The notes under the pieces: generated by a model | What the model saw: the letters and a program-made list of their open reading frames with translations, nothing else | What the model was told of the DNA's origin: nothing | Databases searched by the model: none | Translations under genes and position numbers: made by a program | Shown here: piece after piece, positions 1-64,000 of the stretch | How the letters are laid out: each line of letters opens with the position of its first letter | Position numbering within the stretch: position 1 is the first letter of the stretch | Assembly: GCA_936933955.1 (NCBI GenBank) | Contig: CAKZIN010000093.1 | Location: 23,425-87,424, forward strand | Length of the DNA stretch: 64,000 nucleotides | Reading direction: 5' to 3' | Source of the DNA: an uncultured Sphingopyxis sp. | GTDB taxonomy: Bacteria > Pseudomonadota > Alphaproteobacteria > Sphingomonadales > Sphingomonadaceae

Positions 1-672
1 CGCGCCATAGACGCGCTTCGGGTTTTCACCGCACGCCATCTTGAGGCCGTACGGGGCGCCGGGGAACTTCATCGACTGCACGGTGCGACCGGGCACGTTC
101 TTGAGCGTAACCGTCCGACCGCCGAACAGGTTCGCCGAACCAGGGAGGATCTGCAGCGAGGTGATCCCGCCGTTCATTAGCGCGCGCGTGAAGCCGGGGT
201 CCTGCGGCCACACGCTATGTTCGACCCAAACGTCGGCGGTGACCGGATCGGTCGCCTCGTTACCGTCGCCATGCGCCTGCACGCCGGGCGAGGCATAGGC
301 GCCGAGGTGGCTGTGGATGTCGATGATGCCGGGGGTGACGAACCGCCCCGCCCCGTCGATCCGCGTGTACCCCTCCGGCACAGCGAGATCCGCGCCGCCG
401 ATCGCGACGACCTTGCCTTCGCTGAGAAGGACGGTGCCATTCTCGATCCGGCCGCCTTCGCCGTCGAACACCGTCGCGCCGACAATCGCCGTCGCGACCC
501 CCGGGTAGGGGCGGTATGTGGATGGGAAGGGATTGGCGTCGACCGCGGGCGCCCGCTCAGCGGTCGCGGGGGGGGCTCCGGCAGTGCGACGCTCCGTCCC
601 CGCGCCGGTGGCACAGGAAGCTAGCGCGAGCGCCAGCGACGAGGCGGCGAGCAATTTCGCGATACTGCGCAT
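1..672 (-). CDS. Amidohydrolase-family lipoprotein. N-terminal 224 aa present; the C-terminus lies beyond the window edge.
   Basis: Reverse-strand frame is open from the ATG at 672 down to position 1. Translation MRSIAKLLAASSLALALASCATG has a lipobox (LASC). A DIHSHLG metal-binding motif typical of amidohydrolases lies downstream. Not in the ORF track because it runs off the edge. Confidence 0.55.
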   Translation of the reverse strand, partial: MRSIAKLLAASSLALALASCATGAGTERRTAGAPPATAERAPAVDANPFPSTYRPYPGVATAIVGATVFDGEGGRIENGTVLLSEGKVVAIGGADLAVPEGYTRIDGAGRFVTPGIIDIHSHLGAYASPGVQAHGDGNEATDPVTADVWVEHSVWPQDPGFTRALMNGGITSLQILPGSANLFGGRTVTLKNVPGRTVQSMKFPGAPYGLKMACGENPKRVYGA

Positions 673-677
673 GCCGG

Positions 678-2375
678 TCAGCTCCGCGGGTTGCGGTTGG
701 TAGGATAGTGGGTGCCGGCAAGCGTCTCGCCGCGACCCAGCTCCGTTGCCGGATGAACACCCGCTGCCTGCGGCTCGCCGACAAGGCTGTCGCGACCTGA
801 GAGATCGCGACCGGCATCGTCGTCGCCGCCGAGCGTATCGAGATGCATCCACCGCTTCACGATGGGCGAGAGCAGCAACACCGCCACCGCCGCGCCAATC
901 GAGATCCAGCCGAACAGCGCATAAATCTCGAGCAGGCGTTCCTTCGACATTTCGCCGCCATGCCCACCGGTGGCTTCGCCGATCTTGCCCGCGACGAAGT
1001 TGCCGACCGCGGTCATGTAGAACCACGCCCCCATGATCAGCGAGGCGAGGTACTTCGGCGCCAGGCGGTTCATCGCGCTGAGGCCGACCGGCGACAGGCA
1101 AAGCTCACCGGTGGTGGCGAGGAGGTAGTAGAGGAACACGAACAGCACCGGCGTCATCGCGGCGACGCCATAGGCCTGCGCCCCCCACACGAGGACGAGG
1201 TTGGCAAGGCCCATCTGCGCGAGCGCGAGGCCGAACTTGGCCGGCGCCGACGGTTCGAGCCCACGCTTGCCCAGCCACTGCCACAGCCCCGCGAACAGCG
1301 GCGCGAGGAGGATGATGTAGATGGGGTTGATCGACTGGAACAGCGACGCTTCGACGCCTGCACGGTCGACGAAACGATCGGTGAACAGGTTCATCGACCC
1401 GCCCGCCTGCTCGAACAGTCCCCAGAACAGCGGATTGAGCGCAATCAGGAACAGCACCGCGAACATGCGCTCGCGCGGCTCCTTGGGCAGCTTGAAAGTC
1501 TCGTAGAGGACGTAGAGCAGCAGCGCGACACCGCTGATGATCAGCAGCGTCTGGATGATGCTGACATACTGGATGAGGCCCCAGATCACAGCCACCGAGG
1601 CAACGCCAATTGCGTAGAGCATCATCTCGCGCCGACGGAGCAGCATTGCCGGCGGGTCGCCCGCGCCGTTCAGCACCTTCTTGCCCAGCACGAAAACGAT
1701 GAGGCCTGCGAGCATTCCGATCCCGGCGAGCCCGAAACCATAGGCCCAGCCGAGCCGCTCGCCCAAGTACCCGACGAGGATCGTGCCGAGCGCAGCGCCG
1801 ACGTTAATCCCCATGTAGAAGATCGTGTAGGCGGCATCGCGGCGCGTATCGACCAGGCCGTAGAGCTGGCCGACCATCACGGAGATGTTCGCCTTGAGAA
1901 AGCCCGAACCGACGATGATCAGCGCGAGCGCCAGCCAGAAGACGTTGATCGCCGGGTCGGTCTGACCGCCGTTGCCCTCGACCGCCATGAACAGGTGGCC
2001 GAGCGCGAGCAGGATGCCGCCGAACAGCACCGCCTTGCGCTGCCCCAGATAGCGGTCGGCGAGGTAACCACCGAGCACCGGCATGATGTACACGAGGCTG
2101 GTGTAGGCACCGTAGACGAGGTTGGCGCTGCCGTCCGAGAAGAGCCAGTGCTTGGTGAGGTAGAAGATCAGCAGCGCGCGCATGCCGTAGTAGGAGAAAC
2201 GCTCCCACATCTCGGCAAAGAACAGCATGAACAGACCTTTGGGGTGGCCTGCGAATTCCGGTTTGCGGCTGGCGGCGATCATTCCGCCCAGCGCCAGGAA
2301 CACGCCCAGCACCACCACCGCCACGGCCGCCGTCCAGTCGGCAAACCCCCAGCGGTCCATCGGCAACATCTGCAT
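678..2375 (-). CDS. POT/PTR2-family proton-dependent oligopeptide transporter (MFS)
   Basis: 565-aa polytopic protein. ExxERFSYYGMRALL signature of the POT family, about 12 predicted TM segments. Confidence 0.8.
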   Translation of the reverse strand: MQMLPMDRWGFADWTAAVAVVVLGVFLALGGMIAASRKPEFAGHPKGLFMLFFAEMWERFSYYGMRALLIFYLTKHWLFSDGSANLVYGAYTSLVYIMPVLGGYLADRYLGQRKAVLFGGILLALGHLFMAVEGNGGQTDPAINVFWLALALIIVGSGFLKANISVMVGQLYGLVDTRRDAAYTIFYMGINVGAALGTILVGYLGERLGWAYGFGLAGIGMLAGLIVFVLGKKVLNGAGDPPAMLLRRREMMLYAIGVASVAVIWGLIQYVSIIQTLLIISGVALLLYVLYETFKLPKEPRERMFAVLFLIALNPLFWGLFEQAGGSMNLFTDRFVDRAGVEASLFQSINPIYIILLAPLFAGLWQWLGKRGLEPSAPAKFGLALAQMGLANLVLVWGAQAYGVAAMTPVLFVFLYYLLATTGELCLSPVGLSAMNRLAPKYLASLIMGAWFYMTAVGNFVAGKIGEATGGHGGEMSKERLLEIYALFGWISIGAAVAVLLLSPIVKRWMHLDTLGGDDDAGRDLSGRDSLVGEPQAAGVHPATELGRGETLAGTHYPTNRNPRS

Positions 2376-2546
2376 CGTCTACATCTCACCCAGCGATTGA
2401 CGCATGGGGGAGCGCGCGCGTGCTCGCGCTGCGGATCCCCCTTCGGCGCGCGACCGTAACGACAAATCGCCGCCTGCCAAGACGCTTTTGTGACAGGGTC
2501 AACGAAGTCCTTGGCGGCGGGGCGGGCAAGCGGCATGAATGGCGCC

Positions 2547-3146
2547 ATGTCCGACGTCCCGCTTCCCCCGTTCAACGACCTCTCCTCCCCCGCCGCGCTG
2601 CTCGCGACCCGCCGGTCCGGTCGAGCGCGAGAGATGGTGGAGCCGGGTCCCGACGCAGCGAGCCTGGAAGCCATCGTCGCATCCGCCATCCGCGTGCCCG
2701 ATCACGGCAAGCTCGCGCCGTGGCGGTGGGTCGAGATCGTCGACCGCGACGCCTTTGCAGCGCTCCTCCAGCGCGCGCATCGCGCCGCGCATGGCGGCAT
2801 CGTGCAGGGCGAAGATCGCATCGCGATCGACAAGTTTGCCCGCGCCGCACCAACCGCACTTGCGCTGATCGCAAGCCCGCAGCGGTCATCCAAAATACCG
2901 GAGTGGGAGCAGCTGCTGTCGGTCGGAGCCAGCGCGATGCAGCTGCTCGACGCGGCGCATGCACGTGGCTTCGTCGGCAATTGGCTGACCGGCTGGGCGA
3001 GTTACGATCCGACCGTCGCCGCAGGTCTCGGGGTCGGCGAGGGCGAGCGGATCGCCGGGTTCTTCTTCATCGGCACCCCCAGTGCGCCGCTCGAGGAACG
3101 CCCGCGTCCGGCGCTGGCGGACCGCTTTACGAGGTGGACCGGTTGA
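2547..3146 (+). CDS. nitroreductase-family protein
   Basis: Internal ATG of ORF 2490..3146. Nitroreductase-fold motifs RRSxRxF and PxHGKLAPWRWVEI. Confidence 0.7.
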   Translation: MSDVPLPPFNDLSSPAALLATRRSGRAREMVEPGPDAASLEAIVASAIRVPDHGKLAPWRWVEIVDRDAFAALLQRAHRAAHGGIVQGEDRIAIDKFARAAPTALALIASPQRSSKIPEWEQLLSVGASAMQLLDAAHARGFVGNWLTGWASYDPTVAAGLGVGEGERIAGFFFIGTPSAPLEERPRPALADRFTRWTG

Positions 3147-3177
3147 CCCTGCGCTGTGTCACTGTCATAAGTCAGTG

Positions 3178-3525
3178 ATGCTCGACGGTTCCAAGCCAGT
3201 TTATCAGCGCTTGCGCGAAACCATCGCGGCGGAGATCCTCGACGGCGTGTGGCGGGAGGGGGAGCAGCTGCCCTCCGTCCGCGCGCTCGCGGCCACCTAT
3301 GGCGCCAATCCGCTGACCGTTGCCAAGGCCTACCAGAGCTTTCAGGACGATGGGCTCGTGACCGTGCGGCGCGGGGTCGGCATGTTCGTCGCGGACGGCG
3401 CGCAGCAGCGACTGCGTGAGACGATGCGGTCGAACTTCCTCGAGGCGGTGTGGCCGCCCGTGGCCGAGCAGATTCGCCGGCTCGACCTCGATGCGGAGCT
3501 GCTGATCGGCCGCGTGCGCGCCTAG
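3178..3525 (+). CDS. short GntR-family (YhcF-like) HTH transcriptional regulator
   Basis: Internal ATG of ORF 3082..3525. GntR winged-HTH signature LPSVRALAATYGANPLTVAKAYQSFQDDGLV. Only about 115 aa, so no effector domain. Confidence 0.65.
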   Translation: MLDGSKPVYQRLRETIAAEILDGVWREGEQLPSVRALAATYGANPLTVAKAYQSFQDDGLVTVRRGVGMFVADGAQQRLRETMRSNFLEAVWPPVAEQIRRLDLDAELLIGRVRA

Positions 3526-5474
3526 AAGCCTGCGTCGCGTGCCCAGCGCGCGATCACCGGATCGTCAGGGTCGAGCTGCCGCGCCTTCCCGAGCAGATCC
3601 GCAGCATCGCGGGGGCGTGCGCCGCCGAGCGCCAGCACCCGGCCATAAATCGAGCTTGTCGCGGCGCTCATCGGCATCAGGCGGTACGCCCGCTCCGCGA
3701 ACGGCAGCGCGTCCTCGACCCGCCCGATTTCAGTCAAGGCGCGGGCGTAACGCGCGTCGAGCAGCGCGTCGTTCGTCCCAAGCCGAGCGATGGCCGCAGA
3801 ATACGCGCCCGCCGCCGCGCCCCAATCGCCATCCTCCGCAGCGAAATTGCCTGCGAGCTTCGTCGCGCTCGCGTCCTCCGGCCAACGCGCAAGATACTCC
3901 GCGAGTGTAGTCCGCGCGGCGTCGCGCCGGCCACTCGCCAGCTGCGCCTCGACCAGCCGCATCGCTGCGGCGCGATCGAAGCGCAGCTCCGCGGCGCGGG
4001 TGTAGGCAGCGACGGCGCCGGCGAAGTCGCCCGTTTGGCGCGCGACGTCGCCAACAAGGATCGCCGCCTCTGCGACGCCGGGGTTGCGACGTGAGAGCTC
4101 GCTCGCTCGCGCCGCCGCCCTGCCAGCGTCCCCGTCACGGAGGGCGGCGCGGATCGCAGCGACCTCGAGGCCGACCCCACCCTGGGGCGCATCGTCGGGC
4201 CTCAGCACGTCGGCATCGCCGCGAGTCCCGCTCGCCGCGCGCGCTCGCGGTTCGATGGCCGCGAGCGGCTGGCCATAAGCCTCCGCCATGCGCGCGAGCA
4301 GCAGCAGAGACCAGCTGTCGGCATCGCGGCGCGTCGTCAGCGGATCGAGCAGCGCGATGGCATCGCCGCTCGCGCCGCTGCGGGCGACGGCGAGCGCCAG
4401 CAGTCGGCATGCGTCGCGGTGGCCGGGCGCGGCCCGCATCAGGGCGAGCGCCTCGTTCCGCGCGGTCAGATCGTCGCGCAAAGTGAGCGCGGTGGCCGAG
4501 CGCAGCAGCTGCTCACCCGCCGCGCCAATGCCAGCGCGGGCCAGCAAAGCGCGCGCCAGCGCGGGCTCTCCGCCGCGGATCGCGAGCACCGCGCGGAGAT
4601 AGGCTATCCGTGGGTTGCCGGGATCAAGATCGGCGGCCCTTCGGAGCGTATCGACCGCCGCCTCGCCGCGCCCCGCCTCCCCCAACGCTGCGGCATAGCT
4701 GACGAGCGTCGGCACATCCTCAGGTGCTTGGGCGAGCGCGGCGCGGTACCAGGGGAGGCCCGACACCGGCCCTCCGCGCGCGGTGACGACGTCGGCTTTG
4801 AACAGGCGCGCGGCGACGCCACTGCCCGGCGACCGGCGTGCAGCGTCCGCAGCGGCGTCGGCGCCGAGCATGTCCTCCTCCGCCAGCCGCAGCCTGCCCA
4901 GCGCGACCCACGCGGCCTCGCCACCGCCCGCCTCGATGGCGCGTCGATAGGCTGCGTCGGCTCCGAGCGGGTCGTCCGTCATGCGCAACGCATCGCCGCG
5001 CAGGATGAGCGCGGGCGGCGTCTGGTGCGGAATCGCGTCAATCAGCGCGAGCGCCGCTTGTGGATCGCGGCGAAGCAAACGCGCGCGAGCGAAGTGCACC
5101 GTCAGCGCAGCGCGTGGCAGGCCAAGCTCGGCGGCGCGACTAAGGTTGCGTTCGGCCTCCTCGGCGCGCCCCAGAGCAAGCTGCGCCAGCGCGAGGTCGC
5201 GGTGCAGCCCGGGATTGCGCGGCTGCGTCTGCAACGCGGCGGTCAGGTCCACCCGCGCCGAGCGGGCGTCGCCTGCCAGCAACGCGGCGCGTCCGCGCTC
5301 CGCCGGGTCGAACGTCAGCGCGCGCCACCCCCATACTGCCCCGACGAGGGCAAGTACCAGCGCCAGCACGGCGAGGCCGCGGGCGAGCGGACTCCATCGA
5401 CGTCTCGCGTCGTCCGGCTGCTGCGAAAGCGCCGCTTCGCGCCGGCGCTTACGCGCGCTCGGCGGCGAAACCAT
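3522..5474 (-). CDS. prsT: Membrane-anchored TPR-repeat protein, PrsT-like (PEP-CTERM system-associated)
   Basis: 650 aa. N-terminal TM helix, then Ala/Leu-rich TPR repeats throughout. Lies immediately downstream of prsR-prsK on the same strand. Confidence 0.5.
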   Translation of the reverse strand: MVSPPSARKRRREAALSQQPDDARRRWSPLARGLAVLALVLALVGAVWGWRALTFDPAERGRAALLAGDARSARVDLTAALQTQPRNPGLHRDLALAQLALGRAEEAERNLSRAAELGLPRAALTVHFARARLLRRDPQAALALIDAIPHQTPPALILRGDALRMTDDPLGADAAYRRAIEAGGGEAAWVALGRLRLAEEDMLGADAAADAARRSPGSGVAARLFKADVVTARGGPVSGLPWYRAALAQAPEDVPTLVSYAAALGEAGRGEAAVDTLRRAADLDPGNPRIAYLRAVLAIRGGEPALARALLARAGIGAAGEQLLRSATALTLRDDLTARNEALALMRAAPGHRDACRLLALAVARSGASGDAIALLDPLTTRRDADSWSLLLLARMAEAYGQPLAAIEPRARAASGTRGDADVLRPDDAPQGGVGLEVAAIRAALRDGDAGRAAARASELSRRNPGVAEAAILVGDVARQTGDFAGAVAAYTRAAELRFDRAAAMRLVEAQLASGRRDAARTTLAEYLARWPEDASATKLAGNFAAEDGDWGAAAGAYSAAIARLGTNDALLDARYARALTEIGRVEDALPFAERAYRLMPMSAATSSIYGRVLALGGARPRDAADLLGKARQLDPDDPVIARWARDAGF

Positions 5475-6816
5475 GGTGCTTCATCAAGTCGTAGAGTGTC
5501 GGGCGGCTGATGCCGAGCCGACGTGCGGCGGCGGAGATATTGTACTGCGTCACCGACAGAGCGCGTGCGATCGCGTCCCGCTCCGCCGCATCGCGTACCG
5601 CCCGAAGGTTGATCGGCTCGGCAAGCTCTTCTTGAGCAGAGAGGTCGAGGTCTGCAGCGGTGATCGTGCCGCGGTCGCACATGATCGCCGCGCGCTTGAT
5701 CCGGTTCTCGAGCTCTCGCACGTTCCCAGGCCAGCCATGCGCTTCGATCGCCGCCGCAGCGTCGGGAGCGAGCGTGGGCGCCGCGCCCCCCTCCCCCGCG
5801 TTGCGTCGCAGGAAATGCCGCGCGAGTAGCACCGCATCACCGGGCCGTTGCGCGAGCGAGGGCACCGTCAGCACCAGCTCGGCGAGCCGATAGTAGAGGT
5901 CCTCGCGAAAGCTCCCTTCAGCCACCATCGCCGGAATGTCGCGGTGCGTCGCGCAGACGACGCGCGTGTTAATGGCGATGGGCTTCCTGCCGCCGACACG
6001 CTCAATGCTGCGCTCCTGGAGGAACCGCAGCAGTTTGACCTGCAACGGCAGCGGAATGTCGCCGATTTCGTCGAGGAACAGCGTGCCGTTTTGCGCGGTC
6101 TCGATCTTGCCTTCGGTCGTGCGCACCGCGCCGGTGAACGCGCCCTTTTCGTGCCCGAACAGCTCGCTTTCGAGCAGCGCTTCGGGGATGGCGGCGCAGT
6201 TGATGGCGACGAACGGCCCCTTGCGCCCGCTCGCATCGTGGAGCCCTCTCGCGAGCAGTTCCTTGCCCGTCCCGCTGGCACCGAGCAGCATGACGGTGAC
6301 GTCCGCAGGGGCGATTTTTTCGATTGTACGGACGAGCTTCATCATCGCCGGCGCGGCGGTGACGAGCTTGCCGAGCGTAGCGGTTTCGATCGGCACCGCG
6401 GCGGCGAGCCGTCGGTTCTCCAACTCGAGCGCGTGGACATGCGCCGCGCGGGCGACGATCCCGCCGAGCGCGTCGATGTCGATCGGCTTGGCGAAGAAGT
6501 CCCACGCCCCCGCGGCGATCGCAGTTAACGCACTTTCGCGGGCGTTATGGCCTGACGCGACCACGACCTTAGTATCCGGTGCCAGCCGCTGGATTTCCGC
6601 GAGCGTGCGAAAGCCCTCGCTCACCCCGTCGGGATCGGGCGGGAGGCCGAGGTCGAGCGTCACCACCGCAGGCTCGTGCGCCCGCAACGCCGCAATCGCT
6701 TCCTCGCGGTCTCCGGCAATGGCGACGTCAAACGCCTCGTAGGCCCAGCGGAGCTGCGCCTGGAGGCCGGGGTCGTCCTCCACGATCAATAGCCGTGGCC
6801 TGACTGGCGCGTTCAT
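5449..6816 (-). CDS. prsR: PEP-CTERM-box sigma-54-dependent response regulator PrsR (receiver + AAA+ + Fis HTH)
   Basis: Receiver domain (LLIVEDDP, D at LDLGLPPD). Intact GASGTGKE Walker A, GAFTGA, and LFLDEIGD Walker B. C-terminal Fis-type HTH. Start ATG overlaps the prsK stop (ATGA at 6813-6816). Confidence 0.75.
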   Translation of the reverse strand: MNAPVRPRLLIVEDDPGLQAQLRWAYEAFDVAIAGDREEAIAALRAHEPAVVTLDLGLPPDPDGVSEGFRTLAEIQRLAPDTKVVVASGHNARESALTAIAAGAWDFFAKPIDIDALGGIVARAAHVHALELENRRLAAAVPIETATLGKLVTAAPAMMKLVRTIEKIAPADVTVMLLGASGTGKELLARGLHDASGRKGPFVAINCAAIPEALLESELFGHEKGAFTGAVRTTEGKIETAQNGTLFLDEIGDIPLPLQVKLLRFLQERSIERVGGRKPIAINTRVVCATHRDIPAMVAEGSFREDLYYRLAELVLTVPSLAQRPGDAVLLARHFLRRNAGEGGAAPTLAPDAAAAIEAHGWPGNVRELENRIKRAAIMCDRGTITAADLDLSAQEELAEPINLRAVRDAAERDAIARALSVTQYNISAAARRLGISRPTLYDLMKHHGFAAERA

Positions 6817-8867
6817 GCCGCAAGCTCCCCGCGTGATGGCGCCGCGCTGGCAAGCGTCAGTTTGAAGCAACTCCCCTCACCTTCGCGGCTGGTAACGTCG
6901 AGCCGTCCGCCCAGCGCCTCGGCAAGCCGCCGTGCCTGGTAGGCGCCGATGCCGAAGCCACCCTCCTTGGTGGAACTGAACGGGCGGAACAATTCGCGGC
7001 GCATGAAGTCCTCGCTCATCCCACGCCCCGCGTCGCGCACTTCGACAACGACAGACCCGTCACCCTCCTGCAGTGTGACTCCGACCTCAGCGCCGTGGGG
7101 GCTCGCGTCGATCGCGTTGTCGAGGAGGTGCGTGAGGATGCTCTCCAGCGCCGCTGCATCGCCGCGAACATGACCCGCGCGCCCCGCAATGCGCACAGGG
7201 TGACGCCCGCGCGCCGAGGCGGCAACGCGCAGCACCAGCGCATCGAGATCGACCGCTGCCCGCGACAGCGCAGCACTTTCATCCTTCTGCGCGAGGCGGT
7301 GCGTGAGCGTGCCCAGCCGATCGGCCGAAATGCGCAGCGTGGAGACCATGTCGCGGCGAAACTCCGGATTGTCGCCATGCCGCTCGGCATTCCGCGCCAG
7401 CACCGCCATTTGGCTCGCAAGGTTCTTCACATCGTGCAGGACGAAGGCGAAGCGGCGATGGAACTCTTCGAACCGCTGCGTCTCGGCGAGCGCATCGGAG
7501 GAGCGCTTTTCGGCGAGCAGGCTCGCGGCATGTCGCGCGGCGACTTTCAGGAGGTCGATATCCTCCCAGTCAAGCGGGCGCGCAAAAGGTGGATCGCCGA
7601 GCAGCAGCAGCCCCTCCGCCTCCCCCGACTGCATCAGCGGCACCGCGACCCACCAATGGCGCAGAGCGGGCGCCTCGGCGAGGAGATCGCTCAATCCCGC
7701 AGGACTTGCCGCATCGTCGGCGAGGTGCGCGATAAACTCGCTTGGGCCGGTGAGGTGAAGCAAGCGGCTGGCCGCGTTCGCATCCGGCGCCCAGTCGGGC
7801 TCGCCTTCAAGCTGGCCGGCGAGGTGGAGCCCGCTCGCGTCACGCACGAACAGTGCGCCCGCGCGGGCCTCGACCATGTCTCCAAGCGCGCGTATGACAC
7901 GCGTGGGCACCGCATCCGCCTGCGACGCTCCCGGACGATGCAACGTCTCGGTGAAGCGCAGCCACTCGGCGCGATAATCGTAACGATGCTCGAACAAATG
8001 CTTGAGGATCAGCACGCGCGCATGGGCGCGCAGCCGAGGCAGGGCGAGCAGCGTTCCCGCGGCTGCGATCGCCGCTCCGACGATGGTGAGCTGCGCTACA
8101 TCCCCGAACCGCGGCGACGCGTGGGTCGCGGCGCCGAGCAGGATTAGCCACGCCGCTAGCGCGAACAGCGCGACGGACCGAAACACCGCCGGTCGCGACA
8201 GCCGCGCGTCGGGCTCGGCCAGTCGCGGAAGGCCCAGCCCGATCGCCGCCAGGGCGGCCAGCGCGATGATCGGGCGCAACGCCAGCAGCAGCAGCGGCTC
8301 GCTCCGGCTCAACACCGCGACACTGTGAATGTTGAGGTCATACCCCCACAGCAACGCGACGGCGCCGAACACGCCAGTCAGCGCCGATCGTTCGCGCTGG
8401 TTGGCGGCGGCGAGGAGGTTGTGCACAAGCAGCAGCCCGCCGCTCGCCCCCAGCATCTGGACGATGGTGAGCCCGGGAAACAGCGCCCCCGTCGCCCCTC
8501 CGGTCGCCAGCACCGACAGCGCCAGCCCCACCGCGACAGCCTCGATCGAGACGATGCCGACGTAGATCGCGCCGAGCGGGGTCACGCCCCACTCCTGCTG
8601 ACGACGCCCGACGATGCCCGCCATGACCCACAGCCAACCGATGTTGCGGATTGCCTCGGCCGCATGCTCGAGCGGCGCTTGCGCGATGCGATGGGCCAGC
8701 ACCCCGCTCGCCACGACCAGCCAGATTGCGGTCGCAATGAGCGCAGCGAGCGCGGCGTTGCGCCCCTCAGTCGGTCCCGCCCTTACCAGGCGCGCAGCGA
8801 TCAGCAGCGCTCCCGCCGCGCCCAGAAGATAGAGCCAGCCGCCGATCGCTGCCATCTCAGCGCGCAC
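6813..8867 (-). CDS. prsK: PEP-CTERM system sensor histidine kinase PrsK (multi-TM N-terminus, GAF-like, HisKA, HATPase)
   Basis: 684 aa. About 300-aa polytopic N-terminus. H-box FVLHDVKNLASQ. C-terminal GxGxG ATPase motifs (DAGRGM, GGFGIG). Gene order matches the known prsK-prsR-prsT module. Confidence 0.7.
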   Translation of the reverse strand: MRAEMAAIGGWLYLLGAAGALLIAARLVRAGPTEGRNAALAALIATAIWLVVASGVLAHRIAQAPLEHAAEAIRNIGWLWVMAGIVGRRQQEWGVTPLGAIYVGIVSIEAVAVGLALSVLATGGATGALFPGLTIVQMLGASGGLLLVHNLLAAANQRERSALTGVFGAVALLWGYDLNIHSVAVLSRSEPLLLLALRPIIALAALAAIGLGLPRLAEPDARLSRPAVFRSVALFALAAWLILLGAATHASPRFGDVAQLTIVGAAIAAAGTLLALPRLRAHARVLILKHLFEHRYDYRAEWLRFTETLHRPGASQADAVPTRVIRALGDMVEARAGALFVRDASGLHLAGQLEGEPDWAPDANAASRLLHLTGPSEFIAHLADDAASPAGLSDLLAEAPALRHWWVAVPLMQSGEAEGLLLLGDPPFARPLDWEDIDLLKVAARHAASLLAEKRSSDALAETQRFEEFHRRFAFVLHDVKNLASQMAVLARNAERHGDNPEFRRDMVSTLRISADRLGTLTHRLAQKDESAALSRAAVDLDALVLRVAASARGRHPVRIAGRAGHVRGDAAALESILTHLLDNAIDASPHGAEVGVTLQEGDGSVVVEVRDAGRGMSEDFMRRELFRPFSSTKEGGFGIGAYQARRLAEALGGRLDVTSREGEGSCFKLTLASAAPSRGELAA

Positions 8868-10245
8868 CCTGCGGGAACATCACCACGCGGATCGTCTGGA
8901 GAATGATCGTCATATCCAGAAACGGCGTGTAATTCTTGACGTAGTAGAGGTCGTATTCGAGCTTGTGTCGCGCATCCTCGATCGAAGCGCCGTAGGGATA
9001 GTTGATCTGCGCCCAACCGGTGAGCCCCGGCTTCACCATGTGACGTTCGGCGTAGAAGGGCATCGCCTCCACCAGCTGATCGACGAATATCGGGCGTTCA
9101 GGTCTGGGCCCGACGAAGCTCATCTCACCGCGCAGGACGTTGATGAGTTGGGGCACCTCGTCGAGCCGAGTCACGCGTAGCAACCGGCCGACGCGCGTGA
9201 TGCGCGGGTCACGCTGCGCCGCCCAGACAGCGCTGCCGCCGCTCTCCGCGTCGACCCGCATGGTGCGCAGCTTGAGGATGTCGAACGTTTCACCGTAGAG
9301 CCCGACCCGCTCCTGGCAGTAGAATACGCCACCCCGGCTATCGAGCGCGACCGCGAGGCCAGCCACCAGCATGACCGGCAAGGTCAGCACGAGCACGAGC
9401 ACGCTCACGACGATGTCGAACGCGCGCTTGGTGAATTTGGACAGGCGCTGCCCGGCGGTAAACCCATCGGAGAAGATCAGGCTTGACGGGTTGACCGTGG
9501 CGAGGTCGATGCGGCCGGTTTCGCGCTCGAGGAAGGTGGCGATGTCGCTGACCTGCACGCCCGTCGTCTTGACGCGGAGCAGGTCCTGAAGGGGGAGCGA
9601 TCCACGGCGTTCCTCGATCGCGAGCACCACTTCCTCTGCGCCCAACATCGACACGTGCTCACGCAGCGTGGCGATGTCCTGACGCGGGCGAGCGTTGGCG
9701 ATCGTCCGCTCGCCATCCGCCATGCGAACGAATTCGGTGATGACGAAAGACGCGCCCGTTTTTCCTTCCAGCGCCCCCAGCCGCGCCGCACGCTTTCCCG
9801 CCCCCATCACGAGTATGCGTCGCCGAAACCGAGATTCGGGCACCAGCCAGCGCGCAGCGAACCGGACAAGCATCGTCAGCACGATCGACAGCGGCATCGC
9901 GTAGGCGAGATTCGAGCGCCACAACGCCACCGTCGGCATCAGAAAATAAAGCGTCGAGAGGAGGATCACCGCCAAGCTCACGCCGGTCAGGATCCGCATC
10001 AATGCGAAGTTGCGCGAACGCATCGCCTCCGGACTGTAGACCCCGACCGCGATCATCGCGAGGAGGGTCGTCGTCGCGAAAACGATTGCCGGCTCCCACC
10101 GATCGCCGAGCGAGCTTACGGTCATGCCGATCTGATAAGCGCGGACGGTCCATGCGATCTCGGCCGACAGCAGCAGCGCCACGAAATCGACGAACGCGAC
10201 GAGAAGCGCCGCTCGCGAAATATAGTGACGGAACAGGCGAAACAT
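8857..10245 (-). CDS. Polyprenyl glycosylphosphotransferase (bacterial sugar transferase, EpsB/WbaP-like; TIGR03013-type, PEP-CTERM-associated)
   Basis: C-terminal sugar-transferase domain FDIVVSVLVLVLTLPVMLVAGLAVALDSRGGVFYCQERVG...KLRTM...PGLTGWAQ. N-terminal TM block. Internal ATG (MFRLF) chosen as start. Confidence 0.75.
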   Translation of the reverse strand: MFRLFRHYISRAALLVAFVDFVALLLSAEIAWTVRAYQIGMTVSSLGDRWEPAIVFATTTLLAMIAVGVYSPEAMRSRNFALMRILTGVSLAVILLSTLYFLMPTVALWRSNLAYAMPLSIVLTMLVRFAARWLVPESRFRRRILVMGAGKRAARLGALEGKTGASFVITEFVRMADGERTIANARPRQDIATLREHVSMLGAEEVVLAIEERRGSLPLQDLLRVKTTGVQVSDIATFLERETGRIDLATVNPSSLIFSDGFTAGQRLSKFTKRAFDIVVSVLVLVLTLPVMLVAGLAVALDSRGGVFYCQERVGLYGETFDILKLRTMRVDAESGGSAVWAAQRDPRITRVGRLLRVTRLDEVPQLINVLRGEMSFVGPRPERPIFVDQLVEAMPFYAERHMVKPGLTGWAQINYPYGASIEDARHKLEYDLYYVKNYTPFLDMTIILQTIRVVMFPQGAR

Positions 10246-10347
10246 CGAACCGGACCTGAAAGCGACGCTGCCGAACCAGTGCCGCGCGCCTTTTAGCAAG
10301 CGCTCCGTTAACTGTCGGTATAATTTACAGCGCGGCCCGGGCGGCGA

Positions 10348-11118
10348 TCAGCGGCGCAGTTCGACCCAGGTCGGCGCGTGGTCGCTCGCGCGTTCGCGTC
10401 CGCGGTACGCCTTGTCGACGCCGGCGTCGATCAGGCGATCGGCGAGCGCCGGGCTGAGCAGCAGATGGTCGATGCGGAACCCCGCGTCGCGCTGCCAGCA
10501 ACCGGCCTGATAATCCCAGAAGGTCCACACGCCGCCGCTCGGGAAGCGACTGCGCAGCGCATCGGTCCACCCCGACGCGAGCAGGCGGCGGTAGGCCGCG
10601 CGCGACTCCGGCTGCATCAGCGCGTCGCTCGCCATAGCTTCCGCGCGGAACACATCGTCGTCGTGCGGAATGACGTTGAAATCACCGGCGATGACGGTCG
10701 GCCGCTCCTCCTGCCGCAACTGGCCCGCGCGCGCCTGCAGCCGCTCCATCCAGCGCAGCTTGTAATCGAACTTGGGGCCCGGAACCGGGTTGCCGTTGGG
10801 GAGGTAGAGCCCGGCCAGCCGCACCCCGCCGACGTCCGCTTCGATATAGCGGGAGTGTTCATCCTCCGGGTCACCGTAGAGCCCGCGTTGCACTTCCACT
10901 GGCGGTTCCTTGGCGAGGATGGCGACGCCGTTGAAGCCCTTTTGCCCGTGCCAGACGCCATGATAGCCCGCGTCCATCACCTCGCGGATGGGGAGCGTCT
11001 CGTCGGTCGACTTGAGCTCCTGCAGGCAGACCGCGTCGGGCTGCGTTTCGCCGAGCCATTCGAGCAGGCGCGGCAGGCGCGCCTTGATGCCGTTGACGTT
11101 GTAGGTGGCGATACGCAC
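10348..11118 (-). CDS. xthA: exodeoxyribonuclease III
   Basis: MRIATYNVNGIKARLPRLLEWL...CLQELK matches the Xth/APE1 family N-terminus; 256 aa. Confidence 0.85.
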   Translation of the reverse strand: MRIATYNVNGIKARLPRLLEWLGETQPDAVCLQELKSTDETLPIREVMDAGYHGVWHGQKGFNGVAILAKEPPVEVQRGLYGDPEDEHSRYIEADVGGVRLAGLYLPNGNPVPGPKFDYKLRWMERLQARAGQLRQEERPTVIAGDFNVIPHDDDVFRAEAMASDALMQPESRAAYRRLLASGWTDALRSRFPSGGVWTFWDYQAGCWQRDAGFRIDHLLLSPALADRLIDAGVDKAYRGRERASDHAPTWVELRR

Positions 11119-11122
11119 CGCG

Positions 11123-11455
11123 TCAGGCGGCGAAGCTGGCGCCGCAGCCGCACCCGGCGGTCGCGTTGGGATTGGTCACGCGAAAGCTCGCCCCGGCAAG
11201 GTTCTCGACAAAATCAACTGCCGCGCCCGCCACCAGCGGGAGGCTGATCGCATCGACGACCAACTCGACTCCCTCGGTGGAGGTGATCTGGTCGCCGTCC
11301 TCGTCACCGTCGGCGAGCGCGAAGCGGTAGGTGAAGCCCGAGCAGCCGCCCCCATCCACCGCCAACCTCAGTCGAGCAGGCTTTCCCTGACGCGCCGCGA
11401 TCGCAGCGACCCGCTGCGCGGCGCTTGAAGTGAGTTGGGGGAGCGCTAAATCCAT
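11123..11455 (-). CDS. erpA: A-type iron-sulfur cluster insertion protein (ErpA/IscA/HesB family)
   Basis: 110 aa. GGCSGF and C-terminal CGCGxSF cysteine motifs. Confidence 0.7.
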   Translation of the reverse strand: MDLALPQLTSSAAQRVAAIAARQGKPARLRLAVDGGGCSGFTYRFALADGDEDGDQITSTEGVELVVDAISLPLVAGAAVDFVENLAGASFRVTNPNATAGCGCGASFAA

Positions 11456-11533
11456 CGTTGCTCACAATAGAAACGCGCGCCGCCCCTCGCAAGGCGACGC
11501 GCGTCAAAGCTGGCGCAGCGGTGGTGCGAAACT

Positions 11534-12301
11534 TTACTCGCGCGGACCGCCCACGGCGCGCAATCCGTGCCCGGCCGCTGCGACCATCACGCCATCGTCG
11601 GCGATGAACGGGACCGGGTTGACCGGAGCCCCCGCGATGCGCACTTCATAGTGGAGGTGGGGACCGGTCGAGCGGCCAGTCGAACCCATCAGTGCGATCA
11701 GGTCACCGCGGCGCACGCGCTGACCCGGCTGGACAAGGATGCGCGAAAGGTGGCCGTAACGCGTCTGCAGCGACGTACCGTGCTCGACCTCGACGAAGTT
11801 GCCGTAGCCATTCACCCACTGGGCGCGACCGACGACGCCGTCAGCCGTGGCATAGACCGCGGTGCCGGTCGGCCCCGGGATGTCGATGCCATTATGACGC
11901 GCGCGGCGGCCGTTGAACGGATCGCTGCGAACACCGAACTGCGACGTCAGCGACATCGCGTCGACCGGCCGGCGCGATGGAATGGCGAGCGGCTGCGCGG
12001 CCGGTCCGTCCATCTGACGCCAGGCCGAAAAAAGGGTGCGAAACCGTCCATCGTTCGAAGCTGCGCCGTTGACGCGCTGGGCGAGCTGCGGCGTGGCGGC
12101 AACGAATGCTGCGGCGACATTGTCAGCTTGGCTGACGGCAGCGGCCGAAGCGGCGTTGTCAATCACGGTGTCCGGGTTATCGAGGTCGGCGGGTGGCACT
12201 GCCGGTGCCGAATTGGCGGTCGCAACGCTCGCCATGCCGAGGAAGGCGATGGCGGTCAGTCGAAGGGTGGTCGCTACCATAAAGTCGTTCAGCCTTGCCA
12301 T
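11534..12301 (-). CDS. secreted M23-family metallopeptidase
   Basis: Signal peptide. HxGIDI...GYGNFVEVEHG...HLHYEV motifs of the M23/LytM family. Confidence 0.75.
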   Translation of the reverse strand: MARLNDFMVATTLRLTAIAFLGMASVATANSAPAVPPADLDNPDTVIDNAASAAAVSQADNVAAAFVAATPQLAQRVNGAASNDGRFRTLFSAWRQMDGPAAQPLAIPSRRPVDAMSLTSQFGVRSDPFNGRRARHNGIDIPGPTGTAVYATADGVVGRAQWVNGYGNFVEVEHGTSLQTRYGHLSRILVQPGQRVRRGDLIALMGSTGRSTGPHLHYEVRIAGAPVNPVPFIADDGVMVAAAGHGLRAVGGPRE

Positions 12302-12421
12302 TCGCCGGTGCCGAGGGAAGCGGCTCCGGTGTGGTTTTTCTGATCGGCCGATGTTTCGGTCCCCGCTCGGGAACCGTCATGCGGGGAAAGGGTTTACCGA
12401 GCAACTAACGCCCGCCGCGCA

Positions 12422-12454
12422 TGCGTTGAGTTGAAACTCCGCTGCGTTGAGTTG
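12422..12454. repeat. Perfect 12-bp direct repeat TGCGTTGAGTTG x2 with 21-bp periodicity; candidate regulator binding site.
   Basis: Seen directly at 12422-12433 and 12443-12454. Lies about 120-150 bp upstream of the M23 peptidase start and downstream of bcp. Confidence 0.3.
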
Positions 12455-12481
12455 TGAGCTTAGCATCGATTTCTGGCGATT

Positions 12482-12949
12482 TTACGCGAGGACACCGGCT
12501 TTCATGGCAGTCAGAACCGCGTCGGCGTGGCCCTTGACCCGCACGTTGCGCCATTCGGCCCGGAGCAACAGGTCGGCGTCGAAGAGGAACGTCGAGCGCT
12601 CCGTCCCCATATACCTCCGACCGTAGAGCGACCGTTCGCCCCAGGCCCCCAAACCCTCGATCAGACTGCTCTCCGCATCGGACAGGAGGGGGATGGCAAA
12701 CGAATGCTTCTCCGCAAAGCGCTGCAGTTTATCGGGCGCGTCCTTGGAGACGCCTGCAACGCTGACGCCCATCTTTTCGAACTCGCTAGCGAGCGCGTCG
12801 AAGTCTCTGGCCTCCTGCGTGCAGCCCGGCGTGTCGGCGCGCGGGTATACAAAGAGGAGCAGCGCACGCCCGCGGAACCGCTCCGTCGATACGCTGGTCC
12901 CGTCTGCGGCCCGCAGCGTCACCTTGGGTAGGGGGTCGCCCAGTTCCAT
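12482..12949 (-). CDS. bcp: thiol peroxidase Bcp (peroxiredoxin)
   Basis: Internal ATG (MELGDPLPKV) of ORF 12482..13030. Catalytic PxxxTPGCT motif. Start overlaps the glnE stop (TAATG). Confidence 0.8.
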   Translation of the reverse strand: MELGDPLPKVTLRAADGTSVSTERFRGRALLLFVYPRADTPGCTQEARDFDALASEFEKMGVSVAGVSKDAPDKLQRFAEKHSFAIPLLSDAESSLIEGLGAWGERSLYGRRYMGTERSTFLFDADLLLRAEWRNVRVKGHADAVLTAMKAGVLA

Positions 12950-15648
12950 TATCCTGCCCTCACCTTCTCCCACCAGCGCGCAACAACCGCTTTGGCCCCA
13001 TCGATCTCGACAAGGAGCGCATCCCAGCACTCGACGCCCAGCGTCTGTGCCAGCAGCTTGCGGGAGGCCGAAAGGGCAACGTCGCCCCCCGGCGCCACCA
13101 GCCGCGCGGCTACGAGCGTCGCCGTCAGCCGCTCGATCGCGGGGAGCACCTCCGCCGGCGCCTCGCCGCGCGCGATCTGCTCGGCGACGGCCCGTAGGAA
13201 ATCCGGCTCCGGCGCCGAGCTGTTGAGCAGTTGGGTGAGCTGACCCGCGAACTCCGCATCGATCAGACCGCCGTCCAAATGCTTGACGTCGAGCGGCCCG
13301 AGCCCTGGCTTGTGCGACGCCATCTCCGCCCGCATGGCCGCCGCGTCAGCCCGAACCTCACGGGGGTCGCGCGGCTTGGCGAGCGCCCCGGCCACCACCG
13401 CGGCCACCGTTTCGCGCGCTTCTGCCGACCCATAGATCGCTCGTGCCCTCGTTAGCGCGAGATGCTCCCACAGCCACGCCTGTTCGACCTGGTAACGCTC
13501 GAACGCGTTGCTCCAGACGACCAGCGGACCTTTGGAGCCTTCGGGCCGGAGCCGCGTGTCGACTTCGTATAGCCGGCCCGCCGCGGTCGGGACCGATAGC
13601 GCCGCAACGACTCGCTGCCCCAGCCGGTTAAAATAAGCAGTCGCGCCGAGCGGACGTGCTCCATCGGATTCGGCGTGGAGGTCCGGCGCGGTGAACAGGA
13701 ACACAAGGTCGAGATCGGACGCGTGCGTGAGAAGACCGCTGCCAAGCCGGCCCAACGCGAGCACGACTAGCTCGCCCCCATCGACGCGGCCGTGAGCGCG
13801 TTCGAACTCCGCCACGGTCGCGTCGATCAGGACCTCGATGGCGGCTTCCGCGATCCGCGCATAGCCGCGCCCAACTCCGATGAGGTCGGCACCGCCACTG
13901 AGAATGCGCACGGCAAGCGCGAAGCGCTGCTCCGCAACCACCCGGCGTACACTGTCGAGACGACGCTCGAAGCCCTCCCCCGCGTGCCGCGTCATCGCTG
14001 TACGCAGCGCAGCGGCGTCGGGAAATTCGAACGCGCGCGCGTCGATTAGCGCTTCGATCAGCTGGGGCTGCGCGGCCAGCTCGCTCGCCAGCGGGGGTGC
14101 GTGCACCGCAACGTCGATCAGCGTCGCGATCAGAGCGGGTCGCGCGCGCAGCAGCTCGAACAAGGTTAGCGCGCTTGGCATGGCCGCGAACATCGCATCG
14201 AGTCTGGTGATGGCGAGGTCGGGGCTGCCCGCTGCTGCGACGCCATCGATCAAGGTCGGCAGCACGCGCTCCAAGGCGTCGAGCGCCGCAGCCGATCGCA
14301 ACACGCGCATTTTGCCGCTGCGCCACGCACCGATCGCGCGTGCGGCGCTTTGCGGCTCGGCAAAGTCGCGCGCGGACAGCGCTTCGACCAGCTCTTCCCC
14401 GTCAGCGGGCATGGCGACGACCTCTCCGGCGCCATCCCCGCCCGCGCCCACGACCGCGACAAACACGCGCGACACGCGCTGGGCGTGGCTGTCGAGGCTT
14501 GCGACGAGTGCGCCAAAGTCGGGCATCCGGCACAGAGCAGCGACCGACGCCGCCTCCGTCGCATTTTCGGGAAGGCTGTGCGTCTGGCGATCGCCGTACA
14601 TCTGCAGCCGGTGCTCAACGGTACGCAGCAGACGATAGCTGTCGCTGAGGTCCGCGCCGTCGTCGTCGCTGACATGGCCGGCCTTCACCAGGGCGGCGAT
14701 CGCGTCGAGCGTCGCGGGCGCGCGCAGCGAAGGGTCGCGACCACCGTGGATGAGCTGCAATGCCTGCATCGCAAACTCGACCTCGCGGATGCCGCCCTGC
14801 CCCTTTTTGAGGTTCCACCCGGGGCCCACACGGCGAGCGGAGCCGCTATGTTCGCGCACGTCGCGAGCCATGGCGGTAATCCGCCGCAGCTGGCCAAAAT
14901 CCACCGAGCGACGCCAGACGAAGGGTTGGAGCTCGCGCAGAAACCCCTCGCCAAGCGCGAGGTCGCCGGCGCACGCCCTCGCGCGGATGAAGGCCGCTTG
15001 CTCCCAGGCGCGAGCTTGCGATTCATAATAAGCGAGTGCGCCCGCAATTGGGATGGCGATCGGGGTGATTTCGGGCGTGGGTCGCAATCGCAGGTCGACA
15101 CGATGGACGTATCCATCCGCCGTCCGCTCGGTGAGCAAGGCAACCCAGCGCCGCGCGATCCGCAGCGCTACATCGTCAGGCTCGCGCCGCCGGACCCGCG
15201 CCAGCCGCTCGGGGTCGTAGAGAAGGATCGGGTCGATATCGGACGAATAGTTGAGTTCGCGCGATCCGAGCTTGCCCAGCGCCAGAATGGAAAAGCCGTC
15301 CGTCGAAGGGTCGTCCGCAACCTCGGCCATGGCGGTTTGCAGCGCGAAGGTGGCCGCCGCATCGGCCTCGTCGCTCAATGCGCGCATGACACGCTCGAGC
15401 GGCCATTCGCCCGAGATATCCGCGAGCGCGACCGCGAGCGCCACGCGATGACGACGTTGCCGCAACCCCACCATGGGGGGCCGGACAGCGTCATCGGTGC
15501 GGGACGCTAACTGGAAGGCGACGTCAGCGCCGCTGGCGGTAAAGGCGTCGGCTAGGTCGGGCCAACGGGCGATGGCCTCCGCGAGGAAGGGGGCCTCAGC
15601 GCTCGCAATGGCGAGCGCGCGAGCTCGGGTCTCGTCCGGGCCCGACAC
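12949..15648 (-). CDS. glnE: bifunctional glutamine synthetase adenylyltransferase/adenylyl-removing enzyme
   Basis: 899 aa. Two nucleotidyltransferase domains; characteristic GlnE regions throughout. Confidence 0.85.
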   Translation of the reverse strand: MSGPDETRARALAIASAEAPFLAEAIARWPDLADAFTASGADVAFQLASRTDDAVRPPMVGLRQRRHRVALAVALADISGEWPLERVMRALSDEADAAATFALQTAMAEVADDPSTDGFSILALGKLGSRELNYSSDIDPILLYDPERLARVRRREPDDVALRIARRWVALLTERTADGYVHRVDLRLRPTPEITPIAIPIAGALAYYESQARAWEQAAFIRARACAGDLALGEGFLRELQPFVWRRSVDFGQLRRITAMARDVREHSGSARRVGPGWNLKKGQGGIREVEFAMQALQLIHGGRDPSLRAPATLDAIAALVKAGHVSDDDGADLSDSYRLLRTVEHRLQMYGDRQTHSLPENATEAASVAALCRMPDFGALVASLDSHAQRVSRVFVAVVGAGGDGAGEVVAMPADGEELVEALSARDFAEPQSAARAIGAWRSGKMRVLRSAAALDALERVLPTLIDGVAAAGSPDLAITRLDAMFAAMPSALTLFELLRARPALIATLIDVAVHAPPLASELAAQPQLIEALIDARAFEFPDAAALRTAMTRHAGEGFERRLDSVRRVVAEQRFALAVRILSGGADLIGVGRGYARIAEAAIEVLIDATVAEFERAHGRVDGGELVVLALGRLGSGLLTHASDLDLVFLFTAPDLHAESDGARPLGATAYFNRLGQRVVAALSVPTAAGRLYEVDTRLRPEGSKGPLVVWSNAFERYQVEQAWLWEHLALTRARAIYGSAEARETVAAVVAGALAKPRDPREVRADAAAMRAEMASHKPGLGPLDVKHLDGGLIDAEFAGQLTQLLNSSAPEPDFLRAVAEQIARGEAPAEVLPAIERLTATLVAARLVAPGGDVALSASRKLLAQTLGVECWDALLVEIDGAKAVVARWWEKVRAG

Positions 15649-15654
15649 GGCGGA

Positions 15655-16299
15655 TCAGCCTTCGCTAAGTTGGTCGACCTGTCCCAAGATTTTGGTCATT
15701 GCGGCCGTCCCGCCCAGGTCATCCGACGTCCGGCGTGGCAGGTCTCCGCGAGAGATCAATCCTTCGAGCGCGGCGCGGCCACGGGCGACGCGGCTCTTGA
15801 TCGTGCCGACCGCCACGCCGCAGATTTCCGCCGCTTCCTCGTAAGCAAAGCCACCCGCGCCGATCAGGATTAGCGCCTCGCGCTGCGCCGTCGGAAGCTG
15901 CTGCATGGCGCGGTGCAGGTCGGATAGTTCCACATGGCGATCCTGCGAGGCCGGTGCTGCGAGCGTGCGCTCTGCCGTCAACTCGTCCCATTCGCCGCGA
16001 AAGCGGTTGCGCCGCATCTGCGATAGAAATGCGTTGCGGAGAATGATGAACGTCCACGCGCGCATGTTGGTGCCCGCCTGGAACCTCCGCCGAGCGTTCC
16101 ACGCCTTCAGCAGCGCTTCCTGCACCAGATCGTCAGCCAGCTCACGCGACCCGGCAAGGCTACGGCCAAAAGCCCGCAGGTGGGGGATCACGGCCGCAAG
16201 CTGAACCCGAAACTCTTCATCGCTGAGCGAAATGCGCTCGACCGGGGGCGTGCTTTCGTCGTCGATGGACAAGTCGAAATCCCCCTCGTCCCCACCCAT
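15655..16299 (-). CDS. ecfG: ECF sigma factor, EcfG-like (general stress response)
   Basis: Sigma-2 region DLVQEALLKAWNARRRF...AWTFIILRNAFLSQMRR and sigma-4 HTH EAAEICGVAVGTIKSRVARG. Lies 37 bp downstream of phyR on the same strand. Confidence 0.65.
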   Translation of the reverse strand: MGGDEGDFDLSIDDESTPPVERISLSDEEFRVQLAAVIPHLRAFGRSLAGSRELADDLVQEALLKAWNARRRFQAGTNMRAWTFIILRNAFLSQMRRNRFRGEWDELTAERTLAAPASQDRHVELSDLHRAMQQLPTAQREALILIGAGGFAYEEAAEICGVAVGTIKSRVARGRAALEGLISRGDLPRRTSDDLGGTAAMTKILGQVDQLSEG

Positions 16300-16335
16300 T
16301 CTGCAACCGTTGCCACCCCACAGGAATGGCCGGTC

Positions 16336-17202
16336 TCAGCCGGCGGGAACCGTCGCTTCGTCGAAAAACAGCGCCTGGGCGATAGTCGCCTTGAGCGTCG
16401 TCTGTTGAAACGGCTTCGTAATGAGGAAGGTGGGTTCGGTGCGCTCGCCCGTCAATAGGCGCTCCGGGAAGGCAGTGATAAAGATCACCGGGACGTCCAC
16501 CTCGGTGAGGATGTCTGCGACCGCGTCGATCCCCGAACTGTCGTCGGCGAGCTGAATGTCGGCGAGGATCAGCCCCGGCTGCGATTCGCGTGCCAGCGCC
16601 ACCGCCTCGTCGCGGGTGACGGCGATGCCGACCACGTCATGGCCAAGATCGCGGACGATCGATTCGATATCCATCGCGATGATCGGCTCGTCCTCAATGA
16701 TGAGCACGCGCGCGCGGGTCTGACGGTCGATTTCCGAGATCGCGCCGCCGACCAGATCTTCCACGTCACCTTCATCGACGCCGAGAATGCGTGCGATGTC
16801 CGCGTGCCCGAACCCCTCCAGCGCGGACAGCAGCAGCGCCTGGCGCGGCAGCGGGGTGACGGCAGCGAGCCGTGCGCGGGCAACGCCCTCCTCGCCATCG
16901 GCATCGCGCTGGCCGGTATCGTCTAGCCGGTCGTCGTGCGCCGAGCCCCAGATGCTGTGAAAAAGCTCGAACAAGGCGACCCGGGGCGACGATGCGTCGA
17001 AATCCTCGGGCGCCTCGATGATGGTCTGAAGCGTCGCACGGACATAGGTATCGCCGCTGTTCTGCGACCCTGTCATCGCACGCGCGTAGCGGCGCAGAAA
17101 GGGGAGATAGGGTGCAAGCGTTTGACCAAGCGACATAGAAAGTCCTGCAAGTCGCAGCGAGCCGATCCAACGCCCGCATGCGCATGGTGGTGGCCCCGTC
17201 AC
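16336..17202 (-). CDS. phyR: PhyR anti-anti-sigma factor (ECF-sigma-like domain + C-terminal receiver)
   Basis: N-terminal sigma-like region. C-terminal receiver RVLIIEDEPIIAMDIESIV...PGLILADIQLADDSSG...VPVIFITAFPERLL. Confidence 0.8.
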   Translation of the reverse strand: MTGPPPCACGRWIGSLRLAGLSMSLGQTLAPYLPFLRRYARAMTGSQNSGDTYVRATLQTIIEAPEDFDASSPRVALFELFHSIWGSAHDDRLDDTGQRDADGEEGVARARLAAVTPLPRQALLLSALEGFGHADIARILGVDEGDVEDLVGGAISEIDRQTRARVLIIEDEPIIAMDIESIVRDLGHDVVGIAVTRDEAVALARESQPGLILADIQLADDSSGIDAVADILTEVDVPVIFITAFPERLLTGERTEPTFLITKPFQQTTLKATIAQALFFDEATVPAG

Positions 17203-17297
17203 GAGGCCGCATCGCTGGCACCCCTAGTCGCAATTTTAGGCGCCGCCAATCCTTCCGCCGCGGACATGTCAAACCTGATCTATATCAAATAATGCGC

Positions 17298-17322
17298 GGA
17301 ACGCATGTTGAGGGGGTTGGTT
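17298..17322 (+). promoter_or_regulatory. Candidate EcfG-type promoter GGAAC-N16-GGTT driving nepR
   Basis: GGAAC at 17298-17302, 16-nt spacer, GGTT at 17319-17322. About 50 nt upstream of the nepR TTG start. The established EcfG consensus is GGAAC-N16-17-CGTT; the -10 element here has one mismatch. Confidence 0.3.
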
Positions 17323-17371
17323 AGAGGCACACACCGCTGCTAGCAGCACCCGCCTTCCTGACCGCCAAGGG

Positions 17372-17641
17372 TTGAACAACTTGCCGACGCCCATTGATCC
17401 TCCCCCGTCTTCGAACCGGACGGGCGGCGCGGTTCCGGCCGACGCAGGTGCCAAGCCCGATCAGCGCGCGGCAGTCGGGCAGGGCGAGCTTGCAGGCAGC
17501 GGCGCTCGCAGGGGGCGAAGCTCCGAGGATCGTAAGGAAGCGCTCGATCGTGTCGCCGCGTCGTTGCGCAATGCCTACGAGGCGACGGTGACCGAACAGG
17601 TTCCGGATTCGCTCCTCGATCTCCTTCGCAAGCTCGATTGA
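17372..17641 (+). CDS. nepR: NepR-family anti-sigma factor
   Basis: 89 aa with a TTG start. C-terminal [25 protein letters not shown] matches the conserved NepR core. Divergent from phyR. Confidence 0.5.
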   Translation: MNNLPTPIDPPPSSNRTGGAVPADAGAKPDQRAAVGQGELAGSGARRGRSSEDRKEALDRVAASLRNAYEATVTEQVPDSLLDLLRKLD

Positions 17642-19296
17642 GCTCGTTACGGTTCGCGGAGGCGGACGGTAGGGACCGCACGCGCTTCGCCGCAATTCGA
17701 CAAAAGCTCAGGCGGTTTATCCCGGTGCCGGGCAAGGCCGAGACCAGCACCGCTCGCTGGTTGATGGTTACGCTCCTTGTCGCGCTGTCGCCGGTCGGAC
17801 TGATTGCATTGTTCGCGGCCGCGCAAAGCGCGCTCGAGGGTGAGCGACAGCGGTCGGCCAACATGATGCTCGTCGCTCAACGCTATGCGACGCTGCTGTC
17901 GGACGCTTTCACCAAGGACATGGACGTCGCGATGCGCGAATATGCGCGCAACGTAGCGATCAACGCTGCTCCCGCTGCCGCCTCCCCTCTTGAGCAGGAC
18001 AGCCGATGCGCAGCGCTCAGGCAGGTCGCCCCACCGCGCGACGGCGCGACGCTGCGGCTGATCGATGCCGCGACGGGCCGCGACCTTTGCGGCGGCGATC
18101 CCCGGATGACCTACCCGCGTCCGGCGCAATTCCACGTCGACCCAATCGCGCAAAGCGCGCACTTCAACCGCAGCGTAGGTGGCGGCGCCAAACTCGAAAT
18201 CGGTTACAACGTTCCGGCTCTAAGCGATGTGGCTCCCCGGGTGGCCGTGGGCTCCGCTTACCGCGTCGACCTGCGCGGCGATGGTGAGCGGGTGTCGCTA
18301 CGCAACACGATCGGCGGCGCACCAGGCTTTACCGAGCGAGGACGCGCGGTGGCGCTGGCCGGCGTGCCAGGCGCCTCGGTGATTGCAAGCTCGCGACATT
18401 ATTTCCTCCGCGCCGACGTGCTGACGACGCTCCTCACCCCCCTCGCCCTTTGGTTTTTGTCGGCACTGTTAAGTTGGTTCATCGCCGACCGCATGTTGCT
18501 TGATCCGATCCAGCGCCTATCCCGGCGGATGCGCAACTATGTGCCGGGTGAGCCCCAACCTCCAGGGACCCCGCGTTTTTTGAACGCGCCCGAGGTGCAA
18601 GACCTCTCCGCAAGCTTTGCCAAATTGTCGGCCGATGTTGCCGACCGTCAAGCGGTGATGGCGGCAGCGCTCGACACGCAAAAGGCACTGACGAAGGAGG
18701 TGCATCACCGCGTCAAAAACAATCTCCAAATCATCCTGTCTTTGATCAACCTTCACAGCCGCCAACCCGTGACGTCGAGACCAGGCCATGAGACGTTTCG
18801 GACGATCCAGCGCCGGGTCGAGGCGCTTGCGGTTGTGCACCGCCACCTACACGCCGAATCGGAAAGCGGCCGTGGGATCGACCTCGTTGCCATGCTTTCG
18901 GAGCTTTTGATCGGGATGGCCGGAAGCCTCGGCATTTCAGCGCAGGACAAGCTGGTGCTCGGCCAGAAGTCACTCGCCTGCGTCGTTCAGGACGTGGCGC
19001 TGCCTGCCGCCTTCTTCGTCACCGAACTCGTCGAACTCGCCAACCTGATCGACCCGCAGGCGTCGACCTGCGTCGACATCACCCGGATCAGTGACAGCGA
19101 AGTGGAGCTGAAAGTAACCAGCACTGCGCTCATCGGTCAGGGCGGAAATTTCGCGGAAGAGCATTCGATCTACGAGCGCGTGATCTCGGGCCTCGCGCGC
19201 CAATTGCGGCGCGAGGTCGTCCATGACGCGACGATTGGCCGCTACGCTCTCACCATCCCGACCCTCGCTCAGGACAAAGCCGCGGTCGCCGCGTAG
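17638..19296 (+). CDS. HWE/HisKA_2-family sensor histidine kinase (PhyK-like), membrane-anchored
   Basis: N-terminal TM ([20 protein letters not shown]). H-box [23 protein letters not shown] typical of HisKA_2/HWE kinases. Start overlaps the nepR stop. Confidence 0.75.
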
Positions 19297-20450
19297 TCGT
19301 TGCGAAACTGTCGGGCAAACGTCGCGAACACGCCCTGCTCGATCGCGCCGCGCATGGCCTGCATCAGCGACTGGTAAAAGCTGATGTTATGCTGGGTTAG
19401 CAGCATCGCTCCGAGGATCTCGCCACTTCTGATGAGGTGGTGGAGATAAGCGCGAGACCATGTTGCGCAGACTGGGCAGGCGCAACGCGGGTCGAGCGGC
19501 TCGTCCGCCTCCGCATGGCGGGCGTTTCGCAAGTTGACGGGTCCCGCCCAGGTGAAGCCCTGCCCGTTGCGCCCCGATCGCGTTGGAAGCACGCAGTCGA
19601 ACATGTCCACCCCGCGCTCCACCGCACCGACGAGGTCATCCGGTTTGCCGACGCCCATCAGATATCGCGGCGCCGACTCCGGCAGCATCGCAGGCGCCTC
19701 ATCCAGGACGCCGAACATCGCCGCCTGCCCCTCCCCCACGGCGAGGCCGCCGATCGCGTAGCCGTCGAAGCCGATGTCCCTCAGCGCATGGGAGGATGCT
19801 CGCCGCAAAGCCGTGTCGAGGCTGCCCTGCTGGATCCCGAACAGCGCTGCGCGAGAGGCATGATGCTCCCCCGCATCGAACGCATCGCGCGAGCGCTTCG
19901 CCCAGCGCATCGACCGCTCCATACTCGCCCGCGCGCGTGACGCATCGACCCCGGCGGGCGGGCATTCGTCGAACACCATGACGATGTCCGAGCCCAGCCG
20001 GCGCTGTATGTCGATCGAGCGTTCGGGGGTCAGCATGTGCCGCGACCCATCGAGGTGCGAGCGGAACTCGACCCCCTCCTCGCTTTGTTTGGTGAGCGAG
20101 GACAGGCTCATCACCTGATATCCGCCGCTATCAGTGAGGATCGGACGGTCCCAACCCATGAAGCGATGCAGCCCGCCCAGCCGCTCGACGCGCTCCGCGC
20201 CGGGCCGCAGCATCAGATGGTATGTGTTGCCGAGGATGATGTCGGCGCCGCTTGCGCGAACCTCGGCCGGGCGCATCGCCTTGACGGTGGCAGCGGTGCC
20301 CACCGGCATAAAAGCCGGCGTGGCGATTGAGCCACGCTGCATCTCAATCGTGCCGCGGCGCGCGGCGCCATCGGTGGCGTGGAGGGTGAAGCGGAAACGG
20401 GGGTCTGTCACGGGGCGCGGGCTGTAACGCAAAGGGCGCGGTGTCGCCAC
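19269..20450 (-). CDS. tgt: queuine tRNA-ribosyltransferase (tRNA-guanine transglycosylase)
   Basis: [17 protein letters not shown]...[12 protein letters not shown]...zinc-site CxCxxC..H motif ([16 protein letters not shown]). Confidence 0.85.
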
Positions 20451-20489
20451 CGCGCCCTCCTCATTCGACCGCGAGGCCGATCGTCAGGA

Positions 20490-21029
20490 TCAGAACTTCA
20501 CGATCACGCCCGCAGTGGCGCGGACGGTGTCGAAGCCGATCGTATCGACGCCGACGCGCAGCTTTGCGCCACCGAACATCGACGTGCCGAACTCCGCACC
20601 CGCACCGACCAAGTAATCGCCGCGGGTCGTGTCAACGCCCGGAGTGACCTGGATGACGTTCAGATCGCTGATGTCGATGTCGACCCACTGGTAGCCACCA
20701 CGGATGTAGCCCGAGCTGCCTTCGCTGAACGGGAACGAAACTCGGGCGGCGACGCCATACTCCTGATCGACGCGCCCGGTGCCGACGTTGTAGTTGCCTT
20801 CGACGCCGACGCTCAGGTTCTGAGAGACCGGCACGTCGACGCCGCCGACCACGCCGAAGATCGCGCCGTCGTCCGAAACCCCGGCGCCGGTGATGACACC
20901 GCTGGTGTCGAGATCATGATACCCGGCGGTGACGCCGACGTAGGGCGAAGCGGAAGCGGTCTGCGCCGAAGCAGCGGTGGCGCCGGTGAGGGCGGCAACG
21001 GTGGCAGCAAGGACCGTGATCTTACGCAT
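20490..21029 (-). CDS. small outer-membrane beta-barrel protein (OmpA-like barrel/OmpW-type)
   Basis: Signal peptide ending AASA-QT. Alternating-hydrophobic beta strands. C-terminal Phe. Confidence 0.65.
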   Translation of the reverse strand: MRKITVLAATVAALTGATAASAQTASASPYVGVTAGYHDLDTSGVITGAGVSDDGAIFGVVGGVDVPVSQNLSVGVEGNYNVGTGRVDQEYGVAARVSFPFSEGSSGYIRGGYQWVDIDISDLNVIQVTPGVDTTRGDYLVGAGAEFGTSMFGGAKLRVGVDTIGFDTVRATAGVIVKF

Positions 21030-21130
21030 TATTTATTCCTTTGGTTTGGCCATCGATCGTGACGGCGCGACCCGGTTCCTCTGCCGGTGCCAACATGAAC
21101 GAACCACAACATCGCCACTAGCGAGTGACG

Positions 21131-21169
21131 AAAAGCCGCCGTTGCGCGGGGTTGTTGCGTAGACGCAAC
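21131..21169 (-). terminator. Candidate terminator region for the radical-SAM/UDG operon
   Basis: Palindrome GTTGCGT-AG-ACGCAAC at 21154-21169 and a short hairpin CCGCGCAACGGCGG followed by TTTT on the minus strand, 25-60 bp downstream of the 21193 stop. Confidence 0.25.
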
Positions 21170-21192
21170 GGTTTCTGACCAGCCGTTCAGAT

Positions 21193-22668
21193 TCAGGCGA
21201 CGAGGCGTTGCGAGATTTGATGCGCGGCGCGCAGATCGTCGACGAACCGCTCCCGCTCCATTCGTGCGACCTCAGGGTCCGGCAGTCGCAGCAGATAGCT
21301 CGGGTGCACCGTCACGCGGGCGGCGAGCCCATTCGCCAGCTCCATCTCCGTATCGCGCACGCGCGAGATCGTCACCGCCTTGCCCAGCAGACTTCGCGCC
21401 GCGCTCGCCCCCATCGCCAGCACCAGCTTGGGCTGCACCAGCTCCAACTCGCGGTCGAGCCACCAGCGGCAGGCGCTGATCTCGTTGGCGGTCGGCGTCT
21501 GGTGGATCCGCCGCTTCCCGCGACGAACGAAGCTGAAATGCTTCACGGCGTTGGTCACGTAAAGCCGCGACCGGTCGATCCCGGCCTCCTCCAGCGCCGC
21601 GTCGAACAGCTGGCCCGCTGGCCCTACGAACGGACGCCCGGCAAGGTCCTCCTGATCGCCCGGTTGCTCCCCCACGATCACCAACGCGGCGTCGAGCGGG
21701 CCTTCGCCAAACACCATCTGCGTCGCGTCGAGGTGGAGCGGACACCGCGTGCACGCGCGCGCCTCGTCCCGCAGCGCTTGCCACGCCGGCAAAATATTGC
21801 TCGGCAGCGGCGGCGGCTGAACGGCGGGGCGGCTAGCGGGGGAAGCCGCCACCGCCATCACCTTGGCCGCCGAAGCGTCGAGCATCGCCGCCGACCGCGC
21901 CTGCGCGCCTGCGATCAGTTCGGGGATGAGTGCGGTTTCCGGCATGTTGGCCCAGTATTTCTTGGGCATCTCCTTCATCATCGCCTTCACCTTCACCCGC
22001 GCGGGGTTGAAGATGCTCGCATAGTAGCGGCGCCACGTATCCTCGACCGGATCGCCCTCCGGCGCATCGCCGCGCACCGCGCCCGGCCCCTCCGTCACCC
22101 GCTGGCCATCCCAGTGCAACGTCATCTCGGGCGTGAGGATCGACCAGCGCATCGAGGCGAAGCGATTGACGAAAAAGCCTGCGTTGGCGCGAACGATATG
22201 ATGATCGGGCTCGAACCACGCGACGTAGCGCGGAGTATCGGCGCCCTCCTCCTCAACCGCGCGGAAGCGGACGAAGGCGTGCATCTTATGGATGTCCCGC
22301 CGCACTGATTTCGCGAGCGCCTCGACCTTGGCGACCAGCGGGTCGGCGCGATCGTCGAGGCGGCGCCGCTTGGCAGCAAGGTCCGCGATGAGCTGGTGGC
22401 AGAGCACGAACCGCTCGTGTTCGCGATGGAGAAGCGCGGTGGAAACGAGCTGAAGTGCCGCCTTTGGCACCGACAGCGGGGGCGGCGAGCGCACCGCCTC
22501 CAGCGGCACCCCGACACTCGCGAGCAGGTCGCCGCCTTCTTCCGCCACCAGCCAACGAATACGCTCGGGAGCGATGCCGCGGGCGATCGCACTGCGCACA
22601 TGCGCGCGCCAGCCCGGCACGTCATCCTCCGCTTCGAGCTGCGCCGTGTAAGCGACGCCGTCGTTCAC
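21193..22668 (-). CDS. Fusion protein: DUF4130 (TIGR03915-type) N-terminal domain + family-4 uracil-DNA-glycosylase-like C-terminal domain
   Basis: C-terminal UDG-4 motifs GEQPGDQED...GPAG..F, HPS.LLR. GTG start at 22668 (VNDGVAYTAQ...) overlaps the radical-SAM stop (GTGA). The track ORF extends further, to 22761. Confidence 0.75.
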   Translation of the reverse strand: MNDGVAYTAQLEAEDDVPGWRAHVRSAIARGIAPERIRWLVAEEGGDLLASVGVPLEAVRSPPPLSVPKAALQLVSTALLHREHERFVLCHQLIADLAAKRRRLDDRADPLVAKVEALAKSVRRDIHKMHAFVRFRAVEEEGADTPRYVAWFEPDHHIVRANAGFFVNRFASMRWSILTPEMTLHWDGQRVTEGPGAVRGDAPEGDPVEDTWRRYYASIFNPARVKVKAMMKEMPKKYWANMPETALIPELIAGAQARSAAMLDASAAKVMAVAASPASRPAVQPPPLPSNILPAWQALRDEARACTRCPLHLDATQMVFGEGPLDAALVIVGEQPGDQEDLAGRPFVGPAGQLFDAALEEAGIDRSRLYVTNAVKHFSFVRRGKRRIHQTPTANEISACRWWLDRELELVQPKLVLAMGASAARSLLGKAVTISRVRDTEMELANGLAARVTVHPSYLLRLPDPEVARMERERFVDDLRAAHQISQRLVA

Positions 22669-23918
22669 GCGGCGAGATCGGTGAACGCGTCGAGTTGCAC
22701 CGCTGGTGGCCTGACGAACGCGTCGAGATCGCTCCGATCGGCGAGCAGCGTCGGGCGCCAATCCTCGGTCACGATAAACGGCCGTAATTTGCGAATGGAG
22801 CGGCTGATGCGAGCTATATCGTCCATGCGCAGACGTCGATTGCGCCGCGCGGAAATGATCGCATTGACCGCTTTGGGCCCAAGGCCCGGCACCCGCAACA
22901 GGAGCTCCCTCGGCGCACGGTTGACGTCCAATGGGAACAGGTGCCGGTTCGCGAGCGCCCAGGCGAGCTTGGGGTCGATGTCGAGCGGCAACATCCCTGC
23001 CCCGTCGGTCGCCGCCGCGACCTCAGACGGTGAAAAGCCGTAAAAGCGCATCATCCAGTCGGACTGGTACAGCCGATGCTCGCGCATCAGCGGCGGCGAT
23101 TTGAGCGGCAGCACCGTGCTTGCGTCCGGGATCGGCGAAAAGGCGCTGTAGTAAACGCGCCGCAGACCGTGGCGGCGGTAGAGCGACTCCGCGGTGCCGA
23201 TGATCGTCGCATCGTTCGCCGCGTCGGCGCCGACGATCATCTGCGTCGATTGACCCGCGGGCGCGAATTTCGGCGCGTGCCGATAGCGCTTGCGCGCATC
23301 CTTGGTGTCGGTGATCGCGTCGGCCATCCCCGCCATCGCATCGTCAATGCCCTGCGCATCCTTGTCAGGCGCGAGCTGGCGGAGCCCGCCGATCGTCGGC
23401 AGCTCAATGTTGATCGACACGCGGTCCGCCCACAGCCCCGCCTCGTGGATCAGCTGCGGGTCAGCGTCGGGGATGGTCTTGAGGTGGATGTATCCGCGAA
23501 ATCCATGATCGACGCGCAACGTCTTCGCAACGCGGACCAGCTGCTCCATCGTATAGTCGGACGACTTGATGATGCCGGACGAGAGGAACAGACCCTCGAT
23601 ATAATTGCGACGGTAAAAGTCGAGCGTCAGCGCGACGACTTCTTCCGGAGTGAACCGCGCGCGGCGGACGTTACTCGACTTGCGATTGATGCAATAGTGG
23701 CAGTCGAAAATGCAGCTGTTGGTGAGCAGCAGCTTGAGCAGCGAGATGCAACGCCCATCGGGAGCATAGGCATGACAGATGCCCGCGCCGGTGGTCGAGC
23801 CAATGCCCTTGCCGCCGCGACTGTTACGCTTGGACCCGCCGGATGACGCGCAACTCGCGTCATATTTGGCCGCATCCGCCAGGATCGCCAACTTATCGGA
23901 GAGCGAGAGCTGCGCCAT
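22665..23918 (-). CDS. Putative DNA modification/repair radical SAM protein (SplB-like, TIGR03916-type)
   Basis: CxxxCxxC radical-SAM cluster motif (CIFDCHYC) within LLLTNSCIFDCHYCINR. 417 aa. Confidence 0.8.
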   Translation of the reverse strand: MAQLSLSDKLAILADAAKYDASCASSGGSKRNSRGGKGIGSTTGAGICHAYAPDGRCISLLKLLLTNSCIFDCHYCINRKSSNVRRARFTPEEVVALTLDFYRRNYIEGLFLSSGIIKSSDYTMEQLVRVAKTLRVDHGFRGYIHLKTIPDADPQLIHEAGLWADRVSINIELPTIGGLRQLAPDKDAQGIDDAMAGMADAITDTKDARKRYRHAPKFAPAGQSTQMIVGADAANDATIIGTAESLYRRHGLRRVYYSAFSPIPDASTVLPLKSPPLMREHRLYQSDWMMRFYGFSPSEVAAATDGAGMLPLDIDPKLAWALANRHLFPLDVNRAPRELLLRVPGLGPKAVNAIISARRNRRLRMDDIARISRSIRKLRPFIVTEDWRPTLLADRSDLDAFVRPPAVQLDAFTDLAA

Positions 23919-23920
23919 CC

Positions 23921-23935
23921 GTTCGATATATGTTC
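23921..23935 (-). promoter_or_regulatory. LexA (SOS) box of alphaproteobacterial type, GTTC-N7-GTTC
   Basis: GTTCGATATATGTTC seen directly, 3 bp upstream of the radical-SAM ATG. The A/T-rich spacer could double as a -10 element. Confidence 0.5.
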
Positions 23936-24005
23936 GAAGGCCCGCGGAGTCGAGGGGTTACGGAGCAAGCCTTGTCGCAAAGCCTGAGTTACGCGGCACG
24001 AAAGC

Positions 24006-24026
24006 GGGTGGGGCGTTGCCCCACCC
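24006..24026 (-). terminator. Stem-loop terminator candidate downstream of ahcY
   Basis: Perfect 9-bp inverted repeat GGGTGGGGC-GTT-GCCCCACCC, about 10 bp after the ahcY stop. Followed on the minus strand by GCTTTCG, a weak U-tract. Confidence 0.4.
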
Positions 24027-24035
24027 GACAGCCGG

Positions 24036-25469
24036 TCAATAGCGGTAGTGATCCGCCTTGAACGGCCCCTGCTGCGGCACGCCGATGTAGGCCGCCTGTT
24101 TGTCGGTCAGCGTGGTCAGTTTCACGCCCAGCTTGTCGAGGTGCAGCGCAGCGACCTTTTCGTCGAGGTGCTTGGGCAGGACATAGACGCGGTTCTCATA
24201 TTCCGCGCTCTTCTGCCACAGCTCGATCTGCGCCAGCACCTGGTTGGTGAAGCTCGAGCTCATCACAAACGACGGGTGCCCCGTCGCGCAGCCGAGGTTC
24301 ACTAGCCGCCCCTTGGCAAGGATGATGATCTGCTTGCCGTCGGGAAACTCGACGAGGTCGGTGCCCGGCTTGATCTCGGTCCACTTGTAGTTGGACATCG
24401 CCGCGATCTGGATCTCGCTGTCGAAGTGGCCAATGTTGCAGACGATGGCCATCGGCTTCATCGCCGCCATATGCTCGGCGGTGATGACGTCCTCGTTGCC
24501 GGTCGCGGTGACGAAGATGTCGCAGCGCTGGACCGCCTCCTCCATCGTCACGACCTCATATCCCTCCATCGCCGCCTGCAGCGCGCAGATCGGGTCGATT
24601 TCGGTGACCATGACGCGCGCGCCGCCCTGACGCAGTGAGGCGGCCGAGCCCTTGCCGACGTCGCCGAAGCCGGCCACGCACGCGACCTTGCCAGCGAGCA
24701 TCACGTCGGTCGCGCGGCGGATGGCGTCGACCAGGCTCTCCTTGCAGCCGTAGAGATTGTCGAACTTCGACTTGGTGACGCTATCGTTGACGTTGATCGC
24801 CGGGAACGGGAGCTTCCCGTCCTTGGCGATGTGGTAAAGCCGGTGAACGCCGGTCGTCGTCTCTTCGCTGACGCCCTTGATGGCGTTGACCGTGCGGCTG
24901 AGGTAGCCGGGCTTCGCAGCGAGGAACGCCCTGAGCGCGCGCTGGAATTCGACCTCTTCCTCGTTTGCCGGCTCGGGGAGTTCGTCACCCGCCTCGACCC
25001 GCGCGCCCCACAGCGCGAACATGGTCGCATCGCCGCCGTCGTCGAGGATGAGGTTGCAGGTGCGGTCGGCTTCGCCCTCACGCGACCAGTCGAAGATGCG
25101 GCCGACATAGTCCCAATAGTCGGCGAGGCTTTCACCCTTGATCGCGAACACGGGCACGCCAGTCGCGGCGATCGCGGCAGCGGCGTGGTCCTGCGTCGAA
25201 TAGATGTTGCAAGTCGCCCAACGAACTTCGGCGCCAAGCGCGGTCAGCGTCTCGATCAGCACGGCGGTCTGGATCGTCATGTGCAGCGATCCGGTGATGC
25301 GCGCGCCCTTGAGCGGCTGTGAGGCGCCATATTCCTCACGCAGCGCCATCAGGCCCGGCATCTCGGTTTCGGCAATGCGAATTTCGGCGCGGCCATAGTC
25401 GGCCTGCGAGATATCGGCGACGACATAGTCCTGCGAGGCGGCGAGAATGGCCACGTGACGTTGCTCCAA
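24036..25469 (-). CDS. ahcY: adenosylhomocysteinase
   Basis: 477 aa. N-terminal DYxVADIxxADxGRxEIxIAE...[13 protein letters not shown]-binding GxGxxG region. Strongly conserved family. Confidence 0.9.
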
Positions 25470-25548
25470 TGGGCTTTTCGAGAATGCCGCGGCCCTTAGC
25501 GTTCAGAGAGCCAACTCGCAAGGCGCGTATAAAGCGATCATTATATCC

Positions 25549-26169
25549 TCACGCGCGTCCGCCAACCGAGGCAAGGCGGAGAGGGTCGATCCCATCGCGC
25601 ACGAACACGCTCGCCCACCGCGTTTCCGGGGAGAGGTCGAACAGCGCCGCATCGTCGCAGTCGGTGACGTGCCAGCCGCCGTTCGCCACTTCCTCTTCGA
25701 GCTGCCCTTCGCCCCAGCCGGCGTAGCCCAGCGCCGCAAACCAGCGGCTCGGCCCCTTGCCTGCCGCCAATGCGCGAAGCACGTCGAGCGTGATGGTGAG
25801 GCCGAAACGGCCCGCGACGTCGATGCTGCCCTGCCCGCTCCAGTCGAGGCTATGGACGATGAAGCCGCGCGTCGTCTCCACCGGTCCGCCAATGAGGATT
25901 GGCGCTTCGGGCGTCGCCACCCGAGGCTCGACCCCCGACTGTTCGAGCAGCTCGGCAAAGCGCATCGCGCTTTCCGCAGAGCAGCCGATGCCCATCGCGC
26001 CTTCCTCGTCGTGGCTGACGATGGCGATGACGCTCTGTTCAAAGCGCGGGTCGCCGATCCCCGGCATCGCGAGCAGCAGCTTGCCGGTGAACCAGCGGGG
26101 ATCGGGATCGCGCATGAGTGTCAAGGTGGCGCTCCGCGCGGCGCTGTCAACGATGCGCTTGCGGGCCAT
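25549..26169 (-). CDS. YqgE/AlgH-family protein (UPF0301)
   Basis: Core FTGKLLLAMPGIGDPRFEQSVIAIVSHDEEGAMGIG matches the YqgE N-terminal signature. The track ORF 25549..26388 has a spurious N-terminal extension. Start is 26169 or 26115. Confidence 0.6.
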   Translation of the reverse strand: MARKRIVDSAARSATLTLMRDPDPRWFTGKLLLAMPGIGDPRFEQSVIAIVSHDEEGAMGIGCSAESAMRFAELLEQSGVEPRVATPEAPILIGGPVETTRGFIVHSLDWSGQGSIDVAGRFGLTITLDVLRALAAGKGPSRWFAALGYAGWGEGQLEEEVANGGWHVTDCDDAALFDLSPETRWASVFVRDGIDPLRLASVGGRA

Positions 26170-26233
26170 GATGGAACCTGTCAGCGCCGCCACGCTTACC
26201 CCTCCCGATCCCCCCCCAACAGGAGCGACCACC

Positions 26234-26713
26234 GTGGCCATTGAAGTCGGACAGCCTTTTCCCAGCGTCACCCTCACCAAGGTGACCGATGACGGCCCGC
26301 AGCCTGTGTCGAGCGACGAGTATTTCGCAGGCCGCAAGGTCGCGCTCTTCTCCGTCCCCGGCGCGTTTACCCCGACCTGCTCCGCCAAGCACCTGCCGAG
26401 CTTCGTCGAAAACCGTCAGCAGCTCGCGGACAAGGGCATCGACGAGATCGCGGCCACCGCAGTCAACGACCCGTTCGTGATGAAGGCGTGGGGCCAGCAA
26501 AGCTCCGCTGAGGGGATCACCATGCTCGCCGACGGCAACGGCGACCTTGTCGAGGCGCTCGGGCTGACGATGGACGGCTCGAAGTTCGGCATGGGCAAGC
26601 GCGGCCAGCGCTTTTCGATGATCGTCGACAACGGCACCGTGACCCAGCTCAACGTGGAGCAGCCGGGCGACTACCGCCTGTCGAGCGCGGAGCACATGCT
26701 CTCGCAGCTCTAA
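26234..26713 (+). CDS. peroxiredoxin (Prx5-like, AhpC/TSA family)
   Basis: GTG start with AGGAG 6 nt upstream. MAIEVGQPFP...FSVPGAFTPTCS catalytic motif. About 159 aa. Confidence 0.75.
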   Translation: MAIEVGQPFPSVTLTKVTDDGPQPVSSDEYFAGRKVALFSVPGAFTPTCSAKHLPSFVENRQQLADKGIDEIAATAVNDPFVMKAWGQQSSAEGITMLADGNGDLVEALGLTMDGSKFGMGKRGQRFSMIVDNGTVTQLNVEQPGDYRLSSAEHMLSQL

Positions 26714-26750
26714 TGGTTGCCAGCCGCGTGGCGGTGGCATAGTCGGGGCC

Positions 26751-28208
26751 ATGAAGAAAGAGGACCCCGCCGCCACCGTCGCCGGCGTCATCGAACAGCT
26801 CCAGCGCCGGTACGACGCGTCGGTCGGACGCCTGCGCGAGGCTGTCGCAAGCTACGTCGCCACCGGCAAGAAGCCCGACCCGCTGCTCCGCCGCGGTGGC
26901 GCCTTCACCTATCCCGAACTGCGCATCACCCGGCTGGGCGCGCCGCGGAAGGGCGACCGCACGGTCGCATTTGGCAGCCTTCCCGATGCAGGAAGCTATG
27001 CCACCACGGTCACCCAGCCACAGCTGTTCGCGCCCTACCTCACCGAACAGCTGCGCCTGATCGCGGAACATTATGACGTCCGCTTCGAAGTCGGTGCGAG
27101 CGCGCAGGAGATCCCGTTCGCCTATGTGCTGGACGGGCTGACCGGCGGCGCTCTGGGCGGCGTCTCCCCGGTTGAGCTGGCGGAGCATTTTCCGGCGACC
27201 GAACTCGCGCATATCGGCGACGAGCTCGCCGACGGGTTGTTCCTGACCAAAAGCGGCGGGCCGCGGCCGCTGGCCCTGTTCGATGCGCTGCGCACCGATT
27301 TCAGCCTCGCGCGGTTGCGTCACTACACCGGGACGCCGCCCGCGCATTTCCAGAAGTACATCCTTTTCACCAACTACCATCGCTACGTCGATGAATTCGT
27401 GGCGTGGGCGACGCGACAGGTTGGGCGCGAAGGCTACACCGCGCTGTCGGGCGCGGGCGGGCTGTTTATCGACCGGGCTGACGGGGACTCGGTGCAGCTC
27501 GTGGGCGACAGCGCTTGGCGCAAGCATCAGATGCCCGCCTATCACCTGATGCGAGAGGATGGCGCCGGGATCACGCTGGTCAACATCGGCGTCGGCCCAT
27601 CCAACGCCAAGACCGTCACCGATCACCTTGCGGTGCTGCGGCCCGAGGCGTGGCTGATGATCGGGCACTGCGGGGGGCTGAGGCCGACGCAGCGGATCGG
27701 TGATTATGTGCTCGCCCACGCATATCTGCGCGACGATCACGTGCTCGACAGCGTGCTTCCGCCGGAAATTCCCATTCCGGCCATTGCCGAAGTGCAGTTG
27801 AGTCTCGCCGAGGCCGCGGAAACCGTGTCGGGGGAAAGCGGCGCGGACCTCAAGCGGCGGATGCGCACGGGCACCGTCGTCACCACCGACGATCGCAACT
27901 GGGAGCTGCGCTACTCGGACAGCGCGCTCCGCTTTTCGCAGTCGCGCGCGATCGCCATCGACATGGAGTCGGCAACGATTGCAGCGCAAGGCTATCGCTT
28001 CCGCGTCCCCTACGGCACGCTGCTGTGCGTGAGCGACAAGCCGCTGCACGGCGAGCTCAAGCTGCCGGGCCAGGCGAACCAGTTCTACGAAGAGGCGATC
28101 GCCGCGCACCTCCAGATCGGCATCCACGCCATCGACCGGCTGCGCGCGGAGGGGGCGCGATTGCACTCCCGCAAGCTTCGCGCGTTCAACGAACCCCCCT
28201 TCCGTTGA
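26751..28208 (+). CDS. amn: AMP nucleosidase
   Basis: 485 aa. N-terminal Amn-specific domain plus C-terminal PNP/UDP phosphorylase-like fold. Confidence 0.85.
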   Translation: MKKEDPAATVAGVIEQLQRRYDASVGRLREAVASYVATGKKPDPLLRRGGAFTYPELRITRLGAPRKGDRTVAFGSLPDAGSYATTVTQPQLFAPYLTEQLRLIAEHYDVRFEVGASAQEIPFAYVLDGLTGGALGGVSPVELAEHFPATELAHIGDELADGLFLTKSGGPRPLALFDALRTDFSLARLRHYTGTPPAHFQKYILFTNYHRYVDEFVAWATRQVGREGYTALSGAGGLFIDRADGDSVQLVGDSAWRKHQMPAYHLMREDGAGITLVNIGVGPSNAKTVTDHLAVLRPEAWLMIGHCGGLRPTQRIGDYVLAHAYLRDDHVLDSVLPPEIPIPAIAEVQLSLAEAAETVSGESGADLKRRMRTGTVVTTDDRNWELRYSDSALRFSQSRAIAIDMESATIAAQGYRFRVPYGTLLCVSDKPLHGELKLPGQANQFYEEAIAAHLQIGIHAIDRLRAEGARLHSRKLRAFNEPPFR

Positions 28209-28246
28209 GCAATAGCGGGCAAAAGGGAACCGGAGGGATATTTTCG

Positions 28247-29080
28247 ATGCGAAGCCTGATCGTCATGACACTCGTCGCCGCCGCCGCCACTTCCGCGAGC
28301 GCGCAAGACGGCCCGCGAGCGGTAGGGTCGGACGAGTATTTCGAGGCGGGCGCAGGTGCGTTCGCCCGGCCGCGCTACCCAGGCTCGCGCCATTTCAATA
28401 TCGGCCCGCGCCCCACCTTTGGCGGCATTGCGGACATAGAGCCGACCGACCGTCTGGGCGGCGGAGTGCGTGAGGGGCTGCGCTACAATCTGTCCCCCAA
28501 CCCTGAACGCTGGGGCATCGGCCCTGCGGCGCGGATCGACTTCGGCCGCCGACGCAGCGACGCCGACCGCTACACCCCCGGACTGGGCAAGGTTGGCATC
28601 GGCGTGGAGCTTGGCGGCTTCGGTCAGCTGGCGATCGGCGAGCACCTCGTCGCCCGGGTCGAGGGACGCCAGGCCGTGAGCGGACACGAAGGCTTCATCG
28701 CCGACGCGGTTGTCGAGGGGACGTGGCGCTACAATGATCGCACCGCGCTCGTCGTGGGCCCGCGCCTACGGTACACCGACGGCCGCTACAATCGCGCTTA
28801 TTTCGGCGTGACTCCGGCGCAGTCGTTGGCTTCGGCGGGACGCTTCGCGACCTTCACGCCCGGCGCGGGGATCAGCGAAGTCGGCGGCGGCGCGACGCTC
28901 TACTTTCCTATCGCCGAGCGTTGGAGCGGGTCGGTCAACGCCGACTACGGCCGTCTGATCGGCCCTGTCGCAGATTCCCCCGTGGTGCTCGACCGCGACG
29001 GTTCGCGCGATCAGTGGAGCGGCGGCGTCACCCTCACCTACCGCTTCCGCCGGGGAGGGTCGCGCTCGGGCGAACGCTAG
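28247..29080 (+). CDS. MipA/OmpV-family outer-membrane protein
   Basis: ATG at 28247 with GGAGGGA RBS. Signal peptide MRSLIVMTLVAAAATSASAQ. Beta-rich sequence with a YxF-type end. Confidence 0.6.
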   Translation: MRSLIVMTLVAAAATSASAQDGPRAVGSDEYFEAGAGAFARPRYPGSRHFNIGPRPTFGGIADIEPTDRLGGGVREGLRYNLSPNPERWGIGPAARIDFGRRRSDADRYTPGLGKVGIGVELGGFGQLAIGEHLVARVEGRQAVSGHEGFIADAVVEGTWRYNDRTALVVGPRLRYTDGRYNRAYFGVTPAQSLASAGRFATFTPGAGISEVGGGATLYFPIAERWSGSVNADYGRLIGPVADSPVVLDRDGSRDQWSGGVTLTYRFRRGGSRSGER

Positions 29081-29103
29081 AGCTGGGGATCTGCGGCGGC
29101 GGC

Positions 29104-29868
29104 TCAGCCGCCGCCCAGAAACGCGACCATCGCAGCGCCCAGCCCCGCTTCCATGACGCTGGTCATATGCGTGCCGGGCACCCAGCCGAGCTCGGCATCG
29201 GGGAGCGACTCGGCGAGCCGTTCGGGCGATCCATTGTCGCGATCTTCGGTGCCCGACAGCACCAGCGTCGGCATCGTCACTCTCGCGGCGAGCTGGTGGA
29301 CATCGATGTCGTCGAGCGCCTCGAGCAGCAGCCGCGCCGCCACGCGATCGACCTGCATGGTCTTCATGAAGCCGACCGCCATGAAATCGGGATCGCCGCG
29401 CTTGACGGTCTCGAACCGGTCGATGGCGCGGAGGAAAAACTCCCGCCGCCGCGCCCAGCCGGTCAGCCCCTCATAACCCATTCCGGCAAGTATCAGCCGC
29501 CGCGGCGCCACGCCGTCCATCACCGCACGCACCGCCGTCCGCGCGCCAAGCGAGAAGCCCGCCAGGTCGAACTCGCCCGGCGCCAGCCCCAACTCAGCCA
29601 CCAGGTCCGCCACATCCTCCGCGAGCACGCCGGGACGGTAGGCTGCAGGATCGTGCGGCTTGTCGCTGAGGCCGTGGGCGCGCAGGTCGAGCATGATCAG
29701 CCGATGCCCTGCGTCGGCCAGCGTCTGCGCCGTGCCCCACTTGATCCAATTCATCTGCGCGTCGGAGAACAGCCCGTGAAGCAGGATCAGCGGCCTTCCC
29801 GCCCCCGCCTCGCGCCAGACCAGCCGCACGCCGTCGCGCGCCGCGAAACTGTGCTGGGTGACCTCCAT
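29104..29868 (-). CDS. alpha/beta-fold hydrolase
   Basis: HGLFSD (HGxxS oxyanion-region motif), nucleophile-elbow GFSLG, 254 aa. Confidence 0.7.
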   Translation of the reverse strand: MEVTQHSFAARDGVRLVWREAGAGRPLILLHGLFSDAQMNWIKWGTAQTLADAGHRLIMLDLRAHGLSDKPHDPAAYRPGVLAEDVADLVAELGLAPGEFDLAGFSLGARTAVRAVMDGVAPRRLILAGMGYEGLTGWARRREFFLRAIDRFETVKRGDPDFMAVGFMKTMQVDRVAARLLLEALDDIDVHQLAARVTMPTLVLSGTEDRDNGSPERLAESLPDAELGWVPGTHMTSVMEAGLGAAMVAFLGGG

Positions 29869-29871
29869 CCT

Positions 29872-31365
29872 TCAGTGCCCGGAACCGAGCGCCTTGATGA
29901 TGTCGTCGACCATCTTCTTGGCATCGGCGAGCAGCATCATCGTGTTGTCGCGGTAGAAAATGTCGTTATCGACCCCGGCATAGCCTACTCCGCCCATCGA
30001 CCGTTTGATGAAGAAGACGGTCTTGGCCTTGTCGACGTCGAACACCGGCATGCCGTAGATCGGCGATTTGGAGTCGGTCTTCGCCGCGGGGTTCACGACG
30101 TCATTGGCGCCGATGATGAAGGCGACGTCGGCCTGCGCAAACTCGCCGTTGATATCCTCAAGCTCGAACACCTCGTCATATGGGACGTTCGCTTCGGCGA
30201 GCAGCACGTTCATGTGCCCCGGCATCCGTCCTGCGACGGGGTGGATCGCATATTTGACGCTGACCCCCTCCTTCTTGAGGAGGTCCGCCATCTCACGCAG
30301 GCTGTGCTGCGCCTGGGCAACCGCCATGCCATAGCCGGGCACGATGATGACGCTTTCGGCTTGGCTCATCATGTAGGCGGCGTCTTCGGCGGACCCGCGC
30401 TTCCACGGACGATCGGTCGCAGCCGCAGCGTCGTTTCCCCCGGCCTCGGCGCCAAAGCCCCCGGCGATGACGCTGATGAAGCTACGGTTCATCGCGCGAC
30501 ACATGATGTAGGAGAGGATCGCGCCCGAAGCGCCCACCAGCGCGCCGGTGATGATCATCGCCGTATTGCCGAGCGTGAAACCCATCGCCGCTGCCGCCCA
30601 ACCCGAATAGCTGTTGAGCATGCTCACCACGACCGGCATGTCCGCGCCGCCGATCGGGATGATCAGCAGGAAGCCGATGGCGAACGCGAGCAAGGTGATG
30701 ATCGCGAGGTAAGGCACGCTCGTCCCGCTCGGATCGAGCGCGTAGGCCGCGGTAAGCCCGACAATCGCCGCCAGCGTGCCGAGGTTGATGACGTGCCGCC
30801 CAGGCAACAGGATCGGCTTGCCGCTCATCTTCCCCGCGAGCTTGAGGAAAGCGATGATGCTGCCGGAAAAAGTGATCGCGCCGATGGCGACGCCCAGCGC
30901 CAGTTCCACGCGGCTGACAGTGTGAATCGCTCCGCCCGGATCAGCGATGCCAAAGGCTTGCGGGTTGAGGTAAGCCGACCAGCCGACCAGCACCGCAGCG
31001 AGGCCGACCAAGCTATGGAAGGCCGCGACGAGTTGCGGCATGTCGGTCATCGCAATACGCCGCGCGATGATCCAGCCGATCGCGCCGCCGATGCCGATCG
31101 CGCCGACGATTTCCGGCAGGGACGCAAGCTCATGCGTGACGAGCGTTGTTCCCACCGCCAGCGCCATCCCCGCCATGCCAAGCATGTTGCCCCGCCGCGC
31201 GGTCGTCGGATGCGACAGTCCCCGCAGCGCGAGGATGAAGCACACCCCCGCTACGAGGTAAGCGAGCGTCGCCCAGGGGTTCGCCGCGGCATGCTCCACG
31301 AGTTGTGGCAGCCCGGCGGGCTCGGCAATAGCCGGAGGCAGGGCGTCGGGAAGGCTCAACGCCAC
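29872..31365 (-). CDS. pntB: NAD(P) transhydrogenase subunit beta
   Basis: 497 aa. Polytopic N-terminus plus a C-terminal NADP(H)-binding domain. Confidence 0.9.
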   Translation of the reverse strand: MALSLPDALPPAIAEPAGLPQLVEHAAANPWATLAYLVAGVCFILALRGLSHPTTARRGNMLGMAGMALAVGTTLVTHELASLPEIVGAIGIGGAIGWIIARRIAMTDMPQLVAAFHSLVGLAAVLVGWSAYLNPQAFGIADPGGAIHTVSRVELALGVAIGAITFSGSIIAFLKLAGKMSGKPILLPGRHVINLGTLAAIVGLTAAYALDPSGTSVPYLAIITLLAFAIGFLLIIPIGGADMPVVVSMLNSYSGWAAAAMGFTLGNTAMIITGALVGASGAILSYIMCRAMNRSFISVIAGGFGAEAGGNDAAAATDRPWKRGSAEDAAYMMSQAESVIIVPGYGMAVAQAQHSLREMADLLKKEGVSVKYAIHPVAGRMPGHMNVLLAEANVPYDEVFELEDINGEFAQADVAFIIGANDVVNPAAKTDSKSPIYGMPVFDVDKAKTVFFIKRSMGGVGYAGVDNDIFYRDNTMMLLADAKKMVDDIIKALGSGH

Positions 31366-31369
31366 AGCC

Positions 31370-31651
31370 TCAGCGCTCCTTTCTCTTGTACATGGCGAGC
31401 ATGCGTTCGGTGACAGCGAAGCCGCCGAAGATGTTGATGCTCGCCAACACGACGGCCGCCAGCCCGAGCCACTTGGCGGCGACGCTGCCCGAAGCCGCGC
31501 TGGCGATCAGCGCGCCGACGATAATGACACTCGAGATCGCGTTGGTGACCGCCATCAGCGGCGTGTGCAGCGCAGGCGTGACGCTCCACACCACATAGTA
31601 GCCGACGAAACAGGCCAGCACGAAGATCGACAGGATCGAGATGAAGTCCAC
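31370..31651 (-). CDS. pntAB: NAD(P) transhydrogenase subunit alpha part 2 (membrane segment)
   Basis: 93-aa hydrophobic protein with a GTG start, immediately upstream of pntB. Confidence 0.8.
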   Translation of the reverse strand: MDFISILSIFVLACFVGYYVVWSVTPALHTPLMAVTNAISSVIIVGALIASAASGSVAAKWLGLAAVVLASINIFGGFAVTERMLAMYKRKER

Positions 31652-31665
31652 GGTTATGCGTCCCC

Positions 31666-32025
31666 CTAAATCTTCGAGTTCGCATATCGAGCGATCGAGT
31701 CGGCGACGCCGCCCACGTCGGCGAGAACGTCCGATGCCGCGATCCGAACGATTTCGAGACTCCCACGCTGCTTGAGGGAAAGGTCCCGACGCGCGTCCCT
31801 TATCGGGCGGTCAGCCATGTCATGTGCAATTCCGTCGATTTCGATGACGAGTCGTGGGCTGTGGCAATAGAAGTCCGTGGCAAAACCTCGCATCGGATGC
31901 TGGCGCCGGAATTTCAGGCCAAACGGGCGCGCGCGAAGGTGCTGCCACAACAACCCCTCTGGAAGCGAGGTGTTGGACCGAAGCCGCCGTGCGGCTGCGA
32001 TGGTAGTCCGGTCCGCGCCGATCAC
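31666..32025 (-). CDS. DUF559 endonuclease-domain protein (Vsr-like fold)
   Basis: LRxxxTxxExxLWxxLRxRxxxxKFRRQHP...DFYC...LVIEIDGxxH...RDxxL motif series of DUF559; 119 aa with a GTG start. Stop lies 14 bp before the pntAB start. Confidence 0.75.
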   Translation of the reverse strand: MIGADRTTIAAARRLRSNTSLPEGLLWQHLRARPFGLKFRRQHPMRGFATDFYCHSPRLVIEIDGIAHDMADRPIRDARRDLSLKQRGSLEIVRIAASDVLADVGGVADSIARYANSKI

Positions 32026-32031
32026 CCGTCC

Positions 32032-32160
32032 CTCCCCTGCAAGGGGAGATGGCAGCCGCAGGCTGACGGAGGGGTGAAGCCGTCTCCGACGAAGCGCGCA
32101 GTCTCAAGGGCGACACCCCTCCGACCCCGCCCCGCGGGGCCACCTCCCCTTGCAGGGGAG
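32032..32160. repeat. About 129-bp element bounded by inverse copies of a 17-bp hairpin motif (CTCCCC-TGCAA-GGGGAG / CTCCCC-TTGCA-GGGGAG); internal perfect palindrome GCCCCGCGGGGC
   Basis: Seen directly: 32032-32048 and 32144-32160 are reverse complements of each other. Palindrome at 32129-32140. Lies between the pntAA stop and the DUF559 start. Confidence 0.45.
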
Positions 32161-32179
32161 GGACTGAATGGCGCGCCCC

Positions 32180-33301
32180 TCACCCCGCCAGCCGTTCGTT
32201 GACGACGGCGCCGCCCTGCGTCAGGCGGATGGCGCTGCCGATTTCGTCGTCGAGAGTCACCTCCGCCCGCTCCTTATCCCAAAAGGCGGCGAGGAGGTTG
32301 TGGAGGTTGCGGGCGTAAAGCGCGCTCGCGTCACTGGCGAGCGTCGCCGCCATGTTGCGCGCGCCGATCAGTGTGACGCCGTGTCGTTCCACGCTCTCCC
32401 CCGCCAGCGCGCCCTCGACGTTGCCGCCGGTCTCCGCGGCGAGATCGACGACGACGCTGCCCGCGCGCATGGTGGCGAGCTGCGCGTCGCTGATCAGCCG
32501 CGGCGCCGCGCGGCCGGGGATTTGCGCCGTCGTGATGACGATGTCCTGCTTAGCAAGGTGCGCGGATACGAGTTCCGCCTGCGCCGCCTGATATTCGGGC
32601 GACATCTCGGTGGCATAGCCGCCGCTGCCTTCGCCTTCGATCCCCGCGACATTCTCGACGAAGATGGGCTTGGCGCCGAGGCTCATAATCTGTTCGCGGG
32701 TCGCTGCCCGCACGTCGGTCGCGCTCACCTGCGCCCCCAGCCGCCGCGCGGTGGCGATCGCCTGGAGGCCGGCGACGCCGACGCCCATCACGAACACCCG
32801 GGCAGCGGTGATCGTGCCCGCGGCGGTCATCATCATCGGCAGCGCGCGACCGAAGGCATTGGCGGCGACCAGCACCGATTTGTAGCCTGCGAGGTTGGCC
32901 TGGCTCGACAGGACGTCCATAGACTGCGCGCGGGTGATGCGGGGCATGAGGTCCATCGCCCAGCCCTCAAGGCCAGACGCGGCATATTGCTGCACCCGAT
33001 CGCGTTCGCGCAACGGATCGAACACCGCGAGCACGCGCGCGCCCTTGTTCGCCCCGGCGAGCGCGGCGAGCGGCGGGGGCTGGACCGCAAGGACCATGTC
33101 CGCGCTTGCCGCAACCTCATTCGCGGAGGCAACGACGGCTCCAGCTGTGCGGTAGTCGTCATCGGCGATGCCCGCTGCGACGCCCGCGCCGCTTTCGACA
33201 GCGACGCTCGCACCCAGCGCCATGAGCTTGCGAACCGTCTCCGGCGTGGCCGCCACCCTGTATTCGGCAGGGGCGGTTTCGCGCAGAACGGCGATCTTCA
33301 T
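32180..33301 (-). CDS. pntAA: NAD(P) transhydrogenase subunit alpha part 1
   Basis: 373 aa. Alanine-dehydrogenase/PNT N- and C-domains; NAD-binding GxGxxG (VMGVGVAG). Confidence 0.9.
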   Translation of the reverse strand: MKIAVLRETAPAEYRVAATPETVRKLMALGASVAVESGAGVAAGIADDDYRTAGAVVASANEVAASADMVLAVQPPPLAALAGANKGARVLAVFDPLRERDRVQQYAASGLEGWAMDLMPRITRAQSMDVLSSQANLAGYKSVLVAANAFGRALPMMMTAAGTITAARVFVMGVGVAGLQAIATARRLGAQVSATDVRAATREQIMSLGAKPIFVENVAGIEGEGSGGYATEMSPEYQAAQAELVSAHLAKQDIVITTAQIPGRAAPRLISDAQLATMRAGSVVVDLAAETGGNVEGALAGESVERHGVTLIGARNMAATLASDASALYARNLHNLLAAFWDKERAEVTLDDEIGSAIRLTQGGAVVNERLAG

Positions 33302-33314
33302 GCGCGGGCGAGCT

Positions 33315-33434
33315 TCAGGAGATCAGCCAGACGACGAGCGCCACGAGCAGCGCGACCGCAATAGTCGCATATTTCGCGACCCCGACGAACCCGCCGTATG
33401 TGCCGCGCGCCTCGCTCAGATCATTGTGCGCCAT
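33315..33434 (-). CDS. aa3-type cytochrome c oxidase subunit IV-like small membrane protein (39 aa)
   Basis: MAHNDLSEARGTYGGFVGVAKYATIAVALLVALVVWLIS, a single TM helix. The TY/F-GGF...K motif resembles PF07835-type bacterial CoxIV. It is the in-frame C-terminal tail of spurious track ORF 33315..34010. Confidence 0.45.
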   Translation of the reverse strand: MAHNDLSEARGTYGGFVGVAKYATIAVALLVALVVWLIS

Positions 33435-33594
33435 ATTCCCCTCGGTCGCTGTTTGCCTTGCGGTCGAGTGCCGCCTGACGACGCTTTGCCGTTGCTTGAC
33501 CCGCGCCGCAAGCCGCCCCGCACACTTAAGCCCGATTTTACCCTTCGCCATTATGTGAGCGGCTTCGGCGCGGTCGACCTGACTGCGCGAGGAC

Positions 33595-35031
33595 TTGGAC
33601 TTCGGCTTGACGACGCTCCACGGCGAACCGCTGGTGCTGCTGATCGACGGCGACGATGCGCGCGCGCGCTTCATCGCCGCCTCGCTCGCGCGCGTCGGGT
33701 GGAAGGCGCAACGCTTGGCGGACCCGAGCCGCGCGGCACCATGCTTAGCCGCGGCGTCGGGCGTAGTGACCGACGCGGTGTTGATTGCGAGCGACTTCGT
33801 GACCGACGGTCTCACCGAAACGGTGGCCGCGTCGCGCGCTATCCTGCCGCGACCGCCGGTCGTCGTGCACGCCACCGAGCCGCCCACGCTGGCGCACGTC
33901 GTCGAAGCACTTCGCAACGGTGCCGATGATATCCTGGTCGCGCCCCTGTCGGGTGAGCGGATCGACCGCGCGATGAGGGCAGCGCGGGCGGCCGTGCAGC
34001 GCGGCACCATGTCGAGTGCCCCCCTCTCCTTCGACGCGCTGCCTGCGCCTCAACTCGATGAGATCCCGGCAACGTCAGCTCCAATGAAGGAGGCGGTGAG
34101 GCTCGCGGGCCAGGCCGCGCGGGGCTGTGCGCCTGTCGTGTTGGTCGGGGAGCCAGGCAGCGGTCGCTGCATCCTTGCCCATGCCCTTCATCGGCATGCG
34201 GGAGAGGGGACGCCGCTCGTCACCTTCGACTGCGCGGATCACCCGCCGTCGATGATCGCGCCGCTGCTGTTTGGCTATGAGCAAGGGGCGTTCCCCGGGG
34301 CGTTCGAGCGCAATTCGGGCCGGATCGCGGGCGCGGAGGGCGGGTCGCTGATCATCCGCAACGCCGAGCTCCTTCCCGCCGACGCGCAGGCCCGGCTGGC
34401 GGAGTATCTCCACGGGGGATGGGTGCTGCCGGTCGGCGGTACCGTTGCCCATCGTCATAATGTGCGGCTGATTGCCTCTTCGACCACCAGCTTGCGCCGT
34501 CTCGCCGAGCGCGGAGACATGCGCGAAGATCTGGCCGCGAGGTGGAGCGTGGTGGAAATCGCTGTCCCGCCATTGCGGGAGCGTAAAGGTGACATCTGGT
34601 CGATAGCGTCATCGACGATTGCGCAGGTAACAAAAGACGGTTCCGACAGCCATTTGCTGTCCGATCCGGGGGTACGCCGGACGTTGGAAGAAAACCCTTG
34701 GCCGACAAATGTGCTCGGCCTGCGATCGACGATTTTGCGTGCTTACGCTACGTCAGCTTGCAACGGCTCCTTCACGCTTGGGGAAACGACTATCACCGCA
34801 CCCACCCCCGATATGGCCTCCACTGCTGCGAGTGATGTTATCGGGGGGACCCTCGAACTACTCCAGGCCGATGGGCACCTCCGCAGCCTGGATGCGATCG
34901 AGGCGGACGTCATCCGCCTCGCCATCCGCCACTACCAAGGGCGAATGAGCGAGGTGGCACGAAGGTTGGGGATCGGGCGGTCGACGCTCTACCGAAAGCT
35001 AAGCGAAATCGGCATCGACACCGCCGCCTGA
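33595..35031 (+). CDS. NtrC-family (sigma-54 activator-like) transcriptional regulator with degenerate receiver and degenerate AAA+ motifs
   Basis: TTG start. Domain order receiver-like - AAA+ - Fis HTH (SEVARRLGIGRSTLYRKL). Walker A is GEPGSGRC (consensus GESGTGKE). GAFTGA is replaced by GAFPGA. Walker B DE is replaced by RN (GGSLIIRNAELL). Confidence 0.7.
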   Translation: MDFGLTTLHGEPLVLLIDGDDARARFIAASLARVGWKAQRLADPSRAAPCLAAASGVVTDAVLIASDFVTDGLTETVAASRAILPRPPVVVHATEPPTLAHVVEALRNGADDILVAPLSGERIDRAMRAARAAVQRGTMSSAPLSFDALPAPQLDEIPATSAPMKEAVRLAGQAARGCAPVVLVGEPGSGRCILAHALHRHAGEGTPLVTFDCADHPPSMIAPLLFGYEQGAFPGAFERNSGRIAGAEGGSLIIRNAELLPADAQARLAEYLHGGWVLPVGGTVAHRHNVRLIASSTTSLRRLAERGDMREDLAARWSVVEIAVPPLRERKGDIWSIASSTIAQVTKDGSDSHLLSDPGVRRTLEENPWPTNVLGLRSTILRAYATSACNGSFTLGETTITAPTPDMASTAASDVIGGTLELLQADGHLRSLDAIEADVIRLAIRHYQGRMSEVARRLGIGRSTLYRKLSEIGIDTAA

Positions 35032-35043
35032 TCCCCGCCCAGA

Positions 35044-35439
35044 TTAGTGCAGAGCCTTTTCAATGTCGGCGATGCTCGCACCGGTCAATGTTTTCGAGAT
35101 TTCCTTCTCGATCACGGCTTCGGTCTGCTTGTGCCAGTGCTTGCGCAGCTCACCCAACGCGCGCGGTGCAGCGATGACCACCAGCTTCTCGATCTTGTGA
35201 CCGAGCACCTGGCTGTTGAGATAGTCGGCCGCGTGCCGGACGTAGGCGTCCTCGCCATGCTGCCCGGGCTCCGGATTGGCGCTGCCCGAGCTCTTGCTCG
35301 CAGCCGGTCCGCCTTCGTCGGAAAGCTTGGGCGCGTCCATCGCGGTGAGGCGCATCTCCTGTTCGTTGCCGCTGTTCTTGAAGAGGTTGAGATGTTCGCC
35401 ATCGATAACGGCGACGACGGCTCCGTGGGGCAGCAGCAT
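35044..35439 (-). CDS. host-attachment family protein (PF10116-like)
   Basis: 131 aa. The N-terminus MLLPHGAVVAVIDGEHLNLF resembles the family consensus. Assigned from memory of the family only. Confidence 0.4.
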   Translation of the reverse strand: MLLPHGAVVAVIDGEHLNLFKNSGNEQEMRLTAMDAPKLSDEGGPAASKSSGSANPEPGQHGEDAYVRHAADYLNSQVLGHKIEKLVVIAAPRALGELRKHWHKQTEAVIEKEISKTLTGASIADIEKALH

Positions 35440-35511
35440 GATGATCCTCTGGTTGTGAAAGTCGCTCCCTGAACGCGCGCAGCGCCGGGAGTTTCCGCGA
35501 GGCGAAGCGGC

Positions 35512-37887
<2,376 letters not shown>

Positions 37888-38012
37888 ACCATGAGTTTGG
37901 CTGGCCGCAAGATCGGGTGGCGACGCTGTCGCAATGACCACCAAGGCTTGTGGTGTGACTCGAAAGACTCAGCCGCGGAAGATTTGTCGGGCGCTGCCCG
38001 CCTTCGCTGCAG

Positions 38013-38043
38013 CTCCCCTCCCCATGAGGGGGAGGGGGGGGGG
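38013..38043. repeat. GC hairpin element CTCCCCTCCCC-ATGA-GGGGGAGGGG followed by a 10-nt poly-G tract
   Basis: Seen directly; G run at 38034-38043. Intergenic, between the ccrM start and the rnhB end. Confidence 0.4.
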
Positions 38044-38064
38044 AAGCTTAATCCAGGGGCAGCG

Positions 38065-38649
38065 CTAGAGCGCCAGCTCCAGCTGCGCGACCGGGGCAAA
38101 GCCGCGGCGGTGAAGGGGGCACGGGCCATGCGCACGCAGCGCGACAAGGTGATCGGGCGTGCCATAGCCCTTGTGGCGGGAAAAGCCGTAGGCAGGGAAC
38201 TCAGCGCACGCCGCCTCCATCAACCGGTCGCGGTGCTGCTTGGCGATGATCGACGCCGCGCCGATAGAGGCATCGCGCGCATCGCCACCGACCAGCGGCA
38301 CCGCGCGCCAACGCCACTCGGCGCGCCGCCCGGCGGGGGTGAGGTTGCCATCGACGCGCACCTCCTCGGGTTCCGCCCCCGCCGCTTCGCACAGGGAGAG
38401 CACCGCCCGGGTCATCGCCAGCATGGTCGCACCGAAGATGTTGAGAGCGTCGATCTCCTCGACGCTGGCGATGCCCACGCCCACGGTGCAACGCCGCAGG
38501 ATCGCCGCCTCCGCCTTGGCGCGAGCGGCGGCGTTGAGCGCCTTCGAATCGCCGATCCCCGGCGGCCGCGGCTTGCACAGCGCCACCGCCGCCGCGACCA
38601 CCGGCCCCGCCAACGGCCCCCGCCCGGCTTCGTCCACGCCGACGATCAT
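38065..38649 (-). CDS. rnhB: ribonuclease HII
   Basis: Internal ATG (MIVGVDEAGRGPLAGPVVAAAV) is the canonical RNase HII N-terminus with the catalytic DEAGRG motif. Start overlaps the stop of the upstream ABM gene (ATGA). Confidence 0.8.
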   Translation of the reverse strand: MIVGVDEAGRGPLAGPVVAAAVALCKPRPPGIGDSKALNAAARAKAEAAILRRCTVGVGIASVEEIDALNIFGATMLAMTRAVLSLCEAAGAEPEEVRVDGNLTPAGRRAEWRWRAVPLVGGDARDASIGAASIIAKQHRDRLMEAACAEFPAYGFSRHKGYGTPDHLVALRAHGPCPLHRRGFAPVAQLELAL

Positions 38650-38939
38650 CGGACCCACATGTCGATCTGCTGGTCGAGCACGCGCTCCTTGTGCTCCACT
38701 GCGATCGCGTCGATCATGCGGCGGTAGAGATCGGGGTCGGCTCGCATCGCTGAACTTGCCTGACGGGTGGCGAGGTCGGGCCAGCGCGCGATCGCGACAA
38801 CACTTCCGTCTGCGCTTTTGAAAAGCGAGGAACCCAACGACCCTTGCCGCTTCAGATGCTCGGTCACCGCGGTCCACGCCTCTACGAACTGCTCCTCCCG
38901 TCCGGGCACGAGCGTCCAGCGATAGTAGATCGCGATCAC
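38646..38939 (-). CDS. ABM-domain (antibiotic-biosynthesis-monooxygenase-like) protein
   Basis: 97 aa; ferredoxin-like ABM fold signature (WxxxxEHxxS...F). Confidence 0.55.
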   Translation of the reverse strand: MIAIYYRWTLVPGREEQFVEAWTAVTEHLKRQGSLGSSLFKSADGSVVAIARWPDLATRQASSAMRADPDLYRRMIDAIAVEHKERVLDQQIDMWVR

Positions 38940-38982
38940 GCCTTAGCTCCCTCCCCGACGAGGAAAGGACCGGGAGAGGCGA

Positions 38983-40128
38983 TCATTCCACCCTCCATGG
39001 CGGGAAGCGGCGGTATTCGCCGGCTTGGTAGAGGCACAGCGCATTGCCCGCGGGGTCGGTCAGGCGGGCTTCGCGCCAGCCCCAATCCTCGTCGCGGGGT
39101 TGCTGGTCGAAAGCGACGCCTTTGCGCGAGAGATACGCCACCCACGCATCGAGTGCACCGCTTTCGAGGTAGTTGACCGCCCCGCCCGGCGCGGCATCGC
39201 TGTGCTCGACTGACAGCGTGGCGCCGTTAGCGGCCTCGAACCGCGCGTAGTGTTCGGCGGCAACGATCTGCTTCAAGCCGAGCTTGCGGTAGAAGGCGAC
39301 GCTCGCCTGCACATCGCGCGCCGGGAGCGTCACCTGATTGAGCGCAGGGCCAGTGAAGATGCCGTCGGCGCGCAGGTCGGCGTGACCCATCGGCCCCGCG
39401 CCCTGCCCCAGCCCCGGTGCTGCGTGAAGCGCCAGACGAACGACGTCGCGCGCACGAGCAACCGCGGGCACCAGCGCCATGCCCTGCGCGAGGCCCGTCG
39501 CAATCGCGCTCGCCAGCGTGCAGCCGGTACCGTGGGTGTGGCGCGTGTCGATGCGTGGCGCCTCCCACACCAGCGGCTCGGGAGCGTCCACGCCACCGAG
39601 GTAAAGCGTGTCGGTGAGGAGCTCGCCATCGTCGTGGCCGCCCTTCTCGATCAGAGCGCATCCGTGCGCCAAAACCGCCGCCACGCCGCCCAGCGCAGCC
39701 AGTTCGGCACGGTTGGGGGTAGTGATGGTCGCCCGGTTCATCAGCGCGCCAAACGCCGCAATGGTCGCCTCATCCGCGAGCACCGAGCCGCTGGTGGCGA
39801 CCATGACGGGGTCAAATACCACCGGAACGGCGCGCAAGTCGTCGCGGCAGAGCCTCTCGGCGACTGCCGCGCTCGTTTCCGCGCTGCCGATCATGCCGAT
39901 CTTGACCGCATCGACGCCGATGTCGGCGACCACGCTGTCGATCTGCGCGATGACGAAGTCGGTGGGGACGGGATGGACGCCCTGCACCCCGAGCGTGTTC
40001 TGAGCGGTCAGCGCCGTAACCGCAGTCATCGCATGCGCGCCGAGCAAACTGACGGTCTTGATGTCCGCCTGGATGCCCGCCCCGCCGCCGGAGTCGGACC
40101 CCGCGATGATCAATACCCGCGCCGTCAC
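38983..40128 (-). CDS. thiD: Hydroxymethylpyrimidine/phosphomethylpyrimidine kinase ThiD fused to a C-terminal VOC/glyoxalase-family domain
   Basis: N-terminal about 265 aa: VLIIAGSDSGGGAGIQADIKT...VKIGMIGS...VVFDPVMVATSG (ThiD/PdxK ribokinase fold). C-terminal about 125 aa: VOC-type beta-alpha-beta-beta-beta repeats (GIFTGPALNQVTLPARDVQASVAFYRKLGL...). GTG start overlaps the DUF1272 stop (GTGA). Confidence 0.7.
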   Translation of the reverse strand: MTARVLIIAGSDSGGGAGIQADIKTVSLLGAHAMTAVTALTAQNTLGVQGVHPVPTDFVIAQIDSVVADIGVDAVKIGMIGSAETSAAVAERLCRDDLRAVPVVFDPVMVATSGSVLADEATIAAFGALMNRATITTPNRAELAALGGVAAVLAHGCALIEKGGHDDGELLTDTLYLGGVDAPEPLVWEAPRIDTRHTHGTGCTLASAIATGLAQGMALVPAVARARDVVRLALHAAPGLGQGAGPMGHADLRADGIFTGPALNQVTLPARDVQASVAFYRKLGLKQIVAAEHYARFEAANGATLSVEHSDAAPGGAVNYLESGALDAWVAYLSRKGVAFDQQPRDEDWGWREARLTDPAGNALCLYQAGEYRRFPPWRVE

Positions 40129-40322
40129 GCTGCCGGCTTCGCCTTTTTCGAGCGCGTCGGGCGATCGACCAGCTCGCCGCCGCAGTTGGGGCAAACTTCA
40201 TCCATCGCGTCGGCGCATTCGGCGCAAAAGGTGCACTCGAACGAGCAGATAAATGCGCCGTGGAGGTGCGCAGGGAGCGGAGTTTCGCAGCGTTCGCACG
40301 CAGGCTTCATCGCAAGGCTCAT
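40125..40322 (-). CDS. DUF1272 zinc-ribbon-like small protein
   Basis: 65 aa with eight Cys: CERCETPLP...[33 protein letters not shown]. Confidence 0.6.
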
Positions 40323-41662
40323 GCCGCCGCCTGCTCGACCGCCGCGCAGATGCGATCGACGACCTGCGTCACCCGGTCGGCGTTGTCACCCTCCGCCATC
40401 ACGCGGATCACGGGTTCGGTGCCCGACGGGCGAATGACGATGCGACCGGCGCCCGCCAGCTCGTGCTCGCCGTCGGCGATGGCCAGCTTCACCGCCTCCG
40501 CGTCGAGAGGCTTGGCGCCCTTGGCGTAGCGGACGTTCTTAAGCAGCTGCGGCACCTTGTCGAACAGGTGGAGGAATTCGCTCGCGGGCTTGCCGCTGTC
40601 GATCAGCGCGGCGAGCAACTGCAGCGCGGCGATGGTGCCATCGCCGGTGGTGGCATGGTCGGAGAGGATCATGTGCCCCGACTGTTCCCCACCGACGTTG
40701 AAGCCGCCTTCGCGCATGCGTTCGAGCACGTAGCGGTCGCCGACCTTGGTCCGCTCGAGGGTCAGCCCCGCCGCCTCCAGCCGCCGTTCGAGGCCGAGGT
40801 TGGACATGACCGTCGCGACGATCCCGCCACCGCGCAGCCGTCCGTCAGCGGCCCAGGCGAGCCCAAGTGCGGCCATGATCTGATCGCCGTCGATGATCTC
40901 GCCCCGCTCGTCGGCGACGATCAGCCGGTCCGCGTCTCCGTCGAGTGCGATGCCGATGTCCGCACCGCTCGCCACCACCGTCTCGCACAGCGCCTGCGGG
41001 TGCGTGGAACCGCAGCGATCGTTGATGTTGGTGCCGTTGGGGGTGACCCCGATCGCCACCACCTCCGCGCCCAGCTCCCACAGTGCGGTCGGCGCGCTGT
41101 TGTAAGCGGCGCCATTGGCGCAATCGACGACGATCTTGAGCCCGTCGAGTCGCACCCGTTCCGGCAGGCTCGCCTTGACCGCGTGAATGTAGCGCCCGCG
41201 CGCGTCCTCGATCCGCCGCGCACGGCCGATGTTGCGCGGCTCGGCAAGTTGCGGGTCCACCTCCAGCAGCGCTTCGATGGCGAGCTCGTCGGCATCGGAC
41301 AGCTTGTAGCCGTCGGGGCCGAACAGCTTGATGCCATTATCGTGAAACGGGTTGTGGCTGGCGGAGATCATCACGCCCAAATCGGCACGCATCGATCGGG
41401 TAAGCAGTGCGACGGCGGGAGTCGGCATCGGCCCCACCTGCACCACGTCCATGCCGACCGCGGTGAACCCTGCGACCATAGCATTTTCGAGCATGTAGCC
41501 CGATAGCCGCGTGTCCTTGCCGATGACGACGCGATGCTTGTGATCGCCGCGCAGGAAGTGCGCGCCAGCCGCCATGCCAACCTTCATCGCGACATCGGCG
41601 GTCATCGGGCTCGCGTTGGTGAGGCCGCGGATACCGTCGGTGCCGAAGAAACGTCTAGCCAT
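40319..41662 (-). CDS. glmM: phosphoglucosamine mutase
   Basis: Internal [16 protein letters not shown]. Active-site Ser region [10 protein letters not shown]. About 447 aa. Confidence 0.9.
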
Positions 41663-41844
41663 GGGGTGGGGAAGCCTCTGGAGGAATGCGAGGTGCTTCG
41701 CATAGGGCGGCGGCGCGCGTGATGGAAGCCGGGGCGCGGCGAGAGAGCTTTGCAAAGCGCAACCCCCTGTGCCACCCGGCACGGGTGAACGCGCCCTCCC
41801 CATCGAGCCAGACCACCACTCCGTCGCACCTCCCCAAACAGCGG

Positions 41845-43107
41845 ATGGCGGTGCTGTTCGCGGTTATGCTGGTGGCGGCGGCGGGCAACACCGCGATGCA
41901 GTCGATCCTCCCGGCGCTCGGCACGCGGCTGGGGATCGCCGACGTACTCATCAGCCTCGCCTTCAGCTGGTCCGCGCTCCTGTGGATGATCACCGCTCCG
42001 CGCTGGGCGCGTGTGTCGGAGCGGCGCGGGCGCAAGGCGCTGATGGTCACCGGGATCAGCGGCTTTTCGGTGTCGATGCTGCTGTGCGGACTCGCGTTGT
42101 GGGCTGGGATCGAAGGGTGGATCGGGCCCGTCCTGACGTTCGTCCTTTTTTCGCTGTTCCGCAGCCTCTACGGCGGCTTCGGGTCCGCGGCGCCGCCGGC
42201 TGTGCAAGCCTATGTCGCCGCGCGCACCGATCCGGCGGAGCGCACCAAGGCGCTGAGCCTGGTCGCATCCTCCTTCGGCCTCGGCACGGTGATCGGCCCC
42301 ACGCTGGCGCCCTGGCTGATCCTGCCGGTGGTGGGGCTCTCAGGCCCGATGCTGATGTTCAGCCTGATCGGCGTGGCGGTGATCTTTGCTATTCGCTTGG
42401 GGCTGCCCGACGATACGCCGCGCTTCCCGGCGAGGGGCGTCACGCCTTACTACCCCGCCGCCGCCACCGCGGGCGCGGCGCAAACTCTGGGCGATGACGA
42501 AAGCGCGAGCGCTGAAACTCCCGAAGCAAAGCGCATATCCTGGTTCGACCCGCGCGTGCGGAACTGGTCGATCGTCGGCCTGGCGAGCGGGCACGCGCAG
42601 GCGATGACGTTGGGGGTGATCGGCTTCCTCGTGCTCGACCGGCTGGCCCTTCGTGCGACGCCCGAAGCTGCCGCCGCGCCGACCGGGCATGTTTTATGGG
42701 TGGGCGCGATCGCGACGCTGCTCAGCCAGTGGGGGCTTATCCCCATGCTAGCGCTGCGTCCCAAGGCGGCGGTGGTCGGCGGCGGGCTGGCGGCCGGCCT
42801 CGGCATCGCCGCGCTCGGCGTGGCGCGCACGCCTGAGAATATCGCGCTCGCCTTTGCGCTCGCCTCGCTCGGCTTCGGGCTGTTGCGGCCCGGGTTTACG
42901 AGCGGCGCGTCACTCTCGGTCCCGCGCAGCCAGCAAGGCGCCGTGGCCGGGCAAAACGCCTCCATCGCCGGCGCGAGCTACGTCGCCGCACCGGCGCTGG
43001 GCGTCCTCGCATACGGCGCGGCCCCGGTGACGACGTTCGTCGTCATCGGGGCGGCCACGATCCTCCTCGCGCTGTGGAGTGCCTGGGCGCTGAAAGACGT
43101 GGGGTAG
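41845..43107 (+). CDS. MFS transporter
   Basis: 12-TM-like hydrophobicity pattern. MFS motif-A-like [12 protein letters not shown] between TM2 and TM3. Confidence 0.7.
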
Positions 43108-43147
43108 GACCTCCCCCCGCCGTCGCGTTGCTCGGACCTGCTCCGAG

Positions 43148-45475
43148 CTACCCCTCCGCCTCTCCGCTCGCCGCGGCGGCGTGTTTGACTGAACGGAGCG
43201 GCGTTACCTGCCCCGGCATGACGAAGCCGATCGGGTTGAGCGACGCGGCGTTGCGTTTGATCTCGCCCGCGATCTTCTGATAATCCTTCTCCATCTCGGG
43301 CGTCACCGTCGCCCGTGCGTCCTCGAGCGCTTCGTCGAAGTCTGCGCGCGTCACCTCCTTCGCATCGAGCGACCGGCGCAGCGCGATCATGCCTGCGCGA
43401 CGTGACAAATCTTCGAGGTCCGCGCCGCTGAAGCGATCGGTGCGCGCTGCGATGTCGTCGAGGTTGACGTCGCTCGCCAGCGGCATGTCCGCGGTGTGGA
43501 TGCCAAGGATGCGCCGCCGCCCCGCTTGGTCGGGCACGCCAACGTAGATCATCTCGTCGAGCCGGCCCGGACGCAGCAGAGCGGGGTCGATAAGGTTGGG
43601 TCGGTTGGTGGCGCCGATCACCACCACCGCCTGCATCTCCTCGATCCCGTCCATCTCCGCGAGAAGGGTGTTGACGACGCGCTCGGTCGCTTGCGGTTCG
43701 CCCATGCTCCCCCCGCGCGCAGGAACCAGCGCGTCGAGTTCGTCGATAAAGATCACGCACGGCGCGACCTGGCGCGCGCGCGCAAACAGCCGGGCGATCT
43801 GCGCCTCACTCTCGCCATACCATTTGGAGAGGATGTCGCTCGATTTGACGGCGATGAAATTCGCCTCCGCCTCACGCGCCACCGCCTTGGCCAGCAGCGT
43901 CTTGCCCGTGCCGGGCGGCCCGTAGAGGAGGAAGCCCTTGGCGGGACGGATGCCCAGACGGCGAAACGCTTCCGGCGCCTTGAAGGGCAGCTCGACCCCC
44001 TCTTTGAGGCGGTTCATTGCCTCGTCGATGCCGCCGATATCCGCCCAGCGCACGGTCGGCATCTGCACCATCACCTCGCGCATCGCGGAGGGCGACACGC
44101 GCTTCAACGCGCCCACGAAATCGTCGCGCGTAACGGTCAGCGCTTCCAGGATTTCCGGTGGAATAGTCCCCGCGCTGAGGTCGAGCTGCGGCATGATGCG
44201 CCGCACTGCCTCGATCGCTGCCTCGCGCGTCAGCGCTGCGATATCCGCGCCGACAAACCCGTAGGTCGTGCGCGCGAGCTCGTCGATGTCGACGTCCTGC
44301 GCCAGCGGCATACCCCGCGTGTGGATGGAGAGTATCTCGCGCCGACCGCGTTCGTCGGGCACGCCGACGACGATCTCGCGATCGAAGCGGCCCGGTCGCC
44401 GCAGCGCCTCGTCGATCGCATCGGGACGGTTTGTGGCGGCGAGGACGACGAGATTGGCGCGCGGCTCGAGCCCGTCCATCAGCGTCAGCAACTGCGCGAC
44501 CAGCCGCTTCTCCGCCTCGCCGGAGATCTGCCCGCGCTTCGGCGCGAGGGCGTCGACCTCGTCGATGAAGATGATCGAGGGCGCATCGTTGGCCGCCTGC
44601 TCAAAGATGTCGCGCAGGCGCTTCTCAGACTCGCCGTAGGCCGAACCCATGATTTCCGGGCCATTGATGAGGAAGAAGCGCGCCTCACTCTCACTCGCGA
44701 CCGCGCGGGCAAGCCTCGTCTTGCCGGTGCCCGGCGGGCCGTAGAGCAGCAACCCGCGCGGCGGATCGACCCCCAACCGCTGGAACAGTTCCGGGTATCG
44801 CAGCGGCAGCTCGACCATCTCGCGCAACTGGTCGATGGTCTCGCCCATGCCGCCGATATCGTCGTAGGTGATGGTGCCGCGTGCGATCTCCGCCTGATCG
44901 ACCGCTTCGGGGAGCAGCTCCACCTCGGTATTCTCGTCGATGAACACCGCACCCTTGGGGTTGGTTGAGACCACGACCAGCCGGATTTCCTGCAGGGCAT
45001 AGGCCGGCGCCGCGAGCATCTGCGCAAGCTGCGGAGGCATGTCGGTCGGGCCGACGCGCTGCTGCCCGCGGGTCGCAATCACGTCCCCTTGCGTCAGCGG
45101 ACGTCGAAAGAAGCTGCGCTTGAGCCCATCCGACGGACCCGAGAGGCGGACGTTGTTCTGCGCAGGCGCAAAGCGGATCGACTTCGCGGGCTTCACCTCG
45201 GCGCGGCGGAGGATGATCTGATCGCCCGTTCCCGCCTGGGCGTTCGCGCGCTGCAGGCCGTCGAGGCGGACGACCTCGAGCCCCTCATCCTCATCATAGG
45301 GGCCGACCGCGACCGCCACGGTGGAGCGCTTGCCCATCAGCTCCACCGCCTCGCCTTCGCCGACGCCGAGCGCCGCCATTGCACGCCGCGGCATCCGCGC
45401 GAGCCCGCTGCCGAGGTCTTCGGGCCGCGCGTTCGCCACCTGCAACCGGATTTCGCCTGCCGCCAGTTCCGCCAT
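43148..45475 (-). CDS. CDC48/p97/VAT-like AAA+ ATPase (N-domain + two AAA modules)
   Basis: Two complete AAA cassettes (GPPGTGKT ... IIFIDEVDAL and GPPGTGKT ... VIFIDELDAL), each with second-region-of-homology arginines. N-terminal double-psi barrel-like domain. 775 aa. Confidence 0.8.
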   Translation of the reverse strand: MAELAAGEIRLQVANARPEDLGSGLARMPRRAMAALGVGEGEAVELMGKRSTVAVAVGPYDEDEGLEVVRLDGLQRANAQAGTGDQIILRRAEVKPAKSIRFAPAQNNVRLSGPSDGLKRSFFRRPLTQGDVIATRGQQRVGPTDMPPQLAQMLAAPAYALQEIRLVVVSTNPKGAVFIDENTEVELLPEAVDQAEIARGTITYDDIGGMGETIDQLREMVELPLRYPELFQRLGVDPPRGLLLYGPPGTGKTRLARAVASESEARFFLINGPEIMGSAYGESEKRLRDIFEQAANDAPSIIFIDEVDALAPKRGQISGEAEKRLVAQLLTLMDGLEPRANLVVLAATNRPDAIDEALRRPGRFDREIVVGVPDERGRREILSIHTRGMPLAQDVDIDELARTTYGFVGADIAALTREAAIEAVRRIMPQLDLSAGTIPPEILEALTVTRDDFVGALKRVSPSAMREVMVQMPTVRWADIGGIDEAMNRLKEGVELPFKAPEAFRRLGIRPAKGFLLYGPPGTGKTLLAKAVAREAEANFIAVKSSDILSKWYGESEAQIARLFARARQVAPCVIFIDELDALVPARGGSMGEPQATERVVNTLLAEMDGIEEMQAVVVIGATNRPNLIDPALLRPGRLDEMIYVGVPDQAGRRRILGIHTADMPLASDVNLDDIAARTDRFSGADLEDLSRRAGMIALRRSLDAKEVTRADFDEALEDARATVTPEMEKDYQKIAGEIKRNAASLNPIGFVMPGQVTPLRSVKHAAAASGEAEG

Positions 45476-45643
45476 GTAATCCTCATCGCCTCGTTGCAGA
45501 GGGCGCCGAGATAAGGGCTACGGCGCCCAAGTGCGAGTGCAGGGTTTCGCCGCCTTGCAAAATGCGCAACAAGGCCACGCCATCGGCCCGCCAGAGGCCG
45601 ACCCCTCAAGAGAGTGAACCCGATCGTGCCGACCGGCCGCCAC

Positions 45644-46516
45644 ATGCGCCGCCTTCCTCCGCTTTCGGGGCTTGAGGCGTTTGTCGCCGTTGCGGGAACG
45701 GGATCCGTGAAGGGCGCAGCTTCGGCACTGTCGCTGTCGATGCCGGCACTCTCGCGTCGGGTGCAGGGGCTCGAACGACACGTCGGCAGCGCGCTGTTCG
45801 AGCGAACCGGCGCCGGCATGCGTCTGACACCTGCGGGCGAACAGTTGCACGCCGCACTGGGCCCTGCGTTGGAGGCGCTGCAAGCGGCTGTAGAAAGCGT
45901 CGGCGGCGGCGCAGCGGTGCGGTTGCGGCTCAACGTCTTGCCGCTGTTCGCGCAGCAACGGCTGTTCCCTAAGCTGCCCGAATTGCGCGCGCTTCACCCG
46001 GACCTCCACATCGACATCGACACTGGCGGTTTGGGTGAGGCGCGGTTGGGGCGGGGGATCGACGCGGCGATCGTACTCGCCCGAGCGATCGACCCGGCGC
46101 TGCATTCGGTGCGGCTCGATCACGACCGCATCTACCCCATCGTCGCGACGCGCCTGCGTGATAGCGGAGCGATCCGCTCCCCGGCCGATCTCGCGCAGCA
46201 AACGGTGCTGATCCACCGGGAAATGCCCGAAACCTTTACCGAATGGGCGCGCGCGGTGGGTTACCCCGAACTTGAGCCCGCCTCCGTCGACATGTTCGAT
46301 TCGGGACCGTTGATGCTGGAAGCCGCCGCGCAAGGCGTCGGCGTTGCCTTCATGCACGGCCACCATATCGACGATGCCAACGACGGACGACTCTCGCGGC
46401 TGTTCGATTACGAGATCGACAGCCCGTACAGCTATTGGTTCATATGCCGTCCGCCCGCCCTGCGACGCCCCGCGGTCCGGCTCTTCCACGACTGGATCGT
46501 GAACGCGCGCCTTTGA
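45644..46516 (+). CDS. LysR-family transcriptional regulator
   Basis: N-terminal HTH LSGLEAFVAVAGTGSVKGAASALSLSMPALSRRVQGLE. About 290 aa with a periplasmic-binding-protein-like effector domain. Confidence 0.75.
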   Translation: MRRLPPLSGLEAFVAVAGTGSVKGAASALSLSMPALSRRVQGLERHVGSALFERTGAGMRLTPAGEQLHAALGPALEALQAAVESVGGGAAVRLRLNVLPLFAQQRLFPKLPELRALHPDLHIDIDTGGLGEARLGRGIDAAIVLARAIDPALHSVRLDHDRIYPIVATRLRDSGAIRSPADLAQQTVLIHREMPETFTEWARAVGYPELEPASVDMFDSGPLMLEAAAQGVGVAFMHGHHIDDANDGRLSRLFDYEIDSPYSYWFICRPPALRRPAVRLFHDWIVNARL

Positions 46517-46612
46517 CGGCGTTTATACTAACGTCGGCTCGGTAGCAGAAAAGGCTTGCGCCACCCGCGAACCCGCATGATATGTTATCTCATTACTCCT
46601 GATGAGGTCCCC

Positions 46613-48706
46613 GTGCGCTCTTCTTTTCCTCTTGTGTCCATTCTGGCGATCGTCGCCGCGACCCCGGCCATCGCTCAAGATGCGAGCACGCGTGCGGTGG
46701 ATGATGTGCACGCCGACCAGACCGACATCGTCGTTACCGCACCCTTCGGTCGGGCAGTAACGCAATTCGGCGCAGTCGAGGTGGTGCGCGCGGACGAGCT
46801 CGCCCGCGATCTCAAGCCGCAGATCGGCGACATACTCGCGCGGCAGCCGGGGATTAGCGCATCGAGCTTCACCCCCGGCGCGTCGCGTCCAGTGGTGCGC
46901 GGCTACGACGGCGAGCGTGTGCCGCTGCTGATCGACGGCATCGCCACCATCGACGCATCGGGTGCGAGCGCGGACCACGCCGTCGCGATCGATCCGCTTA
47001 CCGCCGAGCGCGTCGAGGTGGTGCGCGGTCCGGCGACGCTGCTTTACGCGCCTGCGGCGGTGGGGGGCGCGGTCAACGTGCTCGAACGCCGCATCCCCCG
47101 CCGCGTGCCCGACGAGCGGGTCCACGTCGATGCACTCGCCAGCTTTGCGAGCGTCAACGAGGCGAAGTCGCTCGGCGGCTCGCTCGACGTGCCGCTTGGC
47201 AGCGGAATCGTCGCCCATGCCGACGCGGGCTGGCTCGACGCCGGGGATCAGCGCATCGGCGGCTACCAGCTCGCCGCGCCGCTGCGCGCGCAGGTGGCGG
47301 CGCTGGCGGCCGAAGTTGCCGCGGAGGGCCATCTCGACGAGGCGGCGGAGCTCACCGACCTCGCCAATCGTCGCGGGCGGGTCCTCAACAGCGGCATCTC
47401 CAACTGGTCGGTCGCGGGCGGGCTGTCGGTAATCAACGATGGTGGATCGCTCGGCGTGTCGCTGGCGCGGCTGTCGAGCGATTACGGCGTCCCCTCTCGC
47501 CCGCCGGTAGAGCATGACCACATCGGCCACGATCATCACGGGGACGTTACCATCGCTGCGCGCCAATGGCGGGCAGATGCTCGGGGCGAAGTGAAGCTGG
47601 GCGGCGGGATGTTCGACGCGCTACGCGTCCGCGCCGGCTATGGCGACTATGGGCACACCGAGTTCGAGGGCGAAGAGGTCGGCACGCGCTTCCTCAACCG
47701 CGGCGTCGAACTACGCACGGAACTGGTGCAGGCCAACCGCGGCGGTTGGCGCGGCGCGAGCGGGGCGCAATACTCCGCGCACCGTTTCGACGCGCTCGGC
47801 GACGAGGCATTTCTGCCGGGCAACGACAGCCGCACGCTCGCGCTGTTCACTCTTCAGGAATATCGCGTCGGTGCGCTCGACATCGAAGGCGCACTTCGTT
47901 GGGAGCGGCACAGCATCGACGCCCAGAGCGTCGGCTACGCCTCCGAACGCTCGACGCTGTCGGGTGGGTTTAGCGTCGCGGTAGACCTTTCCGACAGCCT
48001 GCGCGTCGGTGGCCATGTCATGCGCACCAGCCGGGCGCCGAGCGCCGAGGAGCTGCTTTCGAACGGCCCACATGCCGCGACGCAAAGCTATGAAATCGGC
48101 GACCCGACACTCGCCACCGAACGAGCCTGGAGCTTCGAGCTGTTCGCGCGGCTGCGTCGCGGGGATGTGAGCGTCAACCTCACCGGCTTTCACGACCGCT
48201 ATGACAGCTTCACCTACCGCAACGCCACTACCGAGGTTGAGGACGGTCTGCCTGTGTTCCGCTACACCCAGGCGCCCGCACGCATCTGGGGCGCGGAGGC
48301 GAGCGCCACGCTTCCCCTGTGGCGCCGCGATGCCAATGCGCTGACGGCGGAGCTTTCCGCCGATTACGTTCGTGCGACCTTTGCGAGCGGTGGCAACCTC
48401 CCGCGCATCCCGCCTGCACGTCTACGTGGGGGGCTTGCTTGGGAGGCCGGACCCGTCACCTTGCGCGGAGAGGTCGAGCATAATGTCGCCCAGCGCGACA
48501 TCGCCGCGGCGGAAACCCCAACCGACGCCTTTACGCTGGTCGGGCTGTCGGCCAGCTGGAAGCCTGCGGCGCTGCGGGGGGTTACCCTTATCGCATCGGT
48601 CGAAAATCTGGTCGACGTCGAAGCGCGCCGGCACGCGAGCTTTACCAAGGACTATGTCCCGCTGGGCGGGCGGGACCTGCGAGTCACAGCACGGCTCAGC
48701 TTTTAG
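46613..48706 (+). CDS. TonB-dependent outer-membrane receptor with a His-rich segment
   Basis: Signal peptide. Plug-domain motifs (VVVTA...RVEVVRGP). C-terminal beta-barrel ending ...RVTARLSF. Internal VEHDHIGHDHHGD cluster. GTG start chosen; the upstream TTG at 46556 or ATG at 46577 is also possible. Confidence 0.8.
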   Translation: MRSSFPLVSILAIVAATPAIAQDASTRAVDDVHADQTDIVVTAPFGRAVTQFGAVEVVRADELARDLKPQIGDILARQPGISASSFTPGASRPVVRGYDGERVPLLIDGIATIDASGASADHAVAIDPLTAERVEVVRGPATLLYAPAAVGGAVNVLERRIPRRVPDERVHVDALASFASVNEAKSLGGSLDVPLGSGIVAHADAGWLDAGDQRIGGYQLAAPLRAQVAALAAEVAAEGHLDEAAELTDLANRRGRVLNSGISNWSVAGGLSVINDGGSLGVSLARLSSDYGVPSRPPVEHDHIGHDHHGDVTIAARQWRADARGEVKLGGGMFDALRVRAGYGDYGHTEFEGEEVGTRFLNRGVELRTELVQANRGGWRGASGAQYSAHRFDALGDEAFLPGNDSRTLALFTLQEYRVGALDIEGALRWERHSIDAQSVGYASERSTLSGGFSVAVDLSDSLRVGGHVMRTSRAPSAEELLSNGPHAATQSYEIGDPTLATERAWSFELFARLRRGDVSVNLTGFHDRYDSFTYRNATTEVEDGLPVFRYTQAPARIWGAEASATLPLWRRDANALTAELSADYVRATFASGGNLPRIPPARLRGGLAWEAGPVTLRGEVEHNVAQRDIAAAETPTDAFTLVGLSASWKPAALRGVTLIASVENLVDVEARRHASFTKDYVPLGGRDLRVTARLSF

Positions 48707-50556
48707 GTGTCGGCTTCGACCCTCGCGAGCAGAGCGTCGACCTGAACCTGGGCCCCGGCGGTGGCGGCGAGTTCCGCCACCACTCCGTCAAACGGTGCGG
48801 TCAGGCTATGCTCCATCTTCATCGCTTCGAGCGTCAGCAGCTTGTCCCCCTTCGCGACGCGCTGACCTTGTTCGACCTCGACCGCGATGATTTTGCCCGG
48901 CATCGGCGCGACGACCGCGCCGTCGCCGGCGGCATGCGCCCCCTGCCCGCGCGGCGGCAGGGTGGTGAAAAGGCGACTGTGTCCGCGATCGGCAACGACC
49001 ACGTGGTCCTGGTCAATCTGCGCCGCAATCCCCCGCCCACTCGCGAGCAAATCGCCGCGCACCTCGATCCCGTCGTGCCACAGCGGGATGCGCGTTTCGG
49101 GCGCACGATTGAGGCGGAAGCCGACCGGCGAGCCAACCCGCGCCGCGCGGAACAGGGCAGCGGCGCTGTCACTGGCCTCCGCGCTCGGCTCGGCAGGGGG
49201 AATCAGCGCATCGCCGCGTTCGGCGATGAGACCGGTGTGAACGTCTCCCGCGACAAAAGCCTCATCCTCAAGGCAGCGCGCAAGAAAGCCCTGGTTGGTG
49301 CGCAACGGCGCCACCAGCACATCGTCGAGCGCCGCGACGAGACCGCGCCGCGCCCCATCCCGGCTGTCGCCATGGACGATCAACTTGGCGATCATCGGGT
49401 CGTAATAGGGCGTCACCGCGTCGCCCTCCTCGACCCCGGTATCGACCCGCGCCAACGGCGACAGGTGTAGCGCCTCGAGCGTACCGGTGGCGGGCAGGAA
49501 CCCCCTGGCGGGATCCTCCGCATAGAGCCGCGCCTCGATCGCATGGCCGTTGATCGCCAGCTCATCCTGACGGAGCGGTAACGGCTCGCCGCTCGCCACT
49601 CGAAGTTGCCATTCGACGAGGTCGACGCCGGTGATCGCCTCGGTCACCGGGTGTTCGACCTGAAGCCGCGTGTTCATCTCCATGAACCAGATGCGGTCGG
49701 CGCGCAGGCTTTCGCTCGCATCGGCGATGAATTCGATCGTGCCGGCGCCGACATAGTCGACCGCGCGCCCGGCGTTGACGGCAGCGGTACACACTGCCGC
49801 GCGCGTCGCAGCGTCCATCCCCGGCGCCGGCGCTTCCTCGATCACCTTTTGGTGCCGACGCTGAAGCGAGCAGTCGCGCTCGAACAGGTGGACGATGTTG
49901 CCGTGCTTGTCGCCGAACAGCTGCACTTCGATGTGGCGTGGGCGCTCGATATATTTCTCGATCAGCACCACGTCGTTGCCGAACGAGGCCGCCGCCTCGC
50001 GCTGGCACGAGGCGAGCGCATCGGCGAACGCATCCGCGCTCTCGACCAGCCGCATGCCCTTGCCGCCGCCGCCCGCGACCGCCTTGATCAGCACCGGAAA
50101 GCCGATCTCCGCCGCCCGCTCGGCGAGGAATGCCGGGTCCTGATTGTCGCCCTGATAGCCAGGCGTGACCGGCACGCCAGCGTCCGCCATCAGCCTCTTT
50201 GCCGCGTCCTTGAGGCCCATGGCGGTGATGCTGGAGGGGTTGGGACCGACCCAGATCAGCCCCGCGTCCATCACCGCCTGAGCGAATTCGGCGTTCTCGG
50301 AGAGGAAGCCGTAGCCGGGATGGATCGCCTGCGCGCCGGTCTCCCTCGCCGCCGCAATAATCCGCTCGCCGACAAGGTAGCTTTCCCGCGCCGCAGCCGG
50401 ACCGATATGCACCGCGCGATCAGCCTCCCGCACGTGCAGCGCACCGGCGTCCGCATCCGAGTATACTGCGACGGTTGCGATCCCGAGCCGACGCGCGGTG
50501 CGCATGATCCGACACGCGATCTCGCCACGATTGGCAATGAGGAGGGAGGTAATCAT
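48703..50556 (-). CDS. mccA: methylcrotonyl-CoA carboxylase alpha subunit (biotin carboxylase + BCCP domains)
   Basis: Biotin carboxylase ATP-grasp N-terminus (MITSLLIANRGEIACRIMRTARRLGI). C-terminal biotinyl domain EAMKME. Sits in a leucine-catabolic context. Confidence 0.8.
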   Translation of the reverse strand: MITSLLIANRGEIACRIMRTARRLGIATVAVYSDADAGALHVREADRAVHIGPAAARESYLVGERIIAAARETGAQAIHPGYGFLSENAEFAQAVMDAGLIWVGPNPSSITAMGLKDAAKRLMADAGVPVTPGYQGDNQDPAFLAERAAEIGFPVLIKAVAGGGGKGMRLVESADAFADALASCQREAAASFGNDVVLIEKYIERPRHIEVQLFGDKHGNIVHLFERDCSLQRRHQKVIEEAPAPGMDAATRAAVCTAAVNAGRAVDYVGAGTIEFIADASESLRADRIWFMEMNTRLQVEHPVTEAITGVDLVEWQLRVASGEPLPLRQDELAINGHAIEARLYAEDPARGFLPATGTLEALHLSPLARVDTGVEEGDAVTPYYDPMIAKLIVHGDSRDGARRGLVAALDDVLVAPLRTNQGFLARCLEDEAFVAGDVHTGLIAERGDALIPPAEPSAEASDSAAALFRAARVGSPVGFRLNRAPETRIPLWHDGIEVRGDLLASGRGIAAQIDQDHVVVADRGHSRLFTTLPPRGQGAHAAGDGAVVAPMPGKIIAVEVEQGQRVAKGDKLLTLEAMKMEHSLTAPFDGVVAELAATAGAQVQVDALLARVEADT

Positions 50557-50561
50557 CGAGC

Positions 50562-50912
50562 CTAAGCTCCTAAACGGCGCGGGAAGCCGTGCCGCGAATG
50601 AAGCGCGTCGAGCAGGGCATTGATGTCGGTCGCGAAGGCGCGACCGTCGTGATGCGCATCGGCTTCGCCATCATCGTCACCGTCGGCGAACATGAGCAGC
50701 GGCAAGTTCTGCAACCCCTCTCCCGCCACCGCCACCACGGCCTCACGCGGGCGAGGATAGGGCACGCGCACCACGTCGAGATTTGAAGCGCGCTCCGGAA
50801 ATGCAGCGAGCAAGCCTTCGACGATAAGGCAGTCCTTACAGAATCTTTCGCCCCCCTCCCCCGCAGGGTCAGGGATGGCGGCGTCGAGCAGGAATAAGGT
50901 GTCTTTGGTCAT
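50562..50912 (-). CDS. DUF3088-family protein
   Basis: Internal ATG MTKDTLFLLDAAIPDPAGEGGERFCKDCLIVEGLLAAFPE. Family assignment from memory; positioned between mccB and mccA. Confidence 0.45.
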   Translation of the reverse strand: MTKDTLFLLDAAIPDPAGEGGERFCKDCLIVEGLLAAFPERASNLDVVRVPYPRPREAVVAVAGEGLQNLPLLMFADGDDDGEADAHHDGRAFATDINALLDALHSRHGFPRRLGA

Positions 50913-50920
50913 CGATCCGC

Positions 50921-52510
50921 TCACATCCGGAACACGCCGAAGCGCGTGTCGGTAACCGGCATCCCGCTGCATACCGAAAGCGCTAGGCTGAGCACGTCGC
51001 GCGTCTGCGCGGGGTCGATGACGCCGTCGTCCCACAGCCGCGCGGTCGCGTAGTAGGGATTGCCCTCGTCCTCATACTTCTGGCGGATCGGCGCCTTGAA
51101 GGCTTCGGCCTCCTCGGGCGACCAGTTCGCGGCGTCGCGGTGGACGGTGGCGAGGACGCTTGCCGCTTGCTCGCCGCCCATCACGCTGATGCGGCTGTTG
51201 GGCCAGCTAAACAGGAAGTTCGGCGAATAGGCGCGTCCGCACATGCCGTAATTGCCTGCGCCGAAGCTGCCGCCGATGAGGATGGTGATCTTTGGCACGG
51301 TGGCGGTGGCGACGGCGGTGACGAGCTTGGCGCCATGCTTCGCAATGCCCTCCGCCTCAAATTTCCCGCCAACCATGAAGCCCGAGATGTTCTGAAGGAA
51401 CAGCAGCGGCACGCGGCGTTGCTGCGCGAGCTCGATGAAGTGCGCGCCCTTCACCGCGCTTTCGCTGAACAGCACGCCGTTGTTGGCAAGAATGGCGACC
51501 GGCTGGCCGTGGATATGCGCGAAGCCGCACACCAACGTGGTGCCGTAGAGCGCCTTGAACTCATGAAAACGCGAACCGTCGACCAGCCGCGCGATCACCT
51601 CGCGCACGTCGTAGGGCGCACGCACATCCTCCGGGATCAGCGCGTAGAGGTCGTCGGCAGGAAAGAGCGGCTCGTCGCCGTGCAGGCTCGAGAAGTCGGC
51701 TTCGCTTCCCGCATCGCCCAAGTGGCTGACGATGTCGCGCACGGTAATCAGGGCGTCCATGTCGTCGGCGGCGAGATGGTCGACGACGCCCGACTTCTTC
51801 GCGTGAAGGTCGCCGCCGCCCAGGGCTTCGGCGCTGATCTCCTCACCCGTCGCGGCCTTCACCAGAGGCGGGCCAGCGAGGAAGATGGTGCCCTGCTCGC
51901 GCACGATCACCGTCTCGTCAGACATGGCGGGGACGTAGGCACCGCCCGCGGTGCAGCTGCCCATGACGCACGCGATTTGCGCGATGCGTGCCGCGCTCAT
52001 GTTCGCCTGATTGTAGAAGATGCGCCCGAAATGATCGCGGTCGGGAAAGACCTCGGCCTGATGCGGTAGATTGGCACCGCCGGAATCGACGAGGTAGATG
52101 CACGGCAGCCGGTTCTGCATCGCGATTTCCTGCGCGCGCAGATGCTTCTTCACCGTTAGCGGGTAGTAGGTGCCGCCCTTCACCGTCGCGTCATTGGCAA
52201 CGATCATGGCGAGGCGACCTTCGACCTGCCCGATCGCCGAGATCATCCCCGCCCCCGGCACCTCGTCGCCATAAAGCCCGTTCGCGGCGAGCTGCGATAA
52301 TTCGAGCAGCGGCGAGCCCGGGTCGACCAGCCGCTCCACCCGCTCGCGCGGGAGCAGCTTGCCGCGCGCCGTGTGACGATCGCGCGCGCGCTCATCGCCA
52401 CCGAGCGCCGCGCGGGCAACACGCGTACGCAGCTCCTCCGCCAGCGCGCGATTATGCGCCGCGCGGGGCGAACCGGCATCGACCGGCGAGCCGATGACAG
52501 GCGCGCTCAC
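50921..52510 (-). CDS. mccB: methylcrotonyl-CoA carboxylase beta subunit (carboxyltransferase)
   Basis: Two crotonase-like carboxyltransferase domains; [29 protein letters not shown] region. GTG start at 52510 overlaps the PhnA-like stop (track ORF begins at the TTG at 52570). Confidence 0.8.
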
Positions 52511-52815
52511 GCCCGTTTCCTCACGAATTCGGCGCGCAGGACGAGCCCTTTGATGCCAGGATATTTGCAATCGATTTCCTGCGCATCACCCGTCAGCCGG
52601 ATCGATTTGATCAGCGTCCCCTGCTTGAGCGTCTGGCCAGCGCCCTTCACCTCCAGGTTTTTGATGAGCGTGACTTGATCCCCGTCCGCGAGCAGGTTGC
52701 CGACGGCATCACGGACCTCGACCTGGCTGTCGGCAGCCCGGCGCGCCGCCAGTTCAGCAGCGGGGAGCCAATCACCGCTCACCTCATCATAGACATAGTC
52801 TTCATCGGCGCTCAC
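52507..52815 (-). CDS. PhnA/YjdC C-terminal-domain-like small protein
   Basis: [57 protein letters not shown] resembles the PhnA C-domain. GTG start overlaps the ivd stop. Confidence 0.55.
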
Positions 52816-53975
52816 GCGGCGGCTCCGATCAGCTCGCGCCCCATCAGCATGCGGCGGATTTCGTTGGTGCCAGCGCCGATGTCGAGCAGCTTGGCGTCAC
52901 GCCAATATCGTTCGACCGGCCAGTCCTTGGTATAGCCCGCGCCGCCCAGCGCCTGGATCGCCTCGTTGGCGACCTTCACCGCTGCTTCGCTGGCGTAAAG
53001 GATCGCGCCCGCGGCGTCGTGGCGGGTCGTCTGCCCCGCATCGCACGCCTTTGCCACCGCGTATACGTACGCCCGAGAGGTCGACAGCGCGACGACCATA
53101 TCCGCGACCTTGGCCTGCATCAGCTGGAATGAACCAATCGGCTTCCCGAACTGCTGCCGCTCGCGCACATAGGGGAGCACGGTGTCGAGGCACGCCTGCA
53201 TGATACCGATCTGCAGGCCCGCAAGCACGACGCGCTCATAGTCCAGCCCGCTCATCAGCACGCCGACTCCGCCGTGAAGCGGGCCCATGACGTTTTCTTC
53301 CGGCACGAAGCAATCGTTGAACACCAGCTCCGACGTCGGCGAACCGCGCATCCCGACCTTGTCGATCTTCTGCCCGATCGAAAAGCCGGGGAAGTTCTTT
53401 TCGATCAGGAATGCGGTGATGCCGCGGCTGCCCGCTTCGGGCGCGGTCTTGGCATAGACCACCAGCGTGTCGGCATAGGCCGCGTTGGTGATCCAGAATT
53501 TGGTACCGTTGAGGCGGTAGCCGCCGTCGACCGCATCGGCGCGCAGCTTCATCGAGACGACGTCGCTGCCCGCGCTGACCTCCGACATGGCGAGGCTGCC
53601 GACATGCTCGCCGGAGACGAGCTTGGGCACATATTTCGCCTTTTGCTCGGGATTGCCCCAGCGGCGGATCTGGTTGACGCACAGGTTGGAGTGCGCGCCA
53701 TAGCTGAGCCCGATCGAGGCCGAGGCGCGGCTGACCTCCTCCACCGCGACGACATGCTCGAGATAGCCGAGCCCCAGCCCGCCGTCCGCCTCGTCCACGG
53801 TGATGCCGTGCAGGCCGAGTTCGCCCATCGCCCGCCACAGCTCGTCACGCGGAAACCAGTCGTCAGCGTCGATCTTTGCAGCGAGCGGAGCGATCTTCTC
53901 CCGCGCGAAGCGTTCGGTTGTGTCGCGGATCATGTCGGCGCTTTCGCCGAGCGCAAAGTCGAGCAGCTGTGTCAT
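52812..53975 (-). CDS. ivd: isovaleryl-CoA dehydrogenase
   Basis: 387-aa acyl-CoA dehydrogenase fold; context with mccA/mccB. Confidence 0.85.
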   Translation of the reverse strand: MTQLLDFALGESADMIRDTTERFAREKIAPLAAKIDADDWFPRDELWRAMGELGLHGITVDEADGGLGLGYLEHVVAVEEVSRASASIGLSYGAHSNLCVNQIRRWGNPEQKAKYVPKLVSGEHVGSLAMSEVSAGSDVVSMKLRADAVDGGYRLNGTKFWITNAAYADTLVVYAKTAPEAGSRGITAFLIEKNFPGFSIGQKIDKVGMRGSPTSELVFNDCFVPEENVMGPLHGGVGVLMSGLDYERVVLAGLQIGIMQACLDTVLPYVRERQQFGKPIGSFQLMQAKVADMVVALSTSRAYVYAVAKACDAGQTTRHDAAGAILYASEAAVKVANEAIQALGGAGYTKDWPVERYWRDAKLLDIGAGTNEIRRMLMGRELIGAAA

Positions 53976-54219
53976 GGCCCGCGTCTCTGCCGAGAGCCGC
54001 CACGCCGCGCAAGGGAGGGGCCGTCGAAAGCAAGGTGCGGAGCTATCCCGCGAAGAAAGTAACCGTCGCGATCAGGATCGGGACCGCAGAACTGGCGACG
54101 CGCGAGGCGAGGTGGTTCAGCATGGCGCCAGCCTGCCCTCTTCCGTCTTACCAAAATCTTGCCGCCGGGCGTCCTTCGGCGCTGGAAACATCGCGCACCC
54201 TCGCCTAGAGCCTCCCCCC

Positions 54220-54684
54220 ATGGCCGATCGCACCTTTCGCATCGCACTCGCCAGCGACCATGCCGCGGTCGAATTGAAGGCCGCGCTCGCCGACTGGCTG
54301 CGCGAGGGCGGGCACGCGGTGATGGACCTCGGCCCCTACGACGACGACCGCGTCGACTACCCGGACTTCGGAGCCAAGCTCGCCCGTGCGGTCGCGACCG
54401 GGGATGCCGAGCGCGGGATCGCGTTGTGCGGGTCGGGCATCGGTATCTCCATCGCCGTCAATCGCGATCCCGCTTGCCGCTGTGCGCTGGTTTCCGAACC
54501 GCTGAGCGCCGCCCTCTCCCGCGAACACAATGATGCCAACGTGCTCGCGATGGGCGCGCGGCTGACGGGAATCGACATGGCCAAGGCCTGTGTCGAGGCT
54601 TTCCTTCATACCCGGTTTGCCGGCGGGCGCCACACCGCGCGCGTCGCAAAGCTCTCCCCCACCGCCGACAAGGTGTCTGCATGA
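54220..54684 (+). CDS. rpiB: ribose-5-phosphate isomerase B
   Basis: Internal [23 protein letters not shown]...[15 protein letters not shown]. About 154 aa. Confidence 0.8.
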
Positions 54685-55994
54685 CGCTCGATACGCTCAC
54701 CCGTCCAGCACTCCGCCCCGCGGACTTCTTCACCGCCAGCCTCGCCAGCGCGGATCCCGCGGTCGCGGCGGCGGTGCGCGATGAATTGACGCGCGAGCAG
54801 TATCAGATCGAGCTGATCGCCAGCGAAAACATCGTCAGCCGCGCGGTGCTCGAGGCGCAGGGGTCGGTGTTCACCAACAAATATGCGGAGGGTTATCCCG
54901 GCCGCCGCTACTATCAGGGCTGCGGTCCGTCGGACGCGGTGGAGCGGCTCGCGATCGACCGCGCCAAGCAGCTGTTCGGCTGCGACTTCGTCAACGTGCA
55001 ACCCCATTCGGGCGCGCAGGCCAACGGTGCGGTGATGCTCGCGCTGTTGAAGCCCGGCGCGACGATCATGGGGATGAGCCTCGATGCGGGCGGGCACCTC
55101 ACCCACGGCGCGCCCCCGGCGATTTCGGGCAAATGGTTCAACGCCGTCCAGTACGGCGTGCGCGAGGAGGACCACCTCGTCGATTTCGAGCAGGTGGAGC
55201 GACTGGCGAAGGAGCATCGTCCGGCACTGATCATCGCCGGCGGTTCGGCCTATCCTCGCACGCTCGACTTCGCGCGCTTCCGCAGCATCGCGGACGATGT
55301 CGGCGCGCTGCTGATGGTCGACATGGCGCACTTCGCGGGTTTGGTCGCGGCGGGCGAGCATCCCTCCCCCTTCCCCCACGCGCACGTCGTCACCACCACC
55401 ACGCACAAGACCCTGCGCGGACCCCGCGGGGGCATGATCCTCACCAATGACGAGGCGTTGGCGAAGCGGATCAACTCAGCGGTTTTCCCCGGGCTCCAGG
55501 GCGGCCCGCTGATGCACGTCATCGCCGCCAAGGCAGTCGCGTTCGGTGAGGCGCTGGAGCCCGGTTTTAAGGATTACGCAAAGGGCGTCATAGCCAACGC
55601 GCAGGCGCTCGCGGCACGGCTGAAGACGCGCGGCGCCGACCTCGTCGCGGGGGGCACCGACACCCACCTCGCGCTCGTCGACCTGCGCCCGCTCGGCGTG
55701 ACGGGGCGCGATGCGGACGAGGCACTGGAGCGCGCGGGTATCACTTGCAACAAGAATGGCGTGCCGTTCGACCCCCTTCCCCCGGTCAAGACCAGCGGCA
55801 TCCGCGTCGGTTCGCCAGCGGGCACCACGCGCGGGTTCGGGGTCGCGGAGTTCGAGGAGATCGGCGATATGGTCGCTGACGTGCTCGAAGGGTTGTCGCG
55901 TGGGGGCGAGCACGGCGACGCCGCCGTCGAAGCTGACGTCAAGCGCCGCGTTCGCGCGTTGTGCGAACGCTTCCCCATCTACGAAGGGCTCTGA
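54681..55994 (+). CDS. glyA: serine hydroxymethyltransferase
   Basis: 437 aa; PLP-lysine region [14 protein letters not shown]. Strongly conserved. Confidence 0.9.
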
Positions 55995-55995
55995 C

Positions 55996-56208
55996 ATGTC
56001 GCAGAACAATCTCTCCGATCTCGCCAGCGATGCGGCTGCCGAGGTGAAGGCGATGGCGCGTGAAGGCTGGTCGCGTCCGTCATCGCGCAAGGTTGCCGGC
56101 TATGGCGCCGCTGGCGCGGTCGCGGGGATGGTGCTCCCCGTGGTAACGCTGCCGATCGGCCTCATCGCAGGCGCGGGATACGCGCTGTGGCGAACCATTC
56201 GGCGCTGA
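55996..56208 (+). CDS. small predicted membrane protein (70 aa) between glyA and nrdR
   Basis: ATG 2 nt after the glyA stop. Gly/Ala-rich hydrophobic C-terminal half AGYGAAGAVAGMVLPVVTLPIGLIAGAGYALW. Confidence 0.35.
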   Translation: MSQNNLSDLASDAAAEVKAMAREGWSRPSSRKVAGYGAAGAVAGMVLPVVTLPIGLIAGAGYALWRTIRR

Positions 56209-56223
56209 TTGAACGGAGCATAA

Positions 56224-56685
56224 ATGCGCTGCCCGAATTGCGGCCACGACGATAGCCAGGTCAAGGACAGCCGCCCGACCGAAGACGGCAGCGCAATCCG
56301 CCGCCGCCGCCAGTGTGAATCGTGCGCCGCGCGCTTTACGACGTTCGAACGGGTGCAGCTGCGTGAAGTGACGGTGGTCAAATCGGACGGCACGCGTGAG
56401 CCGTTCGACCGCGACAAGCTCGCCCGCTCGATCGCCATCGCATGTCGCAAGCGCCCGGTCGACGCGGCCGGTGTCGACCGCATCGTCTCGCGCGTCGAGC
56501 GAAGCCTCGAAACTGGCAGCGACGGCGAAGCCTCCACCCGCGACATCGGCAAGGCGGTGATGGACGAGTTGCAGCAGATCGACAGCGTCGCCTTCATTCG
56601 CTTCGCCAGTGTCTACAAGGATTTTGCGCAGGCTTCCGACTTCGAGGAGTTCGCAGCTTCGGTGCGCGAAGTCGGCGGGCGGTGA
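56224..56685 (+). CDS. nrdR: transcriptional repressor NrdR
   Basis: [18 protein letters not shown]...RRRQCESC zinc ribbon plus ATP-cone. Confidence 0.85.
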
Positions 56686-57410
56686 TCCGTCCCGCCGTCG
56701 TGCTCGTTCGCCCGCAGTTGGGCGAGAATATCGGCGCAGTCGCGCGCGCCATGCTCAACTTCGGCCTCGACGACCTGCGGCTGGTGGCGCCGCGCGACGG
56801 CTGGCCCAACGAGGCTGCCTGGCCGAGTGCCGCGGGCGCGGACCGCGTGCTCGATTCGGCGCAGGTCTACCCGACCGTGGCGAGCGCTGTCGCTGATTGC
56901 GCGCATGTCATCGCGACGACGGTGCGACGGCGCGGGCTCGTCAAGCCCGTCGTCGATGCCGAAGGCGCAGCGGCGATCGTCCACGCGGAGGCGGGCAAGT
57001 GCGCCTATCTGTTCGGGCCCGAACGGTCGGGGCTTGAGACCGATGACGTCGCGGTCGCGCGCACCATCTTGACGGTCGCCATCAACCCTAAGTTCGGGTC
57101 GCTCAACCTCGCGCAGGCGGTGATCCTCGCCGCCTATGAATGGTCGAAGCCACTCGCCGCGCGCGAGGATGCACCGCTGATGCAGCCGCCCCGGCTCGAT
57201 GAATCGCCCCCCGCACCGCAGGAAGCGCTGGATGGGCTGGTCGAGGCGATGCGGGCGGCACTCGACCGCCGCGATTATTTCCAGCCGCCTGAGCGGACCG
57301 GCGCGACGATGCGCTCACTACGCACCCTCCTCACCAAGCCCGGCTGGAGCGAAAAGGAGGTGCAGATGATGCGCGGCATCATCACCGCCTTCGAGCGCGG
57401 CCGGCGGTAG
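56682..57410 (+). CDS. trmJ: SpoU/TrmH-family RNA 2'-O-methyltransferase (TrmJ-like)
   Basis: GTG start overlaps the nrdR stop (GTGA). [22 protein letters not shown]...LFGPERSGL...[13 protein letters not shown] motifs. Confidence 0.7.
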
Positions 57411-57492
57411 CTCACGGCTGCCTTTGCGGAGGCGCAGTTCATTGCTCGCGCTACGACAAGAGCTCGGGGCAGCGGAAAGGGTGTTGCCCCCC

Positions 57493-57834
57493 TTAGGCAG
57501 GGGCGCGGGTGGGTTCGTTTGAGACCGCCGCAATCCGGGCGTCGAACAGCGCGAGTTCGTAGGCGATCGACGCCTCAACCAGGCGTTCCCAAACGTCCGC
57601 GATGGCCTGCGGGGGGAGCCCCCGCGCTTCGGCCTCTCGGCATGCGGCGGCGATGACGGCAGCCTTGCGGTCTTCGTCGCGAACCGCTGCTCGGTCCGAT
57701 TTGATCTGCGAGGCGGCACGCATGTAGCCGAACCGCATTGCCAATAGTGCAACGAGCTGCGCGTCGAGCACGTCCACACCCTCGCGGACTTGGGTCATCG
57801 TCGTGCAGGCTTCGGGCGGCAGCGTGGCAGGCAT
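57493..57834 (-). CDS. chorismate mutase (AroQ class)
   Basis: Internal ATG. LREGVDVLDAQLVALLAMRF..A..K...R......R....I resembles the AroQ helix-1 signature. About 113 aa. Confidence 0.6.
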   Translation of the reverse strand: MPATLPPEACTTMTQVREGVDVLDAQLVALLAMRFGYMRAASQIKSDRAAVRDEDRKAAVIAAACREAEARGLPPQAIADVWERLVEASIAYELALFDARIAAVSNEPTRAPA

Positions 57835-57870
57835 ACCGCCGCCCTCTACCGCCTGAGCCGTCGCTGTCGA

Positions 57871-57905
57871 GGGGAGAGGGGCGTGCCCCCCCCCCGCTCC
57901 CCCCC
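57871..57905. repeat. GC hairpin element GGGGAGAGGGGCG-TG-CCCCCCCCCCGCTCCCC, including a 10-nt poly-C tract
   Basis: Seen directly; C run at 57886-57895. Lies between the chorismate mutase start and the sodB stop. Confidence 0.4.
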
Positions 57906-57910
57906 AAACT

Positions 57911-58537
57911 TCAGCCGTGCTGGTCAGCGCATGCAGTCGCGTCGCGGTCGAGGTTCTGGGCGACGAACTCCCAATTGATCGCCTTTTGCAGCAGCGCATC
58001 GAGGTATCCCGGACGCGCGTTGCGATAGTCGATGTAGTAGGCGTGCTCCCACACGTCGATCGTCAGCAGCGGCTTCATCCCGTCGTAGACGACGGGCGTG
58101 TCGGCGTCGTGGAGTGACGTAATCCTGAGCTTGCCACCGTCGTGCACCAGCCACGCCCAGCCGCTCGCAAAATGGCCGACCGCCTCTTTCTTGAGCGCCT
58201 CCATCATAGCGTCGGTGCTCCCCCACCCGTCGTTGATGAGCTGGGCGAGCTGGCCCGAGGGCTGCTGCTGCTCAGGGGTGAGGCACTGCCAGTAAAAGCT
58301 GTGGTTCCAGATCTGCGCGCTCTGATTGAAAAGGCCCTTGTCGCCGCCCGAATGCGCGGACTTGATCACCTCAACGAGCGACGCACCGGAAAGCTCGCTC
58401 TTCGCGGCGACCAGTTCGTTGGTCTTGTCGACGTAGGCCTTGTGATGCTTGCCGTGGTGATAATCGAAAGTTTCAGCCGAGAGCGTGTCGCCAAAGGCGT
58501 TCTTGGCGTAAGGGAGGTCGGGCAGGCGGAAGGTCAT
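57911..58537 (-). CDS. sodB: Fe/Mn superoxide dismutase
   Basis: MTFRLPDLPYAKNAF...HHGKHH...DVWEHAYY motifs. Confidence 0.9.
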   Translation of the reverse strand: MTFRLPDLPYAKNAFGDTLSAETFDYHHGKHHKAYVDKTNELVAAKSELSGASLVEVIKSAHSGGDKGLFNQSAQIWNHSFYWQCLTPEQQQPSGQLAQLINDGWGSTDAMMEALKKEAVGHFASGWAWLVHDGGKLRITSLHDADTPVVYDGMKPLLTIDVWEHAYYIDYRNARPGYLDALLQKAINWEFVAQNLDRDATACADQHG

Positions 58538-58627
58538 CTCTCGGCTCCTTGGTTGTCGCGTTCATCCCCAACGCGCGAGGCGGTCAGGCGATGCGCGATC
58601 TGTCTCGCTGAACGATCAGACGGCGGA

Positions 58628-59050
58628 TCAGCCGACGATTTCTTCATCCTTGAAGAAATGCGCGATCTCGATCTTTGCATTTTCGTCGCTGTCGCTGCCA
58701 TGGACCGAGTTCGCCTCGATCGACTCAGCAAACGCCTTGCGGATGGTGCCATCGGCGGCGTCAGCCGGGTTGGTGGCGCCCATCACGTCGCGGTTCTTCT
58801 TCACCGCATCCTCGCCTTCGAGCACCTGCACGACCACCGGGCCGGAGGTCATGAAGTCGCATAGTTCGCCGTAGAACGGGCGTTCCTTGTGCACCTCGTA
58901 AAAGGTCTGCGCCTGCTCGCGGGTCATGTGGATACGCTTGGAGGCGACGACGCGCAGGCCCGCATCCTCCAGCATCTTGGTGACCGCGCCGGTGAGGTTG
59001 CGGCGGGTGGCGTCGGGCTTGATGATCGAAAAGGTGCGGGTGACCGCCAT
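58628..59050 (-). CDS. ndk: nucleoside diphosphate kinase
   Basis: [14 protein letters not shown]...NSVHGSDS active-site His motif; 140 aa. Confidence 0.9.
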
Positions 59051-59133
59051 GTTGTGGCTCCGGTGCGTGAGTGGGAGGGGATCGCGGGCGCACTAGCCGC
59101 GCTCCCCGCCCCGCTCAAGGGGGCCGCCCGCGC

Positions 59134-59565
59134 TCAGCGCGTCACATCGAACATCAAGGTGACGTTCGCCCATTCGCTCTTGCGCTGGGCGGTCGCGCCG
59201 AAGGTGCGCGGGCGGGCATCCCCGCTGGTCCGCCGCGCCTCGTAGCTCGCCTGCGCATCGGTTTCGAACCGCCCGGCGTAGCTAAGCCCGGCGTTGCGCG
59301 CCGCCGTCTCGTAAAATGCGATGACGTCCTTGGGCTCGGCCTGGACGGAGAAGGTGGCAATCTTTCCGCCCTGCCGCGTTTCCATCACCTCGAACGCGCG
59401 AACCTGGCCGGCACTGCCGAGGTAGATCGGAAAGCCACCGGGAAGCCGCGGATCGGCACGCGATACCGCCTGAGCGCGCTGAGCCGTCTGATTGGAAGCG
59501 GATCGCTCGTTGCAGCCCGCCAGCATCGTTGCCGCCATCATCGCGCCGCCGATTATCCACCGCAT
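59134..59565 (-). CDS. hypothetical lipoprotein
   Basis: Internal ATG with AAGGAG RBS. Lipobox MMAATMLAGC. No recognisable domain. Confidence 0.5.
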   Translation of the reverse strand: MRWIIGGAMMAATMLAGCNERSASNQTAQRAQAVSRADPRLPGGFPIYLGSAGQVRAFEVMETRQGGKIATFSVQAEPKDVIAFYETAARNAGLSYAGRFETDAQASYEARRTSGDARPRTFGATAQRKSEWANVTLMFDVTR

Positions 59566-59576
59566 GGCACTCTCCT

Positions 59577-60020
59577 TCACGGACCCTCGCGCCATCCCTT
59601 GGCGCTCTGCGTCCAATAGCGGCAGTCGGCGCTTTGTTCCGCTTTCAGCCGCCGCCATGTCGAGCGCGCCTCGTCGATCGTCGCACCGTCGAACAGGTAG
59701 AGCGCGCGGGCGTAGGTCAGCGCCTCGTCGCGCCAGCGCCCGTCGGCGAGCGCCACTGCGCCCGCCGCAGCCTCCCCTGCGCAAGGGGCGGTACGGCATA
59801 GGCGGATCGGATCGTCGCTGTCCGCATCCCCCGGCGCCCCGTGCGGGAGGAAACTCTCCGGCTTGGCGCACCACAACGCCCGATCCACCGCCTCCAACAG
59901 CGCATCGGCGTCGGCGACGATGGTCAGCGGCAAACCTGCGGCCACCACCTTTTCGGCGAGCGCGGCGACCACATCGGCCGATCGCGTAGCACCGTCGAGA
60001 TGGTAGAAATCAACCCGCAA
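59577..60020 (-). CDS. holC: DNA polymerase III chi subunit
   Basis: MRVDFYHL...typical HolC N-terminus; downstream of pepA, as in many proteobacteria. Confidence 0.7.
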   Translation of the reverse strand: MRVDFYHLDGATRSADVVAALAEKVVAAGLPLTIVADADALLEAVDRALWCAKPESFLPHGAPGDADSDDPIRLCRTAPCAGEAAAGAVALADGRWRDEALTYARALYLFDGATIDEARSTWRRLKAEQSADCRYWTQSAKGWREGP

Positions 60021-60032
60021 GCGTCGCCTCGC

Positions 60033-61409
60033 TCAACGCGTGGCCCGCGCGTCGACAAAGGCGTTGAGCAGTCGCACGCCATAGCCCGTCGCGCCCTTGG
60101 CATGCGTGGCGCCGTCCTTGTCGGACCAGACCATTCCCGCGATGTCGAGGTGCGCCCAATGCACACCCTTTTCGACGAAGCGCTGCAGGAACTGCGCGGC
60201 GGTGATCGAGCCCCCTTCGCGCGGACCGATGTTCTTGATGTCGGCGATCGGGCTGTCGATCAGCTTGTCGTAAGCCTCCGCCAGCGGAAAGCGCCACAGC
60301 TTCTCATCAACTGCACCGCCCGCCGCAATCAGCTCAGCCGCAAGGCCGTCGTCGTTGGCGAACATGCCGCCATGCTCACGCCCGAGGCTGATGATCATGG
60401 CGCCGGTGAGCGTCGCGAGGTCGACCATGACGTCAGGCGACCAGGTGCGCTGCGCCCAGGTCATCGCGTCGCACAGGATCAGGCGACCTTCAGCATCGGT
60501 ATTGAGCACCTCCACCGTTTGCCCGGACATGGTGGTGACGATGTCGCCTGGGCGCTGAGCGTTGCCGTCGGGCATATTCTCCGCGAGCACGCAAACGCCG
60601 ACGACATGCGCCGCGACCTTGCGCTTGGCGAGCGCGAGCATGGCGCCCGCGACCGCGCCCGCGCCGCCCATATCCCACTTCATGTCCTCCATGCCCGGCC
60701 CGGGCTTGAGGCTGATGCCGCCGGTATCGAAGGTCACGCCCTTCCCGATCAGCACCAGTGGCGGACCGGACGGCGCGCCCTCCCCCTTCCACTCGAGCGC
60801 GAGCAGGCGCGGCGGGCGGGCCGAGCCCTGTCCCACACCGATCAGCGCGCCCATGCCGAGCTCGCGCATCTTGGCATCGTCGATTACACTGACGGCGATG
60901 CCCGCGTCCGCATGGCCCTGGCAGCGTTCGACGAAGCTTTCGGGATAAAGGATATTGCCGGGCTCGCTTACCAATTCACGGGTGAAGGCGACCCCTTCGG
61001 CGAGCGCCGTGACGTCCGCGAACAGCGCGTCGTCGCCGGCGCCCGAAATGGTCAGCGTCGCAAGCGCAGGCTTCGCATCATCGGCAAGCTTGGTGCGGTA
61101 GCGGTCGATCCGCCAGCTGCGCAGCACCGCCGCAAGCGCGAAGTGGCGCGCTGCCGTCGCATCGAGCCCTGTCAGGTCCGCGTGCGCGCTGGTCGATTTG
61201 GAGGCGAGCAAGCGCGCGATGGCAGCGCCCGCGCCCTTTTCGACGTCGTGCCCCTCTCCCGAACCGATGCCGACGAGGATCACGCGTCGCGCCGCGCCGT
61301 CGACCTGCTCGAAATGCTCCAGCACCGAACCCGCGCCTCCATCGAAGCGAGTCTGCTCCGCTGCGGCGGCGGCCATCTGCGCGAGGCCCGCCGGCAACCG
61401 CTCGGTCAT
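60033..61409 (-). CDS. pepA: leucyl aminopeptidase (M17 family)
   Basis: Internal ATG MTERLP. C-terminal catalytic domain with NTDAEGRL motif. Confidence 0.85.
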   Translation of the reverse strand: MTERLPAGLAQMAAAAAEQTRFDGGAGSVLEHFEQVDGAARRVILVGIGSGEGHDVEKGAGAAIARLLASKSTSAHADLTGLDATAARHFALAAVLRSWRIDRYRTKLADDAKPALATLTISGAGDDALFADVTALAEGVAFTRELVSEPGNILYPESFVERCQGHADAGIAVSVIDDAKMRELGMGALIGVGQGSARPPRLLALEWKGEGAPSGPPLVLIGKGVTFDTGGISLKPGPGMEDMKWDMGGAGAVAGAMLALAKRKVAAHVVGVCVLAENMPDGNAQRPGDIVTTMSGQTVEVLNTDAEGRLILCDAMTWAQRTWSPDVMVDLATLTGAMIISLGREHGGMFANDDGLAAELIAAGGAVDEKLWRFPLAEAYDKLIDSPIADIKNIGPREGGSITAAQFLQRFVEKGVHWAHLDIAGMVWSDKDGATHAKGATGYGVRLLNAFVDARATR

Positions 61410-61644
61410 TGTGGCGAGGCCGTCCTTGCGCACGGGAAGGATCAGCGGAGCATTGGGCTCGGCGGGAGCGGTGGCAGCGCGGATGGTGAGCAAATCGGCG
61501 TCCTTGGGGCTTGAGCCCCGCCAGCGGGGCAAGATGATCGTTCGCCCCGATAGGAGGCTCAGCGCGGCGTTGCAAAGCCCCCTTTGCGCGCTATCAGCGC
61601 GAACGAAAGCTGCGCCGCCCGTGCGCCGGAGATTGAACGCGCCG

Positions 61645-63885
61645 ATGTCCACCCGATGCACTCACAGCCTGCGCGGATCGCGTCGCTGGTGGGCGGTCGG
61701 AGCCGTGCTGGCCGCTCTCCCCGCGATTGCCGCGGCGCAGGAGACGGTGCCCGCAAGCGAACCTGGGCCCGCGGCGAGCGAAGCATCGCGCACCGTCGAC
61801 TTCTCCGCCGACACCATCGACTATGACGCCACCGGCGACATCGTCACCGCGCGTGGCCGCGTGCTGCTCGAACGGGAAGCATGGCGCGTCCGCGCCGATG
61901 CGGTCACCTGGAACCGCCGCACGGGGGAGGTTGTGGCGCGCGGCAATGTCGCGCTCACCAACCCCCAGGGCGACACCGCCTATGGCGACCATGTGACGCT
62001 GACCGACTCGCTGCGCGACGGCATGATCGACCAGCTGCTGGTGGTCTTCGGGGAGGGCGGACGGCTTGCCGCAGCGCGCGGCGAACGCCTCGCCAACGGC
62101 GACCTCCGCCTGGAGCGCGCGACATATTCCCCCTGCCCCGTGAGTGACGCCGACGGTTGCCCGCGCCGCCCGACCTGGCTGGTCCGTGCCGAGCGGGTCA
62201 CCTACAGCGCTGCGGAAGAACGCGTCCGCTACGAAGGCGCGCGGATTTCCCTGCTCGGGCTCGCAACGCTTCCGCTCCCGGCCTTTTCGCACCCAATCGG
62301 CGGGGGCACGAGCGACGGTTTCCTCACCCCCGACCTGCGCTTCGACGACATCAACGGGGTGGAGGTCGCGGTCCCCTACTACCGGCGCTATTCCGACCGT
62401 CTGGACGTGACGGCAACCCCGCACATCTACACCAACGTGCTGCCGATGGCCGAAGCGCAGGTTCGCGGGCTGACCCGGCGGGGCGCGTTCGACGTGCGCG
62501 GGTGGCTCACCGCCAGCCGCCAGACCAGCGCCACATTCGCCTCGAGCGGCAACTTTCGCCTGCGTGGCGCGGTCGAAGCGGCGGCGGGCTATCAGTTCAC
62601 GCCGCAGTGGAGCGCGGACAGCTCGATCCGCTGGGCGAGCGACCGCACCTTCCTGCGGCGCTACGACATCAGCCGCGACGATCGGCTGCGTTCGACCGTC
62701 GCGGTGCGGCGGCTCGACGAGCGCAGCATGTTTTCGATCGCGGGCTGGGCGACGCAGACGCTGCGCCTCGGCGATTCGCAGGGCCAGCAGCCGATCGCGC
62801 TGCCGCTGATCGACTATCGCCGCCGTATCGACGCCCTGCCGGTGCCGGGCTCGCTGCTGCTTGAGGCGAACACGCTCTCGCTTCTGCGCACCTCCGGTCA
62901 GGACACGCAGCGACTGTTCGCCGGAGGAACCTGGAACTGGCGCGGACTGCTGCCGATGGGGGTGGAGTACAGCCTCACCGGCCTCGGGCGCGTGGATGTC
63001 TATCACACCCAGTCGACCGCACTTTCGCCAGTGATCGACTATCGCGGCGCGGAAGGCTGGCAGACGCGCGCGATCCTGCTCGGCGCGGCGGAGGCGAGCT
63101 GGCCATTGGTCGGTGCTTTCGCAGGCGGCACGCAGCGGCTCACCCCGCGCGTGCAGGTCGTCATCGCAGCGCCGGTCAACAACATCGACATCCCCAACGA
63201 AGACAGCCGCGCGTTCGAGCTGGAGGATGTCAACATCTTCTCGCTCAACCGCTTCAACGGCCACGACCGGGTCGAGGACGGCAGCCGAGCGACCTATGGC
63301 GTCGAATGGAATTGGCAGCGCCGCGACCTCGCCATCACCACGCAGCTCGCGCAGAGCTTCCGCCTCGATGACCAGCCGCAACTGTTCGTGCCGGGCACCG
63401 GCCTCGACGATCAGTTCAGCGACATCGTCGGTCGCACGAGCGTCGCTTGGCGCGACTTCGTCCGGCTGACGCATCGTTTCCGGCTCGACAAGGACAACCT
63501 CGCGATCCGCCGCAACGAGATCGACGCGACCGTGGGTAGCGATCGCACCTATGCGGTGGTCGGCTATTCCCGGCTCAACCGTGACATCCTCTCGCGCGGC
63601 GAGGACCTGCGCGATCGCGAGGAAGTGCGCGTCGGCGGGCGCTGGCAGATCAGCCGTCACTGGTCGGCGTTCGGATCGGCGATCGTCGACCTCACCGGGC
63701 CGGAGGACGATCCGCTCGTCGTCGGCGACGGGTTCGAACCGATCCGCCATCGCATCGGCGTCGGTTACGAGGACGAATGTTTCGCTTTCAGCCTCACCTG
63801 GCGGCGCGACTATCTCGACACTGGCGACGCGCGCGCCGGCAACAGCTTCCTCGTGCGGGTGGCTTTCCGCAATCTCGGCGTGTAG
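61645..63885 (+). CDS. lptD: LPS-assembly outer-membrane protein LptD (OstA/Imp family)
   Basis: Signal peptide. N-terminal OstA domain (DADTIDYDATGDIVTARGRV). Large C-terminal beta-barrel. Divergent from pepA-holC. Confidence 0.8.
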   Translation: MSTRCTHSLRGSRRWWAVGAVLAALPAIAAAQETVPASEPGPAASEASRTVDFSADTIDYDATGDIVTARGRVLLEREAWRVRADAVTWNRRTGEVVARGNVALTNPQGDTAYGDHVTLTDSLRDGMIDQLLVVFGEGGRLAAARGERLANGDLRLERATYSPCPVSDADGCPRRPTWLVRAERVTYSAAEERVRYEGARISLLGLATLPLPAFSHPIGGGTSDGFLTPDLRFDDINGVEVAVPYYRRYSDRLDVTATPHIYTNVLPMAEAQVRGLTRRGAFDVRGWLTASRQTSATFASSGNFRLRGAVEAAAGYQFTPQWSADSSIRWASDRTFLRRYDISRDDRLRSTVAVRRLDERSMFSIAGWATQTLRLGDSQGQQPIALPLIDYRRRIDALPVPGSLLLEANTLSLLRTSGQDTQRLFAGGTWNWRGLLPMGVEYSLTGLGRVDVYHTQSTALSPVIDYRGAEGWQTRAILLGAAEASWPLVGAFAGGTQRLTPRVQVVIAAPVNNIDIPNEDSRAFELEDVNIFSLNRFNGHDRVEDGSRATYGVEWNWQRRDLAITTQLAQSFRLDDQPQLFVPGTGLDDQFSDIVGRTSVAWRDFVRLTHRFRLDKDNLAIRRNEIDATVGSDRTYAVVGYSRLNRDILSRGEDLRDREEVRVGGRWQISRHWSAFGSAIVDLTGPEDDPLVVGDGFEPIRHRIGVGYEDECFAFSLTWRRDYLDTGDARAGNSFLVRVAFRNLGV

Positions 63886-64000
63886 GCGTCGACGCTCGCC
63901 TCATCGCGTTCGGCACGGGTTCAGCCGAGGACGTACAGAGGTGCACCTTTCCGGGCGTAACGCCCTTCGTGAAGCAGGACCTCGCGTGAAGCTTTCGACC

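Follow-up and report, generated by a model that had tools for sequence, protein, structure and literature searches.

A predicted DUF559 nuclease gene and REPIN-like hairpin repeats inserted in the pntAA-pntAB-pntB operon of an uncultured Sphingopyxis

The described systems that come closest to the element reported here are REPIN-RAYT pairs, MITEs with their parent transposons, Vsr-like homing endonucleases, and the Vsr repair nucleases. In REPIN-RAYT systems, hairpin repeats occur in high copy number in intergenic DNA, often as inverted doublets, and a small gene encoding an HUH/Y1 transposase is flanked by its own repeats; several repeat families can be present in one genome, each with its own enzyme paralogue. 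MITEs are short, gene-less palindromic derivatives at higher copy number than their parent transposons, in which terminal inverted repeats enclose a gene for a DDE, HUH, or serine/tyrosine recombinase. The gene described below belongs to DUF559 (PF04480), a very large family that to our knowledge has no agreed function, and we know of no lone PD-(D/E)xK nuclease that acts as a transposase. Vsr-like homing endonucleases such as I-Bth0305I, associated with “fractured genes,” are among the closest analogies (PMC2677866, PMC3239194): these are small selfish nuclease genes located within or between conserved genes, and a given site may be occupied in one relative and empty in another. Finally, Caulobacter VsrA is a DUF559 protein that has been described as a host repair-type nuclease tied to an unlinked cytosine methyltransferase (PMC12907096).

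The locus lies in a 64-kb stretch of DNA from an uncultured Sphingopyxis sp., the whole of which was analysed and is referred to as the window. All three pnt genes are on the reverse strand, and Pfam searches indicate that each is full length. The upstream gene, pntAA (32180-33301; 373 aa), encodes the dI part of the transhydrogenase alpha subunit and has full-length matches to both AlaDh_PNT_N and AlaDh_PNT_C (PF05222, PF01262). It is followed by pntAB (31370-31651; 93 aa; PNTB_4TM, PF12769, E = 5e-37) and by pntB (29872-31365; 497 aa; PF02233, E = 8e-196), both intact. Between pntAA and pntAB there is a gap of 528 bp, which contains a 137-nt palindrome (32028-32164) and an intact DUF559 ORF (31666-32025, reverse strand; 119 aa, GTG start; PF04480, E = 5e-24) that is co-oriented with the operon. 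A 15-nt spacer, read off the sequence, separates the pntAA stop codon from the palindrome (32165-32179, reverse strand). At the other end, a 14-nt spacer, GGGGACGCATAACC (31652-31665, reverse strand), leads from the DUF559 stop codon to the GTG of pntAB without an intervening repeat, and is similar to the Shine-Dalgarno spacer that natively precedes pntAB at empty junctions in relatives (TGA-GGGGAGCATA-ATG and TGA-AGGAGGGGGACGGAA-ATG are examples of those compared). No promoter or terminator was predicted inside the 528-bp block, and neither a second DUF559 gene nor a second copy of the element was found in the window by tblastn and blastn. The identities of pntAA, DUF559, and pntAB, the position and length of the block, and the 14-nt distance from the DUF559 stop to the pntAB start all agree with a preliminary description of this DNA, as does its view that the operon is undisrupted, given the intact pnt genes and the lack of a predicted internal promoter or terminator.

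The palindrome is a doublet: two half-elements stand in inverted orientation on either side of a 37-nt loop (32077-32113), with no gene between them. Its pntAA-side half (32114-32164, reverse strand) contains an outer hairpin at 32144-32160 (CTCCCC-TGCAA-GGGGAG on the gene strand) and an inner hairpin at 32125-32139 (CCCCGC-GGG-GCGGGG), followed by GGAGGGGTG, and fits the half-element pattern found in relatives. The DUF559-side half (32028-32076, reverse strand) has a CACCCCTCC tail, an inner hairpin at 32053-32065 (CAGCCGCAGGCTG, i.e., CAGCC-TGC-GGCTG), and an outer hairpin at 32032-32048. The inner stems differ between the two halves, and both pair. As the preliminary description had noted, the sequence CTCCCCTGCAAGGGGAG at 32032-32048 is matched by its reverse complement at 32144-32160, the two 17-nt hairpins bounding 129 bp; the inverted repeat is longer than it stated, with arms of 26 nt (32028-32053 and 32139-32164) that are 96% complementary. 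The sequence GCCCCGCGGGGC (32129-32140), which it had taken for a central palindrome, is instead off-centre and makes up part of one half's inner hairpin (32125-32139). The entire 137 nt are predicted to fold as a single hairpin (-114 kcal/mol, z = -6.7). An Rfam search of the hairpins gave no match at E ≤ 1, and a known RNA family was excluded on that basis. The last arm of the DUF559-side half, GGGGAGGGA, ends 5 nt before the GTG of DUF559 and can serve as its predicted Shine-Dalgarno sequence. Window-wide, the pattern CTCCCC-N3-12-GGGGAG has four matches, compared to 0.12 expected. The recurrence of related hairpins elsewhere in the window, which had also been claimed, proved minimal: there is one further, solitary hairpin, CTCCCCTCCCC-ATGA-GGGGGAG, in intergenic DNA at 38013-38034, with a G run after it and no DUF559 gene nearby, but no second element. 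This hairpin resembles a sister repeat family (the type seen at locus L210; loci in related genomes are referred to by such numbers).

In nearly every pntAA|pntAB junction (hereafter, slot) that is occupied by DUF559, an inverted pair of half-elements, ~45-55 nt each, encloses the gene. Three parts make up a half-element: the outer hairpin (CCTCCCC-loop-GGGGAGG), the inner hairpin, and a CCCCTCC tail. More fully, the left half reads ATCCTCCCC-loop-GGGGAGG, inner hairpin, and then GGTGGAGGGG or GACGGAGGGG, and the right half is its reverse complement. Two subtypes are known among the slots, and the half-elements of the window are of the GCCACC/GTC subtype. Pairing in the inner hairpin reaches 99%, and 25 changes at three positions are double-sided (equalled in 0 of 500 shuffles); in a wider sample 24 of 24 distinct inner-hairpin sequences fold. 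Because the inner stem varies in sequence while staying paired, hairpin formation itself is under selection. In many doublets and cassettes, the inner hairpins of the two halves do not match each other.

The window copy is without canonical flanking repeats, as the doublet is on one side only: it sits upstream of DUF559, and the 3' half is absent after the gene. This upstream-doublet layout recurs in Candidatus Andeanibacterium (L221), where the outer loops, TGCAA/TTGCA, are identical, while L065 and L197 have an upstream doublet plus an additional 3' half. The window doublet can be aligned with the doublets 5' of DUF559 at all three of these loci, and the 3' part of its loop resembles that of the L197 doublet. 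L041 and L080 also have gene-less doublets, in their case between pntAB and pntB. The 137-nt palindrome is a REPIN/MITE-like version, without a gene, of the repeats found on either side of DUF559 elsewhere. The preliminary description had proposed a MITE-like element carrying a nuclease gene; the family is indeed repeated and mobile-looking, but the palindrome lies upstream of the gene and does not carry it here.

The half-elements are also positioned in a way that bears on translation. The terminal arm GGGGAGG is spaced from the following start codon as a ribosome-binding site would be; this codon is that of DUF559 in the window and that of pntAB in many relatives. Beside start codons, the stem of the outer hairpin joins a CCUCC that is anti-SD-like to an SD-like GGAGG. 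In many relatives the upstream ORF reads through the 3' half to the start of pntAB. As a separate observation on annotation, the G/C-rich hairpin repeats of Alphaproteobacteria routinely end up, wrongly translated, as tails on annotated proteins, one example being the PPPSALRAATSP... tail.

The slot was surveyed across relatives by a PntAB scan with one genome per species, which gave 80 loci; the census comprises the 51 of these that are of Sphingomonadales type and have both genes on the contig. The slot is empty in 17, filled by DUF559 in 13, and filled by other small genes in 21. Empty junctions measure 3-106 nt, mostly <50, and have a GGGGA/GGGAG ribosome-binding site between the stop codon and the ATG. 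Because the same junction is empty in 17 related genomes, the 528-bp block is an insertion, in line with how it had been read initially. The other cargo is co-oriented and includes glyoxalase, bPH_1, HicAB, and PDZ genes as well as several ORFs without a Pfam match. An integron-like cassette array was considered and rejected, as none of 26 other-cargo genes is repeat-flanked and an integrase is absent among the called neighbours. Further slots filled by DUF559 were reached by other routes (L004, L005, L208, L221, L223, L092, and L197); some DUF559 loci were found via DUF559 or the repeat, and the unbiased figures are those from the PntAB-seeded sample and the controls.

Occupancy by DUF559 requires at least 16 Fitch changes on the PntAA tree, compared to a mean of 16.0 for shuffled states, and the pairwise identities of DUF559 and PntAA are weakly coupled (Spearman 0.25). 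Among close pairs, L208/L033 is concordant (89% identity for PntAA, 83% for DUF559), whereas L092/L041 is discordant (87% vs. 53%). In the DUF559 tree, which like the others is a simple NJ tree of short proteins, the pnt-slot copies are non-monophyletic, and the window copy groups with copies from topA/era and from the side of clpX. These comparisons indicate that the content of the slot has been gained, lost, or replaced repeatedly.

Half-elements are present in every DUF559-bearing pnt spacer and in none of the spacers with other cargo. Inverted repeats were scored for each gene by setting its upstream flank against the downstream one in reverse complement, using a threshold of z ≥ 5. By this measure they flank 28 of 34 distinct DUF559 genes, including copies from Azospirillum and Deinococcus that have G/C-rich hairpins of their own, vs. 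none of the 101 controls (0/26 for other slot genes and 0/75 for pntB). In relatives, the terminal inverted repeats (TIRs) that flank the gene are 45-55 nt long, and a metagenomic copy (L093) has perfect TIRs of at least 48 nt. The association between nuclease gene and repeats is strong and specific.

This association extends beyond the pnt operon. DUF559 cassettes are also located at sufB|sufC, at yqeY|dnaG, inside a liu/MCC cluster, beside clpX, and at topA-era. In S. parapaucimobilis YK209, three repeat families were found in ~163, ~99, and ~116 places, mostly unannotated intergenic DNA, counted in an assembly that is split into many “plasmid” records and in which one replicon (the main chromosome record) may be missing. 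Each of the three families brackets one DUF559 paralogue (at pntAA|pntAB, yqeY|dnaG, or sufB|sufC). For the genome-wide hairpin count that the preliminary description had suggested as a check, high copy number was shown in related genomes, one Sphingomonas having ~160 places that match one family.

For detection of half-elements, a first regular expression was too strict (25 instances), and a structure-based filter was used instead. In a metagenome sample for which the half-element pattern was the only criterion, 13 of 82 two-hairpin half-elements are ≤250 nt from a DUF559 ORF (7 of 68 loci, with only 7 DUF559 ORFs in 763 kb), and 69 of the 82 are not beside one. With DUF559 absent from the vicinity of most half-elements, something other than this nuclease could be moving the repeats. 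RAYT was rejected as the mobilising enzyme because a tblastn search of Sphingomonad records with a single E. coli RayT query, which is not exhaustive and may not have covered the main chromosome record of YK209, found no homologue at E ≤ 1e-3; the same query finds homologues in many phyla.

The window protein scores 84.6 bits against PF04480 (cutoff 20.6) and covers profile positions 5-106 of 109. All of the invariant residues are kept (W27, F39, R40, D51, C54, E62, D64, G65, H68, and D77), and five of them (D51, E62, D64, G65, and H68) are invariant in 31 homologues as well as in 19 pnt-slot copies plus 3HRL. The conserved core, formed by the D of a DF motif and by E-x-D-G-x-x-H, is present. 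At the sequence level, the protein matches the DUF559 structure from N. gonorrhoeae, 3HRL (E = 9e-13), and this is also the top fold match of its AF2 model (pLDDT 87.6; TM 0.61/0.75, probability 1.0). The catalytic domain of I-Bth0305I (3R3P) ranks second to third (TM 0.61/0.72, probability 1.0, 20-21% identity), E. coli Vsr ranks 21 and 25 (1VSR, 1CW0; TM 0.36-0.48), and mitoribosomal RAP-like proteins are among the fold matches. There is no match to the Vsr family PF03852 at E ≤ 0.01. On these results the protein is predicted to be a Vsr-like PD-(D/E)xK nuclease, and its modelled fold is closest to 3HRL and I-Bth0305I, nearer to these than to E. coli Vsr. The gene is maintained by purifying selection, because dN/dS is 0.12 in the closest pair of slot copies. 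Two other assignments were rejected: for an anti-phage defence gene, PADLOC gives just a marginal DpdF match (E = 0.001), and for a named equivalog, NCBIfam PRK09767 scores far under its cutoff.

How the cassette compares to the systems outlined above can now be stated. It shares with REPIN-RAYT the high-copy intergenic hairpin repeats, often in inverted doublets (copy numbers here being those of related genomes), the small enzyme gene flanked by its own repeats (28/34 DUF559 genes), and the several families per genome with one enzyme paralogue each. It differs in its enzyme, a predicted PD-(D/E)xK protein of the DUF559 family and not an HUH/Y1 transposase, in a repeat unit that has two hairpins, and in DUF559 genes that are several per genome and patchy. 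Homing endonucleases of the I-Bth0305I type are alike in predicted catalytic fold (TM 0.72 to 3R3P), in being small selfish nuclease genes within or between conserved genes, and in the occupied and empty states of one site among relatives. Unlike them, the cassette lies outside any intron or intein, carries bracketing hairpin repeats, which homing genes are without, and shows no single-site fidelity, as its relatives are found at clpX, topA/era, liu, suf, and dnaG. MITEs and their parents are matched by the terminal inverted repeats, which enclose a gene in relatives and form the 26-nt arms of the doublet in the window, and by short, gene-less palindromic derivatives at higher copy number. However, DUF559 is the sole gene in the cassette, with no DDE, HUH, or serine/tyrosine recombinase; the halves are separable, and their inner hairpins do not always match; and a check for target-site duplications found TCATAG/TCATGAG flanking L093 but nothing consistent in the window, L206, or L207.

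Our preferred explanation, which we hold with moderate confidence, is that the block is a copy of a selfish DUF559 nuclease cassette that is tied to REP/REPIN-like repeats and compatible with expression of the operon. The pairing of nuclease and hairpin repeats at operon junctions across Sphingomonadales has the look of a selfish element not described before; a literature search of incomplete coverage found no description of DUF559 with flanking hairpin repeats, which is absence of evidence only. How the cassette moves is something we infer, and we are less sure of any particular chemistry than of the cassette as such. The DNA that the nuclease recognises or cuts may be that of its cognate hairpin repeats or of empty sites, and recombinational repair would then spread or maintain the gene and the repeats together. 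Such a cycle would be homing-like or REPIN/RAYT-like, with a different class of enzyme.

Recombination at the slot can be seen directly in one relative. At L223, an 82-nt 5' fragment of pntAB is fused to an 82-nt 3' fragment of pntAA, and the fusion lies between the DUF559 cassette and hicAB; each fragment is ~92% identical to the resident gene. A chimera of this kind is what would remain after a circularised junction segment of a diverged donor had integrated in Campbell fashion. The arrangement shows recombination traffic at the slot and does not imply homing itself. Tentatively, and with more doubt than conviction, we would go further and propose that there is a second REPIN-like system, independent of RAYT, whose dedicated enzymes are the DUF559 proteins and in which each paralogue recognises its own two-hairpin family. 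The nuclease and its repeats would persist as a self-propagating or host-tolerated unit that settles by preference in the intergenic junctions of housekeeping operons and gives the next gene a ribosome-binding site.

Several other explanations share some of this evidence. The numerous half-elements that do not adjoin DUF559 (69/82), the gene-less doublets at other junctions, and the non-matching inner hairpins of many doublets and cassettes, as for independent repeat units, are what would be seen if this were an ordinary REP/MITE family moved by another enzyme, with DUF559 a passenger caught between two repeats or inserting by preference into the centres of palindromes already present. Some insertion sequences do target REPs. 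We nevertheless regard this as unlikely, as it leaves unexplained both the bracketing specific to DUF559 (28/34 vs. 0/101 controls) and the three repeat families of one genome that each bracket a DUF559 paralogue, and a single query detected no RayT homologue in Sphingomonad records. Quite unlikely, in our estimation, is a function at the level of RNA, with the hairpins acting as stability, processing, or translational-coupling elements in the pnt mRNA and DUF559 as an RNA binder or cutter of the RAP/FASTK type by which the hairpins are processed (FASTKD4 being the RAP-type comparison; PMC11879112). Both orientations and inverted pairs are represented among the repeats, a pattern typical of DNA-level elements, the repeats are high-copy and intergenic at many unrelated loci, and the nearest solved relatives of the protein are DNA endonucleases; these points are set against the location of the element within the operon transcript with no predicted promoter or terminator, the pairing of CCUCC with GGAGG near start codons, the ORF that in many relatives continues through the 3' half to the pntAB start, and the mitoribosomal RAP-like fold matches.

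A housekeeping role in Vsr-like mismatch repair, in which the nuclease would assist a cytosine methyltransferase encoded elsewhere and have nothing to do with the hairpins, would place the gene with Vsr proteins of the same superfamily; it has a precedent in Caulobacter VsrA (PMC12907096) and is consistent with purifying selection on the protein. The neighbours of the window gene are pntAA and pntAB, and neither is a methyltransferase, but such linkage is not obligatory because the partner of VsrA is itself unlinked (PMC12907096). What makes this role very improbable to us is that DUF559 occurs as several divergent paralogues in one genome and patchily among species, that the predicted fold is nearer a homing endonuclease than Vsr, which it matches poorly, that a PF03852 match is absent at the threshold given above, and that systematic bracketing by repeats is unexpected for a repair gene. 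We give hardly any credence to an ancient fixed member of the operon that entered once in the ancestor of Sphingomonadales and was inherited vertically with many losses. That the same slot is filled in many genera and that some close pairs diverge concordantly (L208/L033) would fit such a history, but occupancy has no phylogenetic signal, the slot holds two repeat subtypes and non-monophyletic DUF559 lineages, and there are discordant pairs such as L092/L041. A single ancient insertion was rejected on the absent signal and the non-monophyly. The preliminary description had raised the prospect of an ancient fixed locus in the event that close relatives all carried the insertion with no copy elsewhere; DUF559 does fill the slot at 13 of 51 loci, but patchily and without phylogenetic signal, and members of the same clade are found at other loci, and therefore the locus is not an ancient fixed one.

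For the selfish cassette that we favour, the specific pairing of DUF559 with repeats suggests a testable role, that of a nuclease living with, and probably acting on, its own repeat family. Such a role would parallel REPIN-RAYT with a different enzyme. If the bolder proposal of a second REPIN-like system is true, it would give PF04480 a biological role and account for an entire class of G/C-rich hairpin repeats found in high-GC bacteria. In addition, small foreign genes have landed repeatedly at one junction of pntAA-pntAB-pntB, an energy-metabolism operon, and leave that operon intact, which bears on how operons tolerate selfish DNA and may offer a useful neutral insertion site.

Synteny is kept across the Sphingomonadales loci for two features upstream of pntAA: a conserved COX4_pro_2 ORF of 39–41 aa that precedes it (window ~33315–33434, minus strand; 2592–2711 in the related locus L001), and a divergently transcribed gene for a sigma-54-type regulator (window 33595–35031, plus strand; L001:995–2419). 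The pntAA-pntAB junction (L006–L085) is a hot spot at which various small, unrelated genes lie co-oriented with the operon, in some cases two in succession. Glyoxalase, bacterial PH domain, HicAB toxin-antitoxin, PDZ and several Pfam-less ORFs were found there (e.g., L013:3495–4001; L053:3619–3987; L056:3606–3989; L221:1878–2351; L223:3071–3531), and no inverted repeats were seen around the non-DUF559 cargo genes of this junction.

In Sphingomonas gilva (L223), the DUF559 cassette is separated from hicAB by a chimeric fragment (2897–3056). Its first part matches the 5′ end of pntAB (82 nt, 92.7% identity to the resident copy) and its second the 3′ end of pntAA (82 nt, 91.5%). This fragment is a duplicated junction, and it looks like a circularised junction segment that was integrated from a diverged donor.

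Half-elements of the family that flanks DUF559 genes also occur without a nuclease gene elsewhere in the operon, as doublets or single halves at the pntAB-pntB junction (L041:4306–4448; L080:4291–4433; L013:4410–4454; L025:4298–4359). The otherwise empty 46-bp pntAA-pntAB spacer of L050 contains a single outer hairpin, ATCCTCCCCGTACCGGGAAGG, which may be a footprint left by a lost cassette. The window itself holds a solitary intergenic hairpin, CTCCCCTCCCC-ATGA-GGGGGAGGGG, at 38013–38046, running into a stretch of ~12 G in a gap that adjoins the 3′ end of a minus-strand ORF (38065–38877). It resembles the L210-type sister repeat family, and there is no DUF559 gene near it.

One genome can carry several such genes. 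Sphingomonas parapaucimobilis YK209 (NZ_CP155749–CP155761) encodes at least three divergent DUF559 paralogues, located at pntAA-pntAB, yqeY-dnaG and sufB-sufC (L208, L209 and L210), each bracketed by its own high-copy hairpin repeat family (~163, 99 and 116 places). The repeats can also be translated: many annotated DUF559 proteins of 138–141 aa (P0002, P0012, P0048, P0109, P0115) end in a C-terminal tail, ...PPPSALRAATSPxGG..., that is simply the translation of the 3′ half-element, and that may keep ribosomes moving across the hairpins as far as the pntAB start. In E. coli K-12 (L218), the DUF559 gene ycjD is directly 3′ of sapF, and its 3′ end overlaps CCCCTCGCTCTTTCAGGGAGAGGGT, whose inverted partner lies 154 nt farther downstream (4217–4241 and 4396–4420). 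This region hints that G/C-rich hairpins accompany DUF559 beyond Alphaproteobacteria as well.

Follow-up and report, generated by a model that had tools for sequence, protein, structure and literature searches.

The locus analysed here lies in a window of 64,000 nucleotides (64 kb) and carries a gene for a degenerate NtrC-family regulator, divergently oriented to a pnt transhydrogenase operon (Table 1). The first-pass annotation had started the gene at an upstream alternative TTG at 33595, which opens a full-length ORF of 478 aa (33595-35031, plus strand); public gene calls and orthologue alignments instead support a start four codons downstream, and the TTG at 33607 is the likely start. The same nucleotide sequence is present in four independent metagenome assemblies, and because these agree an assembly artefact is ruled out. 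No kinase gene adjoins the regulator gene in the ORF list or the compared loci, which makes it an orphan.

The gene order in which a 39-aa gene, pntAA, pntAB and pntB face a divergent regulator, folP, ccrM and rnhB is common to Sphingomonas and Sphingopyxis, and of 84 Sphingomonadales loci about 80 have pntAA divergently next to the regulator. The hallmarks of this group are all present here, namely the divergence from the 39-aa gene and pntAA, an HTH reading RM[ST]EVARRLGIGRSTLYRKL and an upstream TTAA-N7-TTTAC box; the regulator is thus the positional orthologue of a Sphingomonadales-wide regulator divergent to the pnt operon. Its scores fall below the cut-offs of all NCBIfam models considered (ntrC, 185.9 against 558.6; NtrX, 122.1 against 600; PrsR, 144.9 against 502.6; FlbD, 146.7 against 750). 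Because even a canonical orthologue (P0117) falls below every NCBIfam equivalog cut-off, the orthologous group represents an uncharacterised subgroup. The constant linkage to a proton-translocating transhydrogenase operon suggests a physiological role that can be tested.

Table 1. Features of the regulator locus and of the prsR control gene, in window coordinates.
Feature	Position	Strand	Description and basis
Degenerate NtrC-family regulator gene	33607..35031	+	474 aa, start MTTLHG...; ORF list, homology and public gene calls, Pfam/NCBIfam, AF2
Pseudo-receiver	33607..33981	+	aa 1-125; (beta-alpha)5 fold kept; AF2 and family alignments
Phospho-acceptor position, end of beta3	33787-33789	+	A61; family alignment and AF2
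Receiver Lys position after beta5	33940-33942	+	Ala (A112-P113); family alignments, AF2
Walker A GEPGSGRC	34147..34170	+	K187 to R, codon CGC; aligned to GESGTGKE of LuxO, NtrC1 and orthologues
L1 loop GAFPGA	34285..34302	+	T230 to P (GAFTGA Thr to Pro); alignments
Walker B LIIRNA	34348..34365	+	D251-E252 to R-N; aligned to LFLDEI/LMLDEL
R-finger region REDLAARW	34522..34545	+	R306 and R312 both kept, Tyr-Tyr lost; alignments
Sensor II NVLGLRS	34708..34728	+	Arg to Leu, relatives NVR[EQ]L; alignments
Fis-type HTH core RMSEVARRLGIGRSTLYRKL	34942..35001	+	Essentially invariant across orthologues; Pfam HTH_8, alignments
Upstream box TTAA-N7-TTTAC	33526..33541	+	81 nt before start codon; CtrA-box-like
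Divergent pnt operon	29872..33434	-	Conserved neighbour of regulator; ORF list, locus comparison
39-aa membrane protein gene	33315-33434	-	pnt operon
pntAA	32180-33301	-	pnt operon
DUF559 insert	31666-32025	-	pnt operon
pntAB	31370-31651	-	pnt operon
pntB	29872-31365	-	pnt operon
PrsR, canonical bEBP, internal control	5449..6870	-	TIGR02915 score 629.6 against cut-off 502.6

The upstream box occurs in 78 of 82 orthologous intergenic regions, this locus included, with CTAT-like bases about 10 nt later, and it is unique in the window, where 0 occurrences are expected. K-mer enrichment of the intergenic regions recovered only this box, as TTAA...CTTTACC, and a CTCAAG/GTCAAG element, and no inverted repeats common across lineages were found in these regions. 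The box is direct-repeat-like and the sole intergenic element conserved across the order, and it is not the target expected of a Fis-type HTH dimer, which counts against the explanation preferred below. The CtrA consensus is TTAA-N7-TTAA (PMC9437464), and because the box is CtrA-like, orthology to Caulobacter TacA was considered; a literature search returned no link. The published alignment of ShkA orthologues covers Caulobacterales species only.

The encoded protein has the receiver, AAA+ and Fis-type HTH order, and the homology to NtrC-family bEBPs, that the first-pass annotation had proposed. Residues 160-322 match Sigma54_activat (PF00158; E 5.5e-33, 114 bits against a cut-off of 20.2), HTH_8 is matched at E 2e-12, and the AlphaFold2 (AF2) model combines a (beta-alpha)5 receiver with an AAA+ domain and an HTH at a mean pLDDT of 88. 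Superposition of the AAA+ domain gives TM values of 0.80-0.84 with FlrC, FleQ and NtrC1, and the best whole-chain structural matches are to NtrX (Brucella, PDB 5m7n; the best of all), NtrC4 and NtrC1, with VpsR (7v2b) also among the matches.

Motif register was set by alignment to the solved bEBPs LuxO (5ep0) and NtrC1 (4l4u/1ny5) and to about 200 orthologues, and the motif positions assigned in the first-pass annotation hold against all of these and against PrsR. The alignments bear out its reading of a Walker A Lys turned to Arg, a GAFTGA contact loop turned to GAFPGA and a Walker B Asp-Glu turned to Arg-Asn. Set against what is expected of a bEBP, the regulator lacks the GxxxxGK of Walker A, a Thr or Ser at position 4 of GAFTGA, the hhhhDE of Walker B and the sensor II arginine of NVREL, and retains the RxDLxxR of the R-finger. 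The sensor II loss had escaped the earlier reading and recurs as NVLGL in an 89%-identical fragment (P0125). All three signatures first listed as lost are indeed gone, but the count was too low, as at least five functional signatures are missing. The codons of the key replacements (CGC for Lys to Arg, CGC for Asp to Arg, AAC for Glu to Asn) lie at least two nucleotide changes each from the ancestral residue, which argues that the replacements are old.

Canonical bEBPs need each of the Walker A Lys, the Walker B Asp-Glu, the sensor II Arg and the GAFTGA Thr (PMC3162934; for VpsR, PMC6158489), and Thr to Pro at position 4 of GAFTGA is classed as abolishing sigma-54 interaction (PMC3162934). From the established biochemistry of these residues it follows that the regulator should have lost both ATP hydrolysis and sigma-54 coupling. 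A Lys-to-Arg change in Walker A can still permit residual nucleotide binding, and ATP independence is for this reason putative and not proven. The L1 scaffold, G-x-F-x-G-A-F, is invariant in the orthologue alignment, which hints that the loop perhaps still does something and counts against the explanation we prefer below.

The receiver is recognisable by its fold: Pfam returns no Response_reg match in the regulator, and AF2 assigns residues 9-131 the secondary structure of a (beta-alpha)5 domain at a pLDDT of about 80-96. Family alignment and the AF2 model agree with the earlier claim that the conserved receiver Lys is missing. At the acceptor position, where the regulator has Ala, the sister clade has Glu. 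Because an Asp, D63, stands two residues past A61, loss of the phospho-acceptor is likely but not certain; D63 could conceivably still take phosphate, which likewise counts against our preferred explanation. The residue after beta4 is a Thr (T90).

Located 27 kb away, PrsR provides a control within the same window, with GASGTGKE, GAFTGA, DE, REDLYYRL and NVRELEN all intact. The degeneracy is thus specific to one gene, as first proposed, and the canonical state of PrsR rules out a compositional artefact. Sphingomonadales at large retain sigma-54: RpoN was present in all five genomes of the order surveyed in 2011, three of which have a GAFPGA or NAFPGA orthologue of the regulator (PMC3162934). 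The intact PrsR, together with RpoN in these five other genomes, suggests that the source organism has rpoN; no RpoN box was found in the 64-kb window or the fetched loci. A weighted search for sigma-54 promoters (TGGCAC-N5-TTGCA, both directions) in 82 orthologous intergenic regions gave no consistent site, canonical species included, and within the window TGGCAC-N5-TTGC with one mismatch has 6 matches against 4.6 expected. One sigma-54-promoter-like match near prsR was discarded, as it falls inside a 650-aa TPR ORF. These scans speak directly neither for nor against such promoters. A simple sigma-70 scan turned up a single match, on the minus strand (TCGACC-16-CATAAT, 33577-33550), no more than chance would give.

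The state of the regulator is placed in context by its orthologues, about 200 in number, 101 of which are fully canonical. Most of the remainder carry GAF[P/A]GA, and many also have DE replaced by DR, DH, DN or DQ or have lost the R-finger motif. Loss is graded and has occurred repeatedly, with the GAFTGA Thr giving way to Pro or Ala first, whereas the Walker A Lys is lost only in the regulator, in the P0002 clade and partly in P0118. Intermediates are found in Sphingopyxis, Novosphingobium and the Erythrobacteraceae. EBPs with Pro at position 4 were tabulated in 2011 from S. alaskensis (gi 103486459), N. aromaticivorans (gi 87199859) and E. litoralis (gi 85373292) (PMC3162934, supplementary file 3). 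The tabulated GAFPGA/NAFPGA proteins fall in the regulator's own orthologous group, and the S. alaskensis segment matches the S. soli orthologue at 100% identity. A literature search returned no functional studies of these three. Unlike the regulator, the GAFPGA/NAFPGA orthologues keep the Walker A Lys, the receiver Asp and Lys and the sensor II Arg, and mostly keep the Walker B Asp. Judged by its motifs, the regulator is the extreme end of the orthologue series.

The pattern of motif loss is non-random, being concentrated in the AAA+ domain relative to the HTH. When conserved positions are defined as those at least 95% conserved in the 101 canonical orthologues, the regulator keeps 56 of 111 in the AAA+ domain versus 39 of 43 in the HTH (Fisher p = 2e-6). 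Measured against canonical Sphingomonas orthologues, the receiver is 35% identical, the AAA+ domain 34% and the HTH 81%; between canonical Sphingomonas and Sphingobium the AAA+ domains are 83% identical. The exception to invariance in the HTH core is one Lys to Arg in two of the roughly 200 orthologues.

Comparison of the regulator with fragment L090 gives a dN/dS of 0.23 (p = 7e-6), with 0.14 in the AAA+ lid and 0 nonsynonymous versus 10 synonymous changes in the HTH. Within the sister clade (P0002 versus P0121) the whole gene gives a ratio of 0.25 (p = 4e-7) and its AAA+ domain 0.29 (p = 0.0017), and the HTH is free of nonsynonymous change in both within-clade comparisons. Purifying selection acts on all domains of the regulator, with omega at 0.14-0.32 in the AAA+ and receiver domains. 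The first-pass annotation had reasoned that canonical motifs in orthologues would point to a strain-specific, pseudogene-like decay. Distant orthologues, from Sphingomonas and Sphingobium, do have canonical motifs, but the closest relatives, the P0002/P0121 clade (48% identity) and the P0125 fragment, share the dead motifs, and the outcome favours the original reading. Because the closest relatives share these motifs, intermediates exist and dN/dS is 0.23-0.25, the dead-motif state is old, lineage-level and maintained, not a decay peculiar to one strain.

Since the catalytic, contact and phosphorylation residues are lost, yet the HTH is conserved and purifying selection acts, we consider it most likely, with a probability of roughly 0.6, that the regulator is an "atypical" EBP homologue, a DNA-binding regulator independent of sigma-54, ATP and phosphorylation. 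Its ancestor would have been a canonical sigma-54 activator conserved across Sphingomonadales beside the pnt operon. In this lineage sigma-54 contact, ATP hydrolysis and phospho-control through the receiver would have been lost, and productive ATP binding probably too, with the protein still predicted to fold into three domains. A retained ancestral DNA-binding specificity would leave a sigma-54-independent DNA-binding transcription factor that, on the operators of its ancestor, may either repress or activate in the sigma-70 manner, and the only role left to the receiver and AAA+ domains would be in structure or oligomerisation. We infer both the DNA binding and the sigma-54-independent regulation. 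The first-pass annotation had offered two roles, a sigma-54-independent regulator or a partner that poisons another bEBP hexamer, and the invariant HTH together with precedent leads us to favour the former; no support emerged for the latter.

Possible, though in our judgement unlikely, is a regulator controlled by a ligand or partner, in which the degenerate AAA+ pocket or the pseudo-receiver has turned into a sensor that tunes DNA binding or contact with sigma-70 RNAP; what it senses might be a protein partner, ATP or ADP that is bound but not hydrolysed, or a second messenger, for instance c-di-GMP. The purifying selection on the AAA+ and receiver domains, which are not merely drifting, is consistent with such a role, as is the invariance across orthologues of the Walker A glycines, the L1 G-F-GAF, both R-finger arginines and WP-NV, and the sister clade P0002 has the same derived replacement at 14 of the 55 AAA+ positions lost in the regulator. 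There is also precedent, in that R. capsulatus NtrC requires ATP to be bound but no more, and c-di-GMP is a ligand of both VpsR and FleQ. However, a structural or oligomerisation role explains the purifying selection equally well, and no ligand motif was recognised. The FleQ-type c-di-GMP motif includes an Arg-Asn pair after Walker A; by eye, this pair is absent from the regulator, which reads ILAHALH there.

Improbable, in our view, is a dominant-negative poison or competitor that damps sigma-54 transcription by co-assembling with an active bEBP or by competing for enhancer sites. Ring contacts might persist, given that the protein still has its R-finger arginines and a large part of the AAA+ core, and the same genome encodes the intact bEBP PrsR. 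Yet PrsR has a different HTH, we know of no paralogue bearing this HTH (the close matches listed are all positional orthologues from other organisms), and in no lineage does the conserved locus carry a second copy of the regulator; to our knowledge, it is not established that bEBPs of different families form mixed rings. Strongly disfavoured is a gene in decay, what is left of a sigma-54 activator, without function but as yet free of stop codons, for which the loss of all catalytic signatures, the alteration of half of the conserved AAA+ positions, the lowest family scores (186 bits with the ntrC model versus 394 for a canonical orthologue) and a GC3 of 0.77, slightly below that of neighbouring genes, might be cited, but against which stand a full-length ORF, an invariant HTH, a conserved upstream box, a confidently predicted fold, dN/dS of 0.23-0.25 (p < 1e-5) in two independent within-clade comparisons and dead motifs shared by clades only 48% identical, marking the state as ancient.

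The reading as an atypical, sigma-54-independent EBP has consequences for annotation. Pipelines name the regulator and its relatives "sigma-54-dependent transcriptional regulator", a label that is almost certainly wrong for the regulator and roughly half of its orthologues, and because it is wrong, sigma-54 regulon reconstructions are distorted. A bolder proposal, which we advance tentatively and consider doubtful, is that the orthologous group records a natural stepwise conversion of a sigma-54 activator into a transcription factor independent of sigma-54, ATP and phosphorylation, with L1 re-targeted, for example to sigma-70 RNAP. If so, the change from GAFTGA to GAFPGA or GAFAGA within an otherwise invariant L1 would be more than mere loss, and the regulator would be the end state, its AAA+ ring surviving only as the scaffold for a new contact. 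The family is an unusually clean comparative system, with one conserved locus, one invariant DNA-binding domain and every stage present between an entirely canonical bEBP and a protein with a pseudo-receiver whose ATPase is predicted to be entirely dead, and it permits asking how an energy-dependent activator rewires to sigma-70-type control and what role the retained AAA+ fold plays.

Atypical EBPs are recognised by EBP homology combined with a defective sigma-54 contact loop, both of which the regulator displays, and it is most likely a new, extreme member of this known kind, which includes VpsR, TyrR, HupR and NtrX. VpsR of Vibrio cholerae lacks GAFTGA, has ND in Walker B, has no ATPase activity and activates sigma-70 RNAP (PMC6158489). 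The likeness lies in the receiver/AAA+/HTH architecture, the absence of a functional GAFTGA and a non-consensus Walker B; the regulator is predicted to share VpsR's lack of detectable ATPase and its phosphorylation-independent activity, and may share its use of sigma-70 RNAP. The two differ in that VpsR has a deletion in L1, keeps the receiver Asp and binds c-di-GMP, whereas the regulator has a full-length L1 with only Thr to Pro. The regulator departs further from consensus, being without the Lys of both Walker A and the receiver and without the sensor II Arg, and the two proteins are no orthologues of each other (E 9e-15 against the 7v2b chain).

Closer in class are R. capsulatus NtrC, Caulobacter NtrC and NtrX, alphaproteobacterial NtrC-family response regulators in which the sigma-54 contact loop is likewise gone and whose target promoters are of the sigma-70 type. 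These, however, keep Walker A, Walker B and the phospho-acceptor Asp, and need ATP binding or hydrolysis and phosphorylation. TyrR, PhhR, DhaR and HupR resemble the regulator in AAA+ homology and a defective or deleted GAFTGA and themselves act independently of sigma-54 (PMC3162934, PMC6158489), with TyrR, DhaR and HupR being sigma-70 dependent (PMC3162934). None of the four is orthologous to the regulator. TyrR still binds ATP. TyrR, PhhR and DhaR differ from the regulator in carrying other N-terminal sensory domains (ACT/PAS, GAF/PAS), whereas HupR, like the regulator, has a receiver.

The regulator is read from the second of two TTG codons, at 33607, as indicated by public gene calls for the identical 474-aa protein P0001 and by orthologue N-termini (M[AT]TL[HQ]G...); the longest open reading frame encodes 478 aa from the preceding TTG. 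Codon-position GC (0.69/0.54/0.77) is coding-like, slightly below the signal of neighbouring genes. A sequence artefact was ruled out by four independent metagenome assemblies in which the nucleotide sequence of the regulator is identical, with only 4-10 mismatches over 2.6-21 kb of shared flank. The receiver - AAA+ - Fis HTH order proposed in the first-pass annotation is borne out by Pfam matches to Sigma54_activat (E 5.5e-33) and Fis-type HTH_8 (E 2e-12) and by an AlphaFold2 model from 61 family sequences (mean pLDDT 88) with a (beta-alpha)5 receiver (9-131), an AAA+ domain and a three-helix HTH; the Pfam search found no Response_reg domain. The predicted AAA+ domain superposes on those of FlrC, FleQ and NtrC1 (TM 0.80-0.84), and the best whole-chain structure matches are Brucella NtrX, NtrC4 and NtrC1.

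The register of the motifs was set by residue alignment to solved enhancer-binding proteins (LuxO 5ep0, NtrC1 4l4u/1ny5) and approximately 200 orthologues. Walker A is GEPGSGRC (K187R), the L1 loop GAFPGA (T230P), Walker B LIIRNA (D251R, E252N) and sensor II NVLGLRS (Arg to Leu), while REDLAARW, the R-finger motif, still has its two arginines. Each of K187R, D251R and E252N needs at least two nucleotide changes from canonical codons. In the receiver, Ala-Pro (A112) replaces Lys-Pro after beta5, Thr follows beta4, and A61 closes beta3 at the phospho-acceptor position with an Asp two residues downstream, so that the receiver Asp is probably lost as well. PrsR, the canonical homologue in the same window, exceeds its own equivalog cut-off with all motifs intact, as originally described. 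With the register thus fixed and PrsR intact, the earlier motif observation is confirmed: the Walker A, GAFPGA, Walker B and receiver Lys changes are all real, and the degeneracy had, if anything, been slightly understated.

The regulator is divergent to an operon encoding a 39-aa membrane protein, pntAA, pntAB and pntB, and is followed by folP, ccrM and rnhB, an arrangement shared with Sphingomonas (CP029985) and Sphingopyxis (GCA_016849885); the nearest relative matches it on the pnt side. Among the matches listed, reduced to a single genome for each species of the order, ~80 of 84 loci have pntAA as the divergent neighbour (Sphingomonas, Sphingobium, Sphingopyxis, Novosphingobium, Erythrobacter, Qipengyuania, Porphyrobacter, Blastomonas, Stakelama and Allosphingosinicella), and tblastn finds the 39-aa protein in 69 of the 84; in most loci of the order, as in the window, it is the leading gene of the pnt operon. 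The NCBIfam ntrC model aligns end to end with the regulator, scoring 185.9 bits where 558.6 is required; the regulator reaches no NCBIfam equivalog model, and canonical orthologues likewise score under every equivalog cut-off. By sequence, the orthologous group is an uncharacterised NtrC-family subgroup distinct from NtrC, NtrX, FlbD and PrsR. The Sphingomonas, Sphingopyxis and P0002-clade loci have no DUF559 ORF at this place in the transhydrogenase operon, so the one in the window looks like a lineage-specific insertion. A homologue of the convergent host-attachment protein lies just downstream of the regulator in only one other locus (L027, Sphingopyxis sp. JAI128; 37% identity); elsewhere a bestrophin-like, short-chain dehydrogenase or glutaminase gene occurs there, depending on lineage.

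Features of the window and of orthologous leaders
Feature	Position	Strand	Remark
PEP-CTERM/exopolysaccharide regulatory locus	3522-10299	-	neighbouring ORFs overlap
650-aa TPR-like protein	3522-5474	-	
PrsR	5449-6870	-	
PrsK	6813-8867	-	
TIGR03013 XrtA-system glycosyltransferase	8857-10299	-	
UdgX-family uracil-DNA-binding domain fused to TIGR03915 domain	21193-22761	-	putative DNA-repair pair with next (21193-23918)
Radical-SAM protein	22665-23918	-	adjoins fusion
DUF559 (PF04480) ORF	31666-32025	-	between pntAA and pntAB
39-aa single-pass membrane protein	33315-33434	-	first pnt operon gene; weak COX4_pro_2 match
Upstream box	33526-33541	+	sole match in 64 kb, 0 expected
Regulator, longest ORF	33595-35031	+	
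Host-attachment/baeRF_family12 protein	35044-35439	-	
Palindromes / 'GAACGGGAC'	~10-40 nt upstream of regulator start		L007, L011, L023, L055, L066, L067, L078

Upstream of the regulator, 78 of the 82 Sphingomonadales loci listed carry a box, TTAA-N7-TTTAC(C), followed ~10 nt on by CTAT-like bases. It resembles the CtrA consensus TTAA-N7-TTAA (PMC9437464), except that the second half-site is always TTTAC. Neither a conserved -24/-12 element nor a common inverted repeat was found among the orthologous intergenic regions. The 5' leaders of canonical Sphingomonas orthologues contain GTCCC-N3-6-GGGAC palindromes or 'GAACGGGAC', missing from the window and the P0002 clade, which may represent an autoregulatory site or leader structure.

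The distribution of losses across the ~200 orthologues is graded. While the HTH core RM[ST]EVARRLGIGRSTLYRKL is essentially invariant, 101 orthologues are canonical at each scored site (K, T, DE, R..R, R, receiver D and K), and most others carry GAFPGA or GAFAGA. The Walker B Glu is also altered (DR or DH) in two Sphingopyxis-type clades, the REDLYYRL R-finger motif is lost in Novosphingobium and Erythrobacteraceae, and the receiver Asp or Lys in several Sphingopyxis-type orthologues; loss of the Walker A Lys is confined to the window protein and the P0002 clade, with P0118 affected in part. This last orthologue (GESGTGRQ, GAFPGA, Walker B LYLAAV; receiver Asp and Lys intact) is an independent, second route to a predicted ATPase-dead state. 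Neighbour joining pairs the window protein with P0002 on long branches, adjoining the "DR" clade. Compared with canonical Sphingomonas, the window protein is 35% identical in the receiver, 34% in AAA+ and 81% in the HTH; AAA+ identity between canonical Sphingomonas and Sphingobium is 83%, and PntAA identity is ~70% for the same organisms. At positions conserved in 95% or more of the canonical orthologues, the window protein has the conserved residue at 56/111 sites in AAA+ as against 39/43 HTH sites (p = 2e-6).

When 1.84 billion representatives were scanned exhaustively with HMMER, only two closer relatives emerged, the P0002 cluster (48-49% identity) and P0125, a 160-aa fragment (89%) that retains NVLGLRS. 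P0002 and P0121-P0124 carry GDAGTGRS, GAFAGA, LIIANA and NVAQLRS, and E and A in the receiver, and P0002 has the same replacement at 14 of the 55 AAA+ positions lost by the window protein. Between the window and fragment L090 (Nei-Gojobori; dS 0.27), dN/dS is 0.23 (p = 7e-6) overall and 0.14 in the AAA+ lid, with 0 nonsynonymous and 10 synonymous changes in the HTH; between P0002 and P0121 it is 0.25 (p = 4e-7), with 0.29 for AAA+ (p = 0.0017) and zero for the HTH. These low ratios and the losses common to the nearest relatives indicate that the dead-motif state is ancient and maintained. In the P0002/P0121 clade (L005, L088, L089), Glu occupies the phospho-acceptor site of the receiver. The same Asp-to-Glu substitution, D54E, makes enteric NtrC constitutively active, which hints at a locked-on receiver in that clade rather than simple loss.

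Comparative evidence supports the reading, to which we give a probability of roughly 60%, that the regulator would bind DNA with its ancestral specificity independently of sigma-54, ATP and phosphorylation. That its AAA+ or receiver domain senses a ligand or partner seems unlikely, and a role as a poison subunit is improbable. Strain-specific, pseudogene-like decay, flagged in the first-pass annotation, is the least credible and is rejected, given dN/dS of 0.23-0.25 and nearest relatives whose motifs are also dead.

A DNA-binding regulator of this type has precedent, as homologues without a functional GAFTGA that act independently of sigma-54 are an established class comprising TyrR, PhhR, DhaR and HupR (PMC3162934, PMC6158489) as well as HsfA, NtrX, R. 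capsulatus and Caulobacter NtrC, and VpsR. Among ~110 defective proteins, Thr-to-Pro is preferred, and the same table holds three members of this orthologous group, from S. alaskensis, N. aromaticivorans and E. litoralis (Francke et al. 2011, PMC3162934). Since that survey gives RpoN for 5/5 Sphingomonadales genomes, sigma-54 uncoupling in the family is specific to this gene and has in part been recorded before. Apparently new are the insight that a single syntenic orthologous group contains a stepwise series and an extreme member of this atypical kind that lacks the Walker A, Walker B, sensor II, L1 Thr and receiver Lys motifs yet is under purifying selection. Its closest analogue is VpsR, which lacks GAFTGA and ATPase activity, has ND at Walker B and activates sigma-70 RNAP (PMC6158489).
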